Source of the DNA: an uncultured Nitrospiraceae bacterium
GTDB taxonomy: Bacteria > Nitrospirota > Thermodesulfovibrionia > Thermodesulfovibrionales > SM23-35
DNA: 64,000 bases
Direction of reading: 5' to 3'
NCBI GenBank assembly: GCA_963727775.1
Contig: CAVSHB010000001.1
Location: forward strand, 1,280,001-1,344,000
Shown here: positions 1 through 64,000 of the stretch, piece by piece
Numbering within the stretch: position 1 is the stretch's first letter
Layout: every line of letters starts with the position of its first letter
Position numbers and translations under genes: made by a program
The notes under the pieces: model-generated
Database searches by the model: none
What the model was told of the DNA's origin: nothing
What the model saw: the letters and a program-made list of their open reading frames with translations, nothing else

Positions 1-1
1 T

Positions 2-58
2 GTTACCTTCGGTGTAATTAACAAAGCGTCAAAGGTACCTGTTCTCGTAGTGAGATGA
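2..58 (+). CDS. 3' end of universal stress protein (partial, runs off window start)
   Basis: Manual translation VTFGVINKASKVPVLVVR-stop matches the USP C-terminal 'GSV...PVLVVR' signature. Confidence 0.7.
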   Translation, partial: VTFGVINKASKVPVLVVR

Positions 59-166
59 TATTTTTCAGTTGATATACGGGAGACTATTGGTCAACCAGTC
101 CGGATTTATGGCTCCTTTGATAGAGCACTTTCCGTATCGCCTTCAATAGGTAATTTTCGGAATTCA

Positions 167-1285
167 TTATTCAGAATTCATTGCAGTGTGTTTTAACACA
201 TCTTCAAATTGAATGGCGATATCATCCCATAAGAATTGAGCCGCGGATTCCCTGGCCCGTTTCCCTAATACCTCTCTTTTCTTAATGTCTGACAACAATA
301 GTCTCATTTTATCCGACAGCTCGGCGGCCGATCCGGAGGGGAAACTGATCCCGAATCCTTCGCGGCTTACAAAAGCGAGTTCGGGTATGTCACTTACGAT
401 TACCGGTTTTCCGCAAGCAGCAGACTCAAGAATACTTATGGGTGAAGATTCATGCCGGGACGGCAGGACGAATATTCGGGCCCTTGACAAGAGCCTCACC
501 TTTTCATCGCCCGTCACAAAACCTGCATAGTCTATTCGTTTTTTTACAGGAGAATTAGAATCGGATATAAGCTCCTGAAATTTGTCGAATTCGTAACCTG
601 CGAGGATGAGTTTTATTTCGGGAAACTCGGCGCCGATCTCCTCAAAGGCCCTTATAAGAAGATCGAGTCCCTTAGTGTAAATGTCTATCCGGCTTAAGAA
701 AAGAATGTAGTCTCCATCTATAGGTGTGACGTTCAAAAGATACTTATTTATACCATTTGGTATGACGCGACAAAGGTCTACCTTTCTTTTGACCCTGGGC
801 ATCACCTTCTCCTTTGTTATCTCTGAAACGAAGATAAATTTGTCGTAGAGCCGGGGATAGTATTTCTCGGCCACATACATCGGGATGGAATAGAACGGAT
901 TGAATTTCCTTAACGAATGTCTTTCCATCACACCCTGAATCTGCAATATCACGGGTGTCTTTGTCATAAATCTCGAGAAAAAAGGCGTTGATGGCAGGAA
1001 ATTTTCTACGATGATGTCGAACCTGTCACCATTCCTTCGCACATAATCCGCTACTTTTACCGTATAGGAAAAGACACTCTTTGTAAGGCTTTCGCATTCT
1101 GTTCCGATGAATATATGCCTTAGTCCTTCAATCTCGGAATCTCTTGCCCCAGGATATTTCATGCAAAGAAGCGTAATATCATGTCTATCCTTCAATCTCT
1201 TATAAATTTCATAGGCCCTTACACCTGCCCCTCCGGATCCGAATGGGCTTCCAAGACTTTCATAGATGAGCTGAAGGATTTTCAT
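167..1285 (-). CDS. GT4 family glycosyltransferase
   Basis: 372 aa; FLSRIDIYTKGLDLL and PSRHESSPISILESAACGKPVIVSDI GT-B/GT4 motifs. Confidence 0.9.
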   Translation of the reverse strand: MKILQLIYESLGSPFGSGGAGVRAYEIYKRLKDRHDITLLCMKYPGARDSEIEGLRHIFIGTECESLTKSVFSYTVKVADYVRRNGDRFDIIVENFLPSTPFFSRFMTKTPVILQIQGVMERHSLRKFNPFYSIPMYVAEKYYPRLYDKFIFVSEITKEKVMPRVKRKVDLCRVIPNGINKYLLNVTPIDGDYILFLSRIDIYTKGLDLLIRAFEEIGAEFPEIKLILAGYEFDKFQELISDSNSPVKKRIDYAGFVTGDEKVRLLSRARIFVLPSRHESSPISILESAACGKPVIVSDIPELAFVSREGFGISFPSGSAAELSDKMRLLLSDIKKREVLGKRARESAAQFLWDDIAIQFEDVLKHTAMNSE

Positions 1286-1433
1286 TTTCCAAATCGTAGA
1301 GAGGTGAACATTTTCTGCATACCAAATGCAGAGAAAGTGCTGATGTAAGGCAGTATCGGCACCCTGAATCTGGAGTATCCGACTATGCCGGGGATGAAAG
1401 AGAAGTAGACTATTGAGATTTTCTTGCCGTAAA

Positions 1434-2630
1434 TCACAAAGATTCCTTGCGAAGGTGGCGTGCGATTGCGGCTGCCGATCCGCCTGGAGGACGATAGAAC
1501 TGCCGCCGGATCACCTCGCGCCGCTTGTCGGCGTCAGGGTCGATGCCGCGCTCGATCCGGTCGAGAAACGATTTGAGACCCTGGATGCCGTCGGATCGTT
1601 CGACTACATCGCAGATCGCTTGACCCACTGGGTTCCACCCGGGATTGCCAGGGGCCTGCGTCAGCAGGAGCGGCTTCCCTGTGTATCCGAACTCTGCGAG
1701 AAACGATACCCCATCGGTCATCATAGCCCACGCTTGCTCGAATTGCTCGATGTGACTTGAATACGCCGGAAAACGCGTCGTCGCGGTGACGTTGCCATCG
1801 ACCGTAACGTTGTCGAGTTCCGCAGCCCTGGCGTGGAAGTGCAGTTCGTCCTGTTCGGTCCAGAGACCTTCGCTGCGAAGTTCGCTCCAGAGCAAAGGAT
1901 GCGGGCGAATGATGAATCGCATGTACGGTCGGTGCGCCGCCTCTTCGAGGACAGCCCGATATGAAGGAATGAAGGTCGAGTAACCGGCGGTCTTCTTATC
2001 TTCATCAGTCCAGTGAGTCGACCACCATGGACACCAGAGCACCGTAGGCACATCAGCGCGCCCCCGATCGATGTCCCAGTGATCGAGCGCTGGAGAGCCC
2101 GTGTGAATGATTCTTGACTTGTCAACTCCTGTGCATTCGTACTGCTGGGCACAATAGTCATTCTCCGCGTAGATGGCCTGGCATTCACGGAAGAAAGGAA
2201 GCTCGAACTGTGTCTCCGTCTCAGGGTAGATATTAAAGCCGTAGTTGATATAGTGAACCGGCAGACCGAGACGCCTGGGAGCCAGTGACTCGTGTCGCTG
2301 TTCGACATACTGCCTTGGCAAAAATACCGCCGCCGGACGAAGATCTCGGAGGCGGGTCGCCTCGGAATCTGCCGGAACAAAGCGCTCCGGCTCGAACCCG
2401 TGGGCCGCCAGCCACTCCCATACCCGGCTGGCAAGTACCAGATCGTAGTCGATCTCGGCGGAGGATGACCAGTGCCGCTCGGGAGTGACGACGATCTTTG
2501 TCGTCCAGCCAGCCTCACGAAGTGCGCAGACGACCGGCGCGACTATCTCGAAGGTTTCCATCCATTGCACCACGAAGGCCACGCAGTGTTCGGCTTCGCG
2601 TTTGAAACCACGTCTCCATTTCCATATCAT
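1434..2630 (-). CDS. CDP-glycerol glycerophosphotransferase (TagF)-like transferase; candidate CMP-phosphonate:glycan transferase
   Basis: 398 aa; TGSPALD, VLWCPWWS, IIRPHPLL and MTDGVSFLAEFGYTGKPLL resemble TagB/TagF-family motifs; last gene of the phosphonate operon. Confidence 0.65.
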   Translation of the reverse strand: MIWKWRRGFKREAEHCVAFVVQWMETFEIVAPVVCALREAGWTTKIVVTPERHWSSSAEIDYDLVLASRVWEWLAAHGFEPERFVPADSEATRLRDLRPAAVFLPRQYVEQRHESLAPRRLGLPVHYINYGFNIYPETETQFELPFFRECQAIYAENDYCAQQYECTGVDKSRIIHTGSPALDHWDIDRGRADVPTVLWCPWWSTHWTDEDKKTAGYSTFIPSYRAVLEEAAHRPYMRFIIRPHPLLWSELRSEGLWTEQDELHFHARAAELDNVTVDGNVTATTRFPAYSSHIEQFEQAWAMMTDGVSFLAEFGYTGKPLLLTQAPGNPGWNPVGQAICDVVERSDGIQGLKSFLDRIERGIDPDADKRREVIRRQFYRPPGGSAAAIARHLRKESL

Positions 2631-2639
2631 CTCGTTATC

Positions 2640-3338
2640 CTACCTTTTAACAAGAACAGCGCTGAAGCGGAATTTGCTTTGGATATAGTTCGGGATCTGC
2701 GAAGGAAAGATGCGACAGTCCACGTTGTGGGTTGCGGCAAGATCCAGAAACCAACCGCTTGGATAGTAGAGATGCTCCAGGCCTGCATAGCGTCGCTCGT
2801 ATTCATCAGCTTTGAACTTGTCGCGCCGCATCCTTTCAGCTGCGTCACGGCGACTCAGGTCGGGAATGTCGAGTACAGCGACGGCTCGCCTCGATTTGGC
2901 GATCATCAGGTCGAGCACCCGCCCGGCATAGTCAAGATCAGGGAAATAGTGGAAGACGCCGTTCGATATGACAAGATCGTAATAGGGAACCTGTGGCAGC
3001 TCTGCGGCTTCTAGGACTGCAAAGTCACCGGCAGGAAGGACCCTGCGCGTTACATCTATCAAGGCGGATGAGTAATCGCAGCCACCGATCCAAATTTCGA
3101 TCTGCTCCCGGAGCGCATACAGGAAGGCTCCTGCGCCGCAGCCGACTTCGTAGACTGAGCTGCCTGTGGTAATCCCAAGAATTTCCGATATTGTTCGAGC
3201 ATAAGATCGCATATTGTCGGGCGTGATCTGGGACACAGCGGTGTCGTAACCGTCGAGATCGAGCAGATCCCGAAGCCCAACGGTTTTGTCATCCGGCGGC
3301 TTGCGCTGGTTCCAAACCCCTTGCCAACGCGAATTCAT
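2640..3338 (-). CDS. Class I SAM-dependent methyltransferase (candidate AEP N-methyltransferase)
   Basis: 232 aa; VYEVGCGAGAF motif I, GCDYSSALI, DLVISNGVFHYF; ATGA-coupled to the upstream cytidylyltransferase. Confidence 0.8.
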   Translation of the reverse strand: MNSRWQGVWNQRKPPDDKTVGLRDLLDLDGYDTAVSQITPDNMRSYARTISEILGITTGSSVYEVGCGAGAFLYALREQIEIWIGGCDYSSALIDVTRRVLPAGDFAVLEAAELPQVPYYDLVISNGVFHYFPDLDYAGRVLDLMIAKSRRAVAVLDIPDLSRRDAAERMRRDKFKADEYERRYAGLEHLYYPSGWFLDLAATHNVDCRIFPSQIPNYIQSKFRFSAVLVKR

Positions 3339-4102
3339 GAGCCAGCCCTATGGTCTGATTTACTCTCTCGGACAAGGATGTCTGGGTATACCGTGTTTCT
3401 GACATGTAATAGATGTGCCTCATTGTCGATCTCCGACCAGGCGAGGTCATCAACGAGATGGCAGTAAACGGGGACGAGCTTGCCAACGGCTACAAGAGCG
3501 TCCTCGTATTCGAGTTTCAGCGTTGTTTTGAACACCTCATCCGCATATCGCTTCATCGCGCGGAAACAACCGAGAGACAGTTTGGTGATGCCGACCATTT
3601 CTCCGATAACCAACAAACCCAGGCGGGTGCGGTCCTTGGCCATCGCACGGAGCCGCCGATCGTCCGACACCTCGACATAGACCTCATCGCCCGATCCGGT
3701 AGGCCTGGACACGAGCATCACGTCCGATTCCGGATGGCCGAGCACTTCTACCAATGCGCGGCGCTCGTAAACGAGATCCGATTCCAAAAGCAGGAAGTCG
3801 GCTTCGATCCGTTCGATGACCAACGAAAGCGAATACATACTGCCGGACTTTGCGAAGAGGGGATTAGGAACGAGCGTTATCAGGTCAGGATAGCGCGCGG
3901 CAAGCCCCATGTAGTGATGAGGGAGGTGTCCGGTCACGATGATCATATGGCGGATTCCGCTCGCCGCCAGGCGGATCACAGACTCCTCCACGATCGGCAT
4001 CGTCCCGATTTCGATGAAACCTTTCGGCCGCTTTAACCCGGCCTCCTTCATCCGCAGGCCGCGGCCGGCGGCGAGAATGACGGCGGTATTCACGTTTTCC
4101 AT
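3335..4102 (-). CDS. LicC-like phosphocholine/phosphonate cytidylyltransferase
   Basis: 255 aa; AVILAAGRGLRM..PKG, SGSMYSL, LLESDLVYE, GSGDEVYV, GEMVGITK, WSEIDNEAHL. Confidence 0.85.
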   Translation of the reverse strand: MENVNTAVILAAGRGLRMKEAGLKRPKGFIEIGTMPIVEESVIRLAASGIRHMIIVTGHLPHHYMGLAARYPDLITLVPNPLFAKSGSMYSLSLVIERIEADFLLLESDLVYERRALVEVLGHPESDVMLVSRPTGSGDEVYVEVSDDRRLRAMAKDRTRLGLLVIGEMVGITKLSLGCFRAMKRYADEVFKTTLKLEYEDALVAVGKLVPVYCHLVDDLAWSEIDNEAHLLHVRNTVYPDILVRESKSDHRAGS

Positions 4103-5187
4103 CAGCCGCGCGCTCCGCAGAACACCGACTGAAGTATGCGGATCAGGCGGTCAAGATCGTTGTCACTGATAGCGCCCATGTTGGCGATGCGGAAGATCGT
4201 CTTCCGGAAATCCATCTGACCGGCGTAGATTACAAAGCCTCCCGCCTTCAGCTTATCGTGGATGCGTTTGTAGCTGTCGCTGGCCGGCAGCCGGAAGGCC
4301 GACATGACCGCGGAGGTATCTTTCTCCGGTAGGAGTGCTTCGACACCGAGCGTTTCCAGAGTCGAGCGCACCGTCCGAGAAATGAATCGGTATCGCTCCC
4401 GTCGGGTCCACCAGCCACCTGCTTCGGCGAATTCGTGCAACGCCTCCTGCAGTGCGAAACAGACGTGGACAGGCATGGTGAACGGCGACCATCCTGTGGT
4501 CTGTTCGGCGTAATAACGCTCCAGATCAAGATATAGTGACGTCGCGTGACCGGTGCTTCGGTCAAGCTGTTGGCGCTCGGCCAGTACGAAAGACAGCCCG
4601 GGAACACCGTGCAGGCACTTGTTTGCAGACGATGCAACAGCCAGCGGCTGCCATTCATCGAAGCGCAGTTCCTCGCCGCCAAAGCTGCTGACAGCATCGA
4701 CCAATAGACCCACGCCACGCTCCCGGCAGACGCCGGCAAGTTCATCAAGCCGGTTAAGCCTGCCTGTGGTGGTCTCGTGATGGACGATTGCCACGCACGC
4801 GATGGAGGAATCGGCGTCCAATGCCGCGACGACACGATCGCCGTCGACGGCCTCCGTCCATGCGGACCGAACGGCAATAGACGGCTTTCCCTGACGCTCC
4901 AGCATCAATGTCATCCGCTCCCCGTAGACACCGTTGGAGGCGACAAGAGTCGGACGCCCGCGTGGCGCGAAGGTGGAGAGCATCGCTTCTACGGCGGCGG
5001 TTCCGGATCCAGTGAGTAGTACGGCAGCATGGGTGCGCCTTACCTCCGGATAGACGGTCTCCAGCCGCTGCCTGATATCGAGGAACAATGCGGCGAATTC
5101 CGGCTCGCGATGGCATATATCCCCGCGCAGGAGTGCATTACGCACGCGCGGTGTCAACGTTACAGGACCCGGATTGAGGAGTATCAC
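4102..5187 (-). CDS. aepZ: 2-aminoethylphosphonate aminotransferase (PhnW/AepZ-like, PLP class V)
   Basis: 361 aa; LLNPGPV, GSGTAAVEA, NGVYGERM, HHETTTGRLN, DAVSSFG, SSANKCLHGVPG (PLP lysine). Confidence 0.9.
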   Translation of the reverse strand: MILLNPGPVTLTPRVRNALLRGDICHREPEFAALFLDIRQRLETVYPEVRRTHAAVLLTGSGTAAVEAMLSTFAPRGRPTLVASNGVYGERMTLMLERQGKPSIAVRSAWTEAVDGDRVVAALDADSSIACVAIVHHETTTGRLNRLDELAGVCRERGVGLLVDAVSSFGGEELRFDEWQPLAVASSANKCLHGVPGLSFVLAERQQLDRSTGHATSLYLDLERYYAEQTTGWSPFTMPVHVCFALQEALHEFAEAGGWWTRRERYRFISRTVRSTLETLGVEALLPEKDTSAVMSAFRLPASDSYKRIHDKLKAGGFVIYAGQMDFRKTIFRIANMGAISDNDLDRLIRILQSVFCGARG

Positions 5188-6341
5188 AAACGGTTCCCTC
5201 CGATATTGCGGACGTGGGCTCGAAATCGCTCCGTTGCCTGTGGGGGCTCCAATTTAGGACGGGGCAGGCCGGGGATCACGCCGGGTGTGATCATGGCTCG
5301 AATGAAAGTCAATCCACGCGCTCCTCCCTTGAGTAGGCGGAGAAACTCGCCCGGGTCGGCAAGGACGTGCGCGTCAGCGTAGCCGCAATTGAGGGCGATA
5401 CCAACAAGATCGACCGACCGCGAGACGGTAGACTGGCCTCCGGTCGACTCGTGCATGCTGTTGTCGAGCACGATGTGCACCAGATTGGAAGGCCGCTGAT
5501 AGCCGATCGCGGCCAATGCTCCTAAGCGCATCAGTGCAGCACCGTCACCATCGAGCACGATCACCCGTAGATCCGGGCGCTGAAGCGCCAGTCCGAGAGC
5601 GACGCTCGAAGCGCAGCCCATGGCTCCGACCAGGGAGAGCTGATGCGTACGGTCCGCCGAGGCGTAGAGTTCGCGTCCGGTATAGCCGGTCGTTGCTATC
5701 ACTACGTCGCGGTCGCCGACAGCCGCCTGGACGGCGGCAAGCATGTCGGCCCGGCTGGCGTTTATACGGTCAACTACGGGAGAGCAGGAACGGTTACCGC
5801 CAGTCGGCTTAACCTCCAAAAGCGGAGGGGCCGGTACGGGTGCCACCGAGTCTTTGCGCATGACGAGGCAATAGGGGATCCGCTCGGTCTCCATCCATGA
5901 GAGCGCGCGTCCGAAACACGGTTCGACATCCTCATCACGGATCGGGAAATACTCCCATCGGATCTCCATAAGGTCGAGAAGGCGAGTCGTGATCGATCCC
6001 ATGAGCCCGTGCTGTGGCTCATCTGGCGGTCCGCCGGGATCTCCCCGCAGCGTGGTGATCAGGAGCAAGGGTATCCGGTGGGTATTGGCAAGTGAGGTCA
6101 GCGGATTGACCGCATTTCCGAGGCCGGAGTTCTGAAACATCGCCACCGCACGGCCGCCGCCAATCTCTACCCCGGCGGCTATGGATACTGCATCGCCCTC
6201 GTTGCACGCCGGGACATAGCGCGTCGAGCTGTCGGTGATGACGTAATTGATGAAGGGCTGGAGGTAGGAGCAGGGCACGCCGCTCCACAGCACAAAGCTA
6301 TGGCGCCGAGCCGCTTCGACAAAGACCTGAGCACGGAGCAT
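5184..6341 (-). CDS. aepY: Phosphonopyruvate decarboxylase
   Basis: 385 aa; GVPCSYL, QNSGLGNAVNPLTSL, DEPQH, GAMGCASS, DGDGAALMRLG (ThDP motif), HESTGGQ. Confidence 0.93.
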   Translation of the reverse strand: MLRAQVFVEAARRHSFVLWSGVPCSYLQPFINYVITDSSTRYVPACNEGDAVSIAAGVEIGGGRAVAMFQNSGLGNAVNPLTSLANTHRIPLLLITTLRGDPGGPPDEPQHGLMGSITTRLLDLMEIRWEYFPIRDEDVEPCFGRALSWMETERIPYCLVMRKDSVAPVPAPPLLEVKPTGGNRSCSPVVDRINASRADMLAAVQAAVGDRDVVIATTGYTGRELYASADRTHQLSLVGAMGCASSVALGLALQRPDLRVIVLDGDGAALMRLGALAAIGYQRPSNLVHIVLDNSMHESTGGQSTVSRSVDLVGIALNCGYADAHVLADPGEFLRLLKGGARGLTFIRAMITPGVIPGLPRPKLEPPQATERFRAHVRNIGGNRL

Positions 6342-7957
6342 CAGAAGATCCCCGCGTTGATAACGTCATCGAGGCTATCCACGTCGCACCAATTGCCGCT
6401 GGTGTAAACGGCGCGGACCGGGGAGCCGCTGGCGATTAGCTCGTCGATGAGCCGGGGCATGGTCGCCATTCTATTGAGCGGCTTTGACAAAATGGCATCG
6501 AGAACCTTGACGATTTTGGGCAGGGCCTGCACGCCGATCCTGAGGAAGCCTATCCACTCGCCGTCGATTTCACCCGGGTCGATATCAGGAGAGATCCGCT
6601 CGATGAAGACGGGGCGGTTGTAGTGTTGGCGTGAATAGGGCAGTGAACACTTGGCATAGTCGGCGGTGCGTCCACGGTTGGCGCTTTCTCGCCATTGAGT
6701 GTCTATAGCTACGACCAGATCGCCCTCTGCCTCAATCAGGAGGTCGATGATGTATTTGCGGAAGATCACGTCGCCATAGGACACTATCACTCCGCCCTCG
6801 CTTTCGACGCGAGTCGTGATTCCCTTGCTGAGTGAGACGAGCTCGCCGGTAGTCTCATAGTCGTCATTATCGACACAGGTGACCCCGGGAATAGCGATCT
6901 TGTCTTTCTTGTACCCGCGGACAACGACAATTTCCCTGACACCTGCCATGTTGTAAGCCGATACTATGTGGTGCAAAAGCGGCGTACCGCCAATCCGGAC
7001 CATTGTTTTCGGACGGTCGCGAGTTAACTCGCCCAATTCTTCGCCGCGGCCCGCGGCGAGCACGATGGCCGCCGGTATGGTATCGGCGCGCGGCAGGTAG
7101 CGCTGTTCCGCATCCCGGAGAGCTGTCGCTCCCTGGAGGCGAAAGACATCGGCAACCGTGGCGATCTCGTCCTCGATGCGGACGACGGAACGGTCCTCCT
7201 TGATCCTACCTGCGACCTTGGCCATCGCAGCTATCGCGCCGCGGAGAAGATGGTTTGCCCATATGACTAGCGAAAAACCGTACTCCTGAAAGACCTCAGT
7301 CGGTGTCGAATAGTATTTTGTCGGGACGATAACAACAGGACTTCGATCTCCCCATTCGCGCTTGAACGTCAGCACCTCCTCGGGATCCGACAAGGCGCTG
7401 TGGATGAGGATGGCGTCGGCGCCTGCCCGATGATAGGCTTCTGCACGACGCAGTGCCTCGCTAAGCCCCCAGCCGGCAATAAAGGCCTCGACGCGGGCGA
7501 TGAGGCAGAAATCCGGGTCCGACTGGGCGTCCTTGCCGGCTTTGATCTTGCCGCAGAACTCATCAATTTCGGCGAGTGGCTGGCGGCGCCCTTCGATGAA
7601 GCTATTAGTCTTAGGGAACATCTTGTCCTCGATGCAGAGCGCTGCGATCGACCGTTGCTCAAGCTTCCGGACGAGACGCTGGACGTTGTTGAAATTGCCG
7701 AAGCCCGTGTCACCGTCCATCATGATCGGAAGGGTAGTGGCATCCGCCATGAACTCGAGGACATCGAGGACCTGTGTCCAACTTGCCTCATTGTTGTCAC
7801 GGACGCCGAGCTGGCTGGAGATCGTCAAACCGCTGCCCCAAACGCCTGGGAAACCCGCCTCCTCGACGATCTTGGCGCTCAGGCCATTGTGTGCCTCGCA
7901 GATGAATTCAAGATCTTTCGAACAAAGAAGCTGCTTGAATCGCGTGGTCTTGTTCAT
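6341..7957 (-). CDS. aepX: Phosphoenolpyruvate mutase fused to a C-terminal nucleotidyltransferase
   Basis: 538 aa; diagnostic Pep[11 protein letters not shown] (EDK-x5-NS) motif, [14 protein letters not shown]-terminal [13 protein letters not shown]-transferase domain. Confidence 0.95.
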
Positions 7958-8177
7958 CGGCGTCGGGGCAAGACTGACACTGATAAAAACTTGCTTTTCA
8001 ATACTATTAAGTTTACCACAATGAAGGTGACGTGTTCAATTATCCTGTCATCCTTCATTATCCTGCATAAAGATAAGTCTGTACAGCATTCCGCCATGTC
8101 TCCTCATGCCGCCCTCGTATATATCCTTTTTCCACATACAGCCTGTCATCAATGCTGCCATAGCTATCCATATACCC

Positions 8178-9335
8178 TCATTGTTTTAACCGTTCGAAGG
8201 TCTTCGGGTAAGCCCGCCCCCTTCTTGTGTGCCGGGGTAATATTTTTTCATCGATAAAGCAGAAGCACTTATGCATGACCTTCCAGATCAGACTGCCCTC
8301 TATTTCTTTTAATCTGGACATCGCGGCTCTTCCTCCGTATTCTATCTCTGTGTTATAAATATCGAACTCACCCGTCAACCGGATAAAATCCCCGCAGGTA
8401 AATCCTAATTTTTGTTCAATTTTTTGAGCAGTTGCAGCATTACCCAGTAGATCAAACAATACGCCGACGGCAAAGCGATGATGTACCGGAGAATTTGTTT
8501 CGAGCGCCAGTATCGCAATGAAAAAAGGAATAAGATCATCCTCAAGGGTTTCTTTGTATTTCTTGAGTGCAGGAAATATCCTGCATAACTCATCGGTCGA
8601 TCTTATTGAAAAGAAATTTCTTAAGACTTGTTCCTTTTCCCATAGGTTTCTTATCCTGCTGTCCACCCTGTCTCCGTTTGCATTGACGCCTCCCGGCAGT
8701 TTTCTAAACTTGATCAGCTTTTCAGGTAATATATGGATTTCATATTTCATGCAAAGCTTAATCCATAAATCAAGGTCGGGCAATTGCGCAAATCTTGCAT
8801 CATAGTAACCAATGTCCTCGAAACATTTCTTGCGAAGCATACTGCTCGTACGACAAATACAATTGCCTTCATAAAAAAAATAATTAAGCCATTGATGACG
8901 TGTCCTATTAGGCTGGATGAAGATGTTGTAAAAAGAATCATTAACATCCGGCAAATTGCTCCCGGTTTCATTGATAATATGCGCATAAGCAAAAACCGCA
9001 CCTATATCCAGATGCTCATCTAAAAAGCGAACCTGCTTTTCAAGTTTGTCAGGCAAGAAAAGATCATCGGAACTTAAAGCGGCCAAATACTCTCCGCGCG
9101 CATGTTTAAAACATTTATTAGCGGCAAGAGAAACACCCTGGGTTTTTTCGATGGTAAAGAGCTTTATCCTAGGGTCAGTAAACTCCTTAATCTTGCCGAG
9201 AGTCCCATCTACCGAAGCGTCATCTGCGATTATTATTTCAAAATCCTGATATGTCTGATCTAAAACGCTCTGTATCGCTTCGGTTACGTATTTTTCATCA
9301 TTATATGAAGTAATTACTACACTGACTCTCGGCAT
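8178..9335 (-). CDS. GT2 family glycosyltransferase
   Basis: 385 aa; VSVVITSYN, IIADDASVD, LSSDD, DLDLWIKL. Confidence 0.9.
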   Translation of the reverse strand: MPRVSVVITSYNDEKYVTEAIQSVLDQTYQDFEIIIADDASVDGTLGKIKEFTDPRIKLFTIEKTQGVSLAANKCFKHARGEYLAALSSDDLFLPDKLEKQVRFLDEHLDIGAVFAYAHIINETGSNLPDVNDSFYNIFIQPNRTRHQWLNYFFYEGNCICRTSSMLRKKCFEDIGYYDARFAQLPDLDLWIKLCMKYEIHILPEKLIKFRKLPGGVNANGDRVDSRIRNLWEKEQVLRNFFSIRSTDELCRIFPALKKYKETLEDDLIPFFIAILALETNSPVHHRFAVGVLFDLLGNAATAQKIEQKLGFTCGDFIRLTGEFDIYNTEIEYGGRAAMSRLKEIEGSLIWKVMHKCFCFIDEKILPRHTRRGRAYPKTFERLKQ

Positions 9336-9354
9336 GTTTATTAACTCCCGATGT

Positions 9355-10467
9355 TCATCTCACACCACTCACAACATCCTGCAAAAAATCTTCATATTTT
9401 AAAGCTACCTTATCCCAGATAAAATCCTTTACCCATTCCCTCCCCCTTTGTCCCATCTCTTTTCGTTCATTGTTCGAGACAAGGTCCTTCATGGCTTGCG
9501 CAAGAGATGAAACATCCCCGCTTCTGAACACAACTCCGGTGCCCGCATCTCTGATCACCATAAATTCGGGAATATCACTCGCAATTACAGCCTTCCCGCA
9601 TGCCTTTGCCTCAAGGGTGCAGATGGATTGGACCTCGTGCCTTGAGGGGAAAACGCAAAACAGCGCCTTCCTTATCACTTCAACCTTTCTATCCCCCGAG
9701 ACCCAGCCCGCAAGCTCTATGGATTTTTTCACTTCCTCGGGCAACTTCATGAGTTCGGCCTGAAAGGTGTCCCGGTCCCTACCGTCTCCTGCGATAACCA
9801 GCCTGATATGAGGAAATGCCGCATGGAATTCCCTGTAGGCCTTGACGAGAAGATCCAGTCCCTTTCCATAAATATCGATTCTGCCGATGTAAAGGACATA
9901 CCCGTCTTCTTCCGGCACTGCATCCAGCAATTCACGTGAAACGCCGTTTGAAATAATCTGCACACGCTTCTTTCTTCCTACCTGGAGCTTTCTTGCAGTC
10001 TCCTGGCTTATGAAGATAAAGTTGTCATAAAACCCGGGTCTCAATAATTCCAGCACATAGAGAATCGAGGCATAAAGAGGATTATATTTACTGAAATAGA
10101 GAACTCCCGTGTGTCCCTGAATCTGTAAAATTACCGGCTTTTCTGTAAAGGCGTGCAGGAAGGTCGGGATTGCAGGGGAAAAATCCTCAATGATCACATC
10201 ATATTCGTCTCCATGTCTCTTAACAAACCGCGCGGCGTGACAGGCGTATGAGAGCAGAGTTTTCGTAAAGCTCTTGCTTTCGGTCCCGACAAAAACATGC
10301 TTTAAGCCGTCTTTCTCTCCATCCGCAGCCCCTGGATACTTTTTGCATAAAAGCGTTATATAATGACGGTCTTTCAGGTATTTATAAATCTCATACGCCC
10401 TTATCCCGACTCCACCTATACCAAAATAATCTCCCTCGCTTTCGTAGAGGAGATGAAGTATCTTCAT
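9355..10467 (-). CDS. GT4 family glycosyltransferase (paralogue of 167..1285)
   Basis: Start reassigned to MKILHLLYES (ATG overlapping upstream TGA); YIGRIDIYGKGLDLL, PSRHEVQSICTLEAKACGKAVIASDI. Confidence 0.9.
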   Translation of the reverse strand: MKILHLLYESEGDYFGIGGVGIRAYEIYKYLKDRHYITLLCKKYPGAADGEKDGLKHVFVGTESKSFTKTLLSYACHAARFVKRHGDEYDVIIEDFSPAIPTFLHAFTEKPVILQIQGHTGVLYFSKYNPLYASILYVLELLRPGFYDNFIFISQETARKLQVGRKKRVQIISNGVSRELLDAVPEEDGYVLYIGRIDIYGKGLDLLVKAYREFHAAFPHIRLVIAGDGRDRDTFQAELMKLPEEVKKSIELAGWVSGDRKVEVIRKALFCVFPSRHEVQSICTLEAKACGKAVIASDIPEFMVIRDAGTGVVFRSGDVSSLAQAMKDLVSNNERKEMGQRGREWVKDFIWDKVALKYEDFLQDVVSGVR

Positions 10468-11564
10468 CCCGTTTCCTCCACCGCCCTTTCGCATGACTTA
10501 ATAATGCCTTCTGCTGTTTTCCTCCATGAGAATTTCTTTGCGTTCTTGAATCCTTTATCGACAAGCTCTCTTCGCAATATTTCATCACAAATGACCTTTA
10601 AAATTAATGTGCCCAATACTCCGCTGTCTTCGGGGTCAAAGAGAAGCCCTGCATTTCCCACAACCTCAGGCAGTGAACCGCCGTTAGATGAAATAACAGG
10701 CGTTCCGCAGGCCATGGCTTCCAATGGAGGAATACCAAAACCTTCTCTCAATGAAGGATAGATGAATATATCAGCATAGGAATAAAAAAGCGGGAGTTCT
10801 TCAGCCGGAACATAATCCACATACGTAATCCTCTCGTCGCTCGCCAGGGATCCAGCGGAGAACTGCTGTTTCCCTACTATGACAAGGGAATGCGGTATCT
10901 GGTTCTTTATGCGTAAAAATGCATCTGTGAGGGTCTTCAGATTTTTGTATGGAAAGAGGGTGCCGACAAATAAGAGATAATTTTCCTTAAGACGATACTT
11001 ATCAAAAAAATCTCTTTTCCTCTCTTTGGGCATAGGGGTAAACAAGGTATCGCTATAGGCAAGGGGGACAACATCAATCATGCCCTCTCCGATATTTGTC
11101 GCCATGCACACTTCCTTCTTAATAAACTCGGAAGAGACGATTACCCTTTTTGCAATTCGCCCAAGCAATTTCAGGTAAAACTTCATGCGCGGCGCGGCCA
11201 GCCCAAAGTCCGATGCGAAATGGACAAAGTGAAGATCGTGCAGATGAACCACGAGAGATGTCAGGGGTGTGAAAGGAAACTCCAGAATAGGGCAGTAGAG
11301 GACATCCACCCCTCTGAGCCTGCAGAGCACGGGGAGAATGGTATTGATATAGGCAAGCCGGTACAGGCTGTTCGATAATCTCGCGGAGCCCTTCATTCCC
11401 TCGGGTACCTTAATGACAGAGTCTGATGGTAAATCATTCTGTTCAACAGGAGTGAACATCAACAGCTCTTTGTGGAGTGATATAAAACGCGATACCTCCC
11501 GCGTCAATATTCCTACCCCGGTGGGCTTCTCATTGAGAAAGGTGGCATTGATACCGATCTTCAT
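10464..11564 (-). CDS. GT4 family glycosyltransferase (mannosyltransferase-like)
   Basis: 366 aa; FVGTLFPYKNL, PSLREGFGIPPLEAMACGTPVISS. Confidence 0.9.
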   Translation of the reverse strand: MKIGINATFLNEKPTGVGILTREVSRFISLHKELLMFTPVEQNDLPSDSVIKVPEGMKGSARLSNSLYRLAYINTILPVLCRLRGVDVLYCPILEFPFTPLTSLVVHLHDLHFVHFASDFGLAAPRMKFYLKLLGRIAKRVIVSSEFIKKEVCMATNIGEGMIDVVPLAYSDTLFTPMPKERKRDFFDKYRLKENYLLFVGTLFPYKNLKTLTDAFLRIKNQIPHSLVIVGKQQFSAGSLASDERITYVDYVPAEELPLFYSYADIFIYPSLREGFGIPPLEAMACGTPVISSNGGSLPEVVGNAGLLFDPEDSGVLGTLILKVICDEILRRELVDKGFKNAKKFSWRKTAEGIIKSCERAVEETG

Positions 11565-12685
11565 TTATCCAACGCCTTTGCATACGTCTGGATGGTTAAT
11601 GCTGCAACATTTTCCCAGGAGTATTCGGCTGCTTTCCGCAGACCCTTCTCTCTCAGTTCTGATATCAAAGCTCCGGAAGACAAAACAGTATTGATCTTAC
11701 AAGCAAGATCTTCATAATCTCCGGGATTAAAGAGCACAGCTGAATTACCCGAGATCTCTCTGAGAGGGGGTATATCCGAAATGATAACAGGTATCCCGCA
11801 TGCCATTGCTTCAAGAGGGGGCAGACCAAAACCCTCATAGAGGGAAGGATAAACAAACACCGACGCACCTTTGTAAAGGGAAGAAAGCGTATTTTCATCA
11901 ACGTAGTGAGTAAATATGACCGCTTCTTTAATTCCTAACTCTTCCGGATATGAGATTATTTCATCCGAGAGCCACCCCAAACGTCCTGCAATTATTAATA
12001 CAAGATCATGTTTTCTTCTCACATCATAGAACGCCTTTATTAAAGTCTTCAAGTTCTTTCTCGGCTCTATAGTTCCGACATACAAGAGATAATCTTTTTC
12101 CGTAAATCTCCTCATTCCCGCTGCATGCGGGGCTATTTCGCACACCTTGCACCCTGTCGAAGGGGCTAAAGGAATAACATCAATCTTCTCTTCCGGGACA
12201 TTCAAGAAATGGACAGCCTCATTCTTTATAAACTGCGTATTGACGATTATCCGTCTCACAGCTGAGACATTCTTCGTCACATGTTCTGACGCATAGTCTA
12301 AAAAGTCCTTTGTCAAATATTCAGGACAGCTCATAAATGATAGGTCGTAAAGATTACAGACAGTCACGGCGCTGACTCCGGGCAGCGGATCTATACTTGT
12401 TTCATGGTATATATCAAAATGGGATCTATCTTCTTTTTGAGAAAGAGTGCGGATGAGCGAATTGCCGATATCGGACACGAAGGATGGATACCATTTAGCA
12501 ATGCGCATCCTTATTAGTGACGACGCCCTGCTGAGAAAATTCACTAACGCCCGTGATCTGTCGTCAAGAGTGGGAACAACATCTATTCCTGACTTCAGGA
12601 GCTCTCTGTAAAGGTTGAAGACATAGTAGCCAACACCTGTCTTACCATATAACGTAAGGGGTTTCGTATTGAAGAGGACCCGCAT
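11561..12685 (-). CDS. GT4 family glycosyltransferase (mannosyltransferase-like)
   Basis: 374 aa; YVGTIEPRKNL, PSLYEGFGLPPLEAMACGIPVIISD. Confidence 0.9.
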   Translation of the reverse strand: MRVLFNTKPLTLYGKTGVGYYVFNLYRELLKSGIDVVPTLDDRSRALVNFLSRASSLIRMRIAKWYPSFVSDIGNSLIRTLSQKEDRSHFDIYHETSIDPLPGVSAVTVCNLYDLSFMSCPEYLTKDFLDYASEHVTKNVSAVRRIIVNTQFIKNEAVHFLNVPEEKIDVIPLAPSTGCKVCEIAPHAAGMRRFTEKDYLLYVGTIEPRKNLKTLIKAFYDVRRKHDLVLIIAGRLGWLSDEIISYPEELGIKEAVIFTHYVDENTLSSLYKGASVFVYPSLYEGFGLPPLEAMACGIPVIISDIPPLREISGNSAVLFNPGDYEDLACKINTVLSSGALISELREKGLRKAAEYSWENVAALTIQTYAKALDK

Positions 12686-12728
12686 GGTTACGGTAAAGCG
12701 TCTGTCCTTCCACGGGAATGATCGTGTC

Positions 12729-13754
12729 TCACAATGACTCCCTCACTTTCTTTATATCGCAATCGACCATAATCCTTATCAACTCCGCAAATTTAGTACG
12801 CGGCTGCCAGCCAAGTGTCTCCCTTGCCTTTGAATAATCTCCCACAAGGATATCAACTTCAGCGGGCCTCACAAATTCAGGCGATATTTCGATCAGGGTC
12901 TTACCGCTCTTCCTGTCTCTTCCCTTTTCTTCAATTCCCTTTCCGTACCATAGTATATCAAATCCCGCATAACGAAAAGCAATTTCTATGAATTCCCTGA
13001 CAGAGTGCGTCTCTCCGGTTGCAATGACGTAATCATCGGGTACTGCCTGATTGAGCATAAGCCACATAGCCTCGACATATTCCGGAGCATAGCCCCAATC
13101 TCTTCTGGCATCGAGATTGCCCACTACTATTCTGTCCCGCAGGCTACCGACTATCCTCGCCACGCCGCCGGTTATCTTTCGTGTAACAAACTCAGGCCCT
13201 CTCAGTGGAGATTCGTGATTAAAAAGGATCCCGGAACATCCAAATATGCCGCGCGACTCTCTGTAGTTCACCGTTACCCAATGGCCGAACACTTTGGCTA
13301 CTCCGTACGGGTTTCTCGGATGGAACCGTGTCTTCTCATTCTGTGGTATGGACTGCACCGTGCCGAACATCTCGGATGTGGAGGCCTGGTAGAATTTTAT
13401 CTTCGCGTCCATAATCCTTATGGCCTCAAGCAGTCTCAGGACTCCCAGTCCGTCTATCTCCGAGATGAGAATGGGTTGCTGAAAAGATGTTTGAACGAAA
13501 CTCTGAGCTGCAAGGTTATATACTTCATGCGGCCTTATTTTTTCCAGTGTTTCCATTATATTACTAAGTTCCAAAAGATCCATATAGAGAATATGTACTT
13601 CCTTCTCAATGCCTAATTCCTTCAGCCTCCAGAAGTCCTGTTCCCCACCCCTCCTGTCCGTGCCGTAAACCTCGTATCCCTTTTCAAGAAGGAGCCTTGC
13701 CAGATATGACCCGTCTTGTCCCCTAATACCTGTAATGAGGGCTCTTTTCATCAT
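12729..13754 (-). CDS. gmd: GDP-mannose 4,6-dehydratase
   Basis: 341 aa; ALITGIRGQDGSYL, YNLAAQSFV, FYQASTSEMFG, PYGVAK, LFNHESPLRG, RDWGYA. Confidence 0.95.
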   Translation of the reverse strand: MMKRALITGIRGQDGSYLARLLLEKGYEVYGTDRRGGEQDFWRLKELGIEKEVHILYMDLLELSNIMETLEKIRPHEVYNLAAQSFVQTSFQQPILISEIDGLGVLRLLEAIRIMDAKIKFYQASTSEMFGTVQSIPQNEKTRFHPRNPYGVAKVFGHWVTVNYRESRGIFGCSGILFNHESPLRGPEFVTRKITGGVARIVGSLRDRIVVGNLDARRDWGYAPEYVEAMWLMLNQAVPDDYVIATGETHSVREFIEIAFRYAGFDILWYGKGIEEKGRDRKSGKTLIEISPEFVRPAEVDILVGDYSKARETLGWQPRTKFAELIRIMVDCDIKKVRESL

Positions 13755-13824
13755 TTCCCGCTTTATAATTCAGTCAACTGTGTTGAAGAGAATCTTTTCC
13801 CTTGCCTCATGGAACCCATAAATA

Positions 13825-14715
13825 TCACCGCTTTAGATTTCCGAATAGCCATTTCTTAAAGAATATGGTGAAATATCTGTATCCCCAGCGCACTCCAAAA
13901 ATTCTGGTAATATAAAATATTCTCACTAACGCTTTTGTCATCACATTAGCGTTTTTAAGGCTTGTCATTTTCTCCTCTGCTGTTCCGATCATGTATGCAA
14001 CCATCCAGAAAGATGGGACAGAACCAAAATATTTCTTGGCTGTTTCCATCGCCTCCTTGTAATGAATCTCTCTGAGTTTAGCCGATTTACTCTCACTGTG
14101 GTTCCTGGCATTTGCAAGGAATTTCTCCTTCAGATAAGCTATGGCTGTCTCCGGGTAAGATTGGCCGACGCGTATCCAGTACTCGTAATCCATACAGGTC
14201 CGGAGCTTGATGTCAAGCAGACCAATTTTCCCGAAGACCTCTCTTTTGATGAATACTGTAGGTTGGCTCAAAAAGCATCTTTCCGCAAGTTGCTTGAGTC
14301 TGAAGCGCTCCGAAGGATAGTTTCCCGTAACGTTTCCATCTTCATCAATAAAGTGAGCGTTTCCATATACCATAATGATTTCAGGATTCCTCAGAAAATG
14401 TTCTACTACCGTGCTCACCGCCCCGGGGGTATAGGTATCATCAGAATTCAACCAGCCCAATATCTCCCCTTTCGCCCTTAAAAAACCTTTGTTGACGGCA
14501 TCCGCCTGGCCGAGATCCGGCTCAGACTTCCATTGCATCCTGTCTTCGTATTTCTTGAGAATCTCAACGGTGCCGTCCGTAGAGCTTCCGTCTATTACAA
14601 TATATTCCAGATGAGGATAGTCCTGCGAAAGGACACTCTTTATCGTCTCCTCGATAAACTTCCCCTGATTGAACGAAGGGGTAACGATGCTTACAAGAGG
14701 TTTTTCCATAATCAA
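13825..14715 (-). CDS. GT2 family glycosyltransferase
   Basis: 296 aa; VSIVTPSFNQ, IDGSSTDGT, GQADAVNKG, WLNSDD, MDYEYW. Confidence 0.9.
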   Translation of the reverse strand: MIMEKPLVSIVTPSFNQGKFIEETIKSVLSQDYPHLEYIVIDGSSTDGTVEILKKYEDRMQWKSEPDLGQADAVNKGFLRAKGEILGWLNSDDTYTPGAVSTVVEHFLRNPEIIMVYGNAHFIDEDGNVTGNYPSERFRLKQLAERCFLSQPTVFIKREVFGKIGLLDIKLRTCMDYEYWIRVGQSYPETAIAYLKEKFLANARNHSESKSAKLREIHYKEAMETAKKYFGSVPSFWMVAYMIGTAEEKMTSLKNANVMTKALVRIFYITRIFGVRWGYRYFTIFFKKWLFGNLKR

Positions 14716-16301
14716 CGGTCAGCAGGACAACTTGATTCTTTCCTAAACGTCTTATCATAAATGTCACCAATGTCATCAGTCCTTTGGGCAACAATCAAAA
14801 AATTGTAAGCGAACAGGGAAGGAAGAATTTTTGCTAAAAAGTAAGAAATGGCTTCAATGCAGCGGCAAAAAGTATTCCTTGATATCAGATCGACGATTGG
14901 CGGACCAAAAAACTTTGCTTCTTTTATAACAAAACCATTTTGGGTCAATAACTTCCTGAAAGAGTAAATTGTAAATAATCTCTTATGCGTTAAATCGAGT
15001 ATCCCACGCTTTCCATAATTAAAATGCCCGAAGAACAAGCTCATCCGCGTAATTATATACCCTACGTTTGCAGTGCTCGCAAACAGATACCCCCCTGCTT
15101 TGATTGTGAGGAATATTTTTCTCAGCCCCTCGGCTGCATCATTCAAATGTTCTATTAAATCCAACGCGATAACAGCATCATATTTTTCCCTGCCCAGAAT
15201 CTTCACAAAGTCATCGTCTAAATTAAACTGAAGCGGCTCGGCTTTTCCTGCTCCATGAGGAAAAATCTTGTCTACCGCCGTGACCTTTCTGACCTTTTCT
15301 GCTAAACGTGCGCTCAACTCCCCCCGATTCGCACCTAATTCGCAGATCTCAAAATTGTGGTCCCAATCCCTTTTTATCATATGTTGATGGAGAGAGCGGG
15401 GAGAAGACTTAAAATAGTAATTATCGACTTCAAAAAGCTTAAAATCAAAGTTTGGCTCATAGAATAGTCCTATCTGTACCAACCTGTATTTGATAACCGA
15501 TTTAATACAATTCTTCGCATACTTCAGACCATTCACATGACATGTCTCTCTACCGTAGAAGGTTGGGATAGGCACTTCAAACACCTTTTTCTTAAGAGCT
15601 AACAGTTGAATTATAATTTCTGTATCGAAATGAAAGTCATCACTGTTGTAAACGAACGGCAGATTTTTCAGCGCTTCTATTCTGTAAGCGCGATATCCCG
15701 AATGAAATTCCGATAGCGAAGTATTAAGGATCAAGTTTTCAAATGCAGTCAAAATCCTATTGCCCGCCCACTTATAAAGAGGCATTCCGCCCTTGAGAGC
15801 GTCTCTTTTCCTGAGCATACGAGAGCCGAACACGGCATCTGCACTGTCATTCTCAAATGCGTTGACCACCCGTGCAAGACATTCAGGGGCATATTGGCCG
15901 TCCCCGTGTAATAAAATCACAACATCAAAATTCTTTTTTATGCTATAGAGATAGCCAAGCTTCTGATTTCCGCCATATCCCCGATTAAAGGGCGTTCTCA
16001 AAACATTCAAGTTATTATATCCCAGCTTCTTCCCTGATTGATAAGCGATATCAAAAGTCGAATCCCTCGATGAATCGTCAATGATGAATATCTCTGCAAA
16101 TTTATCCCGCATTTCTCTTGGAATCCGATTCAATACATTAAAAATATGCTTTTCGGCATTATAGGTGACAATGAAAACAGCGCACCTCATTTTTCCCAGC
16201 AGCTTTATAGATTTTTCAAGCTCTTTTTCATCGACAGAGAAGGTTAGGAGAGGGTTCTTGCAGCTTTTCATTTTCTCATAACGATTAATTCTTTCTTCCA
16301 T
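14712..16301 (-). CDS. DPM1-like GT2 glycosyltransferase fused to a class I methyltransferase domain
   Basis: 529 aa; NRGYGGNQKLGY, LHGDGQY, SEFHSGYRAY, DFHFDTEII; C-terminal ELGANRG, DLIEHL, GILDLTHKRLFT. Confidence 0.85.
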   Translation of the reverse strand: MEERINRYEKMKSCKNPLLTFSVDEKELEKSIKLLGKMRCAVFIVTYNAEKHIFNVLNRIPREMRDKFAEIFIIDDSSRDSTFDIAYQSGKKLGYNNLNVLRTPFNRGYGGNQKLGYLYSIKKNFDVVILLHGDGQYAPECLARVVNAFENDSADAVFGSRMLRKRDALKGGMPLYKWAGNRILTAFENLILNTSLSEFHSGYRAYRIEALKNLPFVYNSDDFHFDTEIIIQLLALKKKVFEVPIPTFYGRETCHVNGLKYAKNCIKSVIKYRLVQIGLFYEPNFDFKLFEVDNYYFKSSPRSLHQHMIKRDWDHNFEICELGANRGELSARLAEKVRKVTAVDKIFPHGAGKAEPLQFNLDDDFVKILGREKYDAVIALDLIEHLNDAAEGLRKIFLTIKAGGYLFASTANVGYIITRMSLFFGHFNYGKRGILDLTHKRLFTIYSFRKLLTQNGFVIKEAKFFGPPIVDLISRNTFCRCIEAISYFLAKILPSLFAYNFLIVAQRTDDIGDIYDKTFRKESSCPADR

Positions 16302-16482
16302 TGTTTTTTCTTTTCATTATAAACTATTATACCAAGGTCGGAGTATAAAGTTTTCTTCGTATCGGGTCTAATGGCCTATAGATATTGAGAAGTTAAACTG
16401 AGCGGTTCAGCCTTTCTGATGTCGGGCAGCCTTGAGATTTTATGAATGGAAAACCGACTTCTTTAATCTCCAGGGTCAGGAT

Positions 16483-18330
16483 ATGTCATTCATCAAAGAA
16501 TTAAGGAAAATAACAAGTCAATCATGGTTTTCCTATTTGACCCTTTTCTTACTGCAGGCGAAGGTCCTCTGGGGTATATGGGAATATAAAGATATTGCAA
16601 ACGGAGACACTTCGAGTTACTTTCGATTCGCCTATCAATGGTTTCAAAATTATACGGTCAATATTGCCTGGTCGCCTCTTTATACGGCGTTCTATGGAAC
16701 TCTTTTGCATGTTTCGACCGATCCATTCACCGTAACGATTCTTCACCGCATCATTATAGTCTTTGCGATAACTCTAATGGTTTTGGCGTTGATGAGACAG
16801 TTGCTTCCTCACTCGGTAGCATGGATCGTGAGCGCATGGTGGGCTATTTTGCCCATCCATTTTGACTCGTTGTATGAGGTCCATCTCTTTGCAGTCATTG
16901 CGCCCTTGGCCGCATGTCTATTAGCTGCTTATAAACCGACTGCTTGGGCGCGAGGCTGTGCGCTCGCGATTATCGCCTGTTCATCTTTCTTGATTCGAAA
17001 TGAGCTTGTCGTGGCAGCTGCCGTCCTGGCTTTGCTCTATTTTTTGTGGGAGATAAGGCTCGTAAAGACCGCCAAGCTGGAAAATAGGGTAATACCACCA
17101 TTGAGACATTATCTGTATAGCTATATCATTCCTTTACTCTTGGCCGCTTTTGTTGTCATCTTTTTTTACTGGCGATCTGACGTTAAATATCCGCAGTTAA
17201 AGGATGTGTTTACCGATAAGCACACTCTGAATATGTGTCAGGTTTATGCATTTGGATACCAGCAGCGGCATCCGGAGTGGACAAAGAGTCCGTGGTTGGA
17301 ATGCCAGGAATTGATCCAGCAGCATTTTGGCTCGCCTCAGTTGTCGTTATCTGAAATGATCCTAAAAAACCCAAAAGCGGTGCTCGAAAATATGTTCTGG
17401 AATATCCGCTTGACGCCATATGGCCTGCAGGTATTGTTGTTCAATGTCACGTCCGGTTCGGCGAATCCGGATTACGCGCCAGTATTCAAATCTAACATGG
17501 CATTACTTTTCAGTTTTGTTATAGTAATACTTTTGGTCGGCGGAATAATTCTGTTTTACCGGGAAAAATCTTTCTGGTGGAATTACTGGCTAAAATCACG
17601 TTTTGTAGGATGGATGACTCTCGCCTCTCTTGCCGCAGTCTCTCCATTCATTATTCTGAGCCAGAGGCCCAGGCCATCATACCTTTTCACGACCGGCATT
17701 TTCCTGATGTCAGGCGTGGGTCTGTGCACTTTTATTGCTTTCCATCAATTATCCTTGTCAAAACGCCTATCGACCGCTATCTCTATGTTGTCAAAACGTC
17801 TATCGACTTTTGTCCCTATAATTTTGATTGCTCTATTCATTCTCATTCCAAGCTATTATCCCTACGTCAACAAAGCTAAATCTCGTCCCTTGCTCGAACT
17901 ATACCAAAGACTCGTGCCGTACAAGGAAGTGATTACGGAGCCTGAGGTTGTATTTATGGTGAATGGTTTCCCTTTTGAACTTCAGTCATATTTAGTAGCT
18001 ACGAAAGCTAAGCCCTTCGTATGGTATCGATTGGTCGATCAAATGCCGTCGACCTTACCATGTTTGGTCGATTTCGCGGAGATTTCCTTGCTCCAAATCC
18101 CAAAGAGTGCAGATAGTTGGAACATGCCGATAAATGAATATTTTGATAAGATAGGTGTGAATCTAATTTATATTGATAATAATCTCTGGACAACTCTGGA
18201 TAATCAGAGAATAAATCAGAAATTTATTAGAACACCTGAGTCAGTGGGATGGAAGATCATTGCTTATCAAAATATGTATTCAAACAAATGGATGTTGCTT
18301 CAGAGAATCAATAATGACAAAGCCCCATGA
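16483..18330 (+). CDS. Polytopic membrane protein, possible GT-C (polyprenol-phosphate-sugar-dependent) glycosyltransferase
   Basis: Multiple hydrophobic helices; acidic GDTSSY motif in the first loop; the only plus-strand gene inside the glycan cluster; start assigned to MSFIKEL. Confidence 0.55.
   Translation: MSFIKELRKITSQSWFSYLTLFLLQAKVLWGIWEYKDIANGDTSSYFRFAYQWFQNYTVNIAWSPLYTAFYGTLLHVSTDPFTVTILHRIIIVFAITLMVLALMRQLLPHSVAWIVSAWWAILPIHFDSLYEVHLFAVIAPLAACLLAAYKPTAWARGCALAIIACSSFLIRNELVVAAAVLALLYFLWEIRLVKTAKLENRVIPPLRHYLYSYIIPLLLAAFVVIFFYWRSDVKYPQLKDVFTDKHTLNMCQVYAFGYQQRHPEWTKSPWLECQELIQQHFGSPQLSLSEMILKNPKAVLENMFWNIRLTPYGLQVLLFNVTSGSANPDYAPVFKSNMALLFSFVIVILLVGGIILFYREKSFWWNYWLKSRFVGWMTLASLAAVSPFIILSQRPRPSYLFTTGIFLMSGVGLCTFIAFHQLSLSKRLSTAISMLSKRLSTFVPIILIALFILIPSYYPYVNKAKSRPLLELYQRLVPYKEVITEPEVVFMVNGFPFELQSYLVATKAKPFVWYRLVDQMPSTLPCLVDFAEISLLQIPKSADSWNMPINEYFDKIGVNLIYIDNNLWTTLDNQRINQKFIRTPESVGWKIIAYQNMYSNKWMLLQRINNDKAP
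17755..17820 (+). repeat. Imperfect 33-bp in-frame tandem duplication
   Basis: ttgtcaaaacgcctatcgaccgctatctctatg / ttgtcaaaacgtctatcgacttttgtccctata encoding LSKRLSTAISM / LSKRLSTFVPI. Confidence 0.8.
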
Positions 18331-18344
18331 TTTCCCTAATCCAA

Positions 18345-20587
18345 TCAATACCTCACAAGCTTAATTTTATACAATAAATTATAGAACAGATGCTTAACCA
18401 AATATTTCCTTACATTCTTGTCGACTTCCTCCCGCGATACGACTCGTCGATGACACCTCTGGCGGATACGATCCATTTCTTGTTGTCCTGCTGAGATATT
18501 TGCCGAAGTCTTCTGGAGCTGATGCACTCTGAATGCGCCGAGAAAACGAGGGAGCCTGGCAAATCTGGCGCCGGCGTCACGGAATCGAAGTATCAAATCC
18601 CAGTCCATGGCAAACAGGAAACTTTCATCGATATACCCTCCGACCTTATCCCAGATTCTCCTCCTCCAGAAGAGCGTTTCCTGCGGCACATAATCCGCCC
18701 AGGATAATATCTCATCGTTATGCGGCGGGAGAACCCAACGTCCAATCTCCCGGTCAAGCAAGTCTATTAGAACCCTGTGCCCATAGACGACATCAACATC
18801 AGGGTGCGTCTCAAAAAACCCCGCCACATAGTGCAGGGTGCCCGGAAGGAGCAAATCATCAGAATTCAGATATGCCATAATTTCACCTGTTGTATGCTTG
18901 AACCCAATGTTGATGGCATTCGCCTGGCCCTTGTCCTCAGCTAACTCACAGTGGGAAAGCGATTCCCGATACCTTTCCAGTATTTCCCTTGTACCGTCAA
19001 CAGAGTCACCATCCTGGACAACATACTCCAGTTTCGGATAGTGTTGACTCAGCACACTTATTACAGTGCGTTCAATAAAATCTGCCTGATTAAAGGATGG
19101 CGTAACCATAGAGATAACGGGGAAAGAATCCAATATCTTTGTAAAAGTATAATGCTTCGGGACACTCATGGGTTTGGGCTTATGTTGATAGAGAACACCG
19201 AGACGCGGCAAAAATAAATTCGGCAACAGGTTTCCTAAGAAACTATTGAACCTGCGTAAGAAAACTGTTTGAACGCGTTTTAAAATATTGTAGACCCCGA
19301 TTTTGTCGGAAATAATAAAAATGATTGTCTTAAATGCAAAAGGCAAACTGACAAAAGATTCGATCCTTTCCTGTTCCGACATAAAACGGGAATAAATCTC
19401 ATCAATCGTATACTGAACGTTCCTTGCGCTATCACTCGAATCTGGAGCAAAATGCCAGTATAGCTTATTAAGACTCCAACTTCTCCGGTATGATTCAAAG
19501 TCATCAAAAAGGGCAATTATTTCACGAAGACAATCTTTAGTTTCCCTTGTTTTTGAAAAAGCGTATCCTTTTTCAATCAAGGGTTTCCTCAAGTTTTCGT
19601 CAAAATAGAGTCTATGAATTTTTTCTGCGAGATCTTTCTCGTTTCTTGGATCAAAAAGGATGGCTGCATCCTTGAGATGTTCATGCGAACCCAAGATCGA
19701 GGCAGCTAATACGGGGCATCCGAATGCAAAGGCCTCAAGGGGAGGGAAATTATCAGGTCCAAAAAATGAAGGATAGACAAGGGCGAAAGCATTTTTATAG
19801 AGAGAAGCCAGTACATGACGGTCAACAAAGCCTTTGAAGATTATCTTCTTTGTCAACCCTAATTTCACCGCAACCTCTTTCACATGACCGAGATTTCCCA
19901 TATCTGAACCGGTAAAGACAAGATGAAAATCGTGAGAATATTTATCGACAAGAATTCTTAGGGCATGGAGTAAAACTATATGATTTTTATGGGGCCAGAA
20001 TTGAGCAGGATAGAAAAGAAAAGGCTTTGGGACATCATTAAAAAGTGTATCACTTATTTTCTTGTAATCGAAAACCCAATTCGGGGTTGGGAAAGAGATT
20101 ACTTTAATCCTTTCGTTTAATACGCGGTAAAAATCGTGTATTTCTTCTTTCCTTTCTCTGTGCCGGTAATAACACAAGCTGCTCTGGGAAGGAATTCCCT
20201 GTAGTTGGTTTCTCTTTTATCCCAGGTCCACCCGGTTTGGCTGACTTCAGGGAAAAAAGGCTGTTTTCTGTGCTCTAGGTCCAAAACTGTGCAGATGATC
20301 GGGAGATGGACGTGCTCGAAAGGAGGCACCATGAACCAGCAGATATCTATCTTGTGTTTCAGCAACTGAAAGGACAAATCAGTAATATTGTCCTGACGAG
20401 TTACCGTTTTGCCCAACGATATAAAATTCCAGCGCTCATTTCCAAGTGTAAATCCCTCACCATAGTGAAAAAAATAAAAATCGTGTTTCCCGTTATATTT
20501 GGTAAGTTCTTCAACAAGGTCCTCCTGATAAGTATATCCTCCCCCGAATTCCTTAGGCTGATATCCTAAACAGACGCCTATCCTCAT
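18345..20587 (-). pseudogene. GT4-GT2 bifunctional glycosyltransferase split by a single-base frameshift near 20148-20150
   Basis: ORF 20117..20587 ends ...VITGTEKG and ORF 18345..20177 continues KEEIHDFY...; adding one A joins them. GT4 motif YPAQFWPHKNH...PPLEAFAFGCPV and GT2 motif VTPSFNQ...YLNSDD are both present. Confidence 0.75.
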
Positions 20588-20643
20588 TTTCCCTCACACA
20601 TTCTATCAGTATACCGATTTCCCAGATTGCGGACTACTTTCCC

Positions 20644-22044
20644 TCACTGATTTCCCTGCAATCTTCCGACAAACAAGATTCGGTCGGGCTCGAACCGCAA
20701 TTCAGCAACGCAATTAAAATGCTTTTCAAATGCTTTTCTCAAAGACCATCTGTCACACCATTCAGATTGCGGCACTGAAGCGTCGAGCCTATTACAGGGT
20801 TTTGAAATCATAAATTCGACAAAAGCATAATCGTTTGTATAACTCGCCAGACTCTTCAATATACTCTCCAGGGGATATTGCTGCAAATAACGCTCCAAAG
20901 GTACCGCAGCCACTGCCTGTGCTTTAAGCCGTTCGGCAGGTTCTGGATCTGCTAAATCCACAACAGCCGGAGTAATCGGAAAGCTCCTGTTCTTTGCGAA
21001 TGTATATGCCTTCTCGATCGCAGATGGGTCGTTATCAATACAAACCACTTGTTTAACTGACGTCTGTATCAACAACCTTTCCAAGAACTGAACGTTGGGG
21101 CCTCCAAATTGAACGACAGAAGAAATGTTTTCCGACTCAATCAGGCGGAGTATTTCGTCAAGATAAGGGGAAGAAGACACTTCGCCGCGTGCTCCGTGGA
21201 TATTGTGATGACAAGACCGTGCGCTGCCAGTTGGTCCAAAAGTTATCTGCTCTATTTTTCTTGAGAGCGATCGAGAGGTTGTATGCCTGAACAGCCACGC
21301 CCTTTTCCTCATAAACATGAGCAATTTTCCATTCAGGCGAGAATGCGCTCGTCTTATTTCTTCATTCTCACAAAAGGGTAAGACCATCGCAGAGAAATAC
21401 AAGGAGATCAGTTTTCTCAATGCAGCAGGATTAACCCGTCTCAAGAGTCCCCATTTCCAGAGCAGATAGCTTTTATGCAGCCGGACAGCAAGCGTATTAG
21501 CGCCCTGTTCATCTCCAAGCGAGTACACCTTGAGGGGATAGTAGTACAACTGCAGAAATTCAGGGTAGCACCTAAAACAATCCCTGTTTTCTTTTGTTTC
21601 AACTTCACCTCTTATAAAACTCCCGATATCGATATAAATAGGACGAGAACCGTCAAACAGTATATTCCCAGGATGACAATCTTTTAAATAATATCCATGG
21701 TCAGCAGCTATCATTGCTATTCTTAGCACTAAAAGGGCAGTATCCTTTAACATGGAGAATGTCCATTCGCGGCAATATGTCACACGATCAATTTTTCTGT
21801 GCTCGATCACCAGATCATACCCATCAATCTCATAATCCGTAATCCATGAATCAATGAAAAAACCTTCCCCCATAAGTTCCTTAACCATTTCAGAAGCAAG
21901 AAGCTCTTTTACATGTTCTGAATATTCTTTATGTATCGCTCTAAATACATGTCCCTTCCAAAAGAATATTTTACCAACATTATCATATGTCCATTCACAG
22001 AATTTTACTTCCTGAATGGCGATGCGCCTTTTCGTCTTCAACAT
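20644..22044 (-). CDS. Kinase-like plus degenerate methyltransferase-like protein (NoeA-like architecture)
   Basis: EWTFSMLKDTAL..LKDCHPGNILFDGSRPIYIDIGSF resembles a kinase catalytic loop and DFG-like motif; C-terminal Rossmann-like VVCIDND..AIEKAY, YAFVEF. Confidence 0.6.
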   Translation of the reverse strand: MLKTKRRIAIQEVKFCEWTYDNVGKIFFWKGHVFRAIHKEYSEHVKELLASEMVKELMGEGFFIDSWITDYEIDGYDLVIEHRKIDRVTYCREWTFSMLKDTALLVLRIAMIAADHGYYLKDCHPGNILFDGSRPIYIDIGSFIRGEVETKENRDCFRCYPEFLQLYYYPLKVYSLGDEQGANTLAVRLHKSYLLWKWGLLRRVNPAALRKLISLYFSAMVLPFCENEEIRRAHSRLNGKLLMFMRKRAWLFRHTTSRSLSRKIEQITFGPTGSARSCHHNIHGARGEVSSSPYLDEILRLIESENISSVVQFGGPNVQFLERLLIQTSVKQVVCIDNDPSAIEKAYTFAKNRSFPITPAVVDLADPEPAERLKAQAVAAVPLERYLQQYPLESILKSLASYTNDYAFVEFMISKPCNRLDASVPQSEWCDRWSLRKAFEKHFNCVAELRFEPDRILFVGRLQGNQ

Positions 22045-22805
22045 TTCCGAGCCACAGCCACAATATGCCATATATTTTCAGTAATGTTTTCACATGTTGA
22101 AAACCCGGCAAACCATTTTATGGGAACAAACCCATTGCCTTCCAGGATAGCCGCCATTTCCTGTACGAGGAAGTATCGCACCACCTGCGTTTCTTTGAGC
22201 TGGGAATATGCGCCGTCATTGTTCAGCTCGAATATGCTGTACGAAACTTCACATGCCTGCCGGGAATGGTCAAGCGTCGTTTCTGATATCCTCAGGACTT
22301 CACCTTTTTCCGTTATCCATCGCCTGACCCGAACGGGCTCATAGTGACGGAGTATCGCTCCGGCATTCCAGAATTCGAACACTAATAAACCATCGGCATG
22401 TAAATGATGATGAATCCCTTGAAGGGTTTGTGTAAGTGCCTCATTAGTCACAACATGCCCTATGGAGTCGAATAGACAGATTGCCGCATCAAAGGGTCCT
22501 TTCTTTAAGTTCAGTGAACGCATATCCTGATTATAAAACTCCACTTGAGAAGACAGCCTTCCAGCCTTTTGGAGTGCGACGGCCAGCATGGAATTCGAAT
22601 AATCTGTCGCGGCAATCTCATAGCCCAACTTCTCAAGCTCTATGGCATGTGATCCTGTTCCGCATGCCAATTCAAGAACTGAACAGGTTGGCCGCTTACC
22701 GAATTCCTGCAGGCAGTAATGGACAAATGCCGCCTCTTCAGCATATGGTTTATCCTTATAGAAGATGTCATAGAGCTCTGCATAGCGGCCGCCATAGGAG
22801 TTCAT
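22038..22805 (-). CDS. SAM methyltransferase resembling amino-sugar N,N-dimethyltransferases (TylM1/DesVI-like)
   Basis: 255 aa; YAELYDIFY..KPYAEEA, VLELACGTGSH, DMRSL..FDAAICLFDSIGHV. Confidence 0.8.
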   Translation of the reverse strand: MNSYGGRYAELYDIFYKDKPYAEEAAFVHYCLQEFGKRPTCSVLELACGTGSHAIELEKLGYEIAATDYSNSMLAVALQKAGRLSSQVEFYNQDMRSLNLKKGPFDAAICLFDSIGHVVTNEALTQTLQGIHHHLHADGLLVFEFWNAGAILRHYEPVRVRRWITEKGEVLRISETTLDHSRQACEVSYSIFELNNDGAYSQLKETQVVRYFLVQEMAAILEGNGFVPIKWFAGFSTCENITENIWHIVAVARKC

Positions 22806-23953
22806 CTCGCCTTTTTCCGTCCCTTCATGGCCTTTCCTTTTTGGGCATGCTCATATGCTTCCTGCATGAAACGTGCGATTTTCTTCAACTGCCTCTCTTT
22901 CAGCGTATATGTCGAGGGAAGGTAGAGTCCCGTTTCCCAAAGTCTGTCAGCAACAGGGCATGGCATCTTCCTGAAGCCAGATATCGATTCCAGGCATGGT
23001 TGCTGATTCATCGGGCAGAAAAATGTGCGGGAATCAACACCCCTTTCGTATAACCATTGCATCAATAGATCCCTCGTCATTCCAAACCCGGACTTGATTG
23101 CAAGGGCATACATCCAGTACACATTTCTCGCCCATTCCGCTTCCATCGGGAGCTGAATACCCGGAATATCCGAAAGGTAATGATTATAGGTTTGCGCTAT
23201 ACGACGTTTTTCAGCAATGATATATTCAATCTTCTTGACCTGTACCAGGCCTAAGGCCGCCTGGTAACCTGTCATACGGAAATTAAAGCCAGCCACTTCA
23301 TGCCTGAAACGCGGCTTTGTAAATGCGAGGTTGCGCAGCAATCTGAGACGTGAGGCCAGGATTTCATTATTGGTAACCACCATGCCTCCCTCGCCCGTGG
23401 TTATTATTTTATTGGCATAAAAACTGAAGCATCCCATGTCCCCAAAACTGCCGGTCTTTCGCCCCCGGCATGTTGCGCCGTGAGCTTCGGCGCAATCCTC
23501 GATGATAGTCAAATTATACTTTCGGGCCTCAATCATAAGACGATCCATATCTACAGGATGGCCGTAAAGATGCACCGGTATCACTGCCTTTGTCTTTGGA
23601 CTGATAAGCGACGGAATTAAATCAATGTTGAGGTTCCAGGTATCTTTTTCCGAATCTACAGGGACAGGGATTGCACCGTTATGAACCACAGCCAGTGCAG
23701 TCGCAATATTGGTGCTGGCACTTACCAAAACCTCATCACCGGATACTATGCCGGCTGCCGCTACCGCAAGATGTAGGGCGGTTGTGCCACTTGTAACTGC
23801 GATGCCATACATGCTGTCAGAGTATTCGGCAAATTGTTTTTCGAACTCGTTGAGTGAATCCCCGAATGTCCCGGATAATTCACCTTTCCTGAGAGCTGCT
23901 GTAACGGCGCTTATCTCTTCCTTTCCTATGACGGGCTCGAAAACAGGTATCAT
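22802..23953 (-). CDS. DegT/DnrJ/EryC1/StrS aminotransferase (GDP-perosamine synthase-like)
   Basis: 383 aa; TSGTTALHLA, VHLYGHP, IEDCAEAHGA, FSFYANKIITTGEGG, GFNFRMT. Confidence 0.9.
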   Translation of the reverse strand: MIPVFEPVIGKEEISAVTAALRKGELSGTFGDSLNEFEKQFAEYSDSMYGIAVTSGTTALHLAVAAAGIVSGDEVLVSASTNIATALAVVHNGAIPVPVDSEKDTWNLNIDLIPSLISPKTKAVIPVHLYGHPVDMDRLMIEARKYNLTIIEDCAEAHGATCRGRKTGSFGDMGCFSFYANKIITTGEGGMVVTNNEILASRLRLLRNLAFTKPRFRHEVAGFNFRMTGYQAALGLVQVKKIEYIIAEKRRIAQTYNHYLSDIPGIQLPMEAEWARNVYWMYALAIKSGFGMTRDLLMQWLYERGVDSRTFFCPMNQQPCLESISGFRKMPCPVADRLWETGLYLPSTYTLKERQLKKIARFMQEAYEHAQKGKAMKGRKKAR

Positions 23954-24363
23954 CAGTCGACCTCTACAATGATTTTATCGTTCTCGGATCCCATAAACGG
24001 CCCCTGCTTCACACTGATACACTGCATATCCTCAAGGACACGAAGAGCATGAATACCGTGAACCAGCACAATCGCGTCACCGGGATTAAGCACAACTTCT
24101 CTCAGAAGCTTCTTCTCGTCGCTGTACAATTGCACTGCAACCTTACCGCGCTGCACAACAAACATCTGTTGAAGATCCGTAATTGTTTTTGTTATGGGTT
24201 TATGAAAATGGGGAGGTTCCACAAAACCGGCCTTATGCGCCAGAAGGCCAAACTGGAATGAGGATTCGGGTTTTGAGAAGAATGTAGTTTGATCAACCTC
24301 GGTATCTGCCCAGATTATTTCCGCATATGTAGTGTCTCCGAATTCTATCTTTTCGATACCCAT
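23953..24363 (-). CDS. Cupin-fold protein associated with nucleotide-sugar biosynthesis
   Basis: 136 aa; PHFHK...QMFVVQRGKV...GDAIVLVHGIH..VKQGPF cupin pattern. Confidence 0.7.
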   Translation of the reverse strand: MGIEKIEFGDTTYAEIIWADTEVDQTTFFSKPESSFQFGLLAHKAGFVEPPHFHKPITKTITDLQQMFVVQRGKVAVQLYSDEKKLLREVVLNPGDAIVLVHGIHALRVLEDMQCISVKQGPFMGSENDKIIVEVD

Positions 24364-24393
24364 AGCATTTTCTTGATTGATCTGCTTATCATT

Positions 24394-25194
24394 TCAGGAA
24401 TAAAACTTTTTCCAACTACTTGTTTCCAATCGTTTCAGCTCATTCGAGCAGCGCCAATAGCCTTCAGTTCGTATGAACGAATCTCTTTTATTGATCCTGT
24501 ATTGTATTGATCTCAACTCAATGTATTTAAAATGTCTTTTAAAAACCTGGTGTAAGTCATCTAAAGAATAAAATAGTTGCAAATGGTCCCGTTTGCACTC
24601 TTCTGCAGATAGCGACTCAGATCCAACAAAAACACCGTCAGAAACTAACGAGGCACATATTTTCCTAACCATAATATCCGTCGTATCAGCAGAGAAATGT
24701 CCAATCGCGCCGTCCCAGACAACTACCTCGTATGGGTTATTGGGAAAGGGTTGGTTGACCGCATCACAGAGATAATAGGTTATTTTTTCGGAGCTATTAT
24801 ATTCCTTGGCCGCCTTTATTGCGGTAGGCTCAATATCAATAGCATCTATTGATGAGCACTTTTCAGCAAAAAACCTCCTTGTGAAGAATCCATCGCCACA
24901 TCCTACATCCAAAAGTCTGTCACCCTCTTGTATCACCTCGGAACTGAAAAAACCCCTGTAAAGTGGGTACGCTCCAACGGAATAAGCGCTGAAAGCAAAA
25001 TCGAATGTATCTCTCCGGTTATCGTCGAAATGAGGAGGTTCATCACCGATTACCCACTCTCTCCTGAATTTACTATCATAATGTTTTTCCAACAGAGTGA
25101 GGAGAACCCTTTCACGAGACCGTCCACCCCACTTCGCGTACTCTAAAAAGAATCGCCATTTTCGTTTCATGTTATGCAGCCCCGGCAACAACAC
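24394..25194 (-). CDS. Class I SAM-dependent methyltransferase
   Basis: 266 aa (start may be 25170); LLDVGCGDGFF, AIDIE, VVWDGAIGHF. Confidence 0.85.
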   Translation of the reverse strand: MLLPGLHNMKRKWRFFLEYAKWGGRSRERVLLTLLEKHYDSKFRREWVIGDEPPHFDDNRRDTFDFAFSAYSVGAYPLYRGFFSSEVIQEGDRLLDVGCGDGFFTRRFFAEKCSSIDAIDIEPTAIKAAKEYNSSEKITYYLCDAVNQPFPNNPYEVVVWDGAIGHFSADTTDIMVRKICASLVSDGVFVGSESLSAEECKRDHLQLFYSLDDLHQVFKRHFKYIELRSIQYRINKRDSFIRTEGYWRCSNELKRLETSSWKKFYS

Positions 25195-25239
25195 TTCGTG
25201 TCAGAGGGTTAGCGGCCTTTTTCTGCACAATAAAATTAT

Positions 25240-26196
25240 TCATATCAGCCCGGAGAGGTCTTTTATTTTTACATACGCACCACTTTCTATGTCAACAACA
25301 ACCATATCTTTTATCGCCGCAAATCGTTTTATACCGGTAACATACGTCAACTCTCCCCTGGAATCCCGTGATTCTCTAAACCTGGATTCAACATATCCCT
25401 CTGCCACTGTCAACGGTTTCAGCCGGCCAATCTTGTCTTTGCGGATGAAATACGCATTATTGCCGCTGCTGTTGCATCCGATGAAAAAATAGCCCTTTTT
25501 TTCTGCCAGCAAAGATAATGCCTTTAGCGAGCATCCCCAATAAAGGTTTGAGCAGTGGGCTTTTGTCCTGTTAAAGGCTGCGCTGTAAGGAATCGTCACC
25601 GCAAGGTTCGGACCAAAAACACTATTGAATTCGATGATAACAACTACAGGAGTCACTACATTAATGCTTTCCCATATCCAGAAATCATTTCCATCAACGT
25701 CTATGCTCAAGATACCGACATCGCCGCTAAATCCGCTATCAGAAATGATACTGTTGATATTTTCCTTCGTTATAAACTTTTCAACCGCGGTCAACTCATG
25801 CTTCCAGCAGATTTCATGTTTTCTTATAAATTCAATATTCTCCCTGCTCGCATCAATAACAAGTCCCCGCCAATTATTATTCATGAGGAGAAATCTGGTA
25901 TTGGACTCCATATAATTCTCCACGCCGAATTCGATAAATGAATGATGAGGAATATCAATAGCATGTATCAGGTATTGAATAATGCCGTCATCCCCGAACT
26001 GCGAAAAGACCTTAAATTCGGTGTCGTGAATATTCTCAAAAACTACCTGCTGCTTTATATTATGGATGCAGCCCTGTGCAGCGAGGATCTTGAGTTCTTC
26101 AATATTTCTTAATATCATAGCGTCATTTCTCAATACAATATCGTTTCTTCCAGTCTTTTTCTTGTGATTAAAGATAGAACGCAGATAATTCATCAT
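25240..26196 (-). CDS. FkbM-like putative methyltransferase
   Basis: FSQFGDDGII, FIEFGVENYMESNT, LSIDVDGNDFWIW, GCSLKAL..GY.FIG..GNNAYF. Confidence 0.65.
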   Translation of the reverse strand: MMNYLRSIFNHKKKTGRNDIVLRNDAMILRNIEELKILAAQGCIHNIKQQVVFENIHDTEFKVFSQFGDDGIIQYLIHAIDIPHHSFIEFGVENYMESNTRFLLMNNNWRGLVIDASRENIEFIRKHEICWKHELTAVEKFITKENINSIISDSGFSGDVGILSIDVDGNDFWIWESINVVTPVVVIIEFNSVFGPNLAVTIPYSAAFNRTKAHCSNLYWGCSLKALSLLAEKKGYFFIGCNSSGNNAYFIRKDKIGRLKPLTVAEGYVESRFRESRDSRGELTYVTGIKRFAAIKDMVVVDIESGAYVKIKDLSGLI

Positions 26197-27917
26197 TCCT
26201 TGCACGAAAAGATAAATCCTTTAAAAAATGAGGGGTAATCAACCTTATCAAATGAATCAAACTCCTCTATGAGCTCATACCTCCGGGAAAAAAAGTCTTT
26301 GAATTCTTCAAGGCTGAAAAACCGATACGGAAAGCTTGCATCATAGATGTCGGGAGGAACCTTCTGGACGGTTATACAGTTCCTCCCGTCCGCTGAAAAC
26401 GGCGTTCGGTCAATAAGTATATATTTAACAGTAAAATCGAAAATCCTGTTCAACAGTTCATAAGGCTTTTCGATATATTCGAGAACACCGGAAAAGAGGA
26501 CGACATCGGGTACATTCCCTTTCCTTATGCAATCTTCCATGCTGAAATGAAATTTAAGATTTTCGCCTTCAAATAATTCTTTCCCGCATTTAACAAAACG
26601 CTCCTGTTCCACTACATTCCATGTCAGGGCTTTCAGATGCTTCAAGAATTTCCTGTTCTGGTAATAGGAAGTTCCCAGCGACCCGCCAAAGTCTATCAAG
26701 TTCAACCTGTTGTCATTCATGGAAGCGATCCATAACAGCCCGCTCAGGGTCGGCCAGGAATACTGGATTTTATCAAACAGGACAGAATCTCTCTCATAAA
26801 CGGTTTCACCGTTTTTCACCTTTAACGCCGCGTTCTTGACTTTTTCAAAAATAACCTCCGAGTTGTAACCCGTACTCTGTTTCCTGGCTTCTTCCCATGA
26901 GGAATAATCACCCCCAAAACCGCGCTTCGCGGCAGGCGGTCCGGCTTGAGTCAAAGGCGAACTCATTGAATTAAGGTTGCGAAGCATTCTTTGATATATT
27001 TTCTTCAATGTTATGGAGAATGAAACATGCCGGCAAGATTTCGAATCTATTAAAAAGGTATGCCTGCTGTCGTATTCATCCGCTTCTTTATCTTGCAACA
27101 TGAACGTGGGATGATTTATCCTTTCAAGGCTGAAAGTCTTTACGTTGGCGAGTTTATTATCTGCATCCTTTATATGGGAAGCATCTTCATGACCACAACC
27201 TATGTTTGAAACAAGATTGACATTAGGGGTAATGCAAAGACCATTCTGGCGCCATATAGCGAATAGCCACTGGTAATCCCAAGTATCAATTTTGCCTTCG
27301 TAAGTCAGCTCAAATATCCTAAGCCAATATTCCTGTACCAAAGTATCCTCGAAAACATTCCTGATCTGATTCTGATCCCTAAAATTCGGGAAATCAGCCA
27401 TCTTGAAATCGTAGTGTCTCCAGGCCCTGCGCCAGCCTGCCCATCCCCAGGTCTGGGGATACTTACTGAAATAATAACTTCCGTCTCCCCGTTTATTGTC
27501 ATCTTGAAAATTATCGCCACCAATCATCATTATTCTTTCATCATCCCGATATTTCTCCAGAAGATCCTGGCAGAACCAGAAAAAGCTTTGATTGGGTAGC
27601 GTGTCATCCTCAAGGATAATACCTTCGGTTTCATTTTCAAAAAGCCAGTTCGTCGCCGTGGACGCGCTCACTCCACATCCCAGATTTTTCTCCCTGAAAA
27701 GCAATTTGACTTCGCAGTCCCAGTCCACTTGTTTGACAACAGTCCTGGTAGCTTCACATTTTTCTTCGTCGCCTTTCACATTCCTTGGGCCGTCGGCAGC
27801 AACGTATAACTTGACGGGTTTTGCCTTACATATTTCGTTAAACACTCGTTGGGTTGTATCCGGGCGATTAAAAATAATTAACAGAACCGGAGCAGTTAAC
27901 GTCTTTTCTCTTTTCAT
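26193..27917 (-). CDS. Nucleotide-diphospho-sugar transferase (GT-A) fused to a putative methyltransferase (LIC12133/TIGR04325-like)
   Basis: 574 aa; N-terminal IFNRPD, AADGPR, IILEDD, WGWAGW, TWDYQW, NLVSNIG; C-terminal YERDSVLF, IDFGGSLGTSYYQ, ILIDRTP. Confidence 0.8.
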   Translation of the reverse strand: MKREKTLTAPVLLIIFNRPDTTQRVFNEICKAKPVKLYVAADGPRNVKGDEEKCEATRTVVKQVDWDCEVKLLFREKNLGCGVSASTATNWLFENETEGIILEDDTLPNQSFFWFCQDLLEKYRDDERIMMIGGDNFQDDNKRGDGSYYFSKYPQTWGWAGWRRAWRHYDFKMADFPNFRDQNQIRNVFEDTLVQEYWLRIFELTYEGKIDTWDYQWLFAIWRQNGLCITPNVNLVSNIGCGHEDASHIKDADNKLANVKTFSLERINHPTFMLQDKEADEYDSRHTFLIDSKSCRHVSFSITLKKIYQRMLRNLNSMSSPLTQAGPPAAKRGFGGDYSSWEEARKQSTGYNSEVIFEKVKNAALKVKNGETVYERDSVLFDKIQYSWPTLSGLLWIASMNDNRLNLIDFGGSLGTSYYQNRKFLKHLKALTWNVVEQERFVKCGKELFEGENLKFHFSMEDCIRKGNVPDVVLFSGVLEYIEKPYELLNRIFDFTVKYILIDRTPFSADGRNCITVQKVPPDIYDASFPYRFFSLEEFKDFFSRRYELIEEFDSFDKVDYPSFFKGFIFSCKE

Positions 27918-28024
27918 GTACTATATTAAATTATACTGAACATAAAGGTCGACAAAAGGTACGTTTATATAGTTCTTTCCTCGTCCATCTTGCCCTAAGT
28001 TAATACAGCACGAGTCAATTTCCG

Positions 28025-28780
28025 TCATCTTAAAACGCCTTCCTCACTTCCGGGCTGGAAACGTTCATATGCTCCGATAACAGTATCGGGGTCGCCCAAC
28101 ATCTTGGCCTTTCCATGGTCTAACCATAAAACCTTTTTGCAAATAGCCTTAACGTCTTCCATGGCGTGAGAAACAAAGAGGATGGTAACCCCCTTCTTTA
28201 TGAATTGGGCTATCCTCTCTTCGCTCTTTTTGGTGAAATGCGCATCGCCGACGGCAAGTACCTCATCCAGTATCAGGATATCGGGGTTTACCTCCGTTGC
28301 AATGGAAAAACCGAGACGGGCAACCATTCCGGAAGAATAATTCCTTAATGGCGTGTTGATGAATTCACTCAATTCCGAAAAGTCAACAATACGTTCGTAC
28401 TTTTCTTTGATCTCTCTTCTCGAAAATCCGAGTATGGAGGCATTGAGGAAGATGTTTTCCCTCCCCGTTAAGTCATGGTCAAACCCTGCGCCGAGTTCAA
28501 TCAACGGCGCTATTGTACCGTTCACTGTCACTTTTCCCTTCGTAGGTATTATGACACCGGATATGACTTTCAAAAGAGTGCTCTTGCCTGCGCCATTGTG
28601 TCCGATGATACCAAGCGATTCGCCTTCGCTGATTTCAAGCGTCAGATCCTTCAGCGCTGAAAAGGCCTCAGCCCGTGTCCGTCTCCCTTTGAGGTAATTG
28701 ATAATGTATTCCTGGAACGTATTTCTACGGTATTCCCTGATAAGTCTGTATACAACCGATATGCCTTGAAGGTTTATCAC
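28025..28780 (-). CDS. wzt: Polysaccharide ABC exporter ATP-binding subunit (Wzt-like, no C-terminal carbohydrate-binding domain)
   Basis: 251 aa; GHNGAGKST, YSSGMVARLGF, ILILDEVLAVGD. Confidence 0.9.
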   Translation of the reverse strand: MINLQGISVVYRLIREYRRNTFQEYIINYLKGRRTRAEAFSALKDLTLEISEGESLGIIGHNGAGKSTLLKVISGVIIPTKGKVTVNGTIAPLIELGAGFDHDLTGRENIFLNASILGFSRREIKEKYERIVDFSELSEFINTPLRNYSSGMVARLGFSIATEVNPDILILDEVLAVGDAHFTKKSEERIAQFIKKGVTILFVSHAMEDVKAICKKVLWLDHGKAKMLGDPDTVIGAYERFQPGSEEGVLR

Positions 28781-28794
28781 AATGGGTTCGCCCT

Positions 28795-29580
28795 TTAAAG
28801 ATAGTATATCAACCTGTTCCTATTCCTGCGGTAAATGACCCATCCCACAAGAAAAGAACCGGCTGAGAACAGTGTCCCTATAACAAAATGCTCGGTTTTT
28901 GTAATAGTGCCGTCGTAGAGACAGGCCCGGAAAAGGGATACGTAATGATAAAAAGGATTCAATGACATAATGGGTCGAAACCGTTCTGGAAGAACAGAAA
29001 TAGGATAGAAGAGGGGAGTGAGGTACATCCATGCCATCAGGATAACATCGTAAATATAGATGACATCATGAAAAAAAACAGCCAGCGTTGACACCATGAG
29101 GGATATCCCGAGCGAAAACATAAATACAAGGCAGAGAACGAACGGAAGCAGCAGGATGTCATAGCTGAGTTTCGTACCTGACAAAATAATGATGACAAAG
29201 AGCGGGGCAAGGGAAAAAAGAAAATGCACCATGGAACAGACAACAACCGAAAGAGGAAAGATCGCCTTTGGGAGGTACAACTTATTCAGGAGGTTGCGGC
29301 TTAGCAAAAATACCCCTCCTGATGTCTTCGTCCCCTGGGCAAAAAGTTGCCATAGGGTAATCCCCGACATGACATAGGCAGCATAATTTCCCACACTTGC
29401 TCCGAAAAGGCCATTGAATACCAAATAAAAGATAAGCATCATCAAAAGAGGGTCGAGCATAACCCAGAGAAAACCGAGGGCGGACCTCTTATACCTTTTC
29501 TTTATATCTCTCGATACGAGATTTCTTAGCAGCTCTTTGTATTTTACAATCTCTACGACTTCTTTAAAGCTTTCTACCAT
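28795..29580 (-). CDS. wzm: Polysaccharide ABC exporter permease (Wzm-like)
   Basis: 261 aa; RDIKKRYKRSALGFLWVMLDPL, WMYLTPLFYP, LNPF. Confidence 0.9.
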   Translation of the reverse strand: MVESFKEVVEIVKYKELLRNLVSRDIKKRYKRSALGFLWVMLDPLLMMLIFYLVFNGLFGASVGNYAAYVMSGITLWQLFAQGTKTSGGVFLLSRNLLNKLYLPKAIFPLSVVVCSMVHFLFSLAPLFVIIILSGTKLSYDILLLPFVLCLVFMFSLGISLMVSTLAVFFHDVIYIYDVILMAWMYLTPLFYPISVLPERFRPIMSLNPFYHYVSLFRACLYDGTITKTEHFVIGTLFSAGSFLVGWVIYRRNRNRLIYYL

Positions 29581-29645
29581 ACCTTTACCTTATGGTGTAT
29601 AAGATACTATAATTAACAATAATTTTAAAAGGACGCCGAAAAGAA

Positions 29646-30353
29646 TTGAAATCTTATTTGATCGTTATCCCTGCTTATAATGAAGAAGAGTATATCGCGA
29701 ACGTCCTTGACGGCGTCAGAAAAAGTAATCCCTCAGTTGATGTTCTGGTGGTGAACGACGGCTCTGCCGACAGAACGTCTGCGATATCAAAACAGGCAGG
29801 GGTTATGGTGTTGGACCTGCCTTTCAATATCGGCTACGGCGGGGCGGTCCAGACAGGCTTTCGCTTTGCAACGGAGTATGGATACGAATTTGTGGTCACC
29901 CTCGACGGAGATGCCCAGCACGACCCATATTTTATGAATAACCTTATGGAGACTATGGAAAGGGAAAAGGCGGATGTGGTTATCGGTTCCCGCTTTATCG
30001 AGGGTAATTACCATATGGGCATCTTCAGAAAGATGGGGGTCTGGCTTTTTTCTAAAATCGTCAGCTTCTATACCGGAACAAGCTTCACCGATCCTACCTC
30101 GGGTTTTCAACTCCTCAACAGAAGGATCTTTTCTTATCTCTCCGAGGGCGACAACTATCCTCTCGATTACCCTGATGTCAACATTATTATCGCCCTCCAT
30201 AAAATGAGATTTAAAGTGGTGGAGGCCCCGGTGAGGATGAAAGAAAAAAAGGGCAAGTCGATGCACCGGGGATTGAGGCCTATCGTTTATATGCTAAGGA
30301 TGTTCCTCGCCATTGTTATGGTATTACTGAGAAACGAGGAGAAACAACTATGA
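29646..30353 (+). CDS. DPM1-like GT2 glycosyltransferase
   Basis: 235 aa; IPAYNEE, VNDGSAD, DGDAQHDP, IGSRF, DPTSGF. Confidence 0.88.
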   Translation: MKSYLIVIPAYNEEEYIANVLDGVRKSNPSVDVLVVNDGSADRTSAISKQAGVMVLDLPFNIGYGGAVQTGFRFATEYGYEFVVTLDGDAQHDPYFMNNLMETMEREKADVVIGSRFIEGNYHMGIFRKMGVWLFSKIVSFYTGTSFTDPTSGFQLLNRRIFSYLSEGDNYPLDYPDVNIIIALHKMRFKVVEAPVRMKEKKGKSMHRGLRPIVYMLRMFLAIVMVLLRNEEKQL

Positions 30354-30712
30354 CCTTCGGTGTCAGATTATTCATTTTCCTGTCCGGCGTTATCTTATTT
30401 GCAACGATATTTGAACTCGTCAGGAGAAAAAAATTCAGAGAGGAATTGTCACTCGGCTGGCTGCTCGTCGGGATCGGCCTGATCCTGAGCTCCTTCGCCG
30501 ATCTGATTATAGACCCCCTTGCCTTTAAGCTCGGCGTCAGTTATCCGCCGGCGCTCGCTTTTATAATCGTTGTCCTTCTTCTGGTCCTGGTCATGCTCTA
30601 CTTTTCTCTAGCCGTGTCCGATTTAAAGTGCAGGACCAAAGAGTTAAGTCAGAAGATAGCCTTAATGGAATACAAACTTCGCAAGGTTTATAAAGAAGAA
30701 GAGGACCGCTGA
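30350..30712 (+). CDS. DUF2304-like small membrane protein
   Basis: 120 aa, three hydrophobic helices, LGVSYPP, C-terminal ELSQKIAL; typical partner of the preceding GT2. Confidence 0.75.
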   Translation: MTFGVRLFIFLSGVILFATIFELVRRKKFREELSLGWLLVGIGLILSSFADLIIDPLAFKLGVSYPPALAFIIVVLLLVLVMLYFSLAVSDLKCRTKELSQKIALMEYKLRKVYKEEEDR

Positions 30713-30840
30713 TTCATCCCGCTTGCCGATTAATGCTCTTTACTCTGGAAAAGTTAAGAGATCAAATTGGCCGTGGCCCTGCAAGTATAGAAAAATACTA
30801 CGGGTAATAGCTCCTGGGGGTAATGTTTTGGAATTCGAAA

Positions 30841-32612
<1,772 letters not shown>

Positions 32613-32775
32613 GCAAGACGCCTGAACGTGGGTATTTTTCAACTGACTAATTAATGAAAATACTTGCTTCATCAAACATTTCAGACTCATAATATTTCTA
32701 ACGCATATTATTCATGAATTTTTTGATGTATATGGCGGATATACTGTTTTCGCTCAATTGATATTTGGTAGGATT

Positions 32776-33516
32776 ATGGATGAATTAATTTATCATACAC
32801 AACGTAGCATTAAACTTGCCTATTTAGGAGTTTCGAATTTATCTAAGGACATATTCTATTTAGACGGTATGTCTAGTCCTAAGGTAAGGGCTTTTCTTAA
32901 TAATCTATGCGAAAGAGAAGGCACAAGATATCTCGAAATAGGATCATGGAAAGGGTCAACTCTCATTAGTGCATTATATGCTAATGAGCAAATGGTAGAT
33001 TTAGCCATTGGAATTGATAATTTCACCGAATTTGCCGACTTAGGGACTACTATAAACCTTATCAGTATCTCTCAAGACACTCTTGACCGAAGAAGATCTC
33101 CACAGCAAAAACATCCACGTGAGTGTTGTAGAGAAAATATTGATAGATTTTTGAGAAAACCGCTAAACTTACATTTCTACGATAATGACTGTTTTTCATC
33201 AGTGTTTATAGATGCACTTAAGCAACACCATCCGCAGGCGCACATCAATGTATATTTATTTGATGGTGAACACACTGAATCATCTCAATATTCAGGTTTC
33301 ACAGAATACGATTTCATATTAGATGATACATTCATTGCTATTATTGATGACTGGAACTGGGAGGAAGTTAAGGTTGGCACACGCAGAGCATTCGCTGATT
33401 TAAGATACAAAGTTCTAAAGGAGTGGGAGTTGCCAGGTAAAGGCACCAATGATATAGAAAACTGGTGGAATGGGTTATACGTAGCTGTTGTACAGAAGAT
33501 AAAGGAAAGACAATAA
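32776..33516 (+). CDS. Class I SAM-dependent methyltransferase (Methyltransf_24-like), AT-rich
   Basis: YLEIGSWKGST, YLFDGEH, IIDDWNW, WWNG. Confidence 0.75.
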   Translation: MDELIYHTQRSIKLAYLGVSNLSKDIFYLDGMSSPKVRAFLNNLCEREGTRYLEIGSWKGSTLISALYANEQMVDLAIGIDNFTEFADLGTTINLISISQDTLDRRRSPQQKHPRECCRENIDRFLRKPLNLHFYDNDCFSSVFIDALKQHHPQAHINVYLFDGEHTESSQYSGFTEYDFILDDTFIAIIDDWNWEEVKVGTRRAFADLRYKVLKEWELPGKGTNDIENWWNGLYVAVVQKIKERQ

Positions 33517-33877
33517 AAGTCCTATTCAATCTCGGGACACACTGTGTTGAATCTCGAAGAAGAATCGCTGGACGCTGGATTTTTGAGGATGCATATGATG
33601 AGAATCCTGACTCCAGAATACCTTTGGACATTTTATCTTTACAAATTCATTGAGCATTCCAATTCTGTACAGTTCTGCTATAAATTGAGACTGCTGAAAA
33701 AATTCTTTAGAGTTCCTCTATTTTTATTCTCTCTATTTTTTTTTAAAACATATCCATTAGCATTGTGAATCTCTGGATATGTTCGATGAGGAATCAACTG
33801 AGGCGAAAATCCCATAGCGACATAAGAATTAAAAAGCCGAAAATTACTTTATAATCAAATTGCGCAACTTGAAACCA

Positions 33878-33904
33878 CTGGATTTCCGTTTCCACCGGAA
33901 TGAC
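33878..33904 (+). repeat. REP/dRS3-like palindromic half-element
   Basis: ctggatttccgtttccaccggaatgac resembles the widespread CTGGATTCC..GGAATGAC palindromic repeat; single degenerate copy. Confidence 0.35.
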
Positions 33905-33966
33905 GACCTTTGCACCATAGAACTTTATAAACAAGCTCTAAATAAAATAACGGCCAAGACGGTTCA

Positions 33967-34848
33967 CTACATGGCCTTTTTCATTTGCTCAAGGTTGTAC
34001 TTCATGAGGCCTAAATACGTGTCACGCCCCGGAAGCCCGCCTTCAGGGTCAAGCATGATAACCTTCACCCCGGCCTCGCGCGCTATAACCTCGGCGGCTT
34101 TGGGATTAAACTGCGCTTCGGCAAAGACCGCTCTGATATGATAGTCCTTAATGGATTTTACAATCGCCTGTAGTTTCCTGGGTGTCGGCTCTTTGCCGGG
34201 CGATTCCTCTATTACTCCAACACTCTGAAGACCGTAGCGCAGGGCAAAGTAATCCCAGGCGGGATGAAAGCTCACGAAATTCTTTATTCTGAAGCTCGCA
34301 ACGGTCTTTCTGATCTCAGCGTCGAGTGTCTGAAGCTTTAAAAGATACTCGGCGCTCCGCTTGCGGTAACTCTCTGCGCCCGGGGGGTCTGCTTCTTCGA
34401 GGACCTTCGCGATCTTTTTGACCATTATTGCGGCAAGATTCGGGTCGAGCCAGACATGGGGGTTGCCTATTTCGTGCTCGTGGCCATGTCCGCTTTCTTT
34501 CAGGAGTTTTAAACCTTCTGAAAGGATGATGACCCTGATATTTTCTTTTGATGTTTTCACGAGCTTTTCCGCCCAGAAATCGAGCCCTGCGCCTATCTCA
34601 AAAAAGAGTCTTGACTTTGATAGTGCCTTTGCGATCCCGAATGTCGGCTCAAAGACGTGAGGGCTTGCTCCCGGCGGCAGCAGCACCAGCACTTCCACAC
34701 GGTCACCGCCCACCTGTCTTACCATGTCTCCGATCGGAGAGATACTTGCGGCGACCTTCAACTGCTCTGCAAAGGCGCTTGAGACGCTCAGGATAAAGGT
34801 GAAGAGAAAAACAGTCATCAACGCTTGCCTTTTCATAACTTGCATCAT
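33967..34848 (-). CDS. Metal (Zn/Mn) ABC transporter substrate-binding protein, ZnuA-like
   Basis: Signal peptide; PGASPHVFEP, His-rich GHGHEH, NPHVWLDP, FHPAWDYFA. Confidence 0.9.
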   Translation of the reverse strand: MMQVMKRQALMTVFLFTFILSVSSAFAEQLKVAASISPIGDMVRQVGGDRVEVLVLLPPGASPHVFEPTFGIAKALSKSRLFFEIGAGLDFWAEKLVKTSKENIRVIILSEGLKLLKESGHGHEHEIGNPHVWLDPNLAAIMVKKIAKVLEEADPPGAESYRKRSAEYLLKLQTLDAEIRKTVASFRIKNFVSFHPAWDYFALRYGLQSVGVIEESPGKEPTPRKLQAIVKSIKDYHIRAVFAEAQFNPKAAEVIAREAGVKVIMLDPEGGLPGRDTYLGLMKYNLEQMKKAM

Positions 34849-35027
34849 TATAACAGGTTCAAAATATGTGCAGAAAGAATTATTTCAAACAGAGGCAGGC
34901 TATTTGCATTGAACCCTTATTTTGAAATCTGTTTGTGAAATGATAATATAAAATTACGTTTCCGGCATGTGGTAGTAATTTTTTCACATCTTGATTGATA
35001 ATTAATAAACACATCGGAGGAGTATAT

Positions 35028-35687
35028 ATGAGTGAAGGATCAAAAGGAGCTATTCTTCAGAGAGACAAAAAAACATATGCCATAGTGCCCAGAATCCCTA
35101 TGGGTATTCTGACCCCTGAGATTCTTGAGAAACTGGCAGAGGTCTCACGTAAATATAACGTGAGAATAATCAAGATAACCTCGGGACAGCGTATTGCGCT
35201 TGTCGGGGTAAACCCGGAGGATGTTGAGAAGGCATGGAAGGACCTCGGGACGGAAGTCGGCCCCGCGGAGGGATTGTGCGTTCATTATGTTCAGGCATGT
35301 CCCGGGACTTCAACCTGCAAGTTCGGCCAGGGGGATTCTCTCGGACTTGCCGCAAAGATCGAAAAGATGTATGTCGGCAAAGAGGGCGTTATCCCTGCCA
35401 AAACAAAATTCGGCATTTCGGGTTGCAGGCTTAACTGCGCTGAAAGTTATCTGAGAGACTTCGGGTTTTTTGCAGCGCCGGACGGGTGGGTCATTGTGGT
35501 GGGCGGCAATTCAGGCGGCAGGCCACGCATCGGTAATGTGGTTGCAGAAAAGCTTTCTGATGAGGAGGCCCTTGAACTGATAAAAAAATGCATCGATTAT
35601 TATGCAAAAAATGCTAAACCGAGAGAAAGAATGCCGCGTTTTATAGAGCGTACAGGGATAGAAGAGTTTAAAAAGGCGGTACTTTGA
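35028..35687 (+). CDS. Nitrite/sulfite reductase 4Fe-4S-domain protein
   Basis: AILQRDKKTYAIVPRIPMG, KITSGQRI, ACPGTSTCKFG, SGCRLNCAE; GGAGGAG RBS. Confidence 0.85.
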   Translation: MSEGSKGAILQRDKKTYAIVPRIPMGILTPEILEKLAEVSRKYNVRIIKITSGQRIALVGVNPEDVEKAWKDLGTEVGPAEGLCVHYVQACPGTSTCKFGQGDSLGLAAKIEKMYVGKEGVIPAKTKFGISGCRLNCAESYLRDFGFFAAPDGWVIVVGGNSGGRPRIGNVVAEKLSDEEALELIKKCIDYYAKNAKPRERMPRFIERTGIEEFKKAVL

Positions 35688-35691
35688 GCGG

Positions 35692-35852
35692 AATAATGGC
35701 AGGCATATATGCGGAAAAATCTTCACAAATCGCAATTTGACTCTGATGGAAACCTGTCCATATAACGAAAATCCGAAGGCATTTCCATCGGGATTTGTCT
35801 TGCAAAGGTGGCGAAGTAAATCTTTTTCCGCACATCTGCCTGCCATATTATT
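35692..35852. repeat. ~160-nt long imperfect inverted repeat (MITE-like or structured RNA) between convergent genes
   Basis: Arms 35696-35719 and 35823-35846 match at 22/24; inner stem gatggaaa (35745-52) / tttccatc (35782-89). Confidence 0.7.
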
Positions 35853-35872
35853 TTGGAATAAAATATTCTGGG

Positions 35873-36205
35873 TTAACGTCTGCGGCGGGTTGATTCTTTC
35901 TTGAAACCGTCGATGAAGTGTGAAAGCGCTAACAATGGATGTCGGTACACTGTTCGGGGACCGGAGTATCTCATCACTTCTTTAATTTTTTCTCTCATAA
36001 CCGGCTTATAACAATGTATCCTGCAGTTTCCGCATGATGTTTTGCCTTCCTGAAAAGGACATCTGTCAAGCCTTTGCTTTGCATAATCAAGAAGTTCTCT
36101 GCAATCGGTACAGAGTTCGTTACGGGTTTCATGCCGGTTATGGCAATAGATTTTCAGCATTGCCTTAACAGTACTTCTCTCCCTCGTCATTCTGCTTTTT
36201 TTCAT
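35873..36205 (-). CDS. YgbA-like (nitrous oxide-stimulated promoter family) Cys-rich protein
   Basis: IYCHNRH, CTDCRELLDYA..RLDRCP, CGNCRIHCY, VMRYSGPR..HP. Confidence 0.88.
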   Translation of the reverse strand: MKKSRMTRERSTVKAMLKIYCHNRHETRNELCTDCRELLDYAKQRLDRCPFQEGKTSCGNCRIHCYKPVMREKIKEVMRYSGPRTVYRHPLLALSHFIDGFKKESTRRRR

Positions 36206-36214
36206 GGAGGGCCG

Positions 36215-38623
36215 CTAACTGTAGAGTAAATATTTCGATCTTATTTTTTTAAAATGATTAAGGTCCTTCTGCCATTCAAGAAGGATGGAATGCGGGTCTT
36301 GATTATTCTTGATTTCCTGTAGGATCTGCTGCGATCCGATCAGGCCGACGGTTTTATTGAGCTGGAAATTTTTCGGATAAAGTTTGGCGAGAGCGCTGAT
36401 AATTTCGATTCCAAGGACAGTGGGATCGAGTGAAAAGCGGTCTTTCAGTATGATGCGAACACCATGGCATTTCTTTTTCCCCAATTTATCATTTTTAGGC
36501 ATAAAATCAACAGGCGTAAAGCTTATGCCTGCGATCTTTCGTTTGTTCAGGTAGAAGGCGAGTTTTTTGGACTGGATCCAGGGAGCGCCGACGACCTCAA
36601 ATGGGGTATTCGTACCTCTGCCTACGCTCACATTTGAGCCTTCAGCCAGCGCTACTCCGGGATAGAGAATTGCCTCTTTCAGATTGCGCACGTTCGGTGA
36701 CGGATTCACCCAGGGCAGACCTGTTTCATCATACCAGTATGAACGCCTGTAGCCGTTCATTTTAATAACATGTACTTTCGCGCCGATCTTATTTTCGGCA
36801 TTGAACATCTCCGCCAATTCACCCACTGTCATACCGTGACGGACAGGGAGTGGAAAGTATCCGGTAAATGATTTCATTCGTTCATCCATAATCGGGCCCT
36901 GAACATATAAGGCATTGAGGGGATTCGGACGGTCGAGAACGTAAAAGGCTATTCCCTTTCTTGCGGCGGCTTCCATTGCATAGGCCATTGTGGTGATATA
37001 GGTATAAAAACGTACGCCTATGTCCTGGACATCGAAGACCAGAGCGTCAAGACCGTCAAGCATTTCTTCTGAAGGACGCAGGGTCTTGCCATATAAGCTG
37101 TAAACAGGCAACCCCGTAATGGAATCCATGGTTGATGACACTTTTTTATCAGAGTTGCCGGACAGGCCGTGTTCCGGACTGAACAATGCCACAAGCTTTA
37201 TGCCCGGTGCTTTATAAAGCAGGTCCGCAGTACGTCTCCCTGCAAAATCAATCCCGGAATGATTTGTGATAAGACCGATGCGAAGTCCGTCGAGAGGCTT
37301 AAATTCTTCTTTCTCTAATACATCGATCCCGCTCGCAACCTTACTGTTGTGCGTTTTATTTAACCGGCTGTTTTTTGAAATCTCAGAATAATTTATCAAG
37401 GACGGTATGCATGCAAGAACTCTATCTTCCGTGAGATGTCCCCGGGTCTTCGAGACCAAAGATATAATTTCTCTGCGCAACGGGTCCGCATCACCTTTTC
37501 CGTTTGGGTGGACTCTATTGGTAAGGATGATAATATAAGTGTCCGTGACAGGGTCAATCCATATTAGAGTACCTGTGAAGCCTTTATGCCCGTAAGAACC
37601 TGCCGGGAATAATTCATCGCGGTTGGAGGCAAATGGAGAAGCAATGTTCCAGCCCAGGCCCCTCAGAGGTGTCTTGCCCGGCGGAGAATGGGGCATTGTC
37701 ATCTGCTCAACCATGTGGGGACCAAGTATCTTTACGCCGTTAAAAGATCCTCCGGCCAGGAGCATTCTTGCAAAGGTAGAGAGGTCGTCAGCAGTAGAAA
37801 AAAGCCCGGCGTGGCCTGCTACGCCCCCCATCCTGTTACAGGCGGGATCGTGTGCTTCACCCTGGAGCAATTCTCCTGAGTGTCCGTTTCTGTATTGGGT
37901 TGGAGCTATGCGGTTTCGTTGAGACAGGGCAGGGCTGAAGGAAGTGTCTTTCATCCCGAGGGGTTTGAAAATATGCTCTGAGCAGTACGCATCCAACGGC
38001 ATACCGGAAACTCTGCGGACGAGTTCGCCGAGAATCTCGAAATTGATGTCACTGTAAACAAAACCGGTACCTGGAGGTGAGAGAGGCTTTTCTTCAACGA
38101 TCATATTCAGTGCCGTGTCATATCCCTGCAATTCCGGCTTAAGATCAAGATCAGGCCGGAGTCCCGAATAATGGGTAAGAAGTTCCATCACCGTAATCCT
38201 GTCCTTGCCGTTGACCTTAAACTCCGGCCAGTATTTTGCAACAGGTTTTTCCAATTGTAGTTTTCCATCCTCTACAAGCTGCATTACTGCCGTAGTGGTG
38301 GCGATTACCTTTGTAAGGGAGGCCAGGTCAAAGATGGTATTTTCAGTCATGGGCGATTTTTTTGGTTTGGTTGCCTTATTGCCGAATGCCTTGCGGTAAA
38401 GTACTTTGTTGCGATTGCCGATAAGGACAACAGCTCCCGGTATTCTGCCTTTTCGAATTTCTCTATTGACAATAGCGGAGATCGGCGTCAATTGCTTTGT
38501 CCGCAGGGTCGGAACAACATGAATAATATCTTCTTTCGCCTGAGCAAAAGATGCGTACATAACAACTGTTACAATGAGTGCGCAAAATATTAACGTCAGG
38601 AAAATGTGGCGCGCCCGTTTCAT
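36215..38623 (-). CDS. Beta-lactamase-family serine hydrolase fused to DUF1343/NamZ exo-beta-N-acetylmuramidase
   Basis: N-terminal DLASLTK (SxxK), YSD, GHKGFTG; C-terminal GIDVL, FSPEHG, DVQDIGVRFYTY, LDRPNP, RHGMTVGELA, PSPN. Confidence 0.88.
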   Translation of the reverse strand: MKRARHIFLTLIFCALIVTVVMYASFAQAKEDIIHVVPTLRTKQLTPISAIVNREIRKGRIPGAVVLIGNRNKVLYRKAFGNKATKPKKSPMTENTIFDLASLTKVIATTTAVMQLVEDGKLQLEKPVAKYWPEFKVNGKDRITVMELLTHYSGLRPDLDLKPELQGYDTALNMIVEEKPLSPPGTGFVYSDINFEILGELVRRVSGMPLDAYCSEHIFKPLGMKDTSFSPALSQRNRIAPTQYRNGHSGELLQGEAHDPACNRMGGVAGHAGLFSTADDLSTFARMLLAGGSFNGVKILGPHMVEQMTMPHSPPGKTPLRGLGWNIASPFASNRDELFPAGSYGHKGFTGTLIWIDPVTDTYIIILTNRVHPNGKGDADPLRREIISLVSKTRGHLTEDRVLACIPSLINYSEISKNSRLNKTHNSKVASGIDVLEKEEFKPLDGLRIGLITNHSGIDFAGRRTADLLYKAPGIKLVALFSPEHGLSGNSDKKVSSTMDSITGLPVYSLYGKTLRPSEEMLDGLDALVFDVQDIGVRFYTYITTMAYAMEAAARKGIAFYVLDRPNPLNALYVQGPIMDERMKSFTGYFPLPVRHGMTVGELAEMFNAENKIGAKVHVIKMNGYRRSYWYDETGLPWVNPSPNVRNLKEAILYPGVALAEGSNVSVGRGTNTPFEVVGAPWIQSKKLAFYLNKRKIAGISFTPVDFMPKNDKLGKKKCHGVRIILKDRFSLDPTVLGIEIISALAKLYPKNFQLNKTVGLIGSQQILQEIKNNQDPHSILLEWQKDLNHFKKIRSKYLLYS

Positions 38624-38630
38624 TTTATTT

Positions 38631-39932
38631 TTAGGGCTTGGCATCCTTATGTCCACGTTTTTTCAACCCGTCTGAAGAATAAATGTTATGAGGGTTCCAG
38701 AGCATCCAGCCGTCAGAGCCGAACTTTTCAGCGGCGTTAATCTGGTCGCGTATCTCCTTGCCTGTAAAGTGCCTTCTGTCAAAGGCATAGTCCCTGAATG
38801 CCTGCAGCCATGGCCTGAAACGGACCGCCGGCAGGTTAACTCTTTCCTGTGCCCTATTGAGTGTAAGAAAAACGATCTCATAAGGATGTGCAACAGGATT
38901 TCTGTATTGTGGTATTCCGTACTGGAACCCTGAAGGATAAAGCATTAGAGACATGTACTCAAGCGTCGCTGCAAGGTCTTCAATCCTCTGGCCGATCTTT
39001 GTATCATTTTGATTCCACGATACATATCCGAATATATCGGCATCAAGAAAAACATTATAGGGAGCAAGCCTTCTTTTTGCTTCCGCTAGAAATCCGTAAA
39101 TGGCCTTCACCCTGCTTTCCTCCGTACTTTCCTGAGAAAACTTGAGTCCGCCGGCGTCGGGAAACCGCACATAATCAAACTGTATCTCATCAAACCCGTA
39201 CCGGGCCGCCTCAACAGCGATATCTATATTATAATCCCAAACCTTTGTTTTAAACGGGTCAACCCACGCAAGGGTTTCCCTGTCCTGCCATATCCGGCCG
39301 TCTTTGTGAATAGCCAGTTCAGGCTTTGCAAGGGCCAATGGATTATCTTTGAACACAACAATACGCGCTATTGTATAAATACCTTTTTCCCGCAAAGATT
39401 TTATCAGACCTTTCATGTCTTTTACTGTTGTTATTTTCTGGGCGCCGATTTCCGAGGCAAGGGGTACGGAGCTCTTAAAAGGTATAAAACCTCTGTCCCC
39501 TTTTATATCAATAACAAGGGCGTTGAGTTCGGTCTCTTCAATGAGCTTTAGCGCAGCCTCACGAAGCTTTTTGCTTCCAACGCCATAAACGGTAAGATAG
39601 AGTGCTTTCGGAGTAAATGGCACAAGCTTTATCTCAAGACGCGTAGTAACGAGAGGCGTGGCGATAACCTGCTCTGCTCTCAAGTATCCATAAGCTCTTA
39701 CCGCTATCTTTGCCCCAGTTGTTTTGAAGACGAACATGCCTTTTTCATCGGTAGTTACAACCTGGCTATTCATAGTGACGATAGCGCCGCCTATCGGCCT
39801 GTTCGTAAAATAATCGACTACTCTGCCGCTTGTGTAAGTTACGGCGGCAACGGGTTTCGTTGCACATGCCACAGACATGAATAAGGACATGAGAGCTAAA
39901 ACGAACGTGAAGACTTTGAGTTTGTTATTCAT
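38631..39932 (-). CDS. Putative glycoside hydrolase lipoprotein (DUF4015-like) with N-terminal beta-sandwich
   Basis: Lipobox-like SVAC; LNALVIDIKGDRG, IARIVVFKD, GFDEIQFDYVRFPD, MLYPSG, RPWLQAF, WMLWNP. Confidence 0.8.
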   Translation of the reverse strand: MNNKLKVFTFVLALMSLFMSVACATKPVAAVTYTSGRVVDYFTNRPIGGAIVTMNSQVVTTDEKGMFVFKTTGAKIAVRAYGYLRAEQVIATPLVTTRLEIKLVPFTPKALYLTVYGVGSKKLREAALKLIEETELNALVIDIKGDRGFIPFKSSVPLASEIGAQKITTVKDMKGLIKSLREKGIYTIARIVVFKDNPLALAKPELAIHKDGRIWQDRETLAWVDPFKTKVWDYNIDIAVEAARYGFDEIQFDYVRFPDAGGLKFSQESTEESRVKAIYGFLAEAKRRLAPYNVFLDADIFGYVSWNQNDTKIGQRIEDLAATLEYMSLMLYPSGFQYGIPQYRNPVAHPYEIVFLTLNRAQERVNLPAVRFRPWLQAFRDYAFDRRHFTGKEIRDQINAAEKFGSDGWMLWNPHNIYSSDGLKKRGHKDAKP

Positions 39933-39956
39933 TTTTTCCTGATTTATACCTTTCTG

Positions 39957-40808
39957 TTAATAAATTATATTTCGCCGGGGTGAATTTCCTTCCAGTATCC
40001 TGCCGAAAACATTTGCTTTATCTGCATTGATCATAATGTAACGGGGCAAAGCCATGATATTGTCGGAAGGACTTGTATGCCGCCGTTCAATCGTGAATGC
40101 AGCGATATAGCCTGCCCCGGACGCTCTTTTTTCAAGCCATTCATCATAAATGCCGAAAGGCCATGCAAGCATATCAACTTTAATCCCGAGCTTTTTCTCC
40201 AGTTTTTCTTTTGATTTCTTAAGCTGCATATCCGCGAACTTTTCATATTCGGAGGGAGACAACTTTTTTTTATCCTTCTTGAAATTAGGGTGCCAGTAAG
40301 TGTGCGACTGGATATCGCAAAGACCTGTTTTCCGTATCTCGCCGAGTTGGCGCCATGTCATGGCATATGATGCATTCGATATGGCGGAGGGGTATATAAA
40401 AAGCGTTACGGGAAAACGATATTTTTTTATCAACGGGAGCATAACCGAATAGACGGATTTGTGCCCGTCATCAGCGGCAATTACCACCGACTTTGGCGGT
40501 GGAGGCGATCCTTTGCCGAGGTAGAAATTTATAAGATGTCTCAAAGGTATTACCGTATAACCGTTGTCCTTCAGATATTTCAGGTGCGCCTCGAAAACAG
40601 GCGTTGTGACAGTCATACTGTCGGCAACCGTCGGACCGAAGCGGTGATAAAGAAGAATCGGCACCCTTACCTGGGGACGAACATCTTTATTATCACGCGC
40701 ATCCAACTCTGTCGGCAGAAATGAAGATAGACAAAGGATAAGAACAAATATTATTTTAGCATAAAAAATAAAGGTGGAGACTTGTTGGACCTTTAAACCC
40801 CTTTTCAA
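39957..40808 (-). CDS. Polysaccharide deacetylase (CE4)
   Basis: PILLYHRF, AADDG, QSHTYWHP, LAWPFG, LPRY. Confidence 0.88.
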   Translation of the reverse strand: MKRGLKVQQVSTFIFYAKIIFVLILCLSSFLPTELDARDNKDVRPQVRVPILLYHRFGPTVADSMTVTTPVFEAHLKYLKDNGYTVIPLRHLINFYLGKGSPPPPKSVVIAADDGHKSVYSVMLPLIKKYRFPVTLFIYPSAISNASYAMTWRQLGEIRKTGLCDIQSHTYWHPNFKKDKKKLSPSEYEKFADMQLKKSKEKLEKKLGIKVDMLAWPFGIYDEWLEKRASGAGYIAAFTIERRHTSPSDNIMALPRYIMINADKANVFGRILEGNSPRRNIIY

Positions 40809-40809
40809 T

Positions 40810-41307
40810 TTATCTGTAATTAATGAATTCGATATGATAATCGAACTCTTTTGCCTTAAGTGTCTGAATCACCAATTGAAGATCGTCGATCTTTTTTGCC
40901 CTGACCCGGACTTGGTCTTTCTGGATTTCTGACTGGACCTTGAGTTTCTTGTCTTTAATTATTTTCACAATCTCCTTTGCCCTCTCGGTAGATATGCCCT
41001 GCTGCAAATTAATTACCTGCCTTATGGTATCACCCGCCGCTTTTTCGGCATTGCCGAAATTTAAAGACTTCAAGGATACATTCCGTTTTACCAGCTTTGA
41101 CTTGAGGATTTCGGTCAGGCTTTGAAGCTTGTAGTCATCGTCGGCAACGAGAGTTATTTCAGCCTTGTCCTTATTGAGTTCTATGCTGCTTTTACTTCCC
41201 TTAAAGTCAAACCTCTGTGATATCTCCTTCACAGCCTGCTGCACAGCGTTTAAGACCTCCTGCATATCGACCCTGCTTACGATATCAAAAGAATGCTCAT
41301 CTGCCAT
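40810..41307 (-). CDS. yajQ: YajQ family nucleotide/c-di-GMP-binding protein
   Basis: HSFDIVS..DMQEV.NAV, RFDFKGS, IQKDQVRV..KKIDDLQ, FINYR; GGAGG RBS before ATG 41307. Confidence 0.92.
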   Translation of the reverse strand: MADEHSFDIVSRVDMQEVLNAVQQAVKEISQRFDFKGSKSSIELNKDKAEITLVADDDYKLQSLTEILKSKLVKRNVSLKSLNFGNAEKAAGDTIRQVINLQQGISTERAKEIVKIIKDKKLKVQSEIQKDQVRVRAKKIDDLQLVIQTLKAKEFDYHIEFINYR

Positions 41308-41450
41308 ATGCCCCTCCATGTAAATAGGTTTATTCTGACAGTATATATTATAACCGTGAGCGATGAAAGTCGGATTTAAATTTTTTGACATTAAATTTGA
41401 GAGCTGGAAAGATTGAAGCAAATAATAATTATATTTATTATAATTACAAG

Positions 41451-42182
41451 ATGAGAAAAGGAATATATATACTTCCCAATACCCTTACGTTGTGCGGGAT
41501 GTTCATGGGATTTTATTCAATCTTGTCATCACTTAAGGGTCTTTATGTCCATGCTTCCTGGGCCATTATAATCGCCATGGTATTCGACGGGCTTGATGGC
41601 TGGGTGGCGCGACTTACAAACAGTACGACTAAGTTCGGGATTGAATTGGACTCCTTGTCGGATCTTGTCGCTTTTGGCGTTGCTCCGGCGGTGATGCTTT
41701 ACAAGTGGGCGCTCTGGCCTTTCGGAAGAATCGGGTGGTCTGCGGCTTTTTTATTTATGGCGTGCGGCGCTCTGAGACTTGCCAGATATAATGTACAGAT
41801 GGGGTCCAGAGAATCGAAATCATTCACCGGCATGCCGATTCCCGGCGCTGCGACAATTGTTGCAACGATGGTAATTTTTTATCATACGGCATGGGAGCCC
41901 ATGCCGGGGAAGAATATTTACATCTTATTATTAACATTCATTCTGGCTGTCCTTATGGTGAGCACATTGAGGTTTCACGGCGCAAAGGAGATAGACTTCA
42001 GCAGGAGGAAGCCGTTCTGGCTGCTGGTTGCGATCGTTGTGGCTTTTGCGATCGTGGTAATGCATCCCGCGGTTGCGCTTTTTATATTTGCAATGATCTA
42101 TTTAATCATCGGGGTAATTGAAAACGTCATTCTTTTTTACAGGAGAAGAAAGCAAATGAATAATGCAGGTGCAAGGCAATGA
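41451..42182 (+). CDS. pssA: CDP-diacylglycerol--serine O-phosphatidyltransferase
   Basis: LPNTLT, FDGLDGWVAR..FGIELDSLSDLVAFGVAP, ALRLARYN, FTGMPIP. Confidence 0.93.
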   Translation: MRKGIYILPNTLTLCGMFMGFYSILSSLKGLYVHASWAIIIAMVFDGLDGWVARLTNSTTKFGIELDSLSDLVAFGVAPAVMLYKWALWPFGRIGWSAAFLFMACGALRLARYNVQMGSRESKSFTGMPIPGAATIVATMVIFYHTAWEPMPGKNIYILLLTFILAVLMVSTLRFHGAKEIDFSRRKPFWLLVAIVVAFAIVVMHPAVALFIFAMIYLIIGVIENVILFYRRRKQMNNAGARQ

Positions 42183-43690
42183 GAATGATAAAAATATTCG
42201 ATACAACACTGCGTGACGGTGAACAGTCACCGGGCGCATCCATGAATGTCCAGGAAAAGCTGATGGTTGCAAAACAGCTTGCAAAAATGGGTGTCGATAT
42301 TATCGAGGCAGGATTCGCTTACAGTTCCCCAGGTGATTTTGAGGCGGTAAAGACCATAGGGAATGAAGTGACCGGACCGATCATCTGCAGTCTTGCAAGG
42401 GCAAGGGAAGAAGATATAAAGAGCGCATGGGAAGCGCTGAAGGAGGCGCCGAAGAAACGGATACATACGTTCCACTCTACCTCTGATATCCACCTCAAAT
42501 ATCAGTTTCGGGTGAGCAGGGAAGAGGCATTAAAAAGGTCTGTCGAGATGGTGAAGCTTGCGAGGAGTTATGTAGACGATGTCGAGTTTTCACCCATGGA
42601 TGCGACCAGAACAGATATCAATTATCTATGTGAGGTGATCGAAGCTGTGATAGCGGCCGGTGCTTCAACGGTAAATATACCCGATACCGTCGGATACAGC
42701 ATACCTGTTGAATTCGGAACAATGATAAAGACTATACACGAGAGGGTCAAGAATATTAACAACGCAATAATCTCTGTTCACTGCCACAACGACCTCGGGC
42801 TTTCGACTGCAAATTCCCTGTCAGCGGTGTTGAACGGCGCGGGGCAGATTGAGTGCACGATAAACGGCATCGGAGAACGTGCCGGCAACTGTTCAATGGA
42901 AGAGGTTGTTATGGCGTTAAGGACAAGACGCGACCTTTTCGATGCGGATACCAAACTGCATACAGAGGAAATCATGCGGTCCAGCAGGCTCGTGACCAAG
43001 ATAACCGGTATTTCCGTGCAACCGAATAAAGCGATTGTGGGTGCGAATGCGTTTGCGCATGAATCCGGCATCCATCAGGACGGCCTACTGAAAGAAAAGT
43101 CTACATATGAGATTATCCGGCCTGAAAGTATAGGCCTTTATTCTACGAAGCTTGTCCTCGGCAAGCACTCCGGAAGGCATGCGTTTAAGACAAGATTGAA
43201 AGATCTCGGTTACATCATTGGAGACGAGGAACTTAATAGGGCTTTCGAGCGGTTTAAAAAACTTGCGGACCAGAAAAAAGACATATTCGATGAAGATATT
43301 GAGGCTTTGGTTTCCGAAGGTGTTACAAAAGTGCCTGAGGTTTACAGTTTGATTGATTTGTATATTGTGGGAGGAGTCAACCAAAAGCCGACAGCGGCGA
43401 TCAAACTTAAAGTCGGTGAAAATGTCATAGACAAGCTGGAACACGGTGACGGGCCTGTTGACGCAACATATAAGGCCATTGAAGCGGCAACATTTACAAA
43501 GAGCAAACTGCTGAAATTTGAAGTTAAGAGCATAACAGGCGGTACGGACGCGCTCGGCGAAGTAGTGGTCTCGCTTGAAGAAGATGACAGGACTGCAAGG
43601 GGGCATGGCGCTGATACTGATATTATTGTGGCCGCTGCCAAGGCCTATATTAACGCGCTGAATAAACTTGAGGCGAGGAAGAAACAGTAA
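42179..43690 (+). CDS. leuA: 2-isopropylmalate synthase
   Basis: FDTTLRDGEQSPG, HCHNDLG, GIGERAGN, AHESGIHQDG, GKHSGRH, GDGPVDA. Confidence 0.96.
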   Translation: MRMIKIFDTTLRDGEQSPGASMNVQEKLMVAKQLAKMGVDIIEAGFAYSSPGDFEAVKTIGNEVTGPIICSLARAREEDIKSAWEALKEAPKKRIHTFHSTSDIHLKYQFRVSREEALKRSVEMVKLARSYVDDVEFSPMDATRTDINYLCEVIEAVIAAGASTVNIPDTVGYSIPVEFGTMIKTIHERVKNINNAIISVHCHNDLGLSTANSLSAVLNGAGQIECTINGIGERAGNCSMEEVVMALRTRRDLFDADTKLHTEEIMRSSRLVTKITGISVQPNKAIVGANAFAHESGIHQDGLLKEKSTYEIIRPESIGLYSTKLVLGKHSGRHAFKTRLKDLGYIIGDEELNRAFERFKKLADQKKDIFDEDIEALVSEGVTKVPEVYSLIDLYIVGGVNQKPTAAIKLKVGENVIDKLEHGDGPVDATYKAIEAATFTKSKLLKFEVKSITGGTDALGEVVVSLEEDDRTARGHGADTDIIVAAAKAYINALNKLEARKKQ

Positions 43691-43696
43691 GCGCGA

Positions 43697-44494
43697 CTAT
43701 CTTTTTATAGAGGCTCCCCATTGCAGAAGGTTGTCTGCAATAAAATTGATGACCTTTTTATGGTCATCTTTACCTGTACCCTGGACCATAAACGGTTTGC
43801 CGAAAACCATATGAATCGATTTATCGCGGCTGATAGGTCCTATTTCCTTAAGGTATTTGCCGTTTCCCCAATAATCCGTCTTGAGAGCTACGGGTAAAAC
43901 CATTACACCTGCAGCTTTGGCAAGCTTGATGCCTAAGGAATTAAATTCTTCAGGAACAAGATCTTTGGTTCGCGTACTCTGAGGAAAAATGACGACGGAA
44001 ATTCCCTTATCCAAAAACTCTTTTCCCCTTACCATGACTGTTTGAAAATCTTCGCGTGGGTTCTTTCTGTTAACTAGTATGGGATTCCGGGCACCCATGA
44101 CGGGCCCGAACAAAGGATGCCTGACCAAGCTTTCCTTGACTACAAAAGTAACTTCCATTACGGGTGCGATTATGCCGGGAAATACCATTGTTTCCAGGGT
44201 ACTCATGTGGTTGCTGATAAAAACGACAGGCTTTCGACAAGAACGCAAGTTATCCAACCCTTCGAGGTGAAAACGCCCGCCGCAGCCCTCTATTAATTTA
44301 AATACCCTATAAGAGGACTCTGCCCAGGCTTTTCTGTCGTACAAGCCTTTGAGTGCTATGGAGCGCGATCTGAGGACCTCTCTTAGGTATTTTCCTGCAA
44401 AATACCATCGGGTATTCAGGGACAGCCTATCCCCGAAGAACCGGTGGCAATCCACGGGAGTATCATAGGATGAACCGGCAAAAAATGATTCCAC
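43697..44494 (-). CDS. 1-acyl-sn-glycerol-3-phosphate acyltransferase family protein
   Basis: NHMSTLE, FVVKESL, VIFPQSTR. Confidence 0.85.
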   Translation of the reverse strand: MESFFAGSSYDTPVDCHRFFGDRLSLNTRWYFAGKYLREVLRSRSIALKGLYDRKAWAESSYRVFKLIEGCGGRFHLEGLDNLRSCRKPVVFISNHMSTLETMVFPGIIAPVMEVTFVVKESLVRHPLFGPVMGARNPILVNRKNPREDFQTVMVRGKEFLDKGISVVIFPQSTRTKDLVPEEFNSLGIKLAKAAGVMVLPVALKTDYWGNGKYLKEIGPISRDKSIHMVFGKPFMVQGTGKDDHKKVINFIADNLLQWGASIKR

Positions 44495-44557
44495 AGCTGC
44501 AGTCTCCTTTGCTTAACGTACTGGAAGTACACGCTTATCTAAAGCGTATAACACAAA

Positions 44558-44752
44558 TCAATCAAGTATCTCCTTCACGCGTCCTACTTCTCCACTTTTC
44601 AGACGGACTTTAATGCCATGTGGATGTGAGGATGAATTGGTTAAGATATCATTAACAATTCCTTCTGTTAATTTCCCGGATCGTTGGTCTTTCTTCAAAA
44701 CGATTGAAACACGCAAGCCCGGTTTTACATCCGACCGATTAGTCCCATCCAT
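44558..44752 (-). CDS. YwbE family small protein
   Basis: IVLKKDQRSGKLTEG.V.DILTNS..HPHGIKVRL..G.VGRV. Confidence 0.88.
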   Translation of the reverse strand: MDGTNRSDVKPGLRVSIVLKKDQRSGKLTEGIVNDILTNSSSHPHGIKVRLKSGEVGRVKEILD

Positions 44753-44848
44753 TTTTCTCATATCAGAGTTATTCCTTGTTGATTTTATCAAGATTTTCCT
44801 TATTAAAGAAAAATGCCTCTTGAAAAACCGATTAGTTAAAAAGTTGAA

Positions 44849-45274
44849 TTATATTTTTGACTCCGCGATATCTCTCAGTAATCCCTGGACCTTTTCCTTT
44901 ATCTCATCTCTGGCCCGTCTGAAATCTTTCATTATATGCTCTTCAGTTCCGAATGTCCCAACAGGGTCTTTAATGGGCCAATGAATGCGTTTAATCCCCG
45001 GGGGTGTCCTCGGACAGTATTCCTCAGCATTTGTGCACAGAGTGATGATGATATCCATCTGCTGAAGTAATTTCTGATCAATCTCCTTGGATTTCTGTCT
45101 GAAAATATCAATGCCGATTTCACTCATGACAGAAATAGCTCTTATGTGAACACCGGCTGCCATGAGGCCCGCACTGTATACTTCAACCAGCCCTTTCCCG
45201 TATTCTCTGGCAAATCCTTCTGCCATCTGGCTTCTGCAGGAGTTTGCAGTACACAAAAACATAATTTTCTTCAT
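44849..45274 (-). CDS. arsC: Arsenate reductase (thioredoxin-coupled, LMW-PTPase fold)
   Basis: FLCTANSCRSQMAEG, ITLC..AEEYCP, HWPIKDP, FRRARDEI. Confidence 0.88.
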   Translation of the reverse strand: MKKIMFLCTANSCRSQMAEGFAREYGKGLVEVYSAGLMAAGVHIRAISVMSEIGIDIFRQKSKEIDQKLLQQMDIIITLCTNAEEYCPRTPPGIKRIHWPIKDPVGTFGTEEHIMKDFRRARDEIKEKVQGLLRDIAESKI

Positions 45275-45398
45275 AGATACACTCGATATTTATATTTTAA
45301 TAATTTAAATAAAAAAGGTATTTCTCGTAAATATGAGTTCTTAGTATACCTTAAACATAAAAAACGGTTAAATAACATTTTGTCACATTAGTGAATAA

Positions 45399-45431
45399 AA
45401 ACTTGAATAAATAAGTATATTTTATTATTAT
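45399..45431 (+). promoter_or_regulatory. Putative sigma70 promoter with overlapping IscR/Rrf2-like site upstream of NifU-domain gene
   Basis: TTGAAT(45403)-17 bp-TATTAT(45426); aaacttgaataaataagtatatttt resembles the IscR type-1 consensus. Confidence 0.3.
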
Positions 45432-45453
45432 TAAAGAAAAATATGGAGGACAT

Positions 45454-45675
45454 ATGTTGAAGGAAGACGTGGAAAAGACACTCGAAAAGATAAGGTCCGG
45501 TCTTCAGAGAGACGGCGGAGATATAGAGCTCGTTGAGATAAAGGATACGGCAGTGTACGTAAAACTTAAAGGCGCTTGCGGCTCATGTCCAATGTCAACG
45601 CTGACATTGAAGAATTGGGTCGAGGCAACGCTCAAAAGAGAGATACCCGAAATAAGTTCTGTGCAGGCTGTTTAA
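45454..45675 (+). CDS. NifU/NfuA C-terminal domain Fe-S protein
   Basis: IRSGLQRDGGDIELV, LKGACGSCPMS..TLK. Confidence 0.92.
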   Translation: MLKEDVEKTLEKIRSGLQRDGGDIELVEIKDTAVYVKLKGACGSCPMSTLTLKNWVEATLKREIPEISSVQAV

Positions 45676-45737
45676 ATAATTATTTGGGGGTTGGAGAACA
45701 AAAATTGTTTTTAAACCTCGAATTATACAGTAGAAAT

Positions 45738-46883
45738 GTGTTGAAATATGTTGTTCTTCTATTGCTCTTTTTGTCTCCTTCGTTTTTAGCGGCTTCCGAT
45801 AAGGTCAAAGTAAAGGATATTCATCACTGGTCATCTCCGGATTACACAAGAATTGTGATTGATATGACAGGGCCTGCTGAGTTTTCAAAGAACCGTTTGT
45901 CAAACCCCGACAGGCTTTATTTTGATCTGAAGAATACCAGTATAGTGACGGAGATAAAGACCACTCTGCCCGTGGGAGACGGCATATTGAAGACGGTAAG
46001 AGCATCTCAGTTTAACCCTGATACGGTGCGGGTGGTACTTGATATCGAAGAGATTACAGATTATAACTCCTTTGTGCTTGAAGATCCTGCGCGGCTTGTG
46101 ATTGATTTATATGGAAAAGGCAAACAGATCGACAGATCGGCCACGAATATTTCGAAAAGAAGGATTGTCATTGATGCCGGGCATGGGGGCCACGATCCCG
46201 GAGCCATAGGGCCAAACAAACTCTACGAAAAAGACGTGGTGCTTGATATCGCGCTGAAGGTCAAAAAAATCCTCAAGGCAGATCCGATGTATGAAGTTTT
46301 TTTAACGAGGGAGAAAGATATATTCATACCTCTTGAAGAGAGAACGGCTATCGCAAACAGAAAGAATGCGGACCTCTTCGTATCAATTCATGCAAATGCA
46401 AGTCCGGGTATAAAGGCCAGAGGAGTCGAAACATACCTGCTTAACTGGACGGATGACGAGGAGGCGATGAAAGTCGCGGCAAGGGAGAACAGGATATCCT
46501 TGAAGAAAATGAAGGCGATGAACAGGCAGATGGACATTGTGGAGGTAATCAAGAGCGATCTCATGAGGGAAAACAAAAGGGACGAATCACTGAAGCTTGC
46601 CAATTATGTCCAGAGGTCTATGATATCAACCCTGGAGAATAACCATAACGTGCATGACCTCGGCGTGAAGCAGGCCCTTTTTTATGTGCTTTTTGGCGCA
46701 AAAATGCCGTCGGTGCTCGCGGAAGTCTCTTTTATCAGTAACCCGGATGAAGAAAAACTTTTGTCCTGTGATTCATACAGGATGGAAATAGCGAGGGCCA
46801 TCGCAGACGGCGTCACTACCTATTTCACTTCTACCCCGGCAGTCCAGAAGGTTGTAAGATTAAACAGCAGCCGACAAAGGTAA
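45738..46883 (+). CDS. N-acetylmuramoyl-L-alanine amidase (AMIN + Amidase_3)
   Basis: Signal peptide from GTG 45738; NPDRLYFD, DPARLVID, IDAGHGGHDPGA, FVSIHANA, LAEVSFISN. Confidence 0.9.
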   Translation: MLKYVVLLLLFLSPSFLAASDKVKVKDIHHWSSPDYTRIVIDMTGPAEFSKNRLSNPDRLYFDLKNTSIVTEIKTTLPVGDGILKTVRASQFNPDTVRVVLDIEEITDYNSFVLEDPARLVIDLYGKGKQIDRSATNISKRRIVIDAGHGGHDPGAIGPNKLYEKDVVLDIALKVKKILKADPMYEVFLTREKDIFIPLEERTAIANRKNADLFVSIHANASPGIKARGVETYLLNWTDDEEAMKVAARENRISLKKMKAMNRQMDIVEVIKSDLMRENKRDESLKLANYVQRSMISTLENNHNVHDLGVKQALFYVLFGAKMPSVLAEVSFISNPDEEKLLSCDSYRMEIARAIADGVTTYFTSTPAVQKVVRLNSSRQR

Positions 46884-46887
46884 GCTT

Positions 46888-47505
46888 TTGTTACCTGAGC
46901 TGAGGATTCTCTCATACATAATATTCATCATTTGTCTGTTTTTGATTAAAGACCTCTATGTTTATCTGTTCATAGGCATTGCGATATCGATGCTTCTGCT
47001 ATTTATTCCCATCAGATATGTAAAGAGCGGCTGGATCCCGATAAGCCTTTTTCTGGTTTTCACTTTTCTCGGCAATGTATTATTCCAGCATGGGAAAATA
47101 CTCTACTACGCAGGCCCACTGGTTATTACTCAGGAAGGGCTCAATGCGGCGTCGATTAGAACGCTCCGGGTATTTTTTATGATAGCCGGTGCAAAGATAT
47201 TGACTGCTACCACAAAGGTTGAATTGCTTGTCGGTGCTCTCGGTAAAATGTTAAATCCGTTGGAGCGGTTGGGTATACCTGTCCGCGAATTCTTCTCAAT
47301 GATGGGGTTGACCATGAAAACCCTACCAAAGCTTAAGGAGCATATTACCGTTGCATATAAAGAGAAGGTAAGGGACGGGAATATAACAGGCTTCTGGAAC
47401 AGGGCCAAGGTGATTTCTCTGTTCCTGGTGCCGTTATTTGTAAAAAGCATGCAATCTCCGGAGGTATTCTTTGAAGATGAATCAGACAGTGAGAAGAACG
47501 ATTGA
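46888..47505 (+). CDS. ECF transporter transmembrane component T (CbiQ-like), short
   Basis: Hydrophobic 205 aa; LTATT..EL..AL..L.PLERLGIPV..FSMM.L....P. Confidence 0.7.
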   Translation: MLPELRILSYIIFIICLFLIKDLYVYLFIGIAISMLLLFIPIRYVKSGWIPISLFLVFTFLGNVLFQHGKILYYAGPLVITQEGLNAASIRTLRVFFMIAGAKILTATTKVELLVGALGKMLNPLERLGIPVREFFSMMGLTMKTLPKLKEHITVAYKEKVRDGNITGFWNRAKVISLFLVPLFVKSMQSPEVFFEDESDSEKND

Positions 47506-49078
47506 TATATTGATCAAAGGCAGCCTGATCTTTGATGGCGCCGGTTCGGAGCCTTTTGAAGCGGACATAGGTATCGCGGGCGATGCAATTGCATTTATTG
47601 ACAAAAAGAAAAAATCTTGTCATGCAAAAAAAGTCATTGAGGCCGAAGGACTGGCAGTGGCGCCCGGATTTATAGATACCCATGCGCACTCCGAGTTTAC
47701 GTTGTTGGCCGACCCGCGCGCGGAAGGTAAAATATGTCAGGGTATAACAACTGAAATAAACGGAAACTGCGGCCTTTCCGCCGGACCGCTGTTCGGTAAG
47801 GCATTGAAGCAAAGGGAAGCGGACCTCAGGGAATTGGGCATACGGGAACGATGGGCGACCTTCAAGGAATATTTTGGAATACTTGAAGGCAGAGGAATCT
47901 CCCTTAATTTTGCCACGTTGGCCGGACATGGAAACATAAGGGCGTGTGTGGCGGGATATGACGACAGAAAGTTAACAGCTCCGGACATTAAGGATGCATG
48001 CGCTTTGCTAAGGAAGTCGATAGCAGAAGGCGCAATAGGACTTTCTACGGGATTGATATACCCGCCGGGCGTATATTCGGATACCGAAGAACTCATTGCT
48101 CTGGCAAAATGCTGCAACCGGCATATCTATACATCCCACATGAGGAGTGAAGGCGACAGGTTGATACAATCGGTTGAAGAGATACTAAGGATCGCCAAAG
48201 GAGCGGGGATTAAGGTCCATATCTCACACGTAAAGACAAGCGGCGAAAGAAACTGGCATAAGATAAATAACGTGATACAATTAATAAAAGAAGCGCAAGA
48301 GGAAGGAACCAATATCACCTGTGACAGGTATCCCTATACCGCCGCCTCTACCGACCTCGATACGGTATTACCGAATTGGGCATATGAAGGCGGTTCTGAA
48401 GAAGAGCTGCGGAGGTTAAGGGACCCTGCATTACAGGAGAAGTTAAGAAAGCAAGTGCTGTCCGAATATCCCGAAATGAAATACTGGGAAAGAATAACAA
48501 TATCATCAGTGGTCTCTGAGCAATACCGATGGATGGAGGGAAAGAACATGGCTTCGATAGCACAACGCGAAAAATCTGAGCCGGTAGACATCCTTTTCAA
48601 GGTGCTGACCGAAGAAAGACTCAGGGTAGGCGCGATATTTTTGTCGATGAATGAGGAGAATCTATCAAGATTTCTTTCGTTGCCCAACCTTATGATAGGG
48701 ACCGACAGCTCTGCGCGTTCTTCCGATGGTCCGACATTCAAAGGCAAGCCCCATCCGAGAGGATTTGGGAGTTTCCCGAGGTTCCTGGGCAAATATGTGA
48801 GAGACAATTCATTAATGGATATGAGCAAAGCGGTGCATAAAATAACGATGCTTCCAGCCAGGACATTCGGCATAAAGAAAAGAGGAGTTTTAAGGAAAGG
48901 AGTTTTTGCGGATATCGTTGTCTTTGACCATAAAAAAATAATCGATAGAGCGACATTCGATGATCCGTTTTTAAAGCCCGAAGGTATTCACTATGTTATA
49001 GTCAATGGACTGCCCGCTGTGTGGGAAGGTGAAATGACAGGTAACCGGTCCGGCAGAATACTCAGACATGGGAAATAA
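47477..49078 (+). CDS. N-acyl-D-amino-acid deacylase (D-aminoacylase)
   Basis: APGFIDTHAHS, GNCG.S, GLSTGLIYPPG, YTSHMRSE, HISHVK, PHPRGFGSFPR. Confidence 0.9.
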   Translation: MNQTVRRTIDILIKGSLIFDGAGSEPFEADIGIAGDAIAFIDKKKKSCHAKKVIEAEGLAVAPGFIDTHAHSEFTLLADPRAEGKICQGITTEINGNCGLSAGPLFGKALKQREADLRELGIRERWATFKEYFGILEGRGISLNFATLAGHGNIRACVAGYDDRKLTAPDIKDACALLRKSIAEGAIGLSTGLIYPPGVYSDTEELIALAKCCNRHIYTSHMRSEGDRLIQSVEEILRIAKGAGIKVHISHVKTSGERNWHKINNVIQLIKEAQEEGTNITCDRYPYTAASTDLDTVLPNWAYEGGSEEELRRLRDPALQEKLRKQVLSEYPEMKYWERITISSVVSEQYRWMEGKNMASIAQREKSEPVDILFKVLTEERLRVGAIFLSMNEENLSRFLSLPNLMIGTDSSARSSDGPTFKGKPHPRGFGSFPRFLGKYVRDNSLMDMSKAVHKITMLPARTFGIKKRGVLRKGVFADIVVFDHKKIIDRATFDDPFLKPEGIHYVIVNGLPAVWEGEMTGNRSGRILRHGK

Positions 49079-49736
49079 GCCTGTCATCGGAATAACTGCG
49101 GATTCAGATGAAAAATATTTAAGAGTGAAGCACGGCTATTGCGAAGCGGTTGCGGAAGCGGGCGGGATCCCTGTGTTGTTGCCGCATGTTGATAATCCGA
49201 AAGATTACGCAGAAATCATTAATGCGCTCCTTATCTCCGGAGGGGATGACCTCGATCCGTCGTATTATAATGAAGAACAATTGCTTCAGGTAAAACCTGT
49301 ATCGAGAAAACGGAGCGACTTTGAGTTCTCCTTACTCAGTGAAATGATTGGCCTTAAAAAACCGGTATTCGGCATCTGTTACGGCATGCAGCTTATAAAT
49401 GTATTCTTCGGCGGGACGTTATACCAGGATATCGGAACACAGCTTTCAGTGGAAACCGATCATAAAAAGGATTATCATTTGATAGTGATAACAAAAAACA
49501 GGTTTTTGAAAGAAGACCGGTTTTATGTGAACAGCACACATCATCAGGCTATAAAAAAGCTTGGTAACGGCCTTTTGCCTGTTGCATATTCTCAGGACGG
49601 GCTGATTGAAGCGTTTTCCAGGGAAGATTATAATTTTCTGATCGGTGTTCAGTGGCATCCGGAACGGCTGGCCGGCGAAGAGCTTTCCTTGAATCTTTTT
49701 AAATCTTTTATAGAAGTATCATGTGACGGAAAATAG
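49068..49736 (+). CDS. Peptidase C26 / gamma-glutamyl-gamma-aminobutyrate hydrolase family
   Basis: SGGDDLDP, GICYGMQ, VNSTHHQA, GVQWHPE. Confidence 0.9.
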   Translation: MGNKPVIGITADSDEKYLRVKHGYCEAVAEAGGIPVLLPHVDNPKDYAEIINALLISGGDDLDPSYYNEEQLLQVKPVSRKRSDFEFSLLSEMIGLKKPVFGICYGMQLINVFFGGTLYQDIGTQLSVETDHKKDYHLIVITKNRFLKEDRFYVNSTHHQAIKKLGNGLLPVAYSQDGLIEAFSREDYNFLIGVQWHPERLAGEELSLNLFKSFIEVSCDGK

Positions 49737-50775
49737 ATTCTATACGGCAATATCAATATTTTTAGTTCTTCTTCTGGGGTATTTGACTTATCAGATATTC
49801 CAGCCTTTTTTAAATTCGATCGCATGGGCGATTGTATTTGCGATCGTTTTCTATCCTGTATATATATTTTTACTGAAGCTTTTGAAAGTTAAAGCTGTAG
49901 CATCGACGGTGACGGTGCTCATAGTTATATTGATAATCCTGGGTCCGTTCACATATCTCTCATTCAGTCTTATTGATGAAATAGGGAATTCTGTGGACAG
50001 TATTAATAAGGGAGCGCTCGATTCCGTAAAGTCTTTTTTTACTTACACAAGGATAACGAAACTTGTTTATAAGCTGCAATCACATTTGGGGATAGAAGGT
50101 ATTGTCGGCAGAGAAGCAATCGCCGAAAATATCAAAATTGTCGGTAAGGCTGTCTCGGACAGGCTGTCTTCGGGTCTTACGAATATAGCCGGCATGCTTA
50201 TAGATTTTATATTTATGCTCCTTGCCGTATTTTTCTTCTTTAAGGACGGGCCTAATCTCCTCTCAAGGATAAGGGAATACCTCCCTTTCTCTGAAGAAAA
50301 CAAGAACAGGCTGATATTAAGGATAAAAGATATGGTCATATCAACCGTCTATGGAGGAGTTGTCATAGCCATTATTCAGGGAGTATTGGGTGGAATCGCA
50401 TTTTACTTCCTCGGGATTAAATCTCCGGTACTGTGGGGAAGTGCGATGAGTATTATGTCTTTTCTTCCCCTGCTCGGCACCTTTTCCATATGGGGGCCCG
50501 CTGCAGGCTATCTTTTTGCCCAGGGCAGTTTGGTCAAGGGAGTTGTCCTGCTTCTATACGGTGTTTTCGTTATCAGCATGATTGACAATATTTTAAGGCC
50601 GATAATCATAAGCGGCAGGACAAAGATGCCTGCGCTCGTTGTCTTTTTCAGTGTTCTCGGCGGAATAAAGCTTTTCGGAGTAGTAGGATTTATTATGGGT
50701 CCGTTGGTGACGGCCCTTTTTGTTTCGGTATTTGAAATGTTTAAACATACAGAAGGAGGACAAAATGCTCAGTAG
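49723..50775 (+). CDS. AI-2E family transporter
   Basis: Polytopic; FFFFKDG, AIIQG, DNILRP, GGIKLFG..GFIMGP. Confidence 0.88.
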   Translation: MTENRFYTAISIFLVLLLGYLTYQIFQPFLNSIAWAIVFAIVFYPVYIFLLKLLKVKAVASTVTVLIVILIILGPFTYLSFSLIDEIGNSVDSINKGALDSVKSFFTYTRITKLVYKLQSHLGIEGIVGREAIAENIKIVGKAVSDRLSSGLTNIAGMLIDFIFMLLAVFFFFKDGPNLLSRIREYLPFSEENKNRLILRIKDMVISTVYGGVVIAIIQGVLGGIAFYFLGIKSPVLWGSAMSIMSFLPLLGTFSIWGPAAGYLFAQGSLVKGVVLLLYGVFVISMIDNILRPIIISGRTKMPALVVFFSVLGGIKLFGVVGFIMGPLVTALFVSVFEMFKHTEGGQNAQ

Positions 50776-51886
50776 AGAAGAACTTAAGGAAATTGCAAAG
50801 ATGCGGGGTGACGGCGCTTTTTTTGTAAGCATGTATTTGAACGTGAATCCGATGACGAACATAAAAGACAATTATGTGATACACGTAAAGAACATGCTTA
50901 AAGAGACGATAGAAACTCTGGACAAAGCGGTAGTGAAAAAAGTAAAAGACGATCTTGAAAAGATTGAATCGTATATCCTGGCCAATAAGAGGATATTTAA
51001 AAAAGGGCTTGCTATCCTGAGTTCACAGGAGAGAAAATTCTGGAAAGAATTTCATGTTGCAGTCCCGCTGAAGAATGAGATCACAGTAGACAACACGCCG
51101 TATATAAAGCCTTTGATCGATATCCTCGATAATTATCAAAGGTATGCCATACTCCTTGTCGGAAAAGAATCTGCGCGCCTGTTTCTCGTCCATCTCGGCG
51201 AGATAGAAGAATACTCCGAAGTCCATTCTGCCGATGTTCCGGGCAAACACAAAAAGGGCGGCTGGTTCTCGCTTTCAGAAAAGAGCTATGAGAGGCATAC
51301 CGATTATCATGTCGGACTCCATCTGAAAGACGTGCTCAAAGAGCTGGAGACCCTCCTCTCCGGCGAATATGTCGGTAGACTGATAATCGGCGGATCGGAG
51401 GAAACGGTTACAAAGGTAAAGTCCATGCTCCCCCAAACGACGGCTGATAAGATTATCGGCACCTTCCAGGCAGAGATGTTTGCAAACAGCAAAGAAATCC
51501 TTGAAAAGGTTGGGCCTGTCCTCCGCGCTTCTGAAGAAAAGAAAGAGGCGGAGACCATTGATGACTTGCTTACAAGGGCCATGAAGAATGAGAACGCCGT
51601 CATAGGCATAGAGAATGTGCTGAACGCGCTGCAGGAAGGCCGCATTATGAAGCTCATTTTTCTGAAGGATTATAAACAGTCCGGTCTATCATGCAAAACA
51701 TGCGAAAGCCTTACTATTCAGGACATATCATCCTGCCCTTATTGTAAAGGTGAAGTACAGAAGGCCAATTATATCGTCGACATGGTTGCGCAAAAGGCGG
51801 TCGAACAGGGGGCTATGGTTGAGGTAGCGGCCGCGAACAAAAAACTGCAGGATGCGGGCGGCATCGGAGCGTTTTTGAGGTTTTAA
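50765..51886 (+). CDS. Bacterial archaeo-eukaryotic release factor 1 (baeRF1)-like protein
   Basis: VSMYLNV, VPGKHKKGGW (GGQ-loop position), CKTC..CPYC zinc ribbon, C-terminal GGIGAFLRF. Confidence 0.8.
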   Translation: MLSREELKEIAKMRGDGAFFVSMYLNVNPMTNIKDNYVIHVKNMLKETIETLDKAVVKKVKDDLEKIESYILANKRIFKKGLAILSSQERKFWKEFHVAVPLKNEITVDNTPYIKPLIDILDNYQRYAILLVGKESARLFLVHLGEIEEYSEVHSADVPGKHKKGGWFSLSEKSYERHTDYHVGLHLKDVLKELETLLSGEYVGRLIIGGSEETVTKVKSMLPQTTADKIIGTFQAEMFANSKEILEKVGPVLRASEEKKEAETIDDLLTRAMKNENAVIGIENVLNALQEGRIMKLIFLKDYKQSGLSCKTCESLTIQDISSCPYCKGEVQKANYIVDMVAQKAVEQGAMVEVAAANKKLQDAGGIGAFLRF

Positions 51887-51893
51887 GAAATAA

Positions 51894-53453
51894 TTGTTAT
51901 TTCGTTATTTTTTATTATTATTGGTTTCCTGTTCTATAGTTTGTATTACAGCCTGTTCATCACAGAACCGTTTACAGGGGTATCTCTACTATAGGCTCAA
52001 CACGAATCCGACTACGCTCGATCCCGCTCTCATCGTTGATGTTACGGGAGGTTCTCTATCGGCCAAGCTTTTCAACGGCCTTGTGAGGATTTCTGATGAT
52101 CTGGGCATTATGCCTGATATTGCAGAAAATTGGTCGATGTCCAAAGACGGCTTAGTCTATACCTTTAACCTGAAACGGAACTTGCACTTCTCGAATGGAC
52201 GTGAAGTCAAGGCCGATGATTTTCAGTATTCGTTTCAAAGGATATTGGACCCTGCAAGTAAATCTCCGAATACATGGGTGTTCGAGAAGATACTCGGCGC
52301 TGATGAGTATATGAAAGGGAAGGCGGATGATGTTAAGGGGATAATGGTAACTGATGATTATACCCTGAAGATAAAGCTCAAAAAGCCGTTTTCTCCGTTT
52401 ATCAGGCTTCTGACCATGACTGCCGCATACGTAGTGCCCCGTGAAGAGGTAGAGAAATGGGGCCCGGATTTTTCGAGCCATCCTGTCGGGACAGGACCGT
52501 TTATCATGAGGGAGTGGTTGCCGAACAGGGAAATCCGGCTTGAAAAAAGAGATGGTTATTTTGATGTTCCTGCAAAGGTCAAAGGCATTGTTTACAGAAT
52601 AATACCTGAAGACCTGACAGCGGTAACTGAATTTGATATCGGGAACATTGATGTCCTTACGATTCCTGCGTCCGAATATTCAAGATACAAAAAAGACCCC
52701 GTGAAGCAGGGGCTGATTTTATCCATCAAAGGACTTAATACCTATTATGTAGGTCTTAATTGTTCGAAGCCCCCTTTCAACAACATTAATCTCAGAAAGG
52801 CGATGAATTACGCCATAGACCGCGAGAAGATACTGAACACAATTTATGAAAAACGCGGTAGAACGGCGGCGGGCCCGCTGCCCGATGTCATGAGAGAATG
52901 GGACATGACGGCGCGATATAAATATAATCCCCGGAAGGCAAGAGAGTTGATTATAAAAGAAGGGTTTAACGGAGGGGTAGTTCAATTTTATATTACGACC
53001 GACCAGGAAATTATCGACATAGCGGAAGTAATCCAGGCTTACCTCCGCAATGTCGGGCTTGATGTAAGAATAAAGCAGCTCGAATGGAGCGCATACAAAG
53101 AAGCTGTCAATAAAGGCGAGCCTGACTTGTTCTATCTCAGCTGGTGGGCTGATTATCCTGACCCGGAGAATTTTCTGTTCCCACTGTTTCATTCTTCCAA
53201 CCAAGGGCCTGCCGGGAACAGGACAAGGTATACAAATAAAACCGTTGACACGTTGATAGAAAAGGGCCAAAGCGCGTTGGATGATAAAATGAGACTCCTC
53301 TGTTACAAAAAGGCCGAAGAAATTATAGTTGACGATGCCCCATGGGTTTTTTTATGGCACAGGACGGATTTTACTATAAGACAGCCGTGGATAAAAAACT
53401 ATAAGATATATCCTATCTATAGTATGGATAAAGGGACTGATATATCTTTTTAG
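51894..53453 (+). CDS. Peptide ABC transporter substrate-binding lipoprotein (DppA/OppA family)
   Basis: Lipobox ITAC; PTTLDPA, FSNGR...ADD, PVGTGPF, RKAMNYAIDR, WWADYPDP. Confidence 0.92.
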   Translation: MLFRYFLLLLVSCSIVCITACSSQNRLQGYLYYRLNTNPTTLDPALIVDVTGGSLSAKLFNGLVRISDDLGIMPDIAENWSMSKDGLVYTFNLKRNLHFSNGREVKADDFQYSFQRILDPASKSPNTWVFEKILGADEYMKGKADDVKGIMVTDDYTLKIKLKKPFSPFIRLLTMTAAYVVPREEVEKWGPDFSSHPVGTGPFIMREWLPNREIRLEKRDGYFDVPAKVKGIVYRIIPEDLTAVTEFDIGNIDVLTIPASEYSRYKKDPVKQGLILSIKGLNTYYVGLNCSKPPFNNINLRKAMNYAIDREKILNTIYEKRGRTAAGPLPDVMREWDMTARYKYNPRKARELIIKEGFNGGVVQFYITTDQEIIDIAEVIQAYLRNVGLDVRIKQLEWSAYKEAVNKGEPDLFYLSWWADYPDPENFLFPLFHSSNQGPAGNRTRYTNKTVDTLIEKGQSALDDKMRLLCYKKAEEIIVDDAPWVFLWHRTDFTIRQPWIKNYKIYPIYSMDKGTDISF

Positions 53454-53560
53454 TGACTTACCTTCCTTCTCGGCAAAGCTTGTTTTACCAAGACATAGAA
53501 GACTTCAGATGAACAATTTGGGCAGTTTAAAAAGTTCTTGATTTTCCGGCGCCGTCCATT

Positions 53561-53589
53561 GTAATCTGAATTACAGTAATACATATTAC
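53561..53589. promoter_or_regulatory. Two tandem GTAAT-N4-ATTAC palindromes (operator-like)
   Basis: gtaatctgaattac (53561-74) and gtaatacatattac (53576-89), just upstream of ATG 53604. Confidence 0.55.
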
Positions 53590-53603
53590 GAAATAGGTAT
53601 GAA

Positions 53604-54926
53604 ATGAAATTCTATAACCGAAAAAACGAATTGGCGGAACTGACCAAGCTTTACGATCAGGCCAGCACGTCTGCAAGATTTACCGTCATTACCGGACGCC
53701 GCCGGGTCGGGAAAACCATGCTTGCGCTGGAATTTGCACGCAAACACAAACACCTGTATCTCTTTGTTTCGAAAAAATCAGAGCATCTGCTCTGCATGGA
53801 ATATATTGAAGAGATCAGAAAAAGCTTTTCCATTCCTGTCATAGGAGAGATAAAGACATTCAAAGAGATATTTATGCTGCTTATTGAGTACGCCAGGAAG
53901 GAACGCTTCACGCTGATCATTGATGAATTTCAGGAGTTCTTTAATATCGATCCCTCAGTTTACTCCGACATTCAGCACCTTTGGGATATAAATAAATCAT
54001 CCTGCAGGCTCAACCTAATCTGTATCGGCTCGGTCTATTCCCTTATGCATAAGATTTTCGAGGAATCAAAGGAACCCCTCTTTGGCCGGGCCGACAGGAT
54101 ATTATTTCTCCGACCCTTCTCTATCCGTGATATGTATGCTCTTCTAAGGGACCATGAGCACGCAGACGGCCGGACGCTTTTCGACTGCTTTTCGATAACC
54201 GGAGGGATGCCTAAATACCTCGACATCCTTGCATCAAACGACGTCTTTCAGTTTGACGGCATGGTGGACTTTATTCTTAAGGACAACTCTCCCTTTCTCA
54301 ATGAGGGCAGGAGCCTTCTTGTCGAAGAATTCGGCAAAGAATACGGCACATACTTTTCGATTATGGAACTGATCGCTTCCGGCAAGACTGCCAGAACAGA
54401 GATTGAATCTGTACTCGAAATACATGCGGGAGCATATCTGGCAAAGCTTGAAACCGATTACGCGCTCATCGCAAAGCTCAAACCCATAAATGCCAAACCC
54501 AACTCACGACTTCAAAAGTATCGCATCATTGATAATTTTCTTGGCTTCTGGTTCCGTTTCATATTCAAAAACCGTTCTGCAGTTGAGACAGGTAATTTCA
54601 GCTATATCAGGGAAATCATCAATCGGGACTATTCCACCTATGCCGGACGCATCCTTGAGAGTTTCTACCAGCAAGTCTTTGCTGAGTCCGGCAGATATAA
54701 CCGGATCGGCACATACTGGGAAAGAGGAAATCAGAACGAGATTGACCTTGTAGCTGTAAACGACTTAAGAAAAGAAGTCGTCTTTGGCGATATCAAGCTT
54801 GACTCTTATAGGATCAACCTGAAGGCTTTAAAAGAAAAAGCGTTAAAGCTGTCAGAAGAATATAAAGGTTATAAAAAAGAATGGCTGGGATTGCATATAC
54901 AAAATATCAGGGAGTTTCTTAAATAA
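53604..54926 (+). CDS. Archaeal-type AAA ATPase with wHTH and C-terminal DUF234/PD-(D/E)xK-like domain
   Basis: FYNRKNEL, GRRRVGKT Walker A, IIDEFQ Walker B, TGGMPKYL, DNFLGFWFRF, EIDLVA..FGDIK. Confidence 0.88.
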   Translation: MKFYNRKNELAELTKLYDQASTSARFTVITGRRRVGKTMLALEFARKHKHLYLFVSKKSEHLLCMEYIEEIRKSFSIPVIGEIKTFKEIFMLLIEYARKERFTLIIDEFQEFFNIDPSVYSDIQHLWDINKSSCRLNLICIGSVYSLMHKIFEESKEPLFGRADRILFLRPFSIRDMYALLRDHEHADGRTLFDCFSITGGMPKYLDILASNDVFQFDGMVDFILKDNSPFLNEGRSLLVEEFGKEYGTYFSIMELIASGKTARTEIESVLEIHAGAYLAKLETDYALIAKLKPINAKPNSRLQKYRIIDNFLGFWFRFIFKNRSAVETGNFSYIREIINRDYSTYAGRILESFYQQVFAESGRYNRIGTYWERGNQNEIDLVAVNDLRKEVVFGDIKLDSYRINLKALKEKALKLSEEYKGYKKEWLGLHIQNIREFLK

Positions 54927-55116
54927 GGACTGAATGCTTAATGAAAGCAGGATTGAACAATTATGCAGAGTGATTGCGGATTATCCAAAGTCATATCCGG
55001 CGCTGCCGATCCCAAATTAATTTGCGTCTATAAATAGCCTGTCCCCTTTACCATTAATCAATCGTTTGTATCTCTGTAAATGTCAATGGTCAAGTCCGCC
55101 CCATCATCTACTGGCA

Positions 55117-57771
55117 TCATTGACTATGGAGAAGGCTATGGTATTGAAACATTCCCAGACAGTATGCATCGCGAAAAGGAAAGTTGACTTGAGACCCCTT
55201 TAGCGCTTCGCATCGTTTACTCCGCACTTCTTTATCCGATATTTGCTCAAGGAGTTCAATCGCCCTTTCTTTCGTTAATTCATACATATCCACAAGCGCA
55301 ATAATAAATGCTTGATCCGCCTTGTGCCGCTCTGCCAGTCTCTCATAGAATAGTGACGAAAATATGTACCCGACTATCTCGGGCTCATTCCATTGAGTTG
55401 CTACTACAGCGCATCGGCGGTTTAGGAGAAAAACTGAGGATAATCCTATCTTCTCATTTGTCAAGAATCCTTTAAAATAGTTTCTATTACTTGTAGTCCC
55501 GGTATTGCATCCGTTCAATACTACCAGTTTGAATTGTAGTTTATGTGCCTCTCTCTGGACGGATTCCAGCCATACGCCATTCTTTGTCTCATCAGTTGAA
55601 GTTGATACAAAAAATGGGTCAGTGAATGCATTCGCTGGCATGCTATGAGTTGCCAAGTGCAAATGGTGGGCTGAATTTGCAGGCGGCTTTGAGAAGTCAG
55701 CTTCTTCATGTTGAAGGTCGATTTCAAAGTAATCTTGACCAGCAAATGTTTTTTTGACGAGAGCTTTCTCTGGTTCAACCAATTCTAGAAATTTCACACT
55801 GTAAGAAACAAACAAGCTGGGTCCAGTGATTAAAGAATCTGTTGACTCTTCCCTGAGTGCCGGACATGTCCTAAAAACAAATCCTCCTTCTTTTATGCGT
55901 GACCTAAGCTGTTCGTTCGCAAGGATCGCGGGTAAAATGGGAACTCCTTCCGAAAGGGGGTCTGGCATAAACACAAGTTCCGATATTGAACTATTTTTTA
56001 GAACATCCACAATAATGGTCATTATTGGCTCTATACTCTTTTGCAGCTTGTTCAGCTGGGCATGAAAGGTGCTTCGGTCCGCATTGCCCCTCTGGTATTC
56101 ATGGAGCACCTTGGAAAATTGCCATAAGTTATCTAGTGGTATATCGTTCCTGAAGTATTTTCCTTCTGCAAGGAAAACGAAAACACAACCTTCCTTGCGT
56201 GCGAAAGAAAAGAGAAAGGCCGATTCGGACAAAAGCCGTTGGCTTAGCATGTTGACACCATTCAGTAGGGATGCTCCTTCGAACGGTAATGGATAAGAAT
56301 AGTCCTGACAAATTTGAGCGGTCAAATCATTGAACTCACGCCAAGGGAGGCTATAATCCAGTCCTCTTGCTACTTGTTCACCCAATTTCTCTGTAATTTC
56401 TCCGTCCGCAAGCTGAAACGGGTCATCATATTTTTCCCTAAAACCATACATGAATGGTGTTCCATGCCGTATCAAATTCTCCCTCTTGGCTGACAGTTCT
56501 TCCTTTACTGTGGCGGGAACTATTCCTGATTGCAGGATAAGTTCGATCCATTCCAGAACAGAAAACCAGTCATGGAGTGCATTTGAATTACAAAGCACAA
56601 GCGCATGCAGTACATCTTCAGCAACGCCCGACGCCTGCATGCTCAGCAGCATAGATTTAATTCGAGGGACATATCGTTCGCGAATACCTCGTCTATAATG
56701 CAGACGCTGATATTGATCAATCTGGCACTGTATTTCGATACATGCTTCCTTAAGGTGAGCAGTCCCTAGTAATAATTTATTAATACTAAAGCATGTCTTC
56801 GCCATAATAAGCCACGCCTCAATTCGTGTCTCAAGATCACATTGTGAAATGTTCAATTCAATTTGAGGCAATAAATCTTCAATGGCATTTATATCACCTA
56901 ATTCTCTATAACATACGAGAAGATTGGTCTTTATCTCGTTCTTCTGTGAAGGCTGTAATACATCCTCGTAGTCATTAAGTAACTCCGTATATATATCCTT
57001 TGCTGCCCCATATTCGTCCTTCCGTAATTTAATGAGCGCTGTATTTGATATCAATTCAACAGAAGGTGTTTCACCGATTGCTTTGTAAATCCCAAAGCAT
57101 TTCTGAAACTCAGCCTCTGCACACGACAGGTCTCCTTCTATCAGCGCTACCATTCCTTGCGTTTCAAGTATTCGCATCTGCAAGTTAACCAATTTGTGGC
57201 TGAGTGCAATCTGTCGAGCGTCATGGAGGGCTCGATAAGCGGATTGGAATGCCGCAGCATCTGCGAAGTACGATGCTGCAGCGCACAATGCTTCAATAGT
57301 GTCCTTGGGCTTTCCCAAAGTGTTAAAGAAGTCCGTTATTTGAGTAAGAAAATATGGTGCTTCATCAAGAGGCATTTGATTAGATGCAAAAAGCCGAAAG
57401 ACGTTTTGGGATAATGAGTAACCAGCCTCATAATGCCTGTTCTTCCGACAGAATGCAATGCCTTCTGTAAAGATAAATTTGGATTCTGGGATGTTATTTT
57501 GACAGATGGCTGCAATCATGCTGGTATTGTAATTATATGCCAGAAGGAGATTACGCTTTTTCCGGGTAAGCTTAGCAAAAAAAATCGAGTTGAGTCGGCA
57601 AATGCGCCCGACATCCACAGGATGCTCATCAACCGCTTTCAGTAATTCGTCATCAAGCTCGTCTACCTTGTATAAGGCATCCTTCTCCTTCAAAAGGGTG
57701 CCAATGTAAATTGTGTAATCTTTATCAGATAAGCTGAGTATTTCCTCAATGGATTTTGTTAAGTTTTGCAT
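55117..57771 (-). CDS. TPR-CHAT (caspase-like cysteine peptidase) protein
   Basis: N-terminal helical repeats; C-terminal LVFMPD..VP, LHLATHS (His), LVVLNGCNTG (Cys), GLSSVFL..VVATQW CHAT motifs. Confidence 0.82.
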   Translation of the reverse strand: MQNLTKSIEEILSLSDKDYTIYIGTLLKEKDALYKVDELDDELLKAVDEHPVDVGRICRLNSIFFAKLTRKKRNLLLAYNYNTSMIAAICQNNIPESKFIFTEGIAFCRKNRHYEAGYSLSQNVFRLFASNQMPLDEAPYFLTQITDFFNTLGKPKDTIEALCAAASYFADAAAFQSAYRALHDARQIALSHKLVNLQMRILETQGMVALIEGDLSCAEAEFQKCFGIYKAIGETPSVELISNTALIKLRKDEYGAAKDIYTELLNDYEDVLQPSQKNEIKTNLLVCYRELGDINAIEDLLPQIELNISQCDLETRIEAWLIMAKTCFSINKLLLGTAHLKEACIEIQCQIDQYQRLHYRRGIRERYVPRIKSMLLSMQASGVAEDVLHALVLCNSNALHDWFSVLEWIELILQSGIVPATVKEELSAKRENLIRHGTPFMYGFREKYDDPFQLADGEITEKLGEQVARGLDYSLPWREFNDLTAQICQDYSYPLPFEGASLLNGVNMLSQRLLSESAFLFSFARKEGCVFVFLAEGKYFRNDIPLDNLWQFSKVLHEYQRGNADRSTFHAQLNKLQKSIEPIMTIIVDVLKNSSISELVFMPDPLSEGVPILPAILANEQLRSRIKEGGFVFRTCPALREESTDSLITGPSLFVSYSVKFLELVEPEKALVKKTFAGQDYFEIDLQHEEADFSKPPANSAHHLHLATHSMPANAFTDPFFVSTSTDETKNGVWLESVQREAHKLQFKLVVLNGCNTGTTSNRNYFKGFLTNEKIGLSSVFLLNRRCAVVATQWNEPEIVGYIFSSLFYERLAERHKADQAFIIALVDMYELTKERAIELLEQISDKEVRSKRCEALKGSQVNFPFRDAYCLGMFQYHSLLHSQ

Positions 57772-57886
57772 TTCCCCATTTTTCGCTCCACCCAGTCCAG
57801 TCAAGCCCCTCTATTTGCTATTTTGTCCAAAGTCCTTATCCATTCTGGCCAGCGCAAGGAATGCCTGTGAAATTTATAATTGATAC

Positions 57887-57910
57887 ACCCTGCGGTCTCT
57901 GCCGCAGGGT
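57887..57910. terminator. GC-rich hairpin (terminator-like)
   Basis: accctgcgg-tctctg-ccgcagggt perfect 9-bp stem just past the stop of the 57914 ORF. Confidence 0.45.
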
Positions 57911-57913
57911 TCT

Positions 57914-58225
57914 TCACTCTATGGTTTTGTTGTCCAGCTTTTTGCCCTTCTTATTTTCAACAATGTAATCGTAAAGCTGCTCATCCTTGACGCAGTGGAC
58001 ATAACCGGTCGTGCCCCATTTTGCCTCGACGTAAGCTGAGGGGAAAGCAAATACGCCCTGAATGTAAGGATCAAGAGACGAGAGAACATTGATCTTCTCC
58101 TTGATGCTCATTATCCTCCGTGTGAGGTTCTTGATCTCTGGTTTTTGAGTCGCCTTTCCGTTCAAAAGAAGCTCGCCGTTGCCATCGGAAGCTACGACAC
58201 CTTTCCAATTCTTTGAGGAATTACT
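57914..58225 (-). pseudogene. 5'-truncated NERD-like nuclease gene remnant
   Basis: KNWKGVV..DGNGEL, IQGVFAFPSA resemble the C-terminal half of NERD proteins; the N-terminus is replaced by the 98-bp element. Confidence 0.5.
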
Positions 58226-58323
58226 CAGGGTCAAACCTTCATTGTTCATTTAAAGAAACGAAAAGATAGAAATAGAAAATTTGAAGATCAAGATACTCAA
58301 TGAAGAATGAAGGTTTGACCCTG
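58226..58323. mobile_element. 98-bp MITE-like element with 25-bp terminal inverted repeats
   Basis: cagggtcaaaccttcattgttcatt (58226-50) vs reverse complement of aatgaagaatgaaggtttgaccctg (58299-323): 24/25 identical. Confidence 0.7.
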
Positions 58324-58472
58324 GATGTCTTTTCCTGGGGGATAGATAATGTCCACTGATATCCGGGCTTTGTCATCATTACATGAGAGCCTTTTTGACG
58401 GACGGCGGTCCAGCCTGCTTTTTGAAATTTTCGGACTGCTTCAGAGCCGGAGCAGAGCTTTAATTGCCCCAT
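58324..58472 (-). pseudogene. hicA: HicA toxin, 3'-truncated
   Basis: MGQLKLCSGSEAVRKFQKAGW..VRQKGSHVMM....TLSIPQ, then unrelated sequence; TAATG-coupled to hicB. Confidence 0.8.
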
Positions 58473-58562
58473 TAAACAGCAACTTCGATAAGTCTGGAAG
58501 GATCAGGGGATCGTTTGGATTCCATTACCTCAAGCCATCCTTCAATGGCTTCTTTGATATTA

Positions 58563-59682
58563 AACATAACGACATAATAGTTGCCGCATAAATATGCTAT
58601 CATATAGCCATATCCCTTATAAGGAGGTGGCAATGCGGAAACTGATAATTGGAGATGCTGAGTTGATGCAAATTGCAATTCGCCAGGAAATAGATCGAAC
58701 AGATGAGTCGCGTTATGATCATCGTCTTCACGGAGTGCTTCTGGTTGCAAGTAATCACACATGCACCGAAGTAGCGAGATTGTTCGGTGAGGATCGCCGG
58801 ACGATCCAGCGGTGGGTCAAAAAGTTCGAAACGGGTGGCTTTGATGGTCTTCGAGAGGGAGATCATCCTGGCCGACCGGACAGGCTTGACGAGAGGCAGT
58901 GGGAGTCTGTAGCTGCTGACCTGCGAAAAAATCCTCGCGATTTTAGACATGGGCAAAACCTTTGGGATGGCAAAATGCTGAGTGAACATTTGAAACAGCG
59001 CTATCATGTTAAGCTTGGTGTGCGACAATGCCAACGTATGTTCAGCAAACTTGGGTTTCGACTGCGTAAGCCAAGACCTCAGGTAGCCCAAGCCGATCCC
59101 GTTAAGATCGATGTTTTTAAAAAAACTGCGGCGCCTGGCAAGAAAAAAGGACATTGAGATATGGAGTCTGGACGAATGCCATTTCCAGCAGCACGGCACA
59201 CGAAGCCGAATGTGGGTACCACCCGAAACAAAAGACCCGATATTGTACCATGCGCCTACTCGCAAATCGGTAGCGTGCTTCGGTGCGGTCAACATGAACA
59301 CTGGCAAGTTCGTTCGAACCATTTGCGACAAGTTCAACGCAGAAACATTCGAGCTTTTTCTGAAACAATTATTGCGACACCGAACACGCGGCAAACGGAT
59401 GGTGATCATCCTGGACAATGCCCGATACCACCATGCGGTGCTGCTTGTTCCATTATTGGAAAAATATCGCAGCATTCTGAGATTGGTGTTTCTGCCGCCA
59501 TACAGCCCGCAACTTGCTCCAATCGAGAGAGTATGGAAGCTTGCCAGGCGCATTGCAACACACAACCAATACTTTGTAACGTTGAGCATGTTGATAGAGG
59601 TCGTCGAATCATGTTTCGACCAATGGAAAAAACCAAACCGGATTCTGACAAGATTATGCGGCATAACTTAAGTCGCTATGTT
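58563..59682 (+). mobile_element. IS630 family insertion sequence (1120 bp) with TA target duplication
   Basis: TA at 58561-62 and 59683-84; imperfect TIRs aacataacgacataatagttgccgcataa / ttatgcggcataacttaagtcgctatgtt; two-ORF transposase. Confidence 0.93.
58633..59671 (+). CDS. IS630 transposase in two frames (HTH ORF 58633..59157, DDE ORF to 59671)
   Basis: RTIQRWVKKF..GG..GL...HPGRP HTH; LDECHF, ILDNARYH, PPYSPQLAPIERVW DDE; frames meet at TTTTTAAAAAAA 59114-59125. Confidence 0.9.
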
Positions 59683-59882
59683 TAGTAATGGCTTCTTCAT
59701 AAGTCTTTCCCTGAGAAAGACATCCAGGGAGTGCCGGCACTTCAACTACATAATAGCCGGCCTCATCTTTTTCTATGACTACATTTACTTTCATCTTTTT
59801 TCCTTTAGCAGATACGCTCTATCTAAACCTTACCATATGCATAATTTTTATGTCAAAAAACATCCTGACAAATAATAATGAT

Positions 59883-59911
59883 TTGACTTAAACAGAAATC
59901 ATTGCTATTCT
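59883..59911 (+). promoter_or_regulatory. Putative sigma70 promoter for the BrnT-like TA operon
   Basis: TTGACT-17 bp-TATTCT with extended TG. Confidence 0.4.
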
Positions 59912-59940
59912 ATAATAAAGAATACAATAGGCACACGTTT

Positions 59941-60219
59941 ATGAAATATTTTGACTGGAATGATGAGAAGAATGAAGTGCTTAAGAAAACACGGGGCGTA
60001 TCTTTTGAACAGGTTGAATTGGCAATAGCGTTGGGAGATTTGATCGACCGAGTAAAACATCCGAATTCAGCAAAATATCCGAATCAGAGAGTTTTTCTTG
60101 TTAAGATCGACAATTATATTTATTCAGTGCCCTATGTTGAGGATAACGAAAAAATATTCTTAAAAACGATAATACCAAACGGCAAAGCAACCAAAAAATA
60201 TTTTGGAGGCAAAAAATGA
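59941..60219 (+). CDS. BrnT/DUF497-like ribonuclease toxin
   Basis: FDWNDEKNEVLKKTRGVSFE, HPN..KYPNQ, VPYVE...FLKTIIP..KAT. Confidence 0.8.
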   Translation: MKYFDWNDEKNEVLKKTRGVSFEQVELAIALGDLIDRVKHPNSAKYPNQRVFLVKIDNYIYSVPYVEDNEKIFLKTIIPNGKATKKYFGGKK

Positions 60220-60494
60220 AAAAGGCAACATATTTGGATAAAGACGAGATGGAGTTAGCAAGATCACTTGAAAATGAAGAATGGGTATCCGATCTTACCA
60301 GGAAGGAAAAGAAACAATACGAGGAATATGCACGCTATAGTCTCAATAAACAAAAGAGGATAAACATCCGAATGAGTGAGCGAGATTTAAAGAAAATCAG
60401 GGCGAAGGCAATTGAAGAGGGCATTCCGTATCAGTCCCTTATCTCGATGCTGATTCACAAATACAACGAAGGCAAAGTATCAATTAGCAGATAA
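60216..60494 (+). CDS. CopG/RHH-type antitoxin
   Basis: KRINIRMSERDL..IRAKAIEEGIPYQSLISMLIHKY; ATGA-coupled to the toxin. Confidence 0.8.
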   Translation: MKKATYLDKDEMELARSLENEEWVSDLTRKEKKQYEEYARYSLNKQKRINIRMSERDLKKIRAKAIEEGIPYQSLISMLIHKYNEGKVSISR

Positions 60495-60538
60495 AGGAAA
60501 TGGAGTGATTTCCAATTAAAGGCTATCTGATAAAGAAA

Positions 60539-61447
60539 TTGCTTCTGCTGATACCTGTCCTTTTCGGCATTACTCTCCTTACATTTACACTCACAAAAAC
60601 ATTGCCGGGTGATCCTGTTTTGAGCATGGTAGGTGAAAGAGCGCAACCTGAAGTTATAGAGAAGATCAGAAAAGAACTCGGCGCGGATAAAAATATTTTC
60701 AGCCAGTATGCCGGATATGTAAAATTGCTGATGACCGGAGAATTCGGGCGCTCCTATTATACAAACCGAAAGGTATTCGACGACCTCATGCTTAAATTCC
60801 CGAATACCTTAAAGCTGGCATTATGCGCCATGATAATAGCCATACCTGTCGGCCTGCTGCTGGGATTCATTTCCGCGATTTATAAGGATACCCTCACGGA
60901 CAGGCTGATTTCTTCTTTGTCGGTCATCGGACTAAGTGTGCCGGTTTTCTGGAGCGGACTCCTGATTATGCTTTTTTTTAGCCTGAAGCTTAGACTTTTC
61001 CCTCCGTCGGGAACGGGGGACCTCAGATTTCTTGTGCTGCCTTCGATAACTCTCGCCTTGCCTGCCCTTGCGACCTTATCAAGGCTTGTAAGGACCATAT
61101 GCATCGATATCATCGATATGCCTTTTGTTACAACGGCAAGGGCCAAGGGGATAAGGGAGACGAAGATAGCCCTAATCCATGTGCTCAAGAATGCGCTCAT
61201 TCCCATTATAACCGTCATAGGGCTTGATTTCGGAAGCTATCTGAACGGCGCGGTCCTTACCGAAACCATATTCGGATGGGACGGCATAGGAAGATTTACG
61301 ATGGAGGGAATAGTAAAGAGAGACTATCCCGTAATAATGGGATGTGTGATCTTGGGGACTGTTGTTTTCGTTATCGTTAATCTGCTTGTTGATCTTATTT
61401 ATCATCATCTTGATCCGAGGGTAAGAGTGCATGAAAGCAGCAGGTAA
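60539..61447 (+). CDS. Peptide ABC transporter permease (DppB/OppB); true start may be ATT 60515
   Basis: LPGDP, SVPVFW, TARAKG, HVLKNA, GAVLTETIF, RDYPV. Confidence 0.9.
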   Translation: MLLLIPVLFGITLLTFTLTKTLPGDPVLSMVGERAQPEVIEKIRKELGADKNIFSQYAGYVKLLMTGEFGRSYYTNRKVFDDLMLKFPNTLKLALCAMIIAIPVGLLLGFISAIYKDTLTDRLISSLSVIGLSVPVFWSGLLIMLFFSLKLRLFPPSGTGDLRFLVLPSITLALPALATLSRLVRTICIDIIDMPFVTTARAKGIRETKIALIHVLKNALIPIITVIGLDFGSYLNGAVLTETIFGWDGIGRFTMEGIVKRDYPVIMGCVILGTVVFVIVNLLVDLIYHHLDPRVRVHESSR

Positions 61448-62240
61448 GATTTCGGTTTCCGTATTAATTTTAATATCACTGCTTTCTTTGTTTGCGCCTT
61501 TGATCTCTCATTATGACCCCGACAGAATTGACCTCGACAGCCTGAGAGAACCTCCGGGCGTAAACCACTTTTTAGGCACGGACAACAAAGGCAGGGACAT
61601 CTTTGCAAGGTTAATTTATGGGGGAAGGATATCGATAAGCATTGCGCTGAGCGCAGCGTTCGTATCGGTGGTTATCGGACTTATTGTCGGCTTGTGTTCA
61701 GGGTATTTTGGAGGGAAGACAGATACGGCTATTATGGCAATCGTCGATTTGATACTTTCTTTCCCGGCGCTGCTTCTCGCGATTGGAATCTCCATTATAT
61801 TTCCGCCCGGTATTTATACGGTAATGATAGCGATTGCCTCTGTCGGCTGGGCATCGTTTGCAAGGCTTATAAGAAGCCACATATTGACCTTGAGAGAAGC
61901 AAATTTTGTTGAAGCGGCAAGATCAATAGGATGCGGGGATGCACGGATATTATTTGTTCATCTCATGCCCCAATGCATATCTTTGGTGCTTGTCATGACA
62001 AGCATGAAGATAGGCGGGTATATACTGACGGAGGCGTCGCTAAGTTTCCTGGGTTTGGGCGCCCAGCCTCCTGCGGCAACCTGGGGGTCCATGATAAATG
62101 CAAACAGGGCTTATATTTCGTCCGCCCCCTGGATGGTATTTTCCCCGGGATTGATGATCGCTGTTACGGCACTCAGTTTTAATATTCTCGGAGATGCGCT
62201 GAGAGATAAATACGGATTGAGGACCAAAGGACAGAATTGA
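61431..62240 (+). CDS. Peptide ABC transporter permease (DppC/OppC)
   Basis: HFLGTDNKGRD, EAARSIG, EASLSFLGLG, FNILGDALRD. Confidence 0.92.
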   Translation: MKAAGKISVSVLILISLLSLFAPLISHYDPDRIDLDSLREPPGVNHFLGTDNKGRDIFARLIYGGRISISIALSAAFVSVVIGLIVGLCSGYFGGKTDTAIMAIVDLILSFPALLLAIGISIIFPPGIYTVMIAIASVGWASFARLIRSHILTLREANFVEAARSIGCGDARILFVHLMPQCISLVLVMTSMKIGGYILTEASLSFLGLGAQPPAATWGSMINANRAYISSAPWMVFSPGLMIAVTALSFNILGDALRDKYGLRTKGQN

Positions 62241-62257
62241 TATAGAGGCGGGACCTT

Positions 62258-62815
62258 TTACTTTTCCCTGAGTTTTTCTTCCTCTTCCTGTAAGGTTTTA
62301 CACTCTATGCACATAGTGGTGACCGGTCTTGCTTCGAGTCTCCTTATATCTATTTCCAGACCGCACTTGTCGCATATGCCGAATATACCCTGGCTCAGCC
62401 TTTCTAAGGCCTCGTCAATCTTTTTTATAAGTTTACGTTCCCTTCCCTTTAGCCTGAGCATGAAATTTCTATCGATTTCGGCAGTTGCCTGATCACCAAG
62501 GTCTGGAAACATAGTCTGTCCCGGCAATTCATTCAGTGCTTCCAGCGCGCCAAGCAAGAGGATTTTTTTCTGTGATAGGAGATTTTTCTTTATATCGTGC
62601 AATTTCTTTTCTCGCGGGTTCATCTTTATTGATTTGCCTGCTGTTTTTTTTGCGGTTGTTTTTGTAGTTGTTTTTGTAGTTGTTTTTGCTGTTATTTTTG
62701 CTGTTACCTTTTTTGTTTCTTTTATTGGTTCCTTTGCTTTCTTAGCCTTATCCTTAGCCTTAGTATTCGGCTTAGTATTCGGCTTCTTGGTTTTGACGGC
62801 CTGTTTCTTTGTCAT
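62258..62815 (-). CDS. dksA: DksA with Lys/Thr/Ala-rich N-terminal extension
   Basis: DLGDQA (DxxDxA), CDKC..RLEARP...CIEC zinc finger. Confidence 0.88.
   Translation of the reverse strand: MTKKQAVKTKKPNTKPNTKAKDKAKKAKEPIKETKKVTAKITAKTTTKTTTKTTAKKTAGKSIKMNPREKKLHDIKKNLLSQKKILLLGALEALNELPGQTMFPDLGDQATAEIDRNFMLRLKGRERKLIKKIDEALERLSQGIFGICDKCGLEIDIRRLEARPVTTMCIECKTLQEEEEKLREK
62655..62702. repeat. Four imperfect 12-bp tandem units in the dksA 5' region
   Basis: gttgtttttgta x2, gttgtttttgct, gttatttttgct; a further cttagtattcgg x2 at 62759-62782. Confidence 0.75.
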
Positions 62816-62969
62816 ATGGACTCCTAATAATATAAGATAATTACTTAACTTAACAAAAATATCCGAGTCCGGTCAATGGGAATATGGCGTGGTTTATCCG
62901 GGGGGGATTATTTAGACAGACGCTATACGGAAACAGAATGAAATTATGCCTGTTTAGGTAAAATAAAGA

Positions 62970-63752
62970 ATGAAGGATACGGAGAAGGACATCCGGTCGG
63001 CGCTTACTGCAACAGTGGAAGAGCTGAAGCTGCTTGTGCATCATCCTTCTTCCAGAGTTGTTGCAACCCTCCTTTACAATCCCAATTTGACTGAAGAACT
63101 TGCGCTCATGATCGCAAACAGAAAGAATATTGATCCGGTGATACTCGAATCCCTTCATCAGGACAAGCGATGGCTGAAAAGTTATCGCATCATGCTCGCA
63201 TTATGCAAAAACCCCAGGACGCCGCAGAAAGTCTTATTCTCGTTATTAAAATCTTTAAGAATATTTGATATCGCTGACCTGACAAGGAACCGGCAAGTCC
63301 CGCTGAATGTGAGGATGAAAGCGGAAACGCATATCAACGAGAAAATATTGTCGATGCCACTGGGCATTAAAACTGCGCTGGCGCGCATGGCAAGCGGCAG
63401 TGTTCTCATAAGATTGCTGGAGGACGGCATGAAGGAAGTTGTTGCAGTATGCCTTAACAGCATTTATATGACCGAAGGGGTCATATGCAAGCTTGTAAAC
63501 ATGAAAAAAATAGCTTCTCACGTAATTCGGCAGATAGCAGAACATCCAAAGTGGTCAGGCAGGTATGATGTGCGATGGTCGTTGATCCGCAACAGACACG
63601 CTCCGCTCTCACGTGTTGTGGGTTTCCTCAAGAATTTCAAGACTACCGACCTGGAGGAACTCTATGCCGCCCCGGAGGTGCCGGCAAGCACAAAGCCGTT
63701 TATTTACAGAGAGCTTATGGACAGGGAAGAAACCCGGGTATCTAAACATTAA
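62970..63752 (+). CDS. Hypothetical alpha-helical repeat (HEAT/LRV-like) protein
   Basis: 260 aa; recurring LxxNPxxP and IAEHPKW..RY.VR..L..N...P units. Confidence 0.6.
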   Translation: MKDTEKDIRSALTATVEELKLLVHHPSSRVVATLLYNPNLTEELALMIANRKNIDPVILESLHQDKRWLKSYRIMLALCKNPRTPQKVLFSLLKSLRIFDIADLTRNRQVPLNVRMKAETHINEKILSMPLGIKTALARMASGSVLIRLLEDGMKEVVAVCLNSIYMTEGVICKLVNMKKIASHVIRQIAEHPKWSGRYDVRWSLIRNRHAPLSRVVGFLKNFKTTDLEELYAAPEVPASTKPFIYRELMDREETRVSKH

Positions 63753-63999
63753 ACCTGAAATTAATGATGTCCCCGTCCCTTACTTCATAGGTTTTCCCTT
63801 CCAGCCTCAGGAGACCTTTATCCCTTGCAGTGTGCATGTTTCCGCTGGAGATGAAGTCTTCATATGAAATGACTTCCGCCCTAATAAACCCTTTTTCTAT
63901 GTCGGAGTGTACCTTGCCGGCAGCTTTCTGAGCAATAGTCCCCTTATTTATAGTCCATGCCTTTACTTCATCTTCGCCGACCGTGAAAAAAGATATCAG
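63742..63999 (-). CDS. ychF: 3' end of redox-regulated ATPase YchF (partial)
   Basis: Manual translation LISFFTVGEDEVKAWT..AAGKVHSDIEKGFIRAEVI..LRLEGKTYEVRDGDIINFRFNV-stop. Confidence 0.92.
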   Translation of the reverse strand: MISFFTVGEDEVKAWTINKGTIAQKAAGKVHSDIEKGFIRAEVISYEDFISSGNMHTARDKGLLRLEGKTYEVRDGDIINFRFNV

Positions 64000-64000
64000 A

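Follow-up and report, generated by a model that had tools for sequence, protein, structure and literature searches.

How a bacterium could activate a phosphonate, methylate it and attach it to a surface glycan is the question raised by a small gene cassette in the DNA analysed here, a window of 64,000 nucleotides from an uncultured Nitrospiraceae bacterium. In bacteria, phosphonate clusters mostly serve to decorate the cell surface (PMC6697681), and 2-aminoethylphosphonate (AEP) in its N-methylated form is a natural product of common occurrence, for which catabolic enzymes are known (PMC10590968). The steps following PEP mutase (Ppm), as well as those following CMP-AEP, have been called enigmatic (PMC6697681), and our literature searches found neither a CMP-AEP-methylating enzyme nor a TagF-like enzyme transferring a phosphonate. 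The cassette supplies one candidate for each of these steps, methylation and transfer, in the form of two small proteins without obvious membrane segments. A preliminary description of the window had proposed a 'phosphonocholine' pathway, i.e. a phosphonate analogue of Lic-type phosphocholine decoration with a TagF-like transferase in the place of LicD.

A phosphonate cassette within a polysaccharide locus

The cassette proved to be a six-gene unit (1434–7957, minus strand), larger than previously noted, whose genes overlap or abut each other. It comprises Ppm with an NTP_transf_3 domain joined to its C-terminus (6341..7957; TIGR02320, 383.8 bits against a cut-off of 319.55), phosphonopyruvate decarboxylase (Ppd, 5184..6341; TIGR03297, 377.1 against 312.5) and 2-aminoethylphosphonate aminotransferase (AEPT, 4102..5187; TIGR03301, 364.1 against 360.8), all three exceeding their curated cut-offs. 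These are followed by a PntC-type cytidylyltransferase of 255 aa (3335..4102), a class I SAM methyltransferase of 232 aa recognised by Pfam and belonging to an unnamed family (2640..3338), and a GT-B fold protein of 398 aa, distantly related to TagF and the PF04464 family (1434..2630). The order of the last three genes, already seen in the preliminary description, was confirmed from their minus-strand ORFs. The same order is shared by two other loci (L016 and L012, identity 51-87%), so the arrangement is not a matter of chance.

The whole cassette was likely acquired horizontally. Its GC content (0.55-0.62) and GC3 (0.60-0.71) are set against 0.41-0.47 and 0.42-0.51, respectively, in the flanking host genes tested. 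No match to Ppm was detected in 40 relatives and none to the GT-B gene in 250 other genomes of the phylum; the methyltransferase was present in one of 300 other genomes of the phylum, where it stood alone. The left edge (1250-1489) was bridged without mismatch by one public contig, which may come from the same sample. At the right edge, a contig from one DNA run (10/30 bins covered) extends just 28 bases beyond the start of Ppm; we did not count it as a bridge. A search for terminal repeats flanking the cassette gave nothing convincing, and promoter and terminator scans stayed at the level of shuffled sequence (4 vs 3.4 and 1 vs 5.1, respectively).

The cassette sits inside a locus for an ABC-exported polysaccharide. 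According to ORFs and Pfam, the neighbouring region (8178..29580) holds GT2 and GT4 glycosyltransferases, methyltransferases, a DegT aminotransferase and an ABC ATPase with its permease (the ABC_tran domain in the export region was confirmed by Pfam), and an additional GT4 gene is located at 167-1285. From the look of the sequence, we take 12729-13754 to encode a GDP-mannose dehydratase and 28025-29580 to be Wzm/Wzt. Glycosyltransferase genes also surround the cassette counterparts in L012 and L016. The acceptor glycan is likely to originate from the 8178..29580 locus. As for LicD, its reported absence from the window extends to the whole genome (96.8% complete), where PF04991 gave no match and tblastn with two LicD-family queries found none either.

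Predicted synthesis of CMP-AEP and the candidate methyltransferase

On the evidence of its sequence, the cassette very probably directs the synthesis of AEP and CMP-AEP. The Ppm translation carries EDKxxxxxNS, the motif of this enzyme (PMC6697681). In the nucleotidyltransferase domain fused to Ppm, the residue table revealed neither the catalytic Arg nor the two pocket Glu residues, so this domain is probably not the AEP-activating enzyme. The separate NTP_transf_3 protein at 3335-4102 has T. denticola PntC as its best solved relative (6PD1, E 2.8e-48), while its match to S. pneumoniae LicC is far weaker (1JYK, E 4.4e-9); it should therefore be read as PntC-type rather than 'LicC-like', as it had been labelled. 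All five named residues of Tde-PntC are kept (R17, K27, E107, K156 and E200, corresponding to R15, K25, E104, K153 and E196), and a ppm gene lies nearby. In Tde-PntC, Arg15, Lys25 and Lys153 are catalytic, Glu104 and Glu196 form part of the pocket and were linked to the exclusion of choline-sized substrates, and activity on phosphocholine was too low to measure (PMC6697681). LicC has Asp at both pocket positions (D105 and D192), where 3335-4102 has Glu. Pocket residues are an imperfect guide, since A. rimae PntC is nearer to LicC yet prefers AEP (PMC6697681). We predict that 3335-4102 converts AEP and CTP to CMP-AEP. As both pocket glutamates are kept, methylation would probably follow CMP activation, and trimethylation of AEP ahead of activation is disfavoured by a pocket of this predicted type.

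For the methyltransferase (2640-3338; model pLDDT 95.8), 202 homologues were found. Ten of 15 longer relatives were fused to LicC/PntC-type nucleotidyltransferases, eight in the order nucleotidyltransferase-PLP enzyme-methyltransferase and two as direct fusions with a PntC-type part 35-38% identical to PntC of the window. A cytidylyltransferase-type gene adjoins the family member in seven of 11 other loci; LicD is present in five and the GT-B protein described here in two. These fusions and neighbours indicate a CMP-activated aminoethyl substrate. Three of the 11 loci contain no partner genes; the count leaves out partial matches (L025, L026, L031, L034/L044, L035 and L036), one of which, L044, had no partner genes on inspection. 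One locus (L037) harbours the methyltransferase with Ppm and Ppd and no AEPT match. In another (L001), the methyltransferase is reduced to a C-terminal remnant, from which it follows that methylation may be dispensable.

Structure identified neither the class of substrate nor the methylated atom. The top matches in fold searches were tied across N-, O- and C-methyltransferases, with DhpI equal to N-methyltransferases at Z 17.1. Plant phosphoethanolamine N-methyltransferases ranked second and third in a profile search of PDB sequences, with matches limited to the SAM-binding core (profile positions 47-125), and an Atlas search with the homologue P0084 returned generic names only. Some distant GT-B relatives are themselves fused to methyltransferase domains, which we weighed as further fusion evidence but rejected: 14 of 146 proteins matched the methyltransferase profile (E 3e-12 to 9e-4), and since the match is confined to the SAM core, these domains are generic class I domains.

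From the fusions and gene context, 2640-3338 is predicted with good probability to N-methylate the amine of CMP-AEP. The earlier suggestion that AEP or CMP-AEP is methylated is indirectly supported as regards the link to cytidylylated aminoethyl donors, but trimethylation preceding activation is disfavoured.

A broader and quite tentative reading is that this methyltransferase founds a widespread family of CDP-ethanolamine / CMP-AEP N-methyltransferases, building choline-type head groups on a cytidine carrier. Together with Ppm and the GT-B protein, it might give a hydrolysis-resistant phosphonocholine coat. Where its partners are LicD and a nucleotidyltransferase-CobD-like decarboxylase fusion, a setting observed on a plasmid of the cultured strain Gloeothece PCC 7822 (trio WP_013325566, WP_013325565 and WP_013325564), in G553 and G844, and in eight triple fusions, it might provide a phosphoserine-to-CDP-choline route for glycan decoration independent of choline uptake. 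Such a route is absent from those surveyed in PMC10434233. No new family members were detected in phages by tblastn, nor in 150 family relatives of G844. A 430-kb viral contig bears a related module.

The GT-B protein as candidate phosphonyl transferase

The protein encoded by 1434-2630 had no direct match in Pfam, NCBIfam or PDB (the last by phmmer and by profile), and it did not reach the gathering cut-off of PF04464. Its model (pLDDT 89.2) folds as GT-B, and structural comparison (Foldseek and VIA) placed it beside epimerases, TagF, Bcs3 and TarL. Alignment with TagF (3L7I) gave Z 21.7 and rmsd 3.7 over 312 aligned residues, with 8A0C (Z 21.2) and TarL (Z 21.0) close by, whereas the classical glycosyltransferases listed remained at Z 18.3 or less. 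The best structural matches in both fold searches were UDP-GlcNAc 2-epimerases (Z 22.0-23.2). The corresponding Pfam family (PF02350) gave no match for 1434-2630, and Epimerase_2 was found in only one of 70 distant relatives scanned, weakly and under the cut-off. PF04464, on the other hand, matched at least 31 of the 70, 26 of them above the gathering cut-off. HHalign of the 1434-2630 profile with eight PF04464 domains gave 90.5% in local and 95.5% in global mode, compared with 0.2% for a GT4 control. The likeness to TagF is thus seen only in structure, in profile-profile alignment and among distant relatives, and not in a Pfam match of the protein's own.

Alignment with PF04464 domains revealed GxP(R/K)xD, (Y/W)AP, RxH and TDxxS segments. 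H244, invariant in all 130 sequences, aligns with the RxH histidine, which we take to be the second catalytic His of TagF (H584). The WHG motif, which contains the first one (H444), is absent from 1434-2630. The likely equivalent of H444, judged by strand order in the model, is Y130, which is invariant among the 130 sequences (N/P-Y-G); its placement by HHalign is not confident, and the global alignment, with low confidence, puts QTxHG of TagF some 25 residues upstream of Y130. A Tyr occupies the H444 position in Cps7A, whose activity as a glycerol-phosphate transferase is proven.

The protein has 1,949 relatives with E below 1e-10, and the genomic neighbourhoods of the homologues examined were mixed. 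A cytidylyltransferase gene was adjacent in three of five distant-relative loci, and one distant relative comes after an apparent CDP-phosphoramidate gene trio. Thirteen of 17 close loci contained no cytidylyltransferase or donor genes in the DNA examined, and two genomes (G303 and G304) carried the GT-B gene but neither Ppm over the cut-off nor a member of the methyltransferase family. A GNAT gene was located directly downstream in five of the 17 loci and a DegT gene within 10 kb in four; GNAT had no match in the host genome. Taking fold, motifs and context together, we consider it fairly probable that 1434-2630 performs the transfer, putatively as a CMP-releasing phosphonyl transferase with a sugar hydroxyl as acceptor. 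The idea of a TagF-related protein in LicD's place thus gains indirect support, with the provision that the relationship is distant and that phosphonate genes are missing from the neighbourhood of many homologues.

Proposed pathway and known systems

According to the model that we propose, Ppm, Ppd, AEPT and the PntC-type cytidylyltransferase would yield CMP-AEP, the amine of which would be N-methylated by the methyltransferase. This order of steps is suggested by the PntC pocket and by the precedent of FtaC from C. difficile. The TagF-related GT-B protein would then place the aminoethylphosphonyl group, now N-methylated, on a sugar hydroxyl, releasing CMP, and the acceptor would probably be the polysaccharide encoded next door. 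The logic would be that of FtaB-FtaC-FtaD in a phosphonate version: CTP activation, N-methylation of the CMP conjugate, TagF-like transfer. Taken as a whole, we hold this pathway to be slightly on the probable side. The number of methyl groups cannot be read from the sequence; as FtaC adds one and the PAO1 glycan carries two, 'phosphonocholine' is only one option, and three methyl groups appear doubtful.

In its strict form, the phosphonocholine proposal implies an N,N,N-trimethylated product, so that the glycan would bear a C-P mimic of phosphocholine. LicD beside the methyltransferase family in five of 11 loci, the ranking of the plant enzymes (in the SAM core only) and the fact that dehydrofosmidomycin synthesis includes the formation of trimethyl-AEP, by DfmB and/or DfmC, would all fit with this. 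However, LicD-family proteins are found also in AEP clusters (PMC6697681), so LicD is no proof of choline, the AEP-type pocket would permit trimethylation only after activation, and the characterised precedents stop at one (FtaC) or two (PAO1 glycan) methyl groups. We regard the strict form as quite unlikely. It is unlikely, too, that the GT-B protein moves the phosphonate while the methyltransferase targets free AEP, the finished glycan or a phosphonate oxygen (giving a methyl ester of the type known from DhpI or O-methyl phosphoramidate chemistry). Free AEP is the described substrate of DfmB/C, and the DhpI tie, the locus without an AEPT match, the three loci with the methyltransferase alone and the CDP-phosphoramidate trio could be understood in this way, but FtaC requires the CDP moiety, and the recurrent order of nucleotidyltransferase, PLP enzyme and methyltransferase implies that a cytidylylated intermediate carries an amine.

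Two further explanations dispense with the proposed transfer or its acceptor. If 1434-2630 were an ordinary nucleotide-sugar enzyme, either epimerase-like or a glycosyltransferase handling an N-acylated amino sugar that DegT and GNAT produce, another enzyme would have to transfer the phosphonate. The epimerases heading both fold searches, the recurrence of GNAT and DegT, the 13 loci without donor genes and the missing WHG motif speak for it. Nevertheless, the cassette came without GNAT and contains no other transferase candidate, LicD being absent, PF04464 prevails over Epimerase_2 among distant relatives, the GT4 control scored only 0.2% in HHalign, and Cps7A has Tyr in the place of H444; we consider this explanation improbable. 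Finally, the cassette could make a small secreted phosphonate or modify a protein-linked glycan or a lipid, given that CMP intermediates occur in dehydrofosmidomycin synthesis and that FtaD acts on a flagellin O-glycan. This is highly improbable: GT2/GT4 and ABC-export genes surround the cassette, with glycosyltransferase genes in L012 and L016 as well, and it holds no gene for a CMP-removing hydrolase, an oxygenase or a CDP-alcohol transferase.

Returning to the CMP-AEP pathway, it has features in common with several known systems. The Pnt pathway of T. denticola and A. rimae shares the Ppm-nucleotidyltransferase fusion, Ppd, AEPT and PntC with Tde-type catalytic and pocket residues; unlike the cassette, Pnt clusters were described with LicD-like phosphotransferases or glycosyltransferases, and the main text of that report mentions neither 'methyltransferase' nor 'TagF' (PMC6697681). 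Lic-1 (LicABCD; PMC10434233) likewise activates a small zwitterion with CTP prior to glycan transfer, but relies on imported choline and LicD, whereas the donor of the cassette would be a C-P compound made de novo. DfmB/DfmC have a reaction like the one predicted for the methyltransferase: encoded in a bacterial Ppm-Ppd-AEPT cluster, they use SAM to N-methylate AEP, as far as trimethyl-AEP; they act on free AEP toward a secreted antibiotic, CMP being added later, without glycan transfer (PMC12006828, PMC9296572). The TagF-like family (TagF, TarL, Bcs3-type polymerases and Cps7A; PF04464) shares the GT-B fold (Z 21.0-21.7) with 1434-2630, which lies below the Pfam threshold and has an invariant Tyr130 apparently at the position of the first His instead of WHG. 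Characterised donors of this family are CDP-polyols, UDP-sugars and CDP-N-methylthreonine, none of them a CMP-phosphonate. The donor had been called unusual beforehand: an N-methylated CDP-amine has a precedent in FtaD, but a C-P donor would be new. If true, the pathway would extend TagF-like enzymes to such a donor and name a methyltransferase family that may give bacteria de novo phosphocholine-type glycan decoration.

The closest system is the type A flagellin modification of C. difficile, FtaB-FtaC-FtaD (cd0242-cd0244), with pa1088-pa1091 in P. aeruginosa PAO1. Its last two steps were shown in vitro on CDP-threonine: FtaC methylates CDP-Thr, not free Thr or pThr, with a mono-methyl product only, and FtaD favours the methylated donor about 100-fold, while the PAO1 glycan is di-methylated (bioRxiv 10.64898/2026.02.12.704994; PMC10714395; PMC11833859). 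Partial fta clusters are given in Table S1 of the bioRxiv report, and some linked to phosphonates may be among them. By gene order and described fold, both systems have a cytidylyltransferase, a class I SAM methyltransferase and a TagF-like transferase, and CD0244/FtaD (Q18CY0) is similar to TagF as well as to UDP-GlcNAc 2-epimerase, as is 1434-2630. In the Fta system, N-methylation comes first, on the CDP conjugate, and transfer to a sugar hydroxyl second, as proposed for the cassette. The Fta donor is, however, CDP-threonine, a phosphate ester derived from FtaA, which is transferred to flagellin O-GlcNAc, as opposed to the C-P compound AEP and the exported-polysaccharide context of the cassette. 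Where the Fta system has a gene for the phosphotransferase FtaA and a locus linked to flagellin, the cassette has Ppm, Ppd and AEPT upstream and polysaccharide genes on its flanks. It is not a member of FtaABCD but would work like Fta, of which it is likely to be the phosphonate version.

Cassette architecture and setting

The three ORFs of the preliminary description (3335-4102, 2640-3338 and 1434-2630) were indeed present on the minus strand in the claimed order, as the final three in a run of six ORFs that overlap or abut one another between 7957 and 1434. Genes one to three, also on the minus strand, encode a PEP mutase (Ppm) fused to an NTP_transf_3 domain, a phosphonopyruvate decarboxylase (Ppd) and a 2-aminoethylphosphonate (AEP) aminotransferase (AEPT), each over its curated NCBIfam cut-off. 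GC content of the six genes was 0.55-0.62 and their GC3 0.60-0.71, against GC3 of 0.42-0.51 in the four flanking host genes tested and a genome mean GC of 0.45. Because no match to Ppm was found among 40 relatives, and none to the protein encoded by 1434-2630 (GT-B protein) among 250 other genomes of the phylum, the cassette was likely acquired horizontally. Its left edge is bridged by one public contig (240 bases, no mismatches) which may share the sample of origin. The genes around the cassette encode glycosyltransferases of families GT2 and GT4, methyltransferases, an aminotransferase of the DegT type and an ABC exporter. The genome (96.8% complete) lacks any LicD match; it also contains no match to PF04464.

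Elsewhere in the window, overlapping ORFs 20117-20587 and 18345-20177 appear to be one split GT4-GT2 gene (18345-20587), which suggests a frameshift, and three sizeable ORFs of the polysaccharide locus (16432-18330, plus strand; 20644-22071 and 25240-26205, minus strand) have no Pfam match at E 0.1. At 53604-57804, an ORF that we take to be ATPase-like adjoins an 895-aa ORF, presumably TPR/CHAT-like, while 58594-59671 is presumably an IS630-like transposase gene in two overlapping frames.

Cytidylyltransferase and methyltransferase

The product of 3335-4102, labelled LicC-like in the preliminary description, is a cytidylyltransferase, but among solved structures it comes closest to T. denticola PntC (E 3e-48), with LicC far behind (4e-9). 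In the alignment, catalytic R15, K25 and K153 of Tde-PntC correspond to R17, K27 and K156, and pocket residues E104 and E196 to E107 and E200. Rice et al. tie E104/E196 to a smaller pocket discriminating against phosphocholine (LicC has aspartates there) and describe phosphocholine activity of Tde-PntC as too low for measurement (PMC6697681). On these grounds CMP-AEP is the predicted product of 3335-4102, and a substrate already carrying three methyl groups is disfavoured. In the Ppm-fused domain (6341-7087), Glu replaces the catalytic Arg, and the E104 and E196 positions hold Gly and Met. The three other such domains aligned (loci L016, L041 and L037) are also missing the Arg and the first of the pocket glutamates. 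Judged by these residues, the fused domain of the window probably does not activate AEP. Among the window and these three loci, the Ppm fusion is followed by a free-standing nucleotidyltransferase wherever the contig reaches far enough, and the fused domains may be pseudo-enzymes or act on another substrate.

The methyltransferase (2640-3338) has 202 near-length homologues and a family signature conserved beyond the SAM motif. Among 15 longer relatives, eight are nucleotidyltransferase-PLP enzyme-methyltransferase fusions, two join the methyltransferase directly to a PntC-type domain that keeps the two pocket glutamates, one has a CTP_transf_like domain and four are unrelated or weak. The top NCBIfam match of the PLP part, below cut-off, is CobD threonine-phosphate decarboxylase; a serine-phosphate decarboxylase is known from C. 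jejuni. Eleven other methyltransferase loci were examined. Three are Ppm clusters (L012, L016 and L037, the last with no AEPT match), three combine a nucleotidyltransferase-PLP fusion with LicD, and L039 has LicD beside the methyltransferase at a contig end. On a 430 kb viral contig (L023:7983-10966) the methyltransferase is accompanied by LicD, a nucleotidyltransferase and a PLP enzyme resembling AEPT (TIGR03301 below cut-off), with a GT2 gene nearby, and at three loci (L027, L022, L024) no partner genes were found. Going by gene content, the feature common to the partnered loci would be a cytidylylated aminoethyl group, with LicD and the GT-B protein as interchangeable last steps. Action on nitrogen would be the natural reading; fold searches fail to tell N- from O- or C-methyltransferases.

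The set of nucleotidyltransferase-CobD-like PLP fusion, family methyltransferase and LicD (L019:13100-16562 on a cyanobacterial plasmid, Gloeothece; L038:8990-12460 and L046:5190-10314 in two further genomes), a combination also seen as triple fusions (proteins P0320-P0325, P0327 and P0328), offers a candidate pathway by which CDP-choline for decorating glycans could be made independently of choline. Lone methyltransferase copies occur in two viral contigs (L022:1371-2060 and L024:8001-8684); the former has a neighbour of the thymidylate synthase family, suggesting a possible role in DNA modification.

The GT-B protein and its relatives

Direct sequence searches gave 1434-2630 no family match of its own. 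Its model is a GT-B fold (pLDDT 89.2), for which Foldseek ranked UDP-GlcNAc 2-epimerases first. A wide VIA fold search gave epimerases Z 22.0-23.2, TagF 21.7 (rmsd 3.7, 312 aligned), 8A0C 21.2, TarL 21.0, the epimerase-like CapG 19.6 and classical glycosyltransferases at most 18.3. A profile from 30 close homologues collected 2,929 relatives, including 1,949 with E below 1e-10. In 70 distant relatives scanned, a subset of the 146 new ones listed, PF04464 was among the five families displayed per protein in at least 31 (26 over cut-off), and Epimerase_2 was matched in one. The window protein itself matches a RefSeq 'CDP-glycerol glycerophosphotransferase family protein' (E 1e-8), and HHalign of a 130-sequence profile against eight PF04464 domains gave 90.5% local and 95.5% global, versus 0.2% for four GT4 proteins of the window. 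H244 pairs with the RxH histidine of PF04464 domains and, like Y130, is invariant (130/130 family sequences). The protein has no WHG motif; from strand order in the model, Y130 is likely the counterpart of the WHG histidine, a position at which Cps7A, a proven glycerol-phosphate transferase, has Tyr. In the global HHalign alignment, however, the motif of TagF fell some 25 residues before Y130, with low confidence. The predicted function is that of a transferase working in the TagF manner; fold, profile comparison and distant relatives support the TagF-likeness noted earlier, short of strict membership.

AEPT and PntC genes lie upstream of the GT-B gene in three of 17 close loci (L016, L012, L001). 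L016 has the complete six-gene order, independently of L012, which, like L041, comes from the unpublished genome G301. The L012 contig breaks off at AEPT, and Ppm and Ppd lie on a separate contig. In L001, a C-terminal methyltransferase remnant (960-1160, E 8e-9) between intact PntC and GT-B genes reflects either a genuine loss of methylation or an error of assembly, and in L015 the GT-B gene and a nucleotidyltransferase-PLP enzyme gene are arranged head-to-head. No cytidylyltransferase was seen in the remaining 13 loci, six of which have under 5 kb of sequence and five of which are near copies of a single 827-aa fusion. Two GT-B-carrying genomes, G303 and G304 (completeness not given), have assembly-wide neither Ppm over cut-off nor a family methyltransferase; in G305, Ppm, Ppd and methyltransferase are on a different contig from the GT-B gene. 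A nucleotide-sugar role for the GT-B protein is kept alive by a GNAT gene directly downstream in 5/17 loci and DegT within 10 kb in 4/17; this GNAT has no match in the window genome. A cytidylyltransferase adjoins the distant relative in three of five distant loci (Vibrio alfacsensis, Entomospira and genome G395, where we take it to be TagD-like) and was absent beside the Rahnella copy (L018) and at L059. On the V. alfacsensis plasmid (L063:7256-12831), genes for a PEP-utilising enzyme, a gamma-glutamyl hydrolase and a phosphocholine-cytidylyltransferase-family protein precede the GT-B relative, a trio presumably resembling Cj1416-1418, which make CDP-phosphoramidate. From these mixed neighbourhoods, the family looks like transferases for varied cytidine-activated donors, phosphonates among them.

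The L063 copy adjoins an exosortase/PEP-CTERM polysaccharide locus, and that of the Rahnella aceris plasmid (L018:11155-12723) sits by itself at the end of a prophage where the tail fibres are encoded, a position typical of surface-conversion cargo. Actinobacterial homologues (L017:10016-12499, L013, L006-L008, L014) are fused to some 430 aa at the C-terminus that match nothing in Pfam or NCBIfam, and occur in G303 and G304, where donor genes were not detectable; the L014 record is titled Bifidobacterium breve yet has 67% GC, and its label may be wrong. Both GT-B genes of genome G302 (L015:1880-3060, L016:10001-11174) are split by frameshift, possibly a sequencing error.

Proposed pathway and known systems

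In the proposed pathway, enzymes assigned by tested family membership would convert PEP through phosphonopyruvate and phosphonoacetaldehyde to AEP, from which PntC, going by its tested residues, would make CMP-AEP. The methyltransferase would add one to three N-methyl groups to CMP-AEP, and in the GT-B protein a sugar hydroxyl would attack the phosphonate phosphorus, releasing CMP. The acceptor, from position, is probably the ABC-exported glycan of the locus. We consider the whole pathway, taken jointly, slightly more probable than its failure; provided that the route is right in outline, methylation to the trimethyl stage seems unlikely. Confidences in the rival readings overlap, strict phosphonocholine being one form of the pathway proposed here. 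The cassette is real and coherent, and likely a phosphonate counterpart of the logic of the C. difficile flagellin modification (Fta) genes joined to a Pnt cluster. Its chief value is that it provides a single candidate each for two steps so far without an assigned enzyme and reveals a wider methyltransferase family, which may produce choline-type donors de novo.

Our literature search, which covered few subscription papers, found no report of CMP-AEP methylation by any enzyme, of phosphonyl transfer by a TagF-like protein, or of a route from CDP-ethanolamine that pairs a methyltransferase with LicD; Table S1 (partial fta clusters) of bioRxiv 10.64898/2026.02.12.704994 may bear on novelty. N-methyl-AEP is described as common in nature (PMC10590968), trimethyl-AEP as known from the dehydrofosmidomycin enzymes DfmB/C (PMC12006828, PMC9296572), and a P. 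aeruginosa PAO1 glycan as carrying the di-methyl form. The last three genes of the cassette have the same order as C. difficile ftaB-ftaC-ftaD. According to the preprint, FtaC methylates CDP-threonine, not free threonine or phosphothreonine, giving only the mono-methyl product, and FtaD, which resembles both TagF and the epimerases, favours the methylated donor by about 100-fold (bioRxiv 10.64898/2026.02.12.704994). With FtaC/FtaD there is thus a precedent for a TagF-like enzyme that uses an N-methylated CDP-amine as donor, and the donor proposed here is less unusual for this family than previously claimed.

Follow-up and report, generated by a model that had tools for sequence, protein, structure and literature searches.

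Gene organization of the locus

The window, the whole 64,000-nucleotide stretch of DNA from an uncultured Nitrospiraceae bacterium that was analysed, contains six uninterrupted open reading frames on the minus strand at 1434..7957. The features of the locus are listed below.

6341..7957, minus strand: PEP mutase (PepM, residues ~7-277) with a fused C-terminal MobA-like nucleotidyltransferase domain, 538 aa (TIGR02320, PF12804, motif)
5184..6341, minus strand: phosphonopyruvate decarboxylase (Ppd), 385 aa (TIGR03297, 377.1 bits, cut-off 312.5)
4102..5187, minus strand: 2-aminoethylphosphonate transaminase (AEPT), 361 aa (TIGR03301, 364.1 bits, cut-off 360.8)
3335..4102, minus strand: PntC-type AEP cytidylyltransferase, 255 aa (best PDB match 6pd1, active-site residues)
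2640..3338, minus strand: class I SAM methyltransferase of an uncharacterised family, predicted CMP-AEP N-methyltransferase, 232 aa (homologues, conserved residues, neighbourhoods)
1434..2630, minus strand: ORF6, divergent TagF-like GT-B protein, candidate phosphonyl transferase, 398 aa (remote homology, fold)
1450..7900, no strand: high-GC island coinciding with the six genes (change-point fit, genome-window ranking)
167..1285, minus strand: host-GC GT4 glycosyltransferase lying downstream of the block and sharing 47% identity with the GT4 at 9355-10494
8178..9335, minus strand: host-GC GT2 glycosyltransferase upstream of the block
28025..29580, minus strand: wzt (251 aa, limited to the ATPase domain) and wzm, encoding the exporter of the surrounding locus; context, outside the cassette (PF00005, PF01061)

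The initial annotation described six coupled genes, five of them joined by overlaps, and reading of the junctions on the minus strand confirmed four overlaps and one gap, with all frames intact. The pepM/ppd and aepT/pntC junctions are both TGATG, with 1-nt overlaps at 6341 and 4102, and the ppd/aepT (GTGA) and pntC/methyltransferase (ATGA) junctions overlap by 4 nt. Only the methyltransferase and ORF6 are separated, by 9 bp. Promoter-like sites showed no excess in the block region (10, versus 7.3 +/- 2.7 in shuffles); one lies at 8085-8057, upstream of pepM, and was given no weight.

Phosphonate synthesis and cytidylylation genes

In the profile search, PepM scored 383.8 bits against TIGR02320 (cut-off 319.55), and the EDKxxxxxNS motif is present at residue 110. 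Since Ppd and AEPT also exceed their curated cut-offs, the proposed synthesis of AEP is upheld. Both of these genes are there and PhpC, PhnY and RhiG are absent from the neighbourhood, as in the AEP (Ppm-Ppd-AEPT) branch; the Fe-ADH, Aldedh and aldolase families were not found among the 34 proteins scanned in 167-39932. AEP is predicted in over half of the pathways in PMC8942020. An HMGL-like LeuA is located 34 kb from the cassette.

The C-terminal fusion of PepM is a PF12804 domain without counterparts of PntC Arg15, Glu104 and Glu196. The separate enzyme, previously labelled a LicC-like cytidylyltransferase, matches Treponema PntC (6pd1, E 2.8e-48) much more closely than LicC (1jyk, E 4.4e-9) in the PDB search. 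Alignment equates its R17, K27, E107, K156 and E200 with R15, K25, E104, K153 and E196 of T. denticola. The gene thus combines the sequence features of PntC: a LicC-like nucleotidyltransferase near ppm, with the Arg/Lys/Lys set and the amine-pocket Glu pair. PMC6697681 places this pair (Glu104/Glu196) at the AEP amine, and LicC has Asp where the cassette PntC has the counterparts of E107 and E200. As judged from these residues, the cassette PntC retains a small AEP-type pocket, and the cytidylyl activation suggested earlier is consistent with the active site kept in this gene.

The cassette had been put forward as an undescribed system. This does not apply to its core, because the combination of Ppm-NTase, Ppd, AEPT and PntC has already been published (PMC6697681; PMC8942020). 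The first four genes are this phosphonyl-tailoring core, and the last two are the new part. The Pnt pathway of Treponema denticola, Atopobium rimae and Olsenella uli (PMC6697681) likewise has Ppm with fused PF12804, Ppd and AEPT, with PntC encoded separately nearby, and it shares the PntC active-site residues and the neighbouring glycan genes. The Pnt clusters described there have LicD-like or glycosyltransferase neighbours, whereas the cassette has a TagF-like candidate and an intervening methyltransferase. The seven-gene Burkholderiales_CDP-OH core (PMC8942020) resembles the cassette in its Ppm-PntC fusion, Ppd, AEPT and second PntC; however, it also carries an oxygenase gene and two phospholipid genes, for which a phosphonolipid product is predicted, and the cassette has neither.

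The methyltransferase family

The cassette methyltransferase is a class I SAM-dependent enzyme by profile search, with 202 homologues and the family-conserved residues Y131, R171, Y180, Y184 and H189. In the neighbourhood set, defined as the 12 distinct loci above 150 bits, Y131, Y180, Y184 and R224 occur in all 12, and R171 and H189 in 11. A LicC/PntC-like nucleotidyltransferase or LicD lies within about two genes of the methyltransferase in 9 of the 12 loci, and a predicted amine source is adjacent in 7. AEPT adjoins the methyltransferase in the window, L001 and L005, and an AEPT-like protein was found in L046. In L050, L040 and L056 the neighbour is a nucleotidyltransferase fused to a CobD-like domain, whose best match, threonine-phosphate decarboxylase CobD, falls under its cut-off. 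The methyltransferase of L042 lies beside pepM-ppd-pntC, with AEPT not found in that MAG, and three loci (L045, L047, L055) have no such neighbours. Conversely, L007 has aepT-pntC-ORF6 without the methyltransferase. Two further pepM occurrences were set aside: that of genome G535 as support for its orphan methyltransferase, pepM being present in 24/24 genomes of that family, and the cluster 14 kb from the methyltransferase in G958, which is of the HEP type with Fe-ADH and was not counted as an amine source.

Because the partners make AEP or, probably, phosphoethanolamine, the enzyme likely acts on an activated amine. From these neighbourhoods, it is likely that the methyltransferase N-methylates an activated amine, which in the cassette would be CMP-AEP. 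Phosphoethanolamine N-methyltransferases (plant/Plasmodium PMT) rank 2-3 in the profile search (E 6e-9 to 1e-8), the match being confined to the SAM-binding part. Foldseek places them at rank 21 or below, level with many others, and the fold search is uninformative for this enzyme.

The TagF-like protein ORF6

ORF6 had no match of its own in Pfam, NCBIfam and single-sequence PDB searches. It gave no direct match to PF04464 at E 0.01, being linked to that family by relatives only, and neither the narrow A1 profile nor P0034 alone matched the PDB. Remote comparisons were more informative: Atlas PF04464 clusters at 0.97, hhalign to a PF04464 protein at 98.7%, and a family profile matching TarL (E 1.5e-12), TagF (7e-5) and epimerases (9e-5). 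The structural model (pLDDT 89.2) has a GT-B fold, aligning with TagF at Z 22.0 (rmsd 3.5, 312 aligned) and, slightly higher, with UDP-GlcNAc 2-epimerases at Z 23.4 (rmsd 3.7, 316 aligned) in a re-alignment covering Foldseek's top 1000, so fold alone does not discriminate. The earlier TagF-like label therefore holds by remote homology. ORF6 would work like the TagF-like family, but is not classed as a member, as the link to PF04464 runs through relatives.

H244 of ORF6 aligns with the second catalytic His of TagF (H584) and TarL (H433), the profile reading RPHP against RMH584/KMH433, and this residue is kept in 140/140 aligned relatives. At the apparent position of the general base (TagF H444, TarL H300), located by motif position alone as HMMER alignments begin downstream, ORF6 has Tyr130, with Tyr in 135/136 relatives. 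The general-base His of TagF/TarL is thus probably not kept, as read from motif position. The TagF-type P-x-W, R/K-x-H and D-x-S segments are kept in the family. Compared with TagF and TarL (PMC5974469, PMC10901376), ORF6 shares the GT-B fold, the second catalytic His and remote homology; it differs in the invariant Tyr apparently replacing the first catalytic His, in the lack of a direct PF04464 match and in its predicted CMP-phosphonate donor.

Phosphonate genes were present at 3/17 ORF6-related loci in the DNA examined, and two actinomycete-type genomes with a close ORF6 homologue gave no pepM match. Fusions to PepM or a nucleotidyltransferase occur in 0/49 relatives scanned, and ORF6 lies directly behind pntC or pntC-methyltransferase in four loci. 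The methyltransferase domains fused to 16/49 relatives are of a different family, scoring at most 39 bits on the profile of the window family, and were rejected as equivalents of the cassette enzyme.

Probable foreign origin of the cassette

The block has 58.6% GC (~59%) against 45% for the genome. The change-point fit delimits an island of 58.8% against 43-44% in the flanks, which ranks first in GC among 1050 genome windows of 6.5 kb, and GC3 is 0.60-0.71 against 0.42-0.51 in the host, a sharp step without amelioration. A full-length pepM match was absent from 40 relatives, and the identical six-gene order exists inside glycan loci of two Acidobacteriota genomes (L005; L001+L043). These three observations indicate that the cassette was likely acquired horizontally. 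The window and L005 share 70% DNA identity over 6.5 kb, and the three copies (window, L005, L001+L043) are not independent; in L005, ORF6 carries a frameshift. Although the window falls with the Acidobacteriota copies in the PepM tree, that tree has no starred support or proper root, and therefore no donor is claimed. At the ends of the island the repeat search found neither terminal repeats nor a target duplication, ARAGORN found no tRNA in the 90 kb around the island, and the scan of flanking proteins found no transposase or integrase families.

Glycan context

The locus around the cassette strings together GT2/GT4, gmd, DegT-type aminotransferase and methyltransferase genes; at its end stand wzt (28025-28780) and wzm (28795-29580), in host-GC DNA ~20 kb from the cassette. 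The host genome, 96.8% complete, has three wzm/wzt pairs, LpxC and two Wzy_C genes; LicD and KpsS/C-type (PF05159) matches were not found in it. A glycan destination, as originally proposed, is the likeliest outcome. Among candidate acceptors, the O-polysaccharide exported by Wzm/Wzt of this locus is the most likely, a tentative assignment given the distance and host GC of wzm/wzt and the three pairs in the genome. The description of the groups as phosphatase-resistant was overstated, since a P-O ester would still join them to the sugar; HF cleaves such groups (PMC6994554).

Proposed route and alternatives

Taken together, a route from PEP through AEP, CMP-AEP and N-methyl-CMP-AEP to a sugar hydroxyl of a surface glycan, encoded by a likely imported cassette, is given about an even chance of being correct. 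PEP would be converted to phosphonopyruvate, phosphonoacetaldehyde and AEP (steps 1-3: curated cut-offs and established enzymology). AEP and CTP would then form CMP-AEP (step 4: similarity to characterised PntC, active-site residues kept). SAM-dependent N-methylation would follow (step 5: gene neighbourhoods); as PntC retains the small pocket for AEP, the CMP conjugate is the probable substrate. Finally, ORF6 may transfer the N-methylated phosphonate, releasing CMP (step 6: remote homology and position). The methyltransferase's likely role changes the predicted product; neither it nor the likely foreign origin appeared in the initial annotation.

A proven precedent for this logic is the C. difficile FtaABCD pathway of the flagellin type A glycan (bioRxiv 10.64898/2026.02.12.704994), in which FtaC methylates CDP-threonine, not phosphothreonine, and TagF-like FtaD moves the product to GlcNAc; this order of cytidylylation, N-methylation of the CDP conjugate and TagF-like transfer to sugar is likened by pathway description, not by sequence. 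Its donor is phosphothreonine, a phosphate, and its acceptor O-GlcNAc on flagellin, whereas a C-P donor is predicted for the cassette. The Lic pathway LicABCD (PMC10434233) also places a CDP-activated aminoethyl-phosphorus group onto a surface glycan; it uses imported choline and LicD, whereas the cassette would build a C-P head group from PEP in a host without a LicD match.

Phosphonate O-methyltransferases exist, such as DhpI, and the glycan could bear plain AEP while the methyltransferase acts elsewhere, for example on a phosphonate oxygen or a sugar. The small PntC pocket agrees with this, as do the L007 cassette, which lacks the enzyme and so shows it to be dispensable there, the L042 locus, where AEPT was not found, and a fold search that did not single out amine methyltransferases. 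However, members of the family are also found repeatedly next to LicD and CobD-like/nucleotidyltransferase fusions without phosphonate chemistry of their own, where the common handle is a primary amine, and the FtaC precedent of methylation after cytidylylation removes the objection from the pocket; plain AEP is therefore considered unlikely. A diffusible phosphonate would be far less probable still: trimethyl-AEP is a dehydrofosmidomycin intermediate and cytidylylation is known in fosfomycin synthesis, but the block has no oxygenase, ligase, NRPS or exporter and sits in glycan loci in three genomes.

Doubts also concern the last step and the state of the block. ORF6 could be an epimerase, or it could transfer from some other CMP/CDP donor, with CMP-AEP passing to lipid through a host CDP-alcohol phosphatidyltransferase. 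Epimerases top both fold searches, most ORF6 relatives are distant from phosphonate genes, four PF01066 genes are present in the host, and the lipid-type order ppd-aepT-pntC-CDP-alcohol transferase occurs in G535. Yet PF01066 is absent from the cassette, the family profile favours TarL over epimerases with TagF-type segments kept, and ORF6 has foreign GC and stays directly behind pntC or pntC-methyltransferase in four loci, leaving this reading improbable. Equally improbable is that the block was imported recently and is silent or unable to act on host glycans, or that it is an assembly artefact. The GC step without amelioration and the absence of full pepM from all 40 relatives (0/40) would fit; against this, none of the six frames is broken, all run in the orientation of the host locus, and host-GC glycosyltransferases, including the two 47% identical GT4 paralogues, flank the block on both sides in a 1.57-Mb contig.

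Significance

Bacteria are predicted commonly to decorate their surfaces with phosphonates, but PMC6994554 describes the routes of phosphonate transfer to glycans as not known; the available text of PMC6697681 leaves the steps beyond CMP-AEP unassigned and names no transfer enzyme for the Pnt pathway. The literature search, which covered sources other than subscription journals, found no described equivalent of the six-gene cassette, and the cassette supplies testable candidates for these last steps. Both the methyltransferase and ORF6 are predicted to be soluble, and could be tested in vitro from CTP, SAM and AEP. PMC10590968 describes N-methyl-AEP as frequent in nature and bacteria as having enzymes for its degradation. 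In the accessible text, marine invertebrates are the named producers, and an antibiotic intermediate of Streptomyces is the sole bacterial N-methylated AEP (PMC9296572).

A wider reading is offered tentatively, as less likely than the route itself. The surface would carry trimethyl-AEP, a C-P mimic of phosphorylcholine; the methyltransferase would found a family of CDP/CMP-aminoethyl N-methyltransferases; in LicD loci this family would complete a choline-independent CDP-choline route; and the first CMP-phosphonate:glycan transferase to be identified would be ORF6, a member of a large TagF-like clade with Tyr in place of the catalytic His. If this is true, LicD loci in a cyanobacterium, an actinomycete and an acidobacterium, with a putative phosphoserine decarboxylase-cytidylyltransferase fusion, the methyltransferase and LicD, would make CDP-choline without choline. 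The methyltransferase family suggests that a de novo phosphorylcholine route may exist outside the four pathways in PMC10434233.

The six-gene block and its core enzymes

All six open reading frames of the block are intact and lie on the minus strand:

7957-6341, minus strand: PepM with a fused nucleotidyltransferase domain
6341-5184, minus strand: Ppd
5187-4102, minus strand: AEPT
4102-3335, minus strand: PntC
3338-2640, minus strand: methyltransferase
2630-1434, minus strand: ORF6, a TagF-like protein

The genes are tightly coupled, as the initial annotation had claimed; four junctions overlap, and a 9-bp gap precedes the last gene. Genes one to three score above the curated thresholds of the PEP mutase, phosphonopyruvate decarboxylase and 2-aminoethylphosphonate (AEP) aminotransferase families, and the diagnostic PEP mutase motif is present in PepM. 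The fourth gene, formerly described as a LicC-like cytidylyltransferase, does encode a nucleotidyltransferase, but one far closer to Treponema denticola PntC (E 2.8e-48) than to LicC (4.4e-9), so that its predicted identity is PntC and not LicC. Its residues R17, K27, K156, E107 and E200 align with catalytic and amine-pocket residues named in PMC6697681. In the nucleotidyltransferase domain fused to PepM, the counterparts of the Arg and of both Glu are missing.

PMC6697681 names the Pnt phosphonyl-tailoring pathway and puts the share of Ppm enzymes with a fused nucleotidyltransferase at about 60%; PMC8942020 predicts AEP for more than half of phosphonate pathways and gives the same four-gene core for Burkholderiales. 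Because pathway and core are already described in those papers, the block belongs to a known kind of system and not to an undescribed one. The new element is the methyltransferase and Tyr-type TagF-like protein behind the known core, a pair for which no description was found in the open-access literature. The observation of the initial annotation is thus upheld, and its interpretation in part.

Origin of the block

The GC content of the block is 58.6% vs 45% for the genome, ranking top among 1050 windows of 6.5 kb, with change points at about 1450 and 7900. None of 40 relatives, 24 from the host's own family and 16 from its order, gave a full-length match to its PepM, the best being partial and 27-44% identical. 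Across 301 genomes of the phylum, sampled separately, pepM turned up in 47/50 and 24/24 members of two other families and in 0/7 of the host's family. In one of these pepM-bearing genomes (G535), ppd-aepT-pntC adjoins a CDP-alcohol phosphotransferase, which suggests lineage-wide phosphonolipids.

An uncultured Acidobacteriota genome (L005) carries all six genes in an identical arrangement, with PepM 80% identical, DNA identity of 70% across 6.5 kb and a frameshift in ORF6; a Thermoanaerobaculia genome also has them, divided between contigs L043 and L001. Around each copy lie genes for glycosyltransferases and DegT, along with gmd or WbqC. Against the Acidobacteriota copies the PepM domain shows 83-87% identity, against phylum-mates 60-74%. 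No donor is assigned, since the PepM tree lacks a root and strong support, and unplaced metagenome contigs contain ORF6 homologues that are closer still (71-79% identity). Glycosyltransferases of host GC border the block on either side, and two of these are paralogues with 47% identity, so that an insertion fits better than a chimera.

Elsewhere in the host genome, further high-GC stretches (53-56%; G000:C3:237250-253500, C1:13000-19500, C4:253500-263250 and C1:1004250-1010750) are likely additional imported islands. An ABC peptide transporter set of the window (51894-53453, 60539-62240) is split at 53604-59664, possibly by a second insertion; the genes in between encode a DUF234-containing archaeal-type ATPase, a CHAT-domain protein of 895 aa and an unannotated product of 354 aa. 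Both ORF6 homologues of one Acidobacteriota MAG are frameshifted (L005:10001-11174; L004:1880-3060), which could be assembly error or decay.

The TagF-like protein

ORF6 has no direct family match in Pfam or NCBIfam. Remote likeness was found by several approaches: the Atlas groups it with PF04464 clusters (0.97), it aligns end to end with a PF04464 protein (98.7%), and a 50-sequence profile of its family retrieves TarL first (1.5e-12), then TagF (7e-5) and UDP-GlcNAc 2-epimerase (9e-5). The predicted model (pLDDT 89.2) is a GT-B fold, closer to epimerases (Z 23.4) than to TagF (Z 22.0). Two histidines are required by TagF-like enzymes, according to PMC5974469 and PMC10901376. The 50-sequence profile places H244 of ORF6 opposite TagF H584; the first histidine appears to be replaced by Tyr130 (Tyr in 135/136 aligned relatives), a correspondence by motif position and not by computed alignment. 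The earlier naming as TagF-like is retained on remote homology. On present evidence ORF6 is a candidate for TagF-like function, not counted as a family member.

The ORF6 family is not phosphonate-specific, because phosphonate genes were seen at 3 of 17 related loci, although many of these loci are short. At actinomycete-type loci, the homologue makes up the N-terminal portion of larger proteins (827-909 aa), and two of the three genomes lack a pepM match; in L006:10016-12499 and L003:9734-12463, the C-terminal halves of such proteins have no Pfam or NCBIfam match. Fusions were scanned in 49 relatives, chosen within the top 150 and for the most part by length: a SAM methyltransferase is attached in 16, TPR or glycosyltransferase domains in many, and PepM or a nucleotidyltransferase in none. 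The PF04464-related clade (P0198-P0343; 2929 representatives) has a near-invariant Tyr and His, with GT41, GT61 and GT4 also as fusion partners.

Predicted acceptor

The host genome (96.8% complete) encodes LpxC and two Wzy_C genes, with no match to PF05159 or LicD, and the glycan locus terminates in wzm and a 251-aa wzt. O-polysaccharide is the likeliest predicted acceptor. A protein glycan or lipid may serve instead, since the host has three wzm/wzt pairs and four CDP-alcohol phosphotransferases, and downstream of the block, at a distance of about 5 kb, lies a PMT_2-type membrane glycosyltransferase (L018). Glycan-locus ORFs without a Pfam match are:

16432-18330, plus strand: hydrophobic, 632 aa, opposite in strand to the locus
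20644-22071, minus strand: no Pfam match
25240-26205, minus strand: no Pfam match
23953-24363, minus strand: no Pfam match
20117-20587, minus strand: no Pfam match

The methyltransferase and the proposed pathway

Among 202 methyltransferase homologues, Tyr, Arg and His residues outside the SAM site are invariant; WP_013325565.1 is a homologue from Gloeothece. The family is rare: three samples of 401 genomes gave 2-3 strong matches apiece, and it was further seen on one plasmid and three viral contigs. Structure searches give only a class I fold. The neighbourhoods tell more, at 12 distinct loci above 150 bits (four weaker matches below 100 bits set aside; profile built with three of these proteins). 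Three of the 12 are copies of the six-gene cassette. In L042 the gene is immediately ahead of pepM-ppd-pntC, with no AEPT found, and in the viral record L046 methyltransferase, AEPT-like, PntC-like and LicD genes are consecutive, with no pepM found. In L050 (a Gloeothece plasmid), L040 and L056 its neighbours are LicD and a fusion of a nucleotidyltransferase with a PLP domain; the best match of the latter, below cut-off, is the phospho-amino-acid decarboxylase CobD. LicD is 1.3 kb away in L041; L045, L047 and L055 have no LicD, PntC-like or AEPT-type neighbours. What unites the loci with AEP genes and those with the decarboxylase-like fusion is an aminoethyl group linked to CMP or CDP, and N-methylation is therefore the simplest predicted function; the loci behind this prediction are small in number, and some depend on one another.

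A precedent exists in Clostridioides difficile. In the preprint bioRxiv 10.64898/2026.02.12.704994, FtaC adds a single methyl group to CDP-threonine and leaves phosphothreonine unmodified, and the TagF-like FtaD passes the product to GlcNAc. That logic was shown biochemically there; for the block it is predicted. Since FtaC methylates after cytidylylation, a small-pocket PntC could still feed a methylated product. AEP would be converted to CMP-AEP by PntC, N-methylated, and transferred by ORF6 to a surface glycan. The best explanation, to which we give an even chance, is an imported cassette performing these steps.

Other members of the methyltransferase family occur in different settings. L045:319-9346 places one in a phage of low GC content, near genes for a DNA methylase, thymidylate synthase and gp32, which may hint at DNA base modification. 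The genes of L046:7983-10966, in a 430-kb IMG/VR record, might serve to attach AEP, either scavenged or made by the host, to glycans. The module of nucleotidyltransferase-CobD-like PLP fusion, methyltransferase and LicD exists in three distant bacteria (L050:8100-11562; L056:4226-10893; L040:8660-12510), where it could supply CDP-choline for decoration with phosphorylcholine independently of choline.
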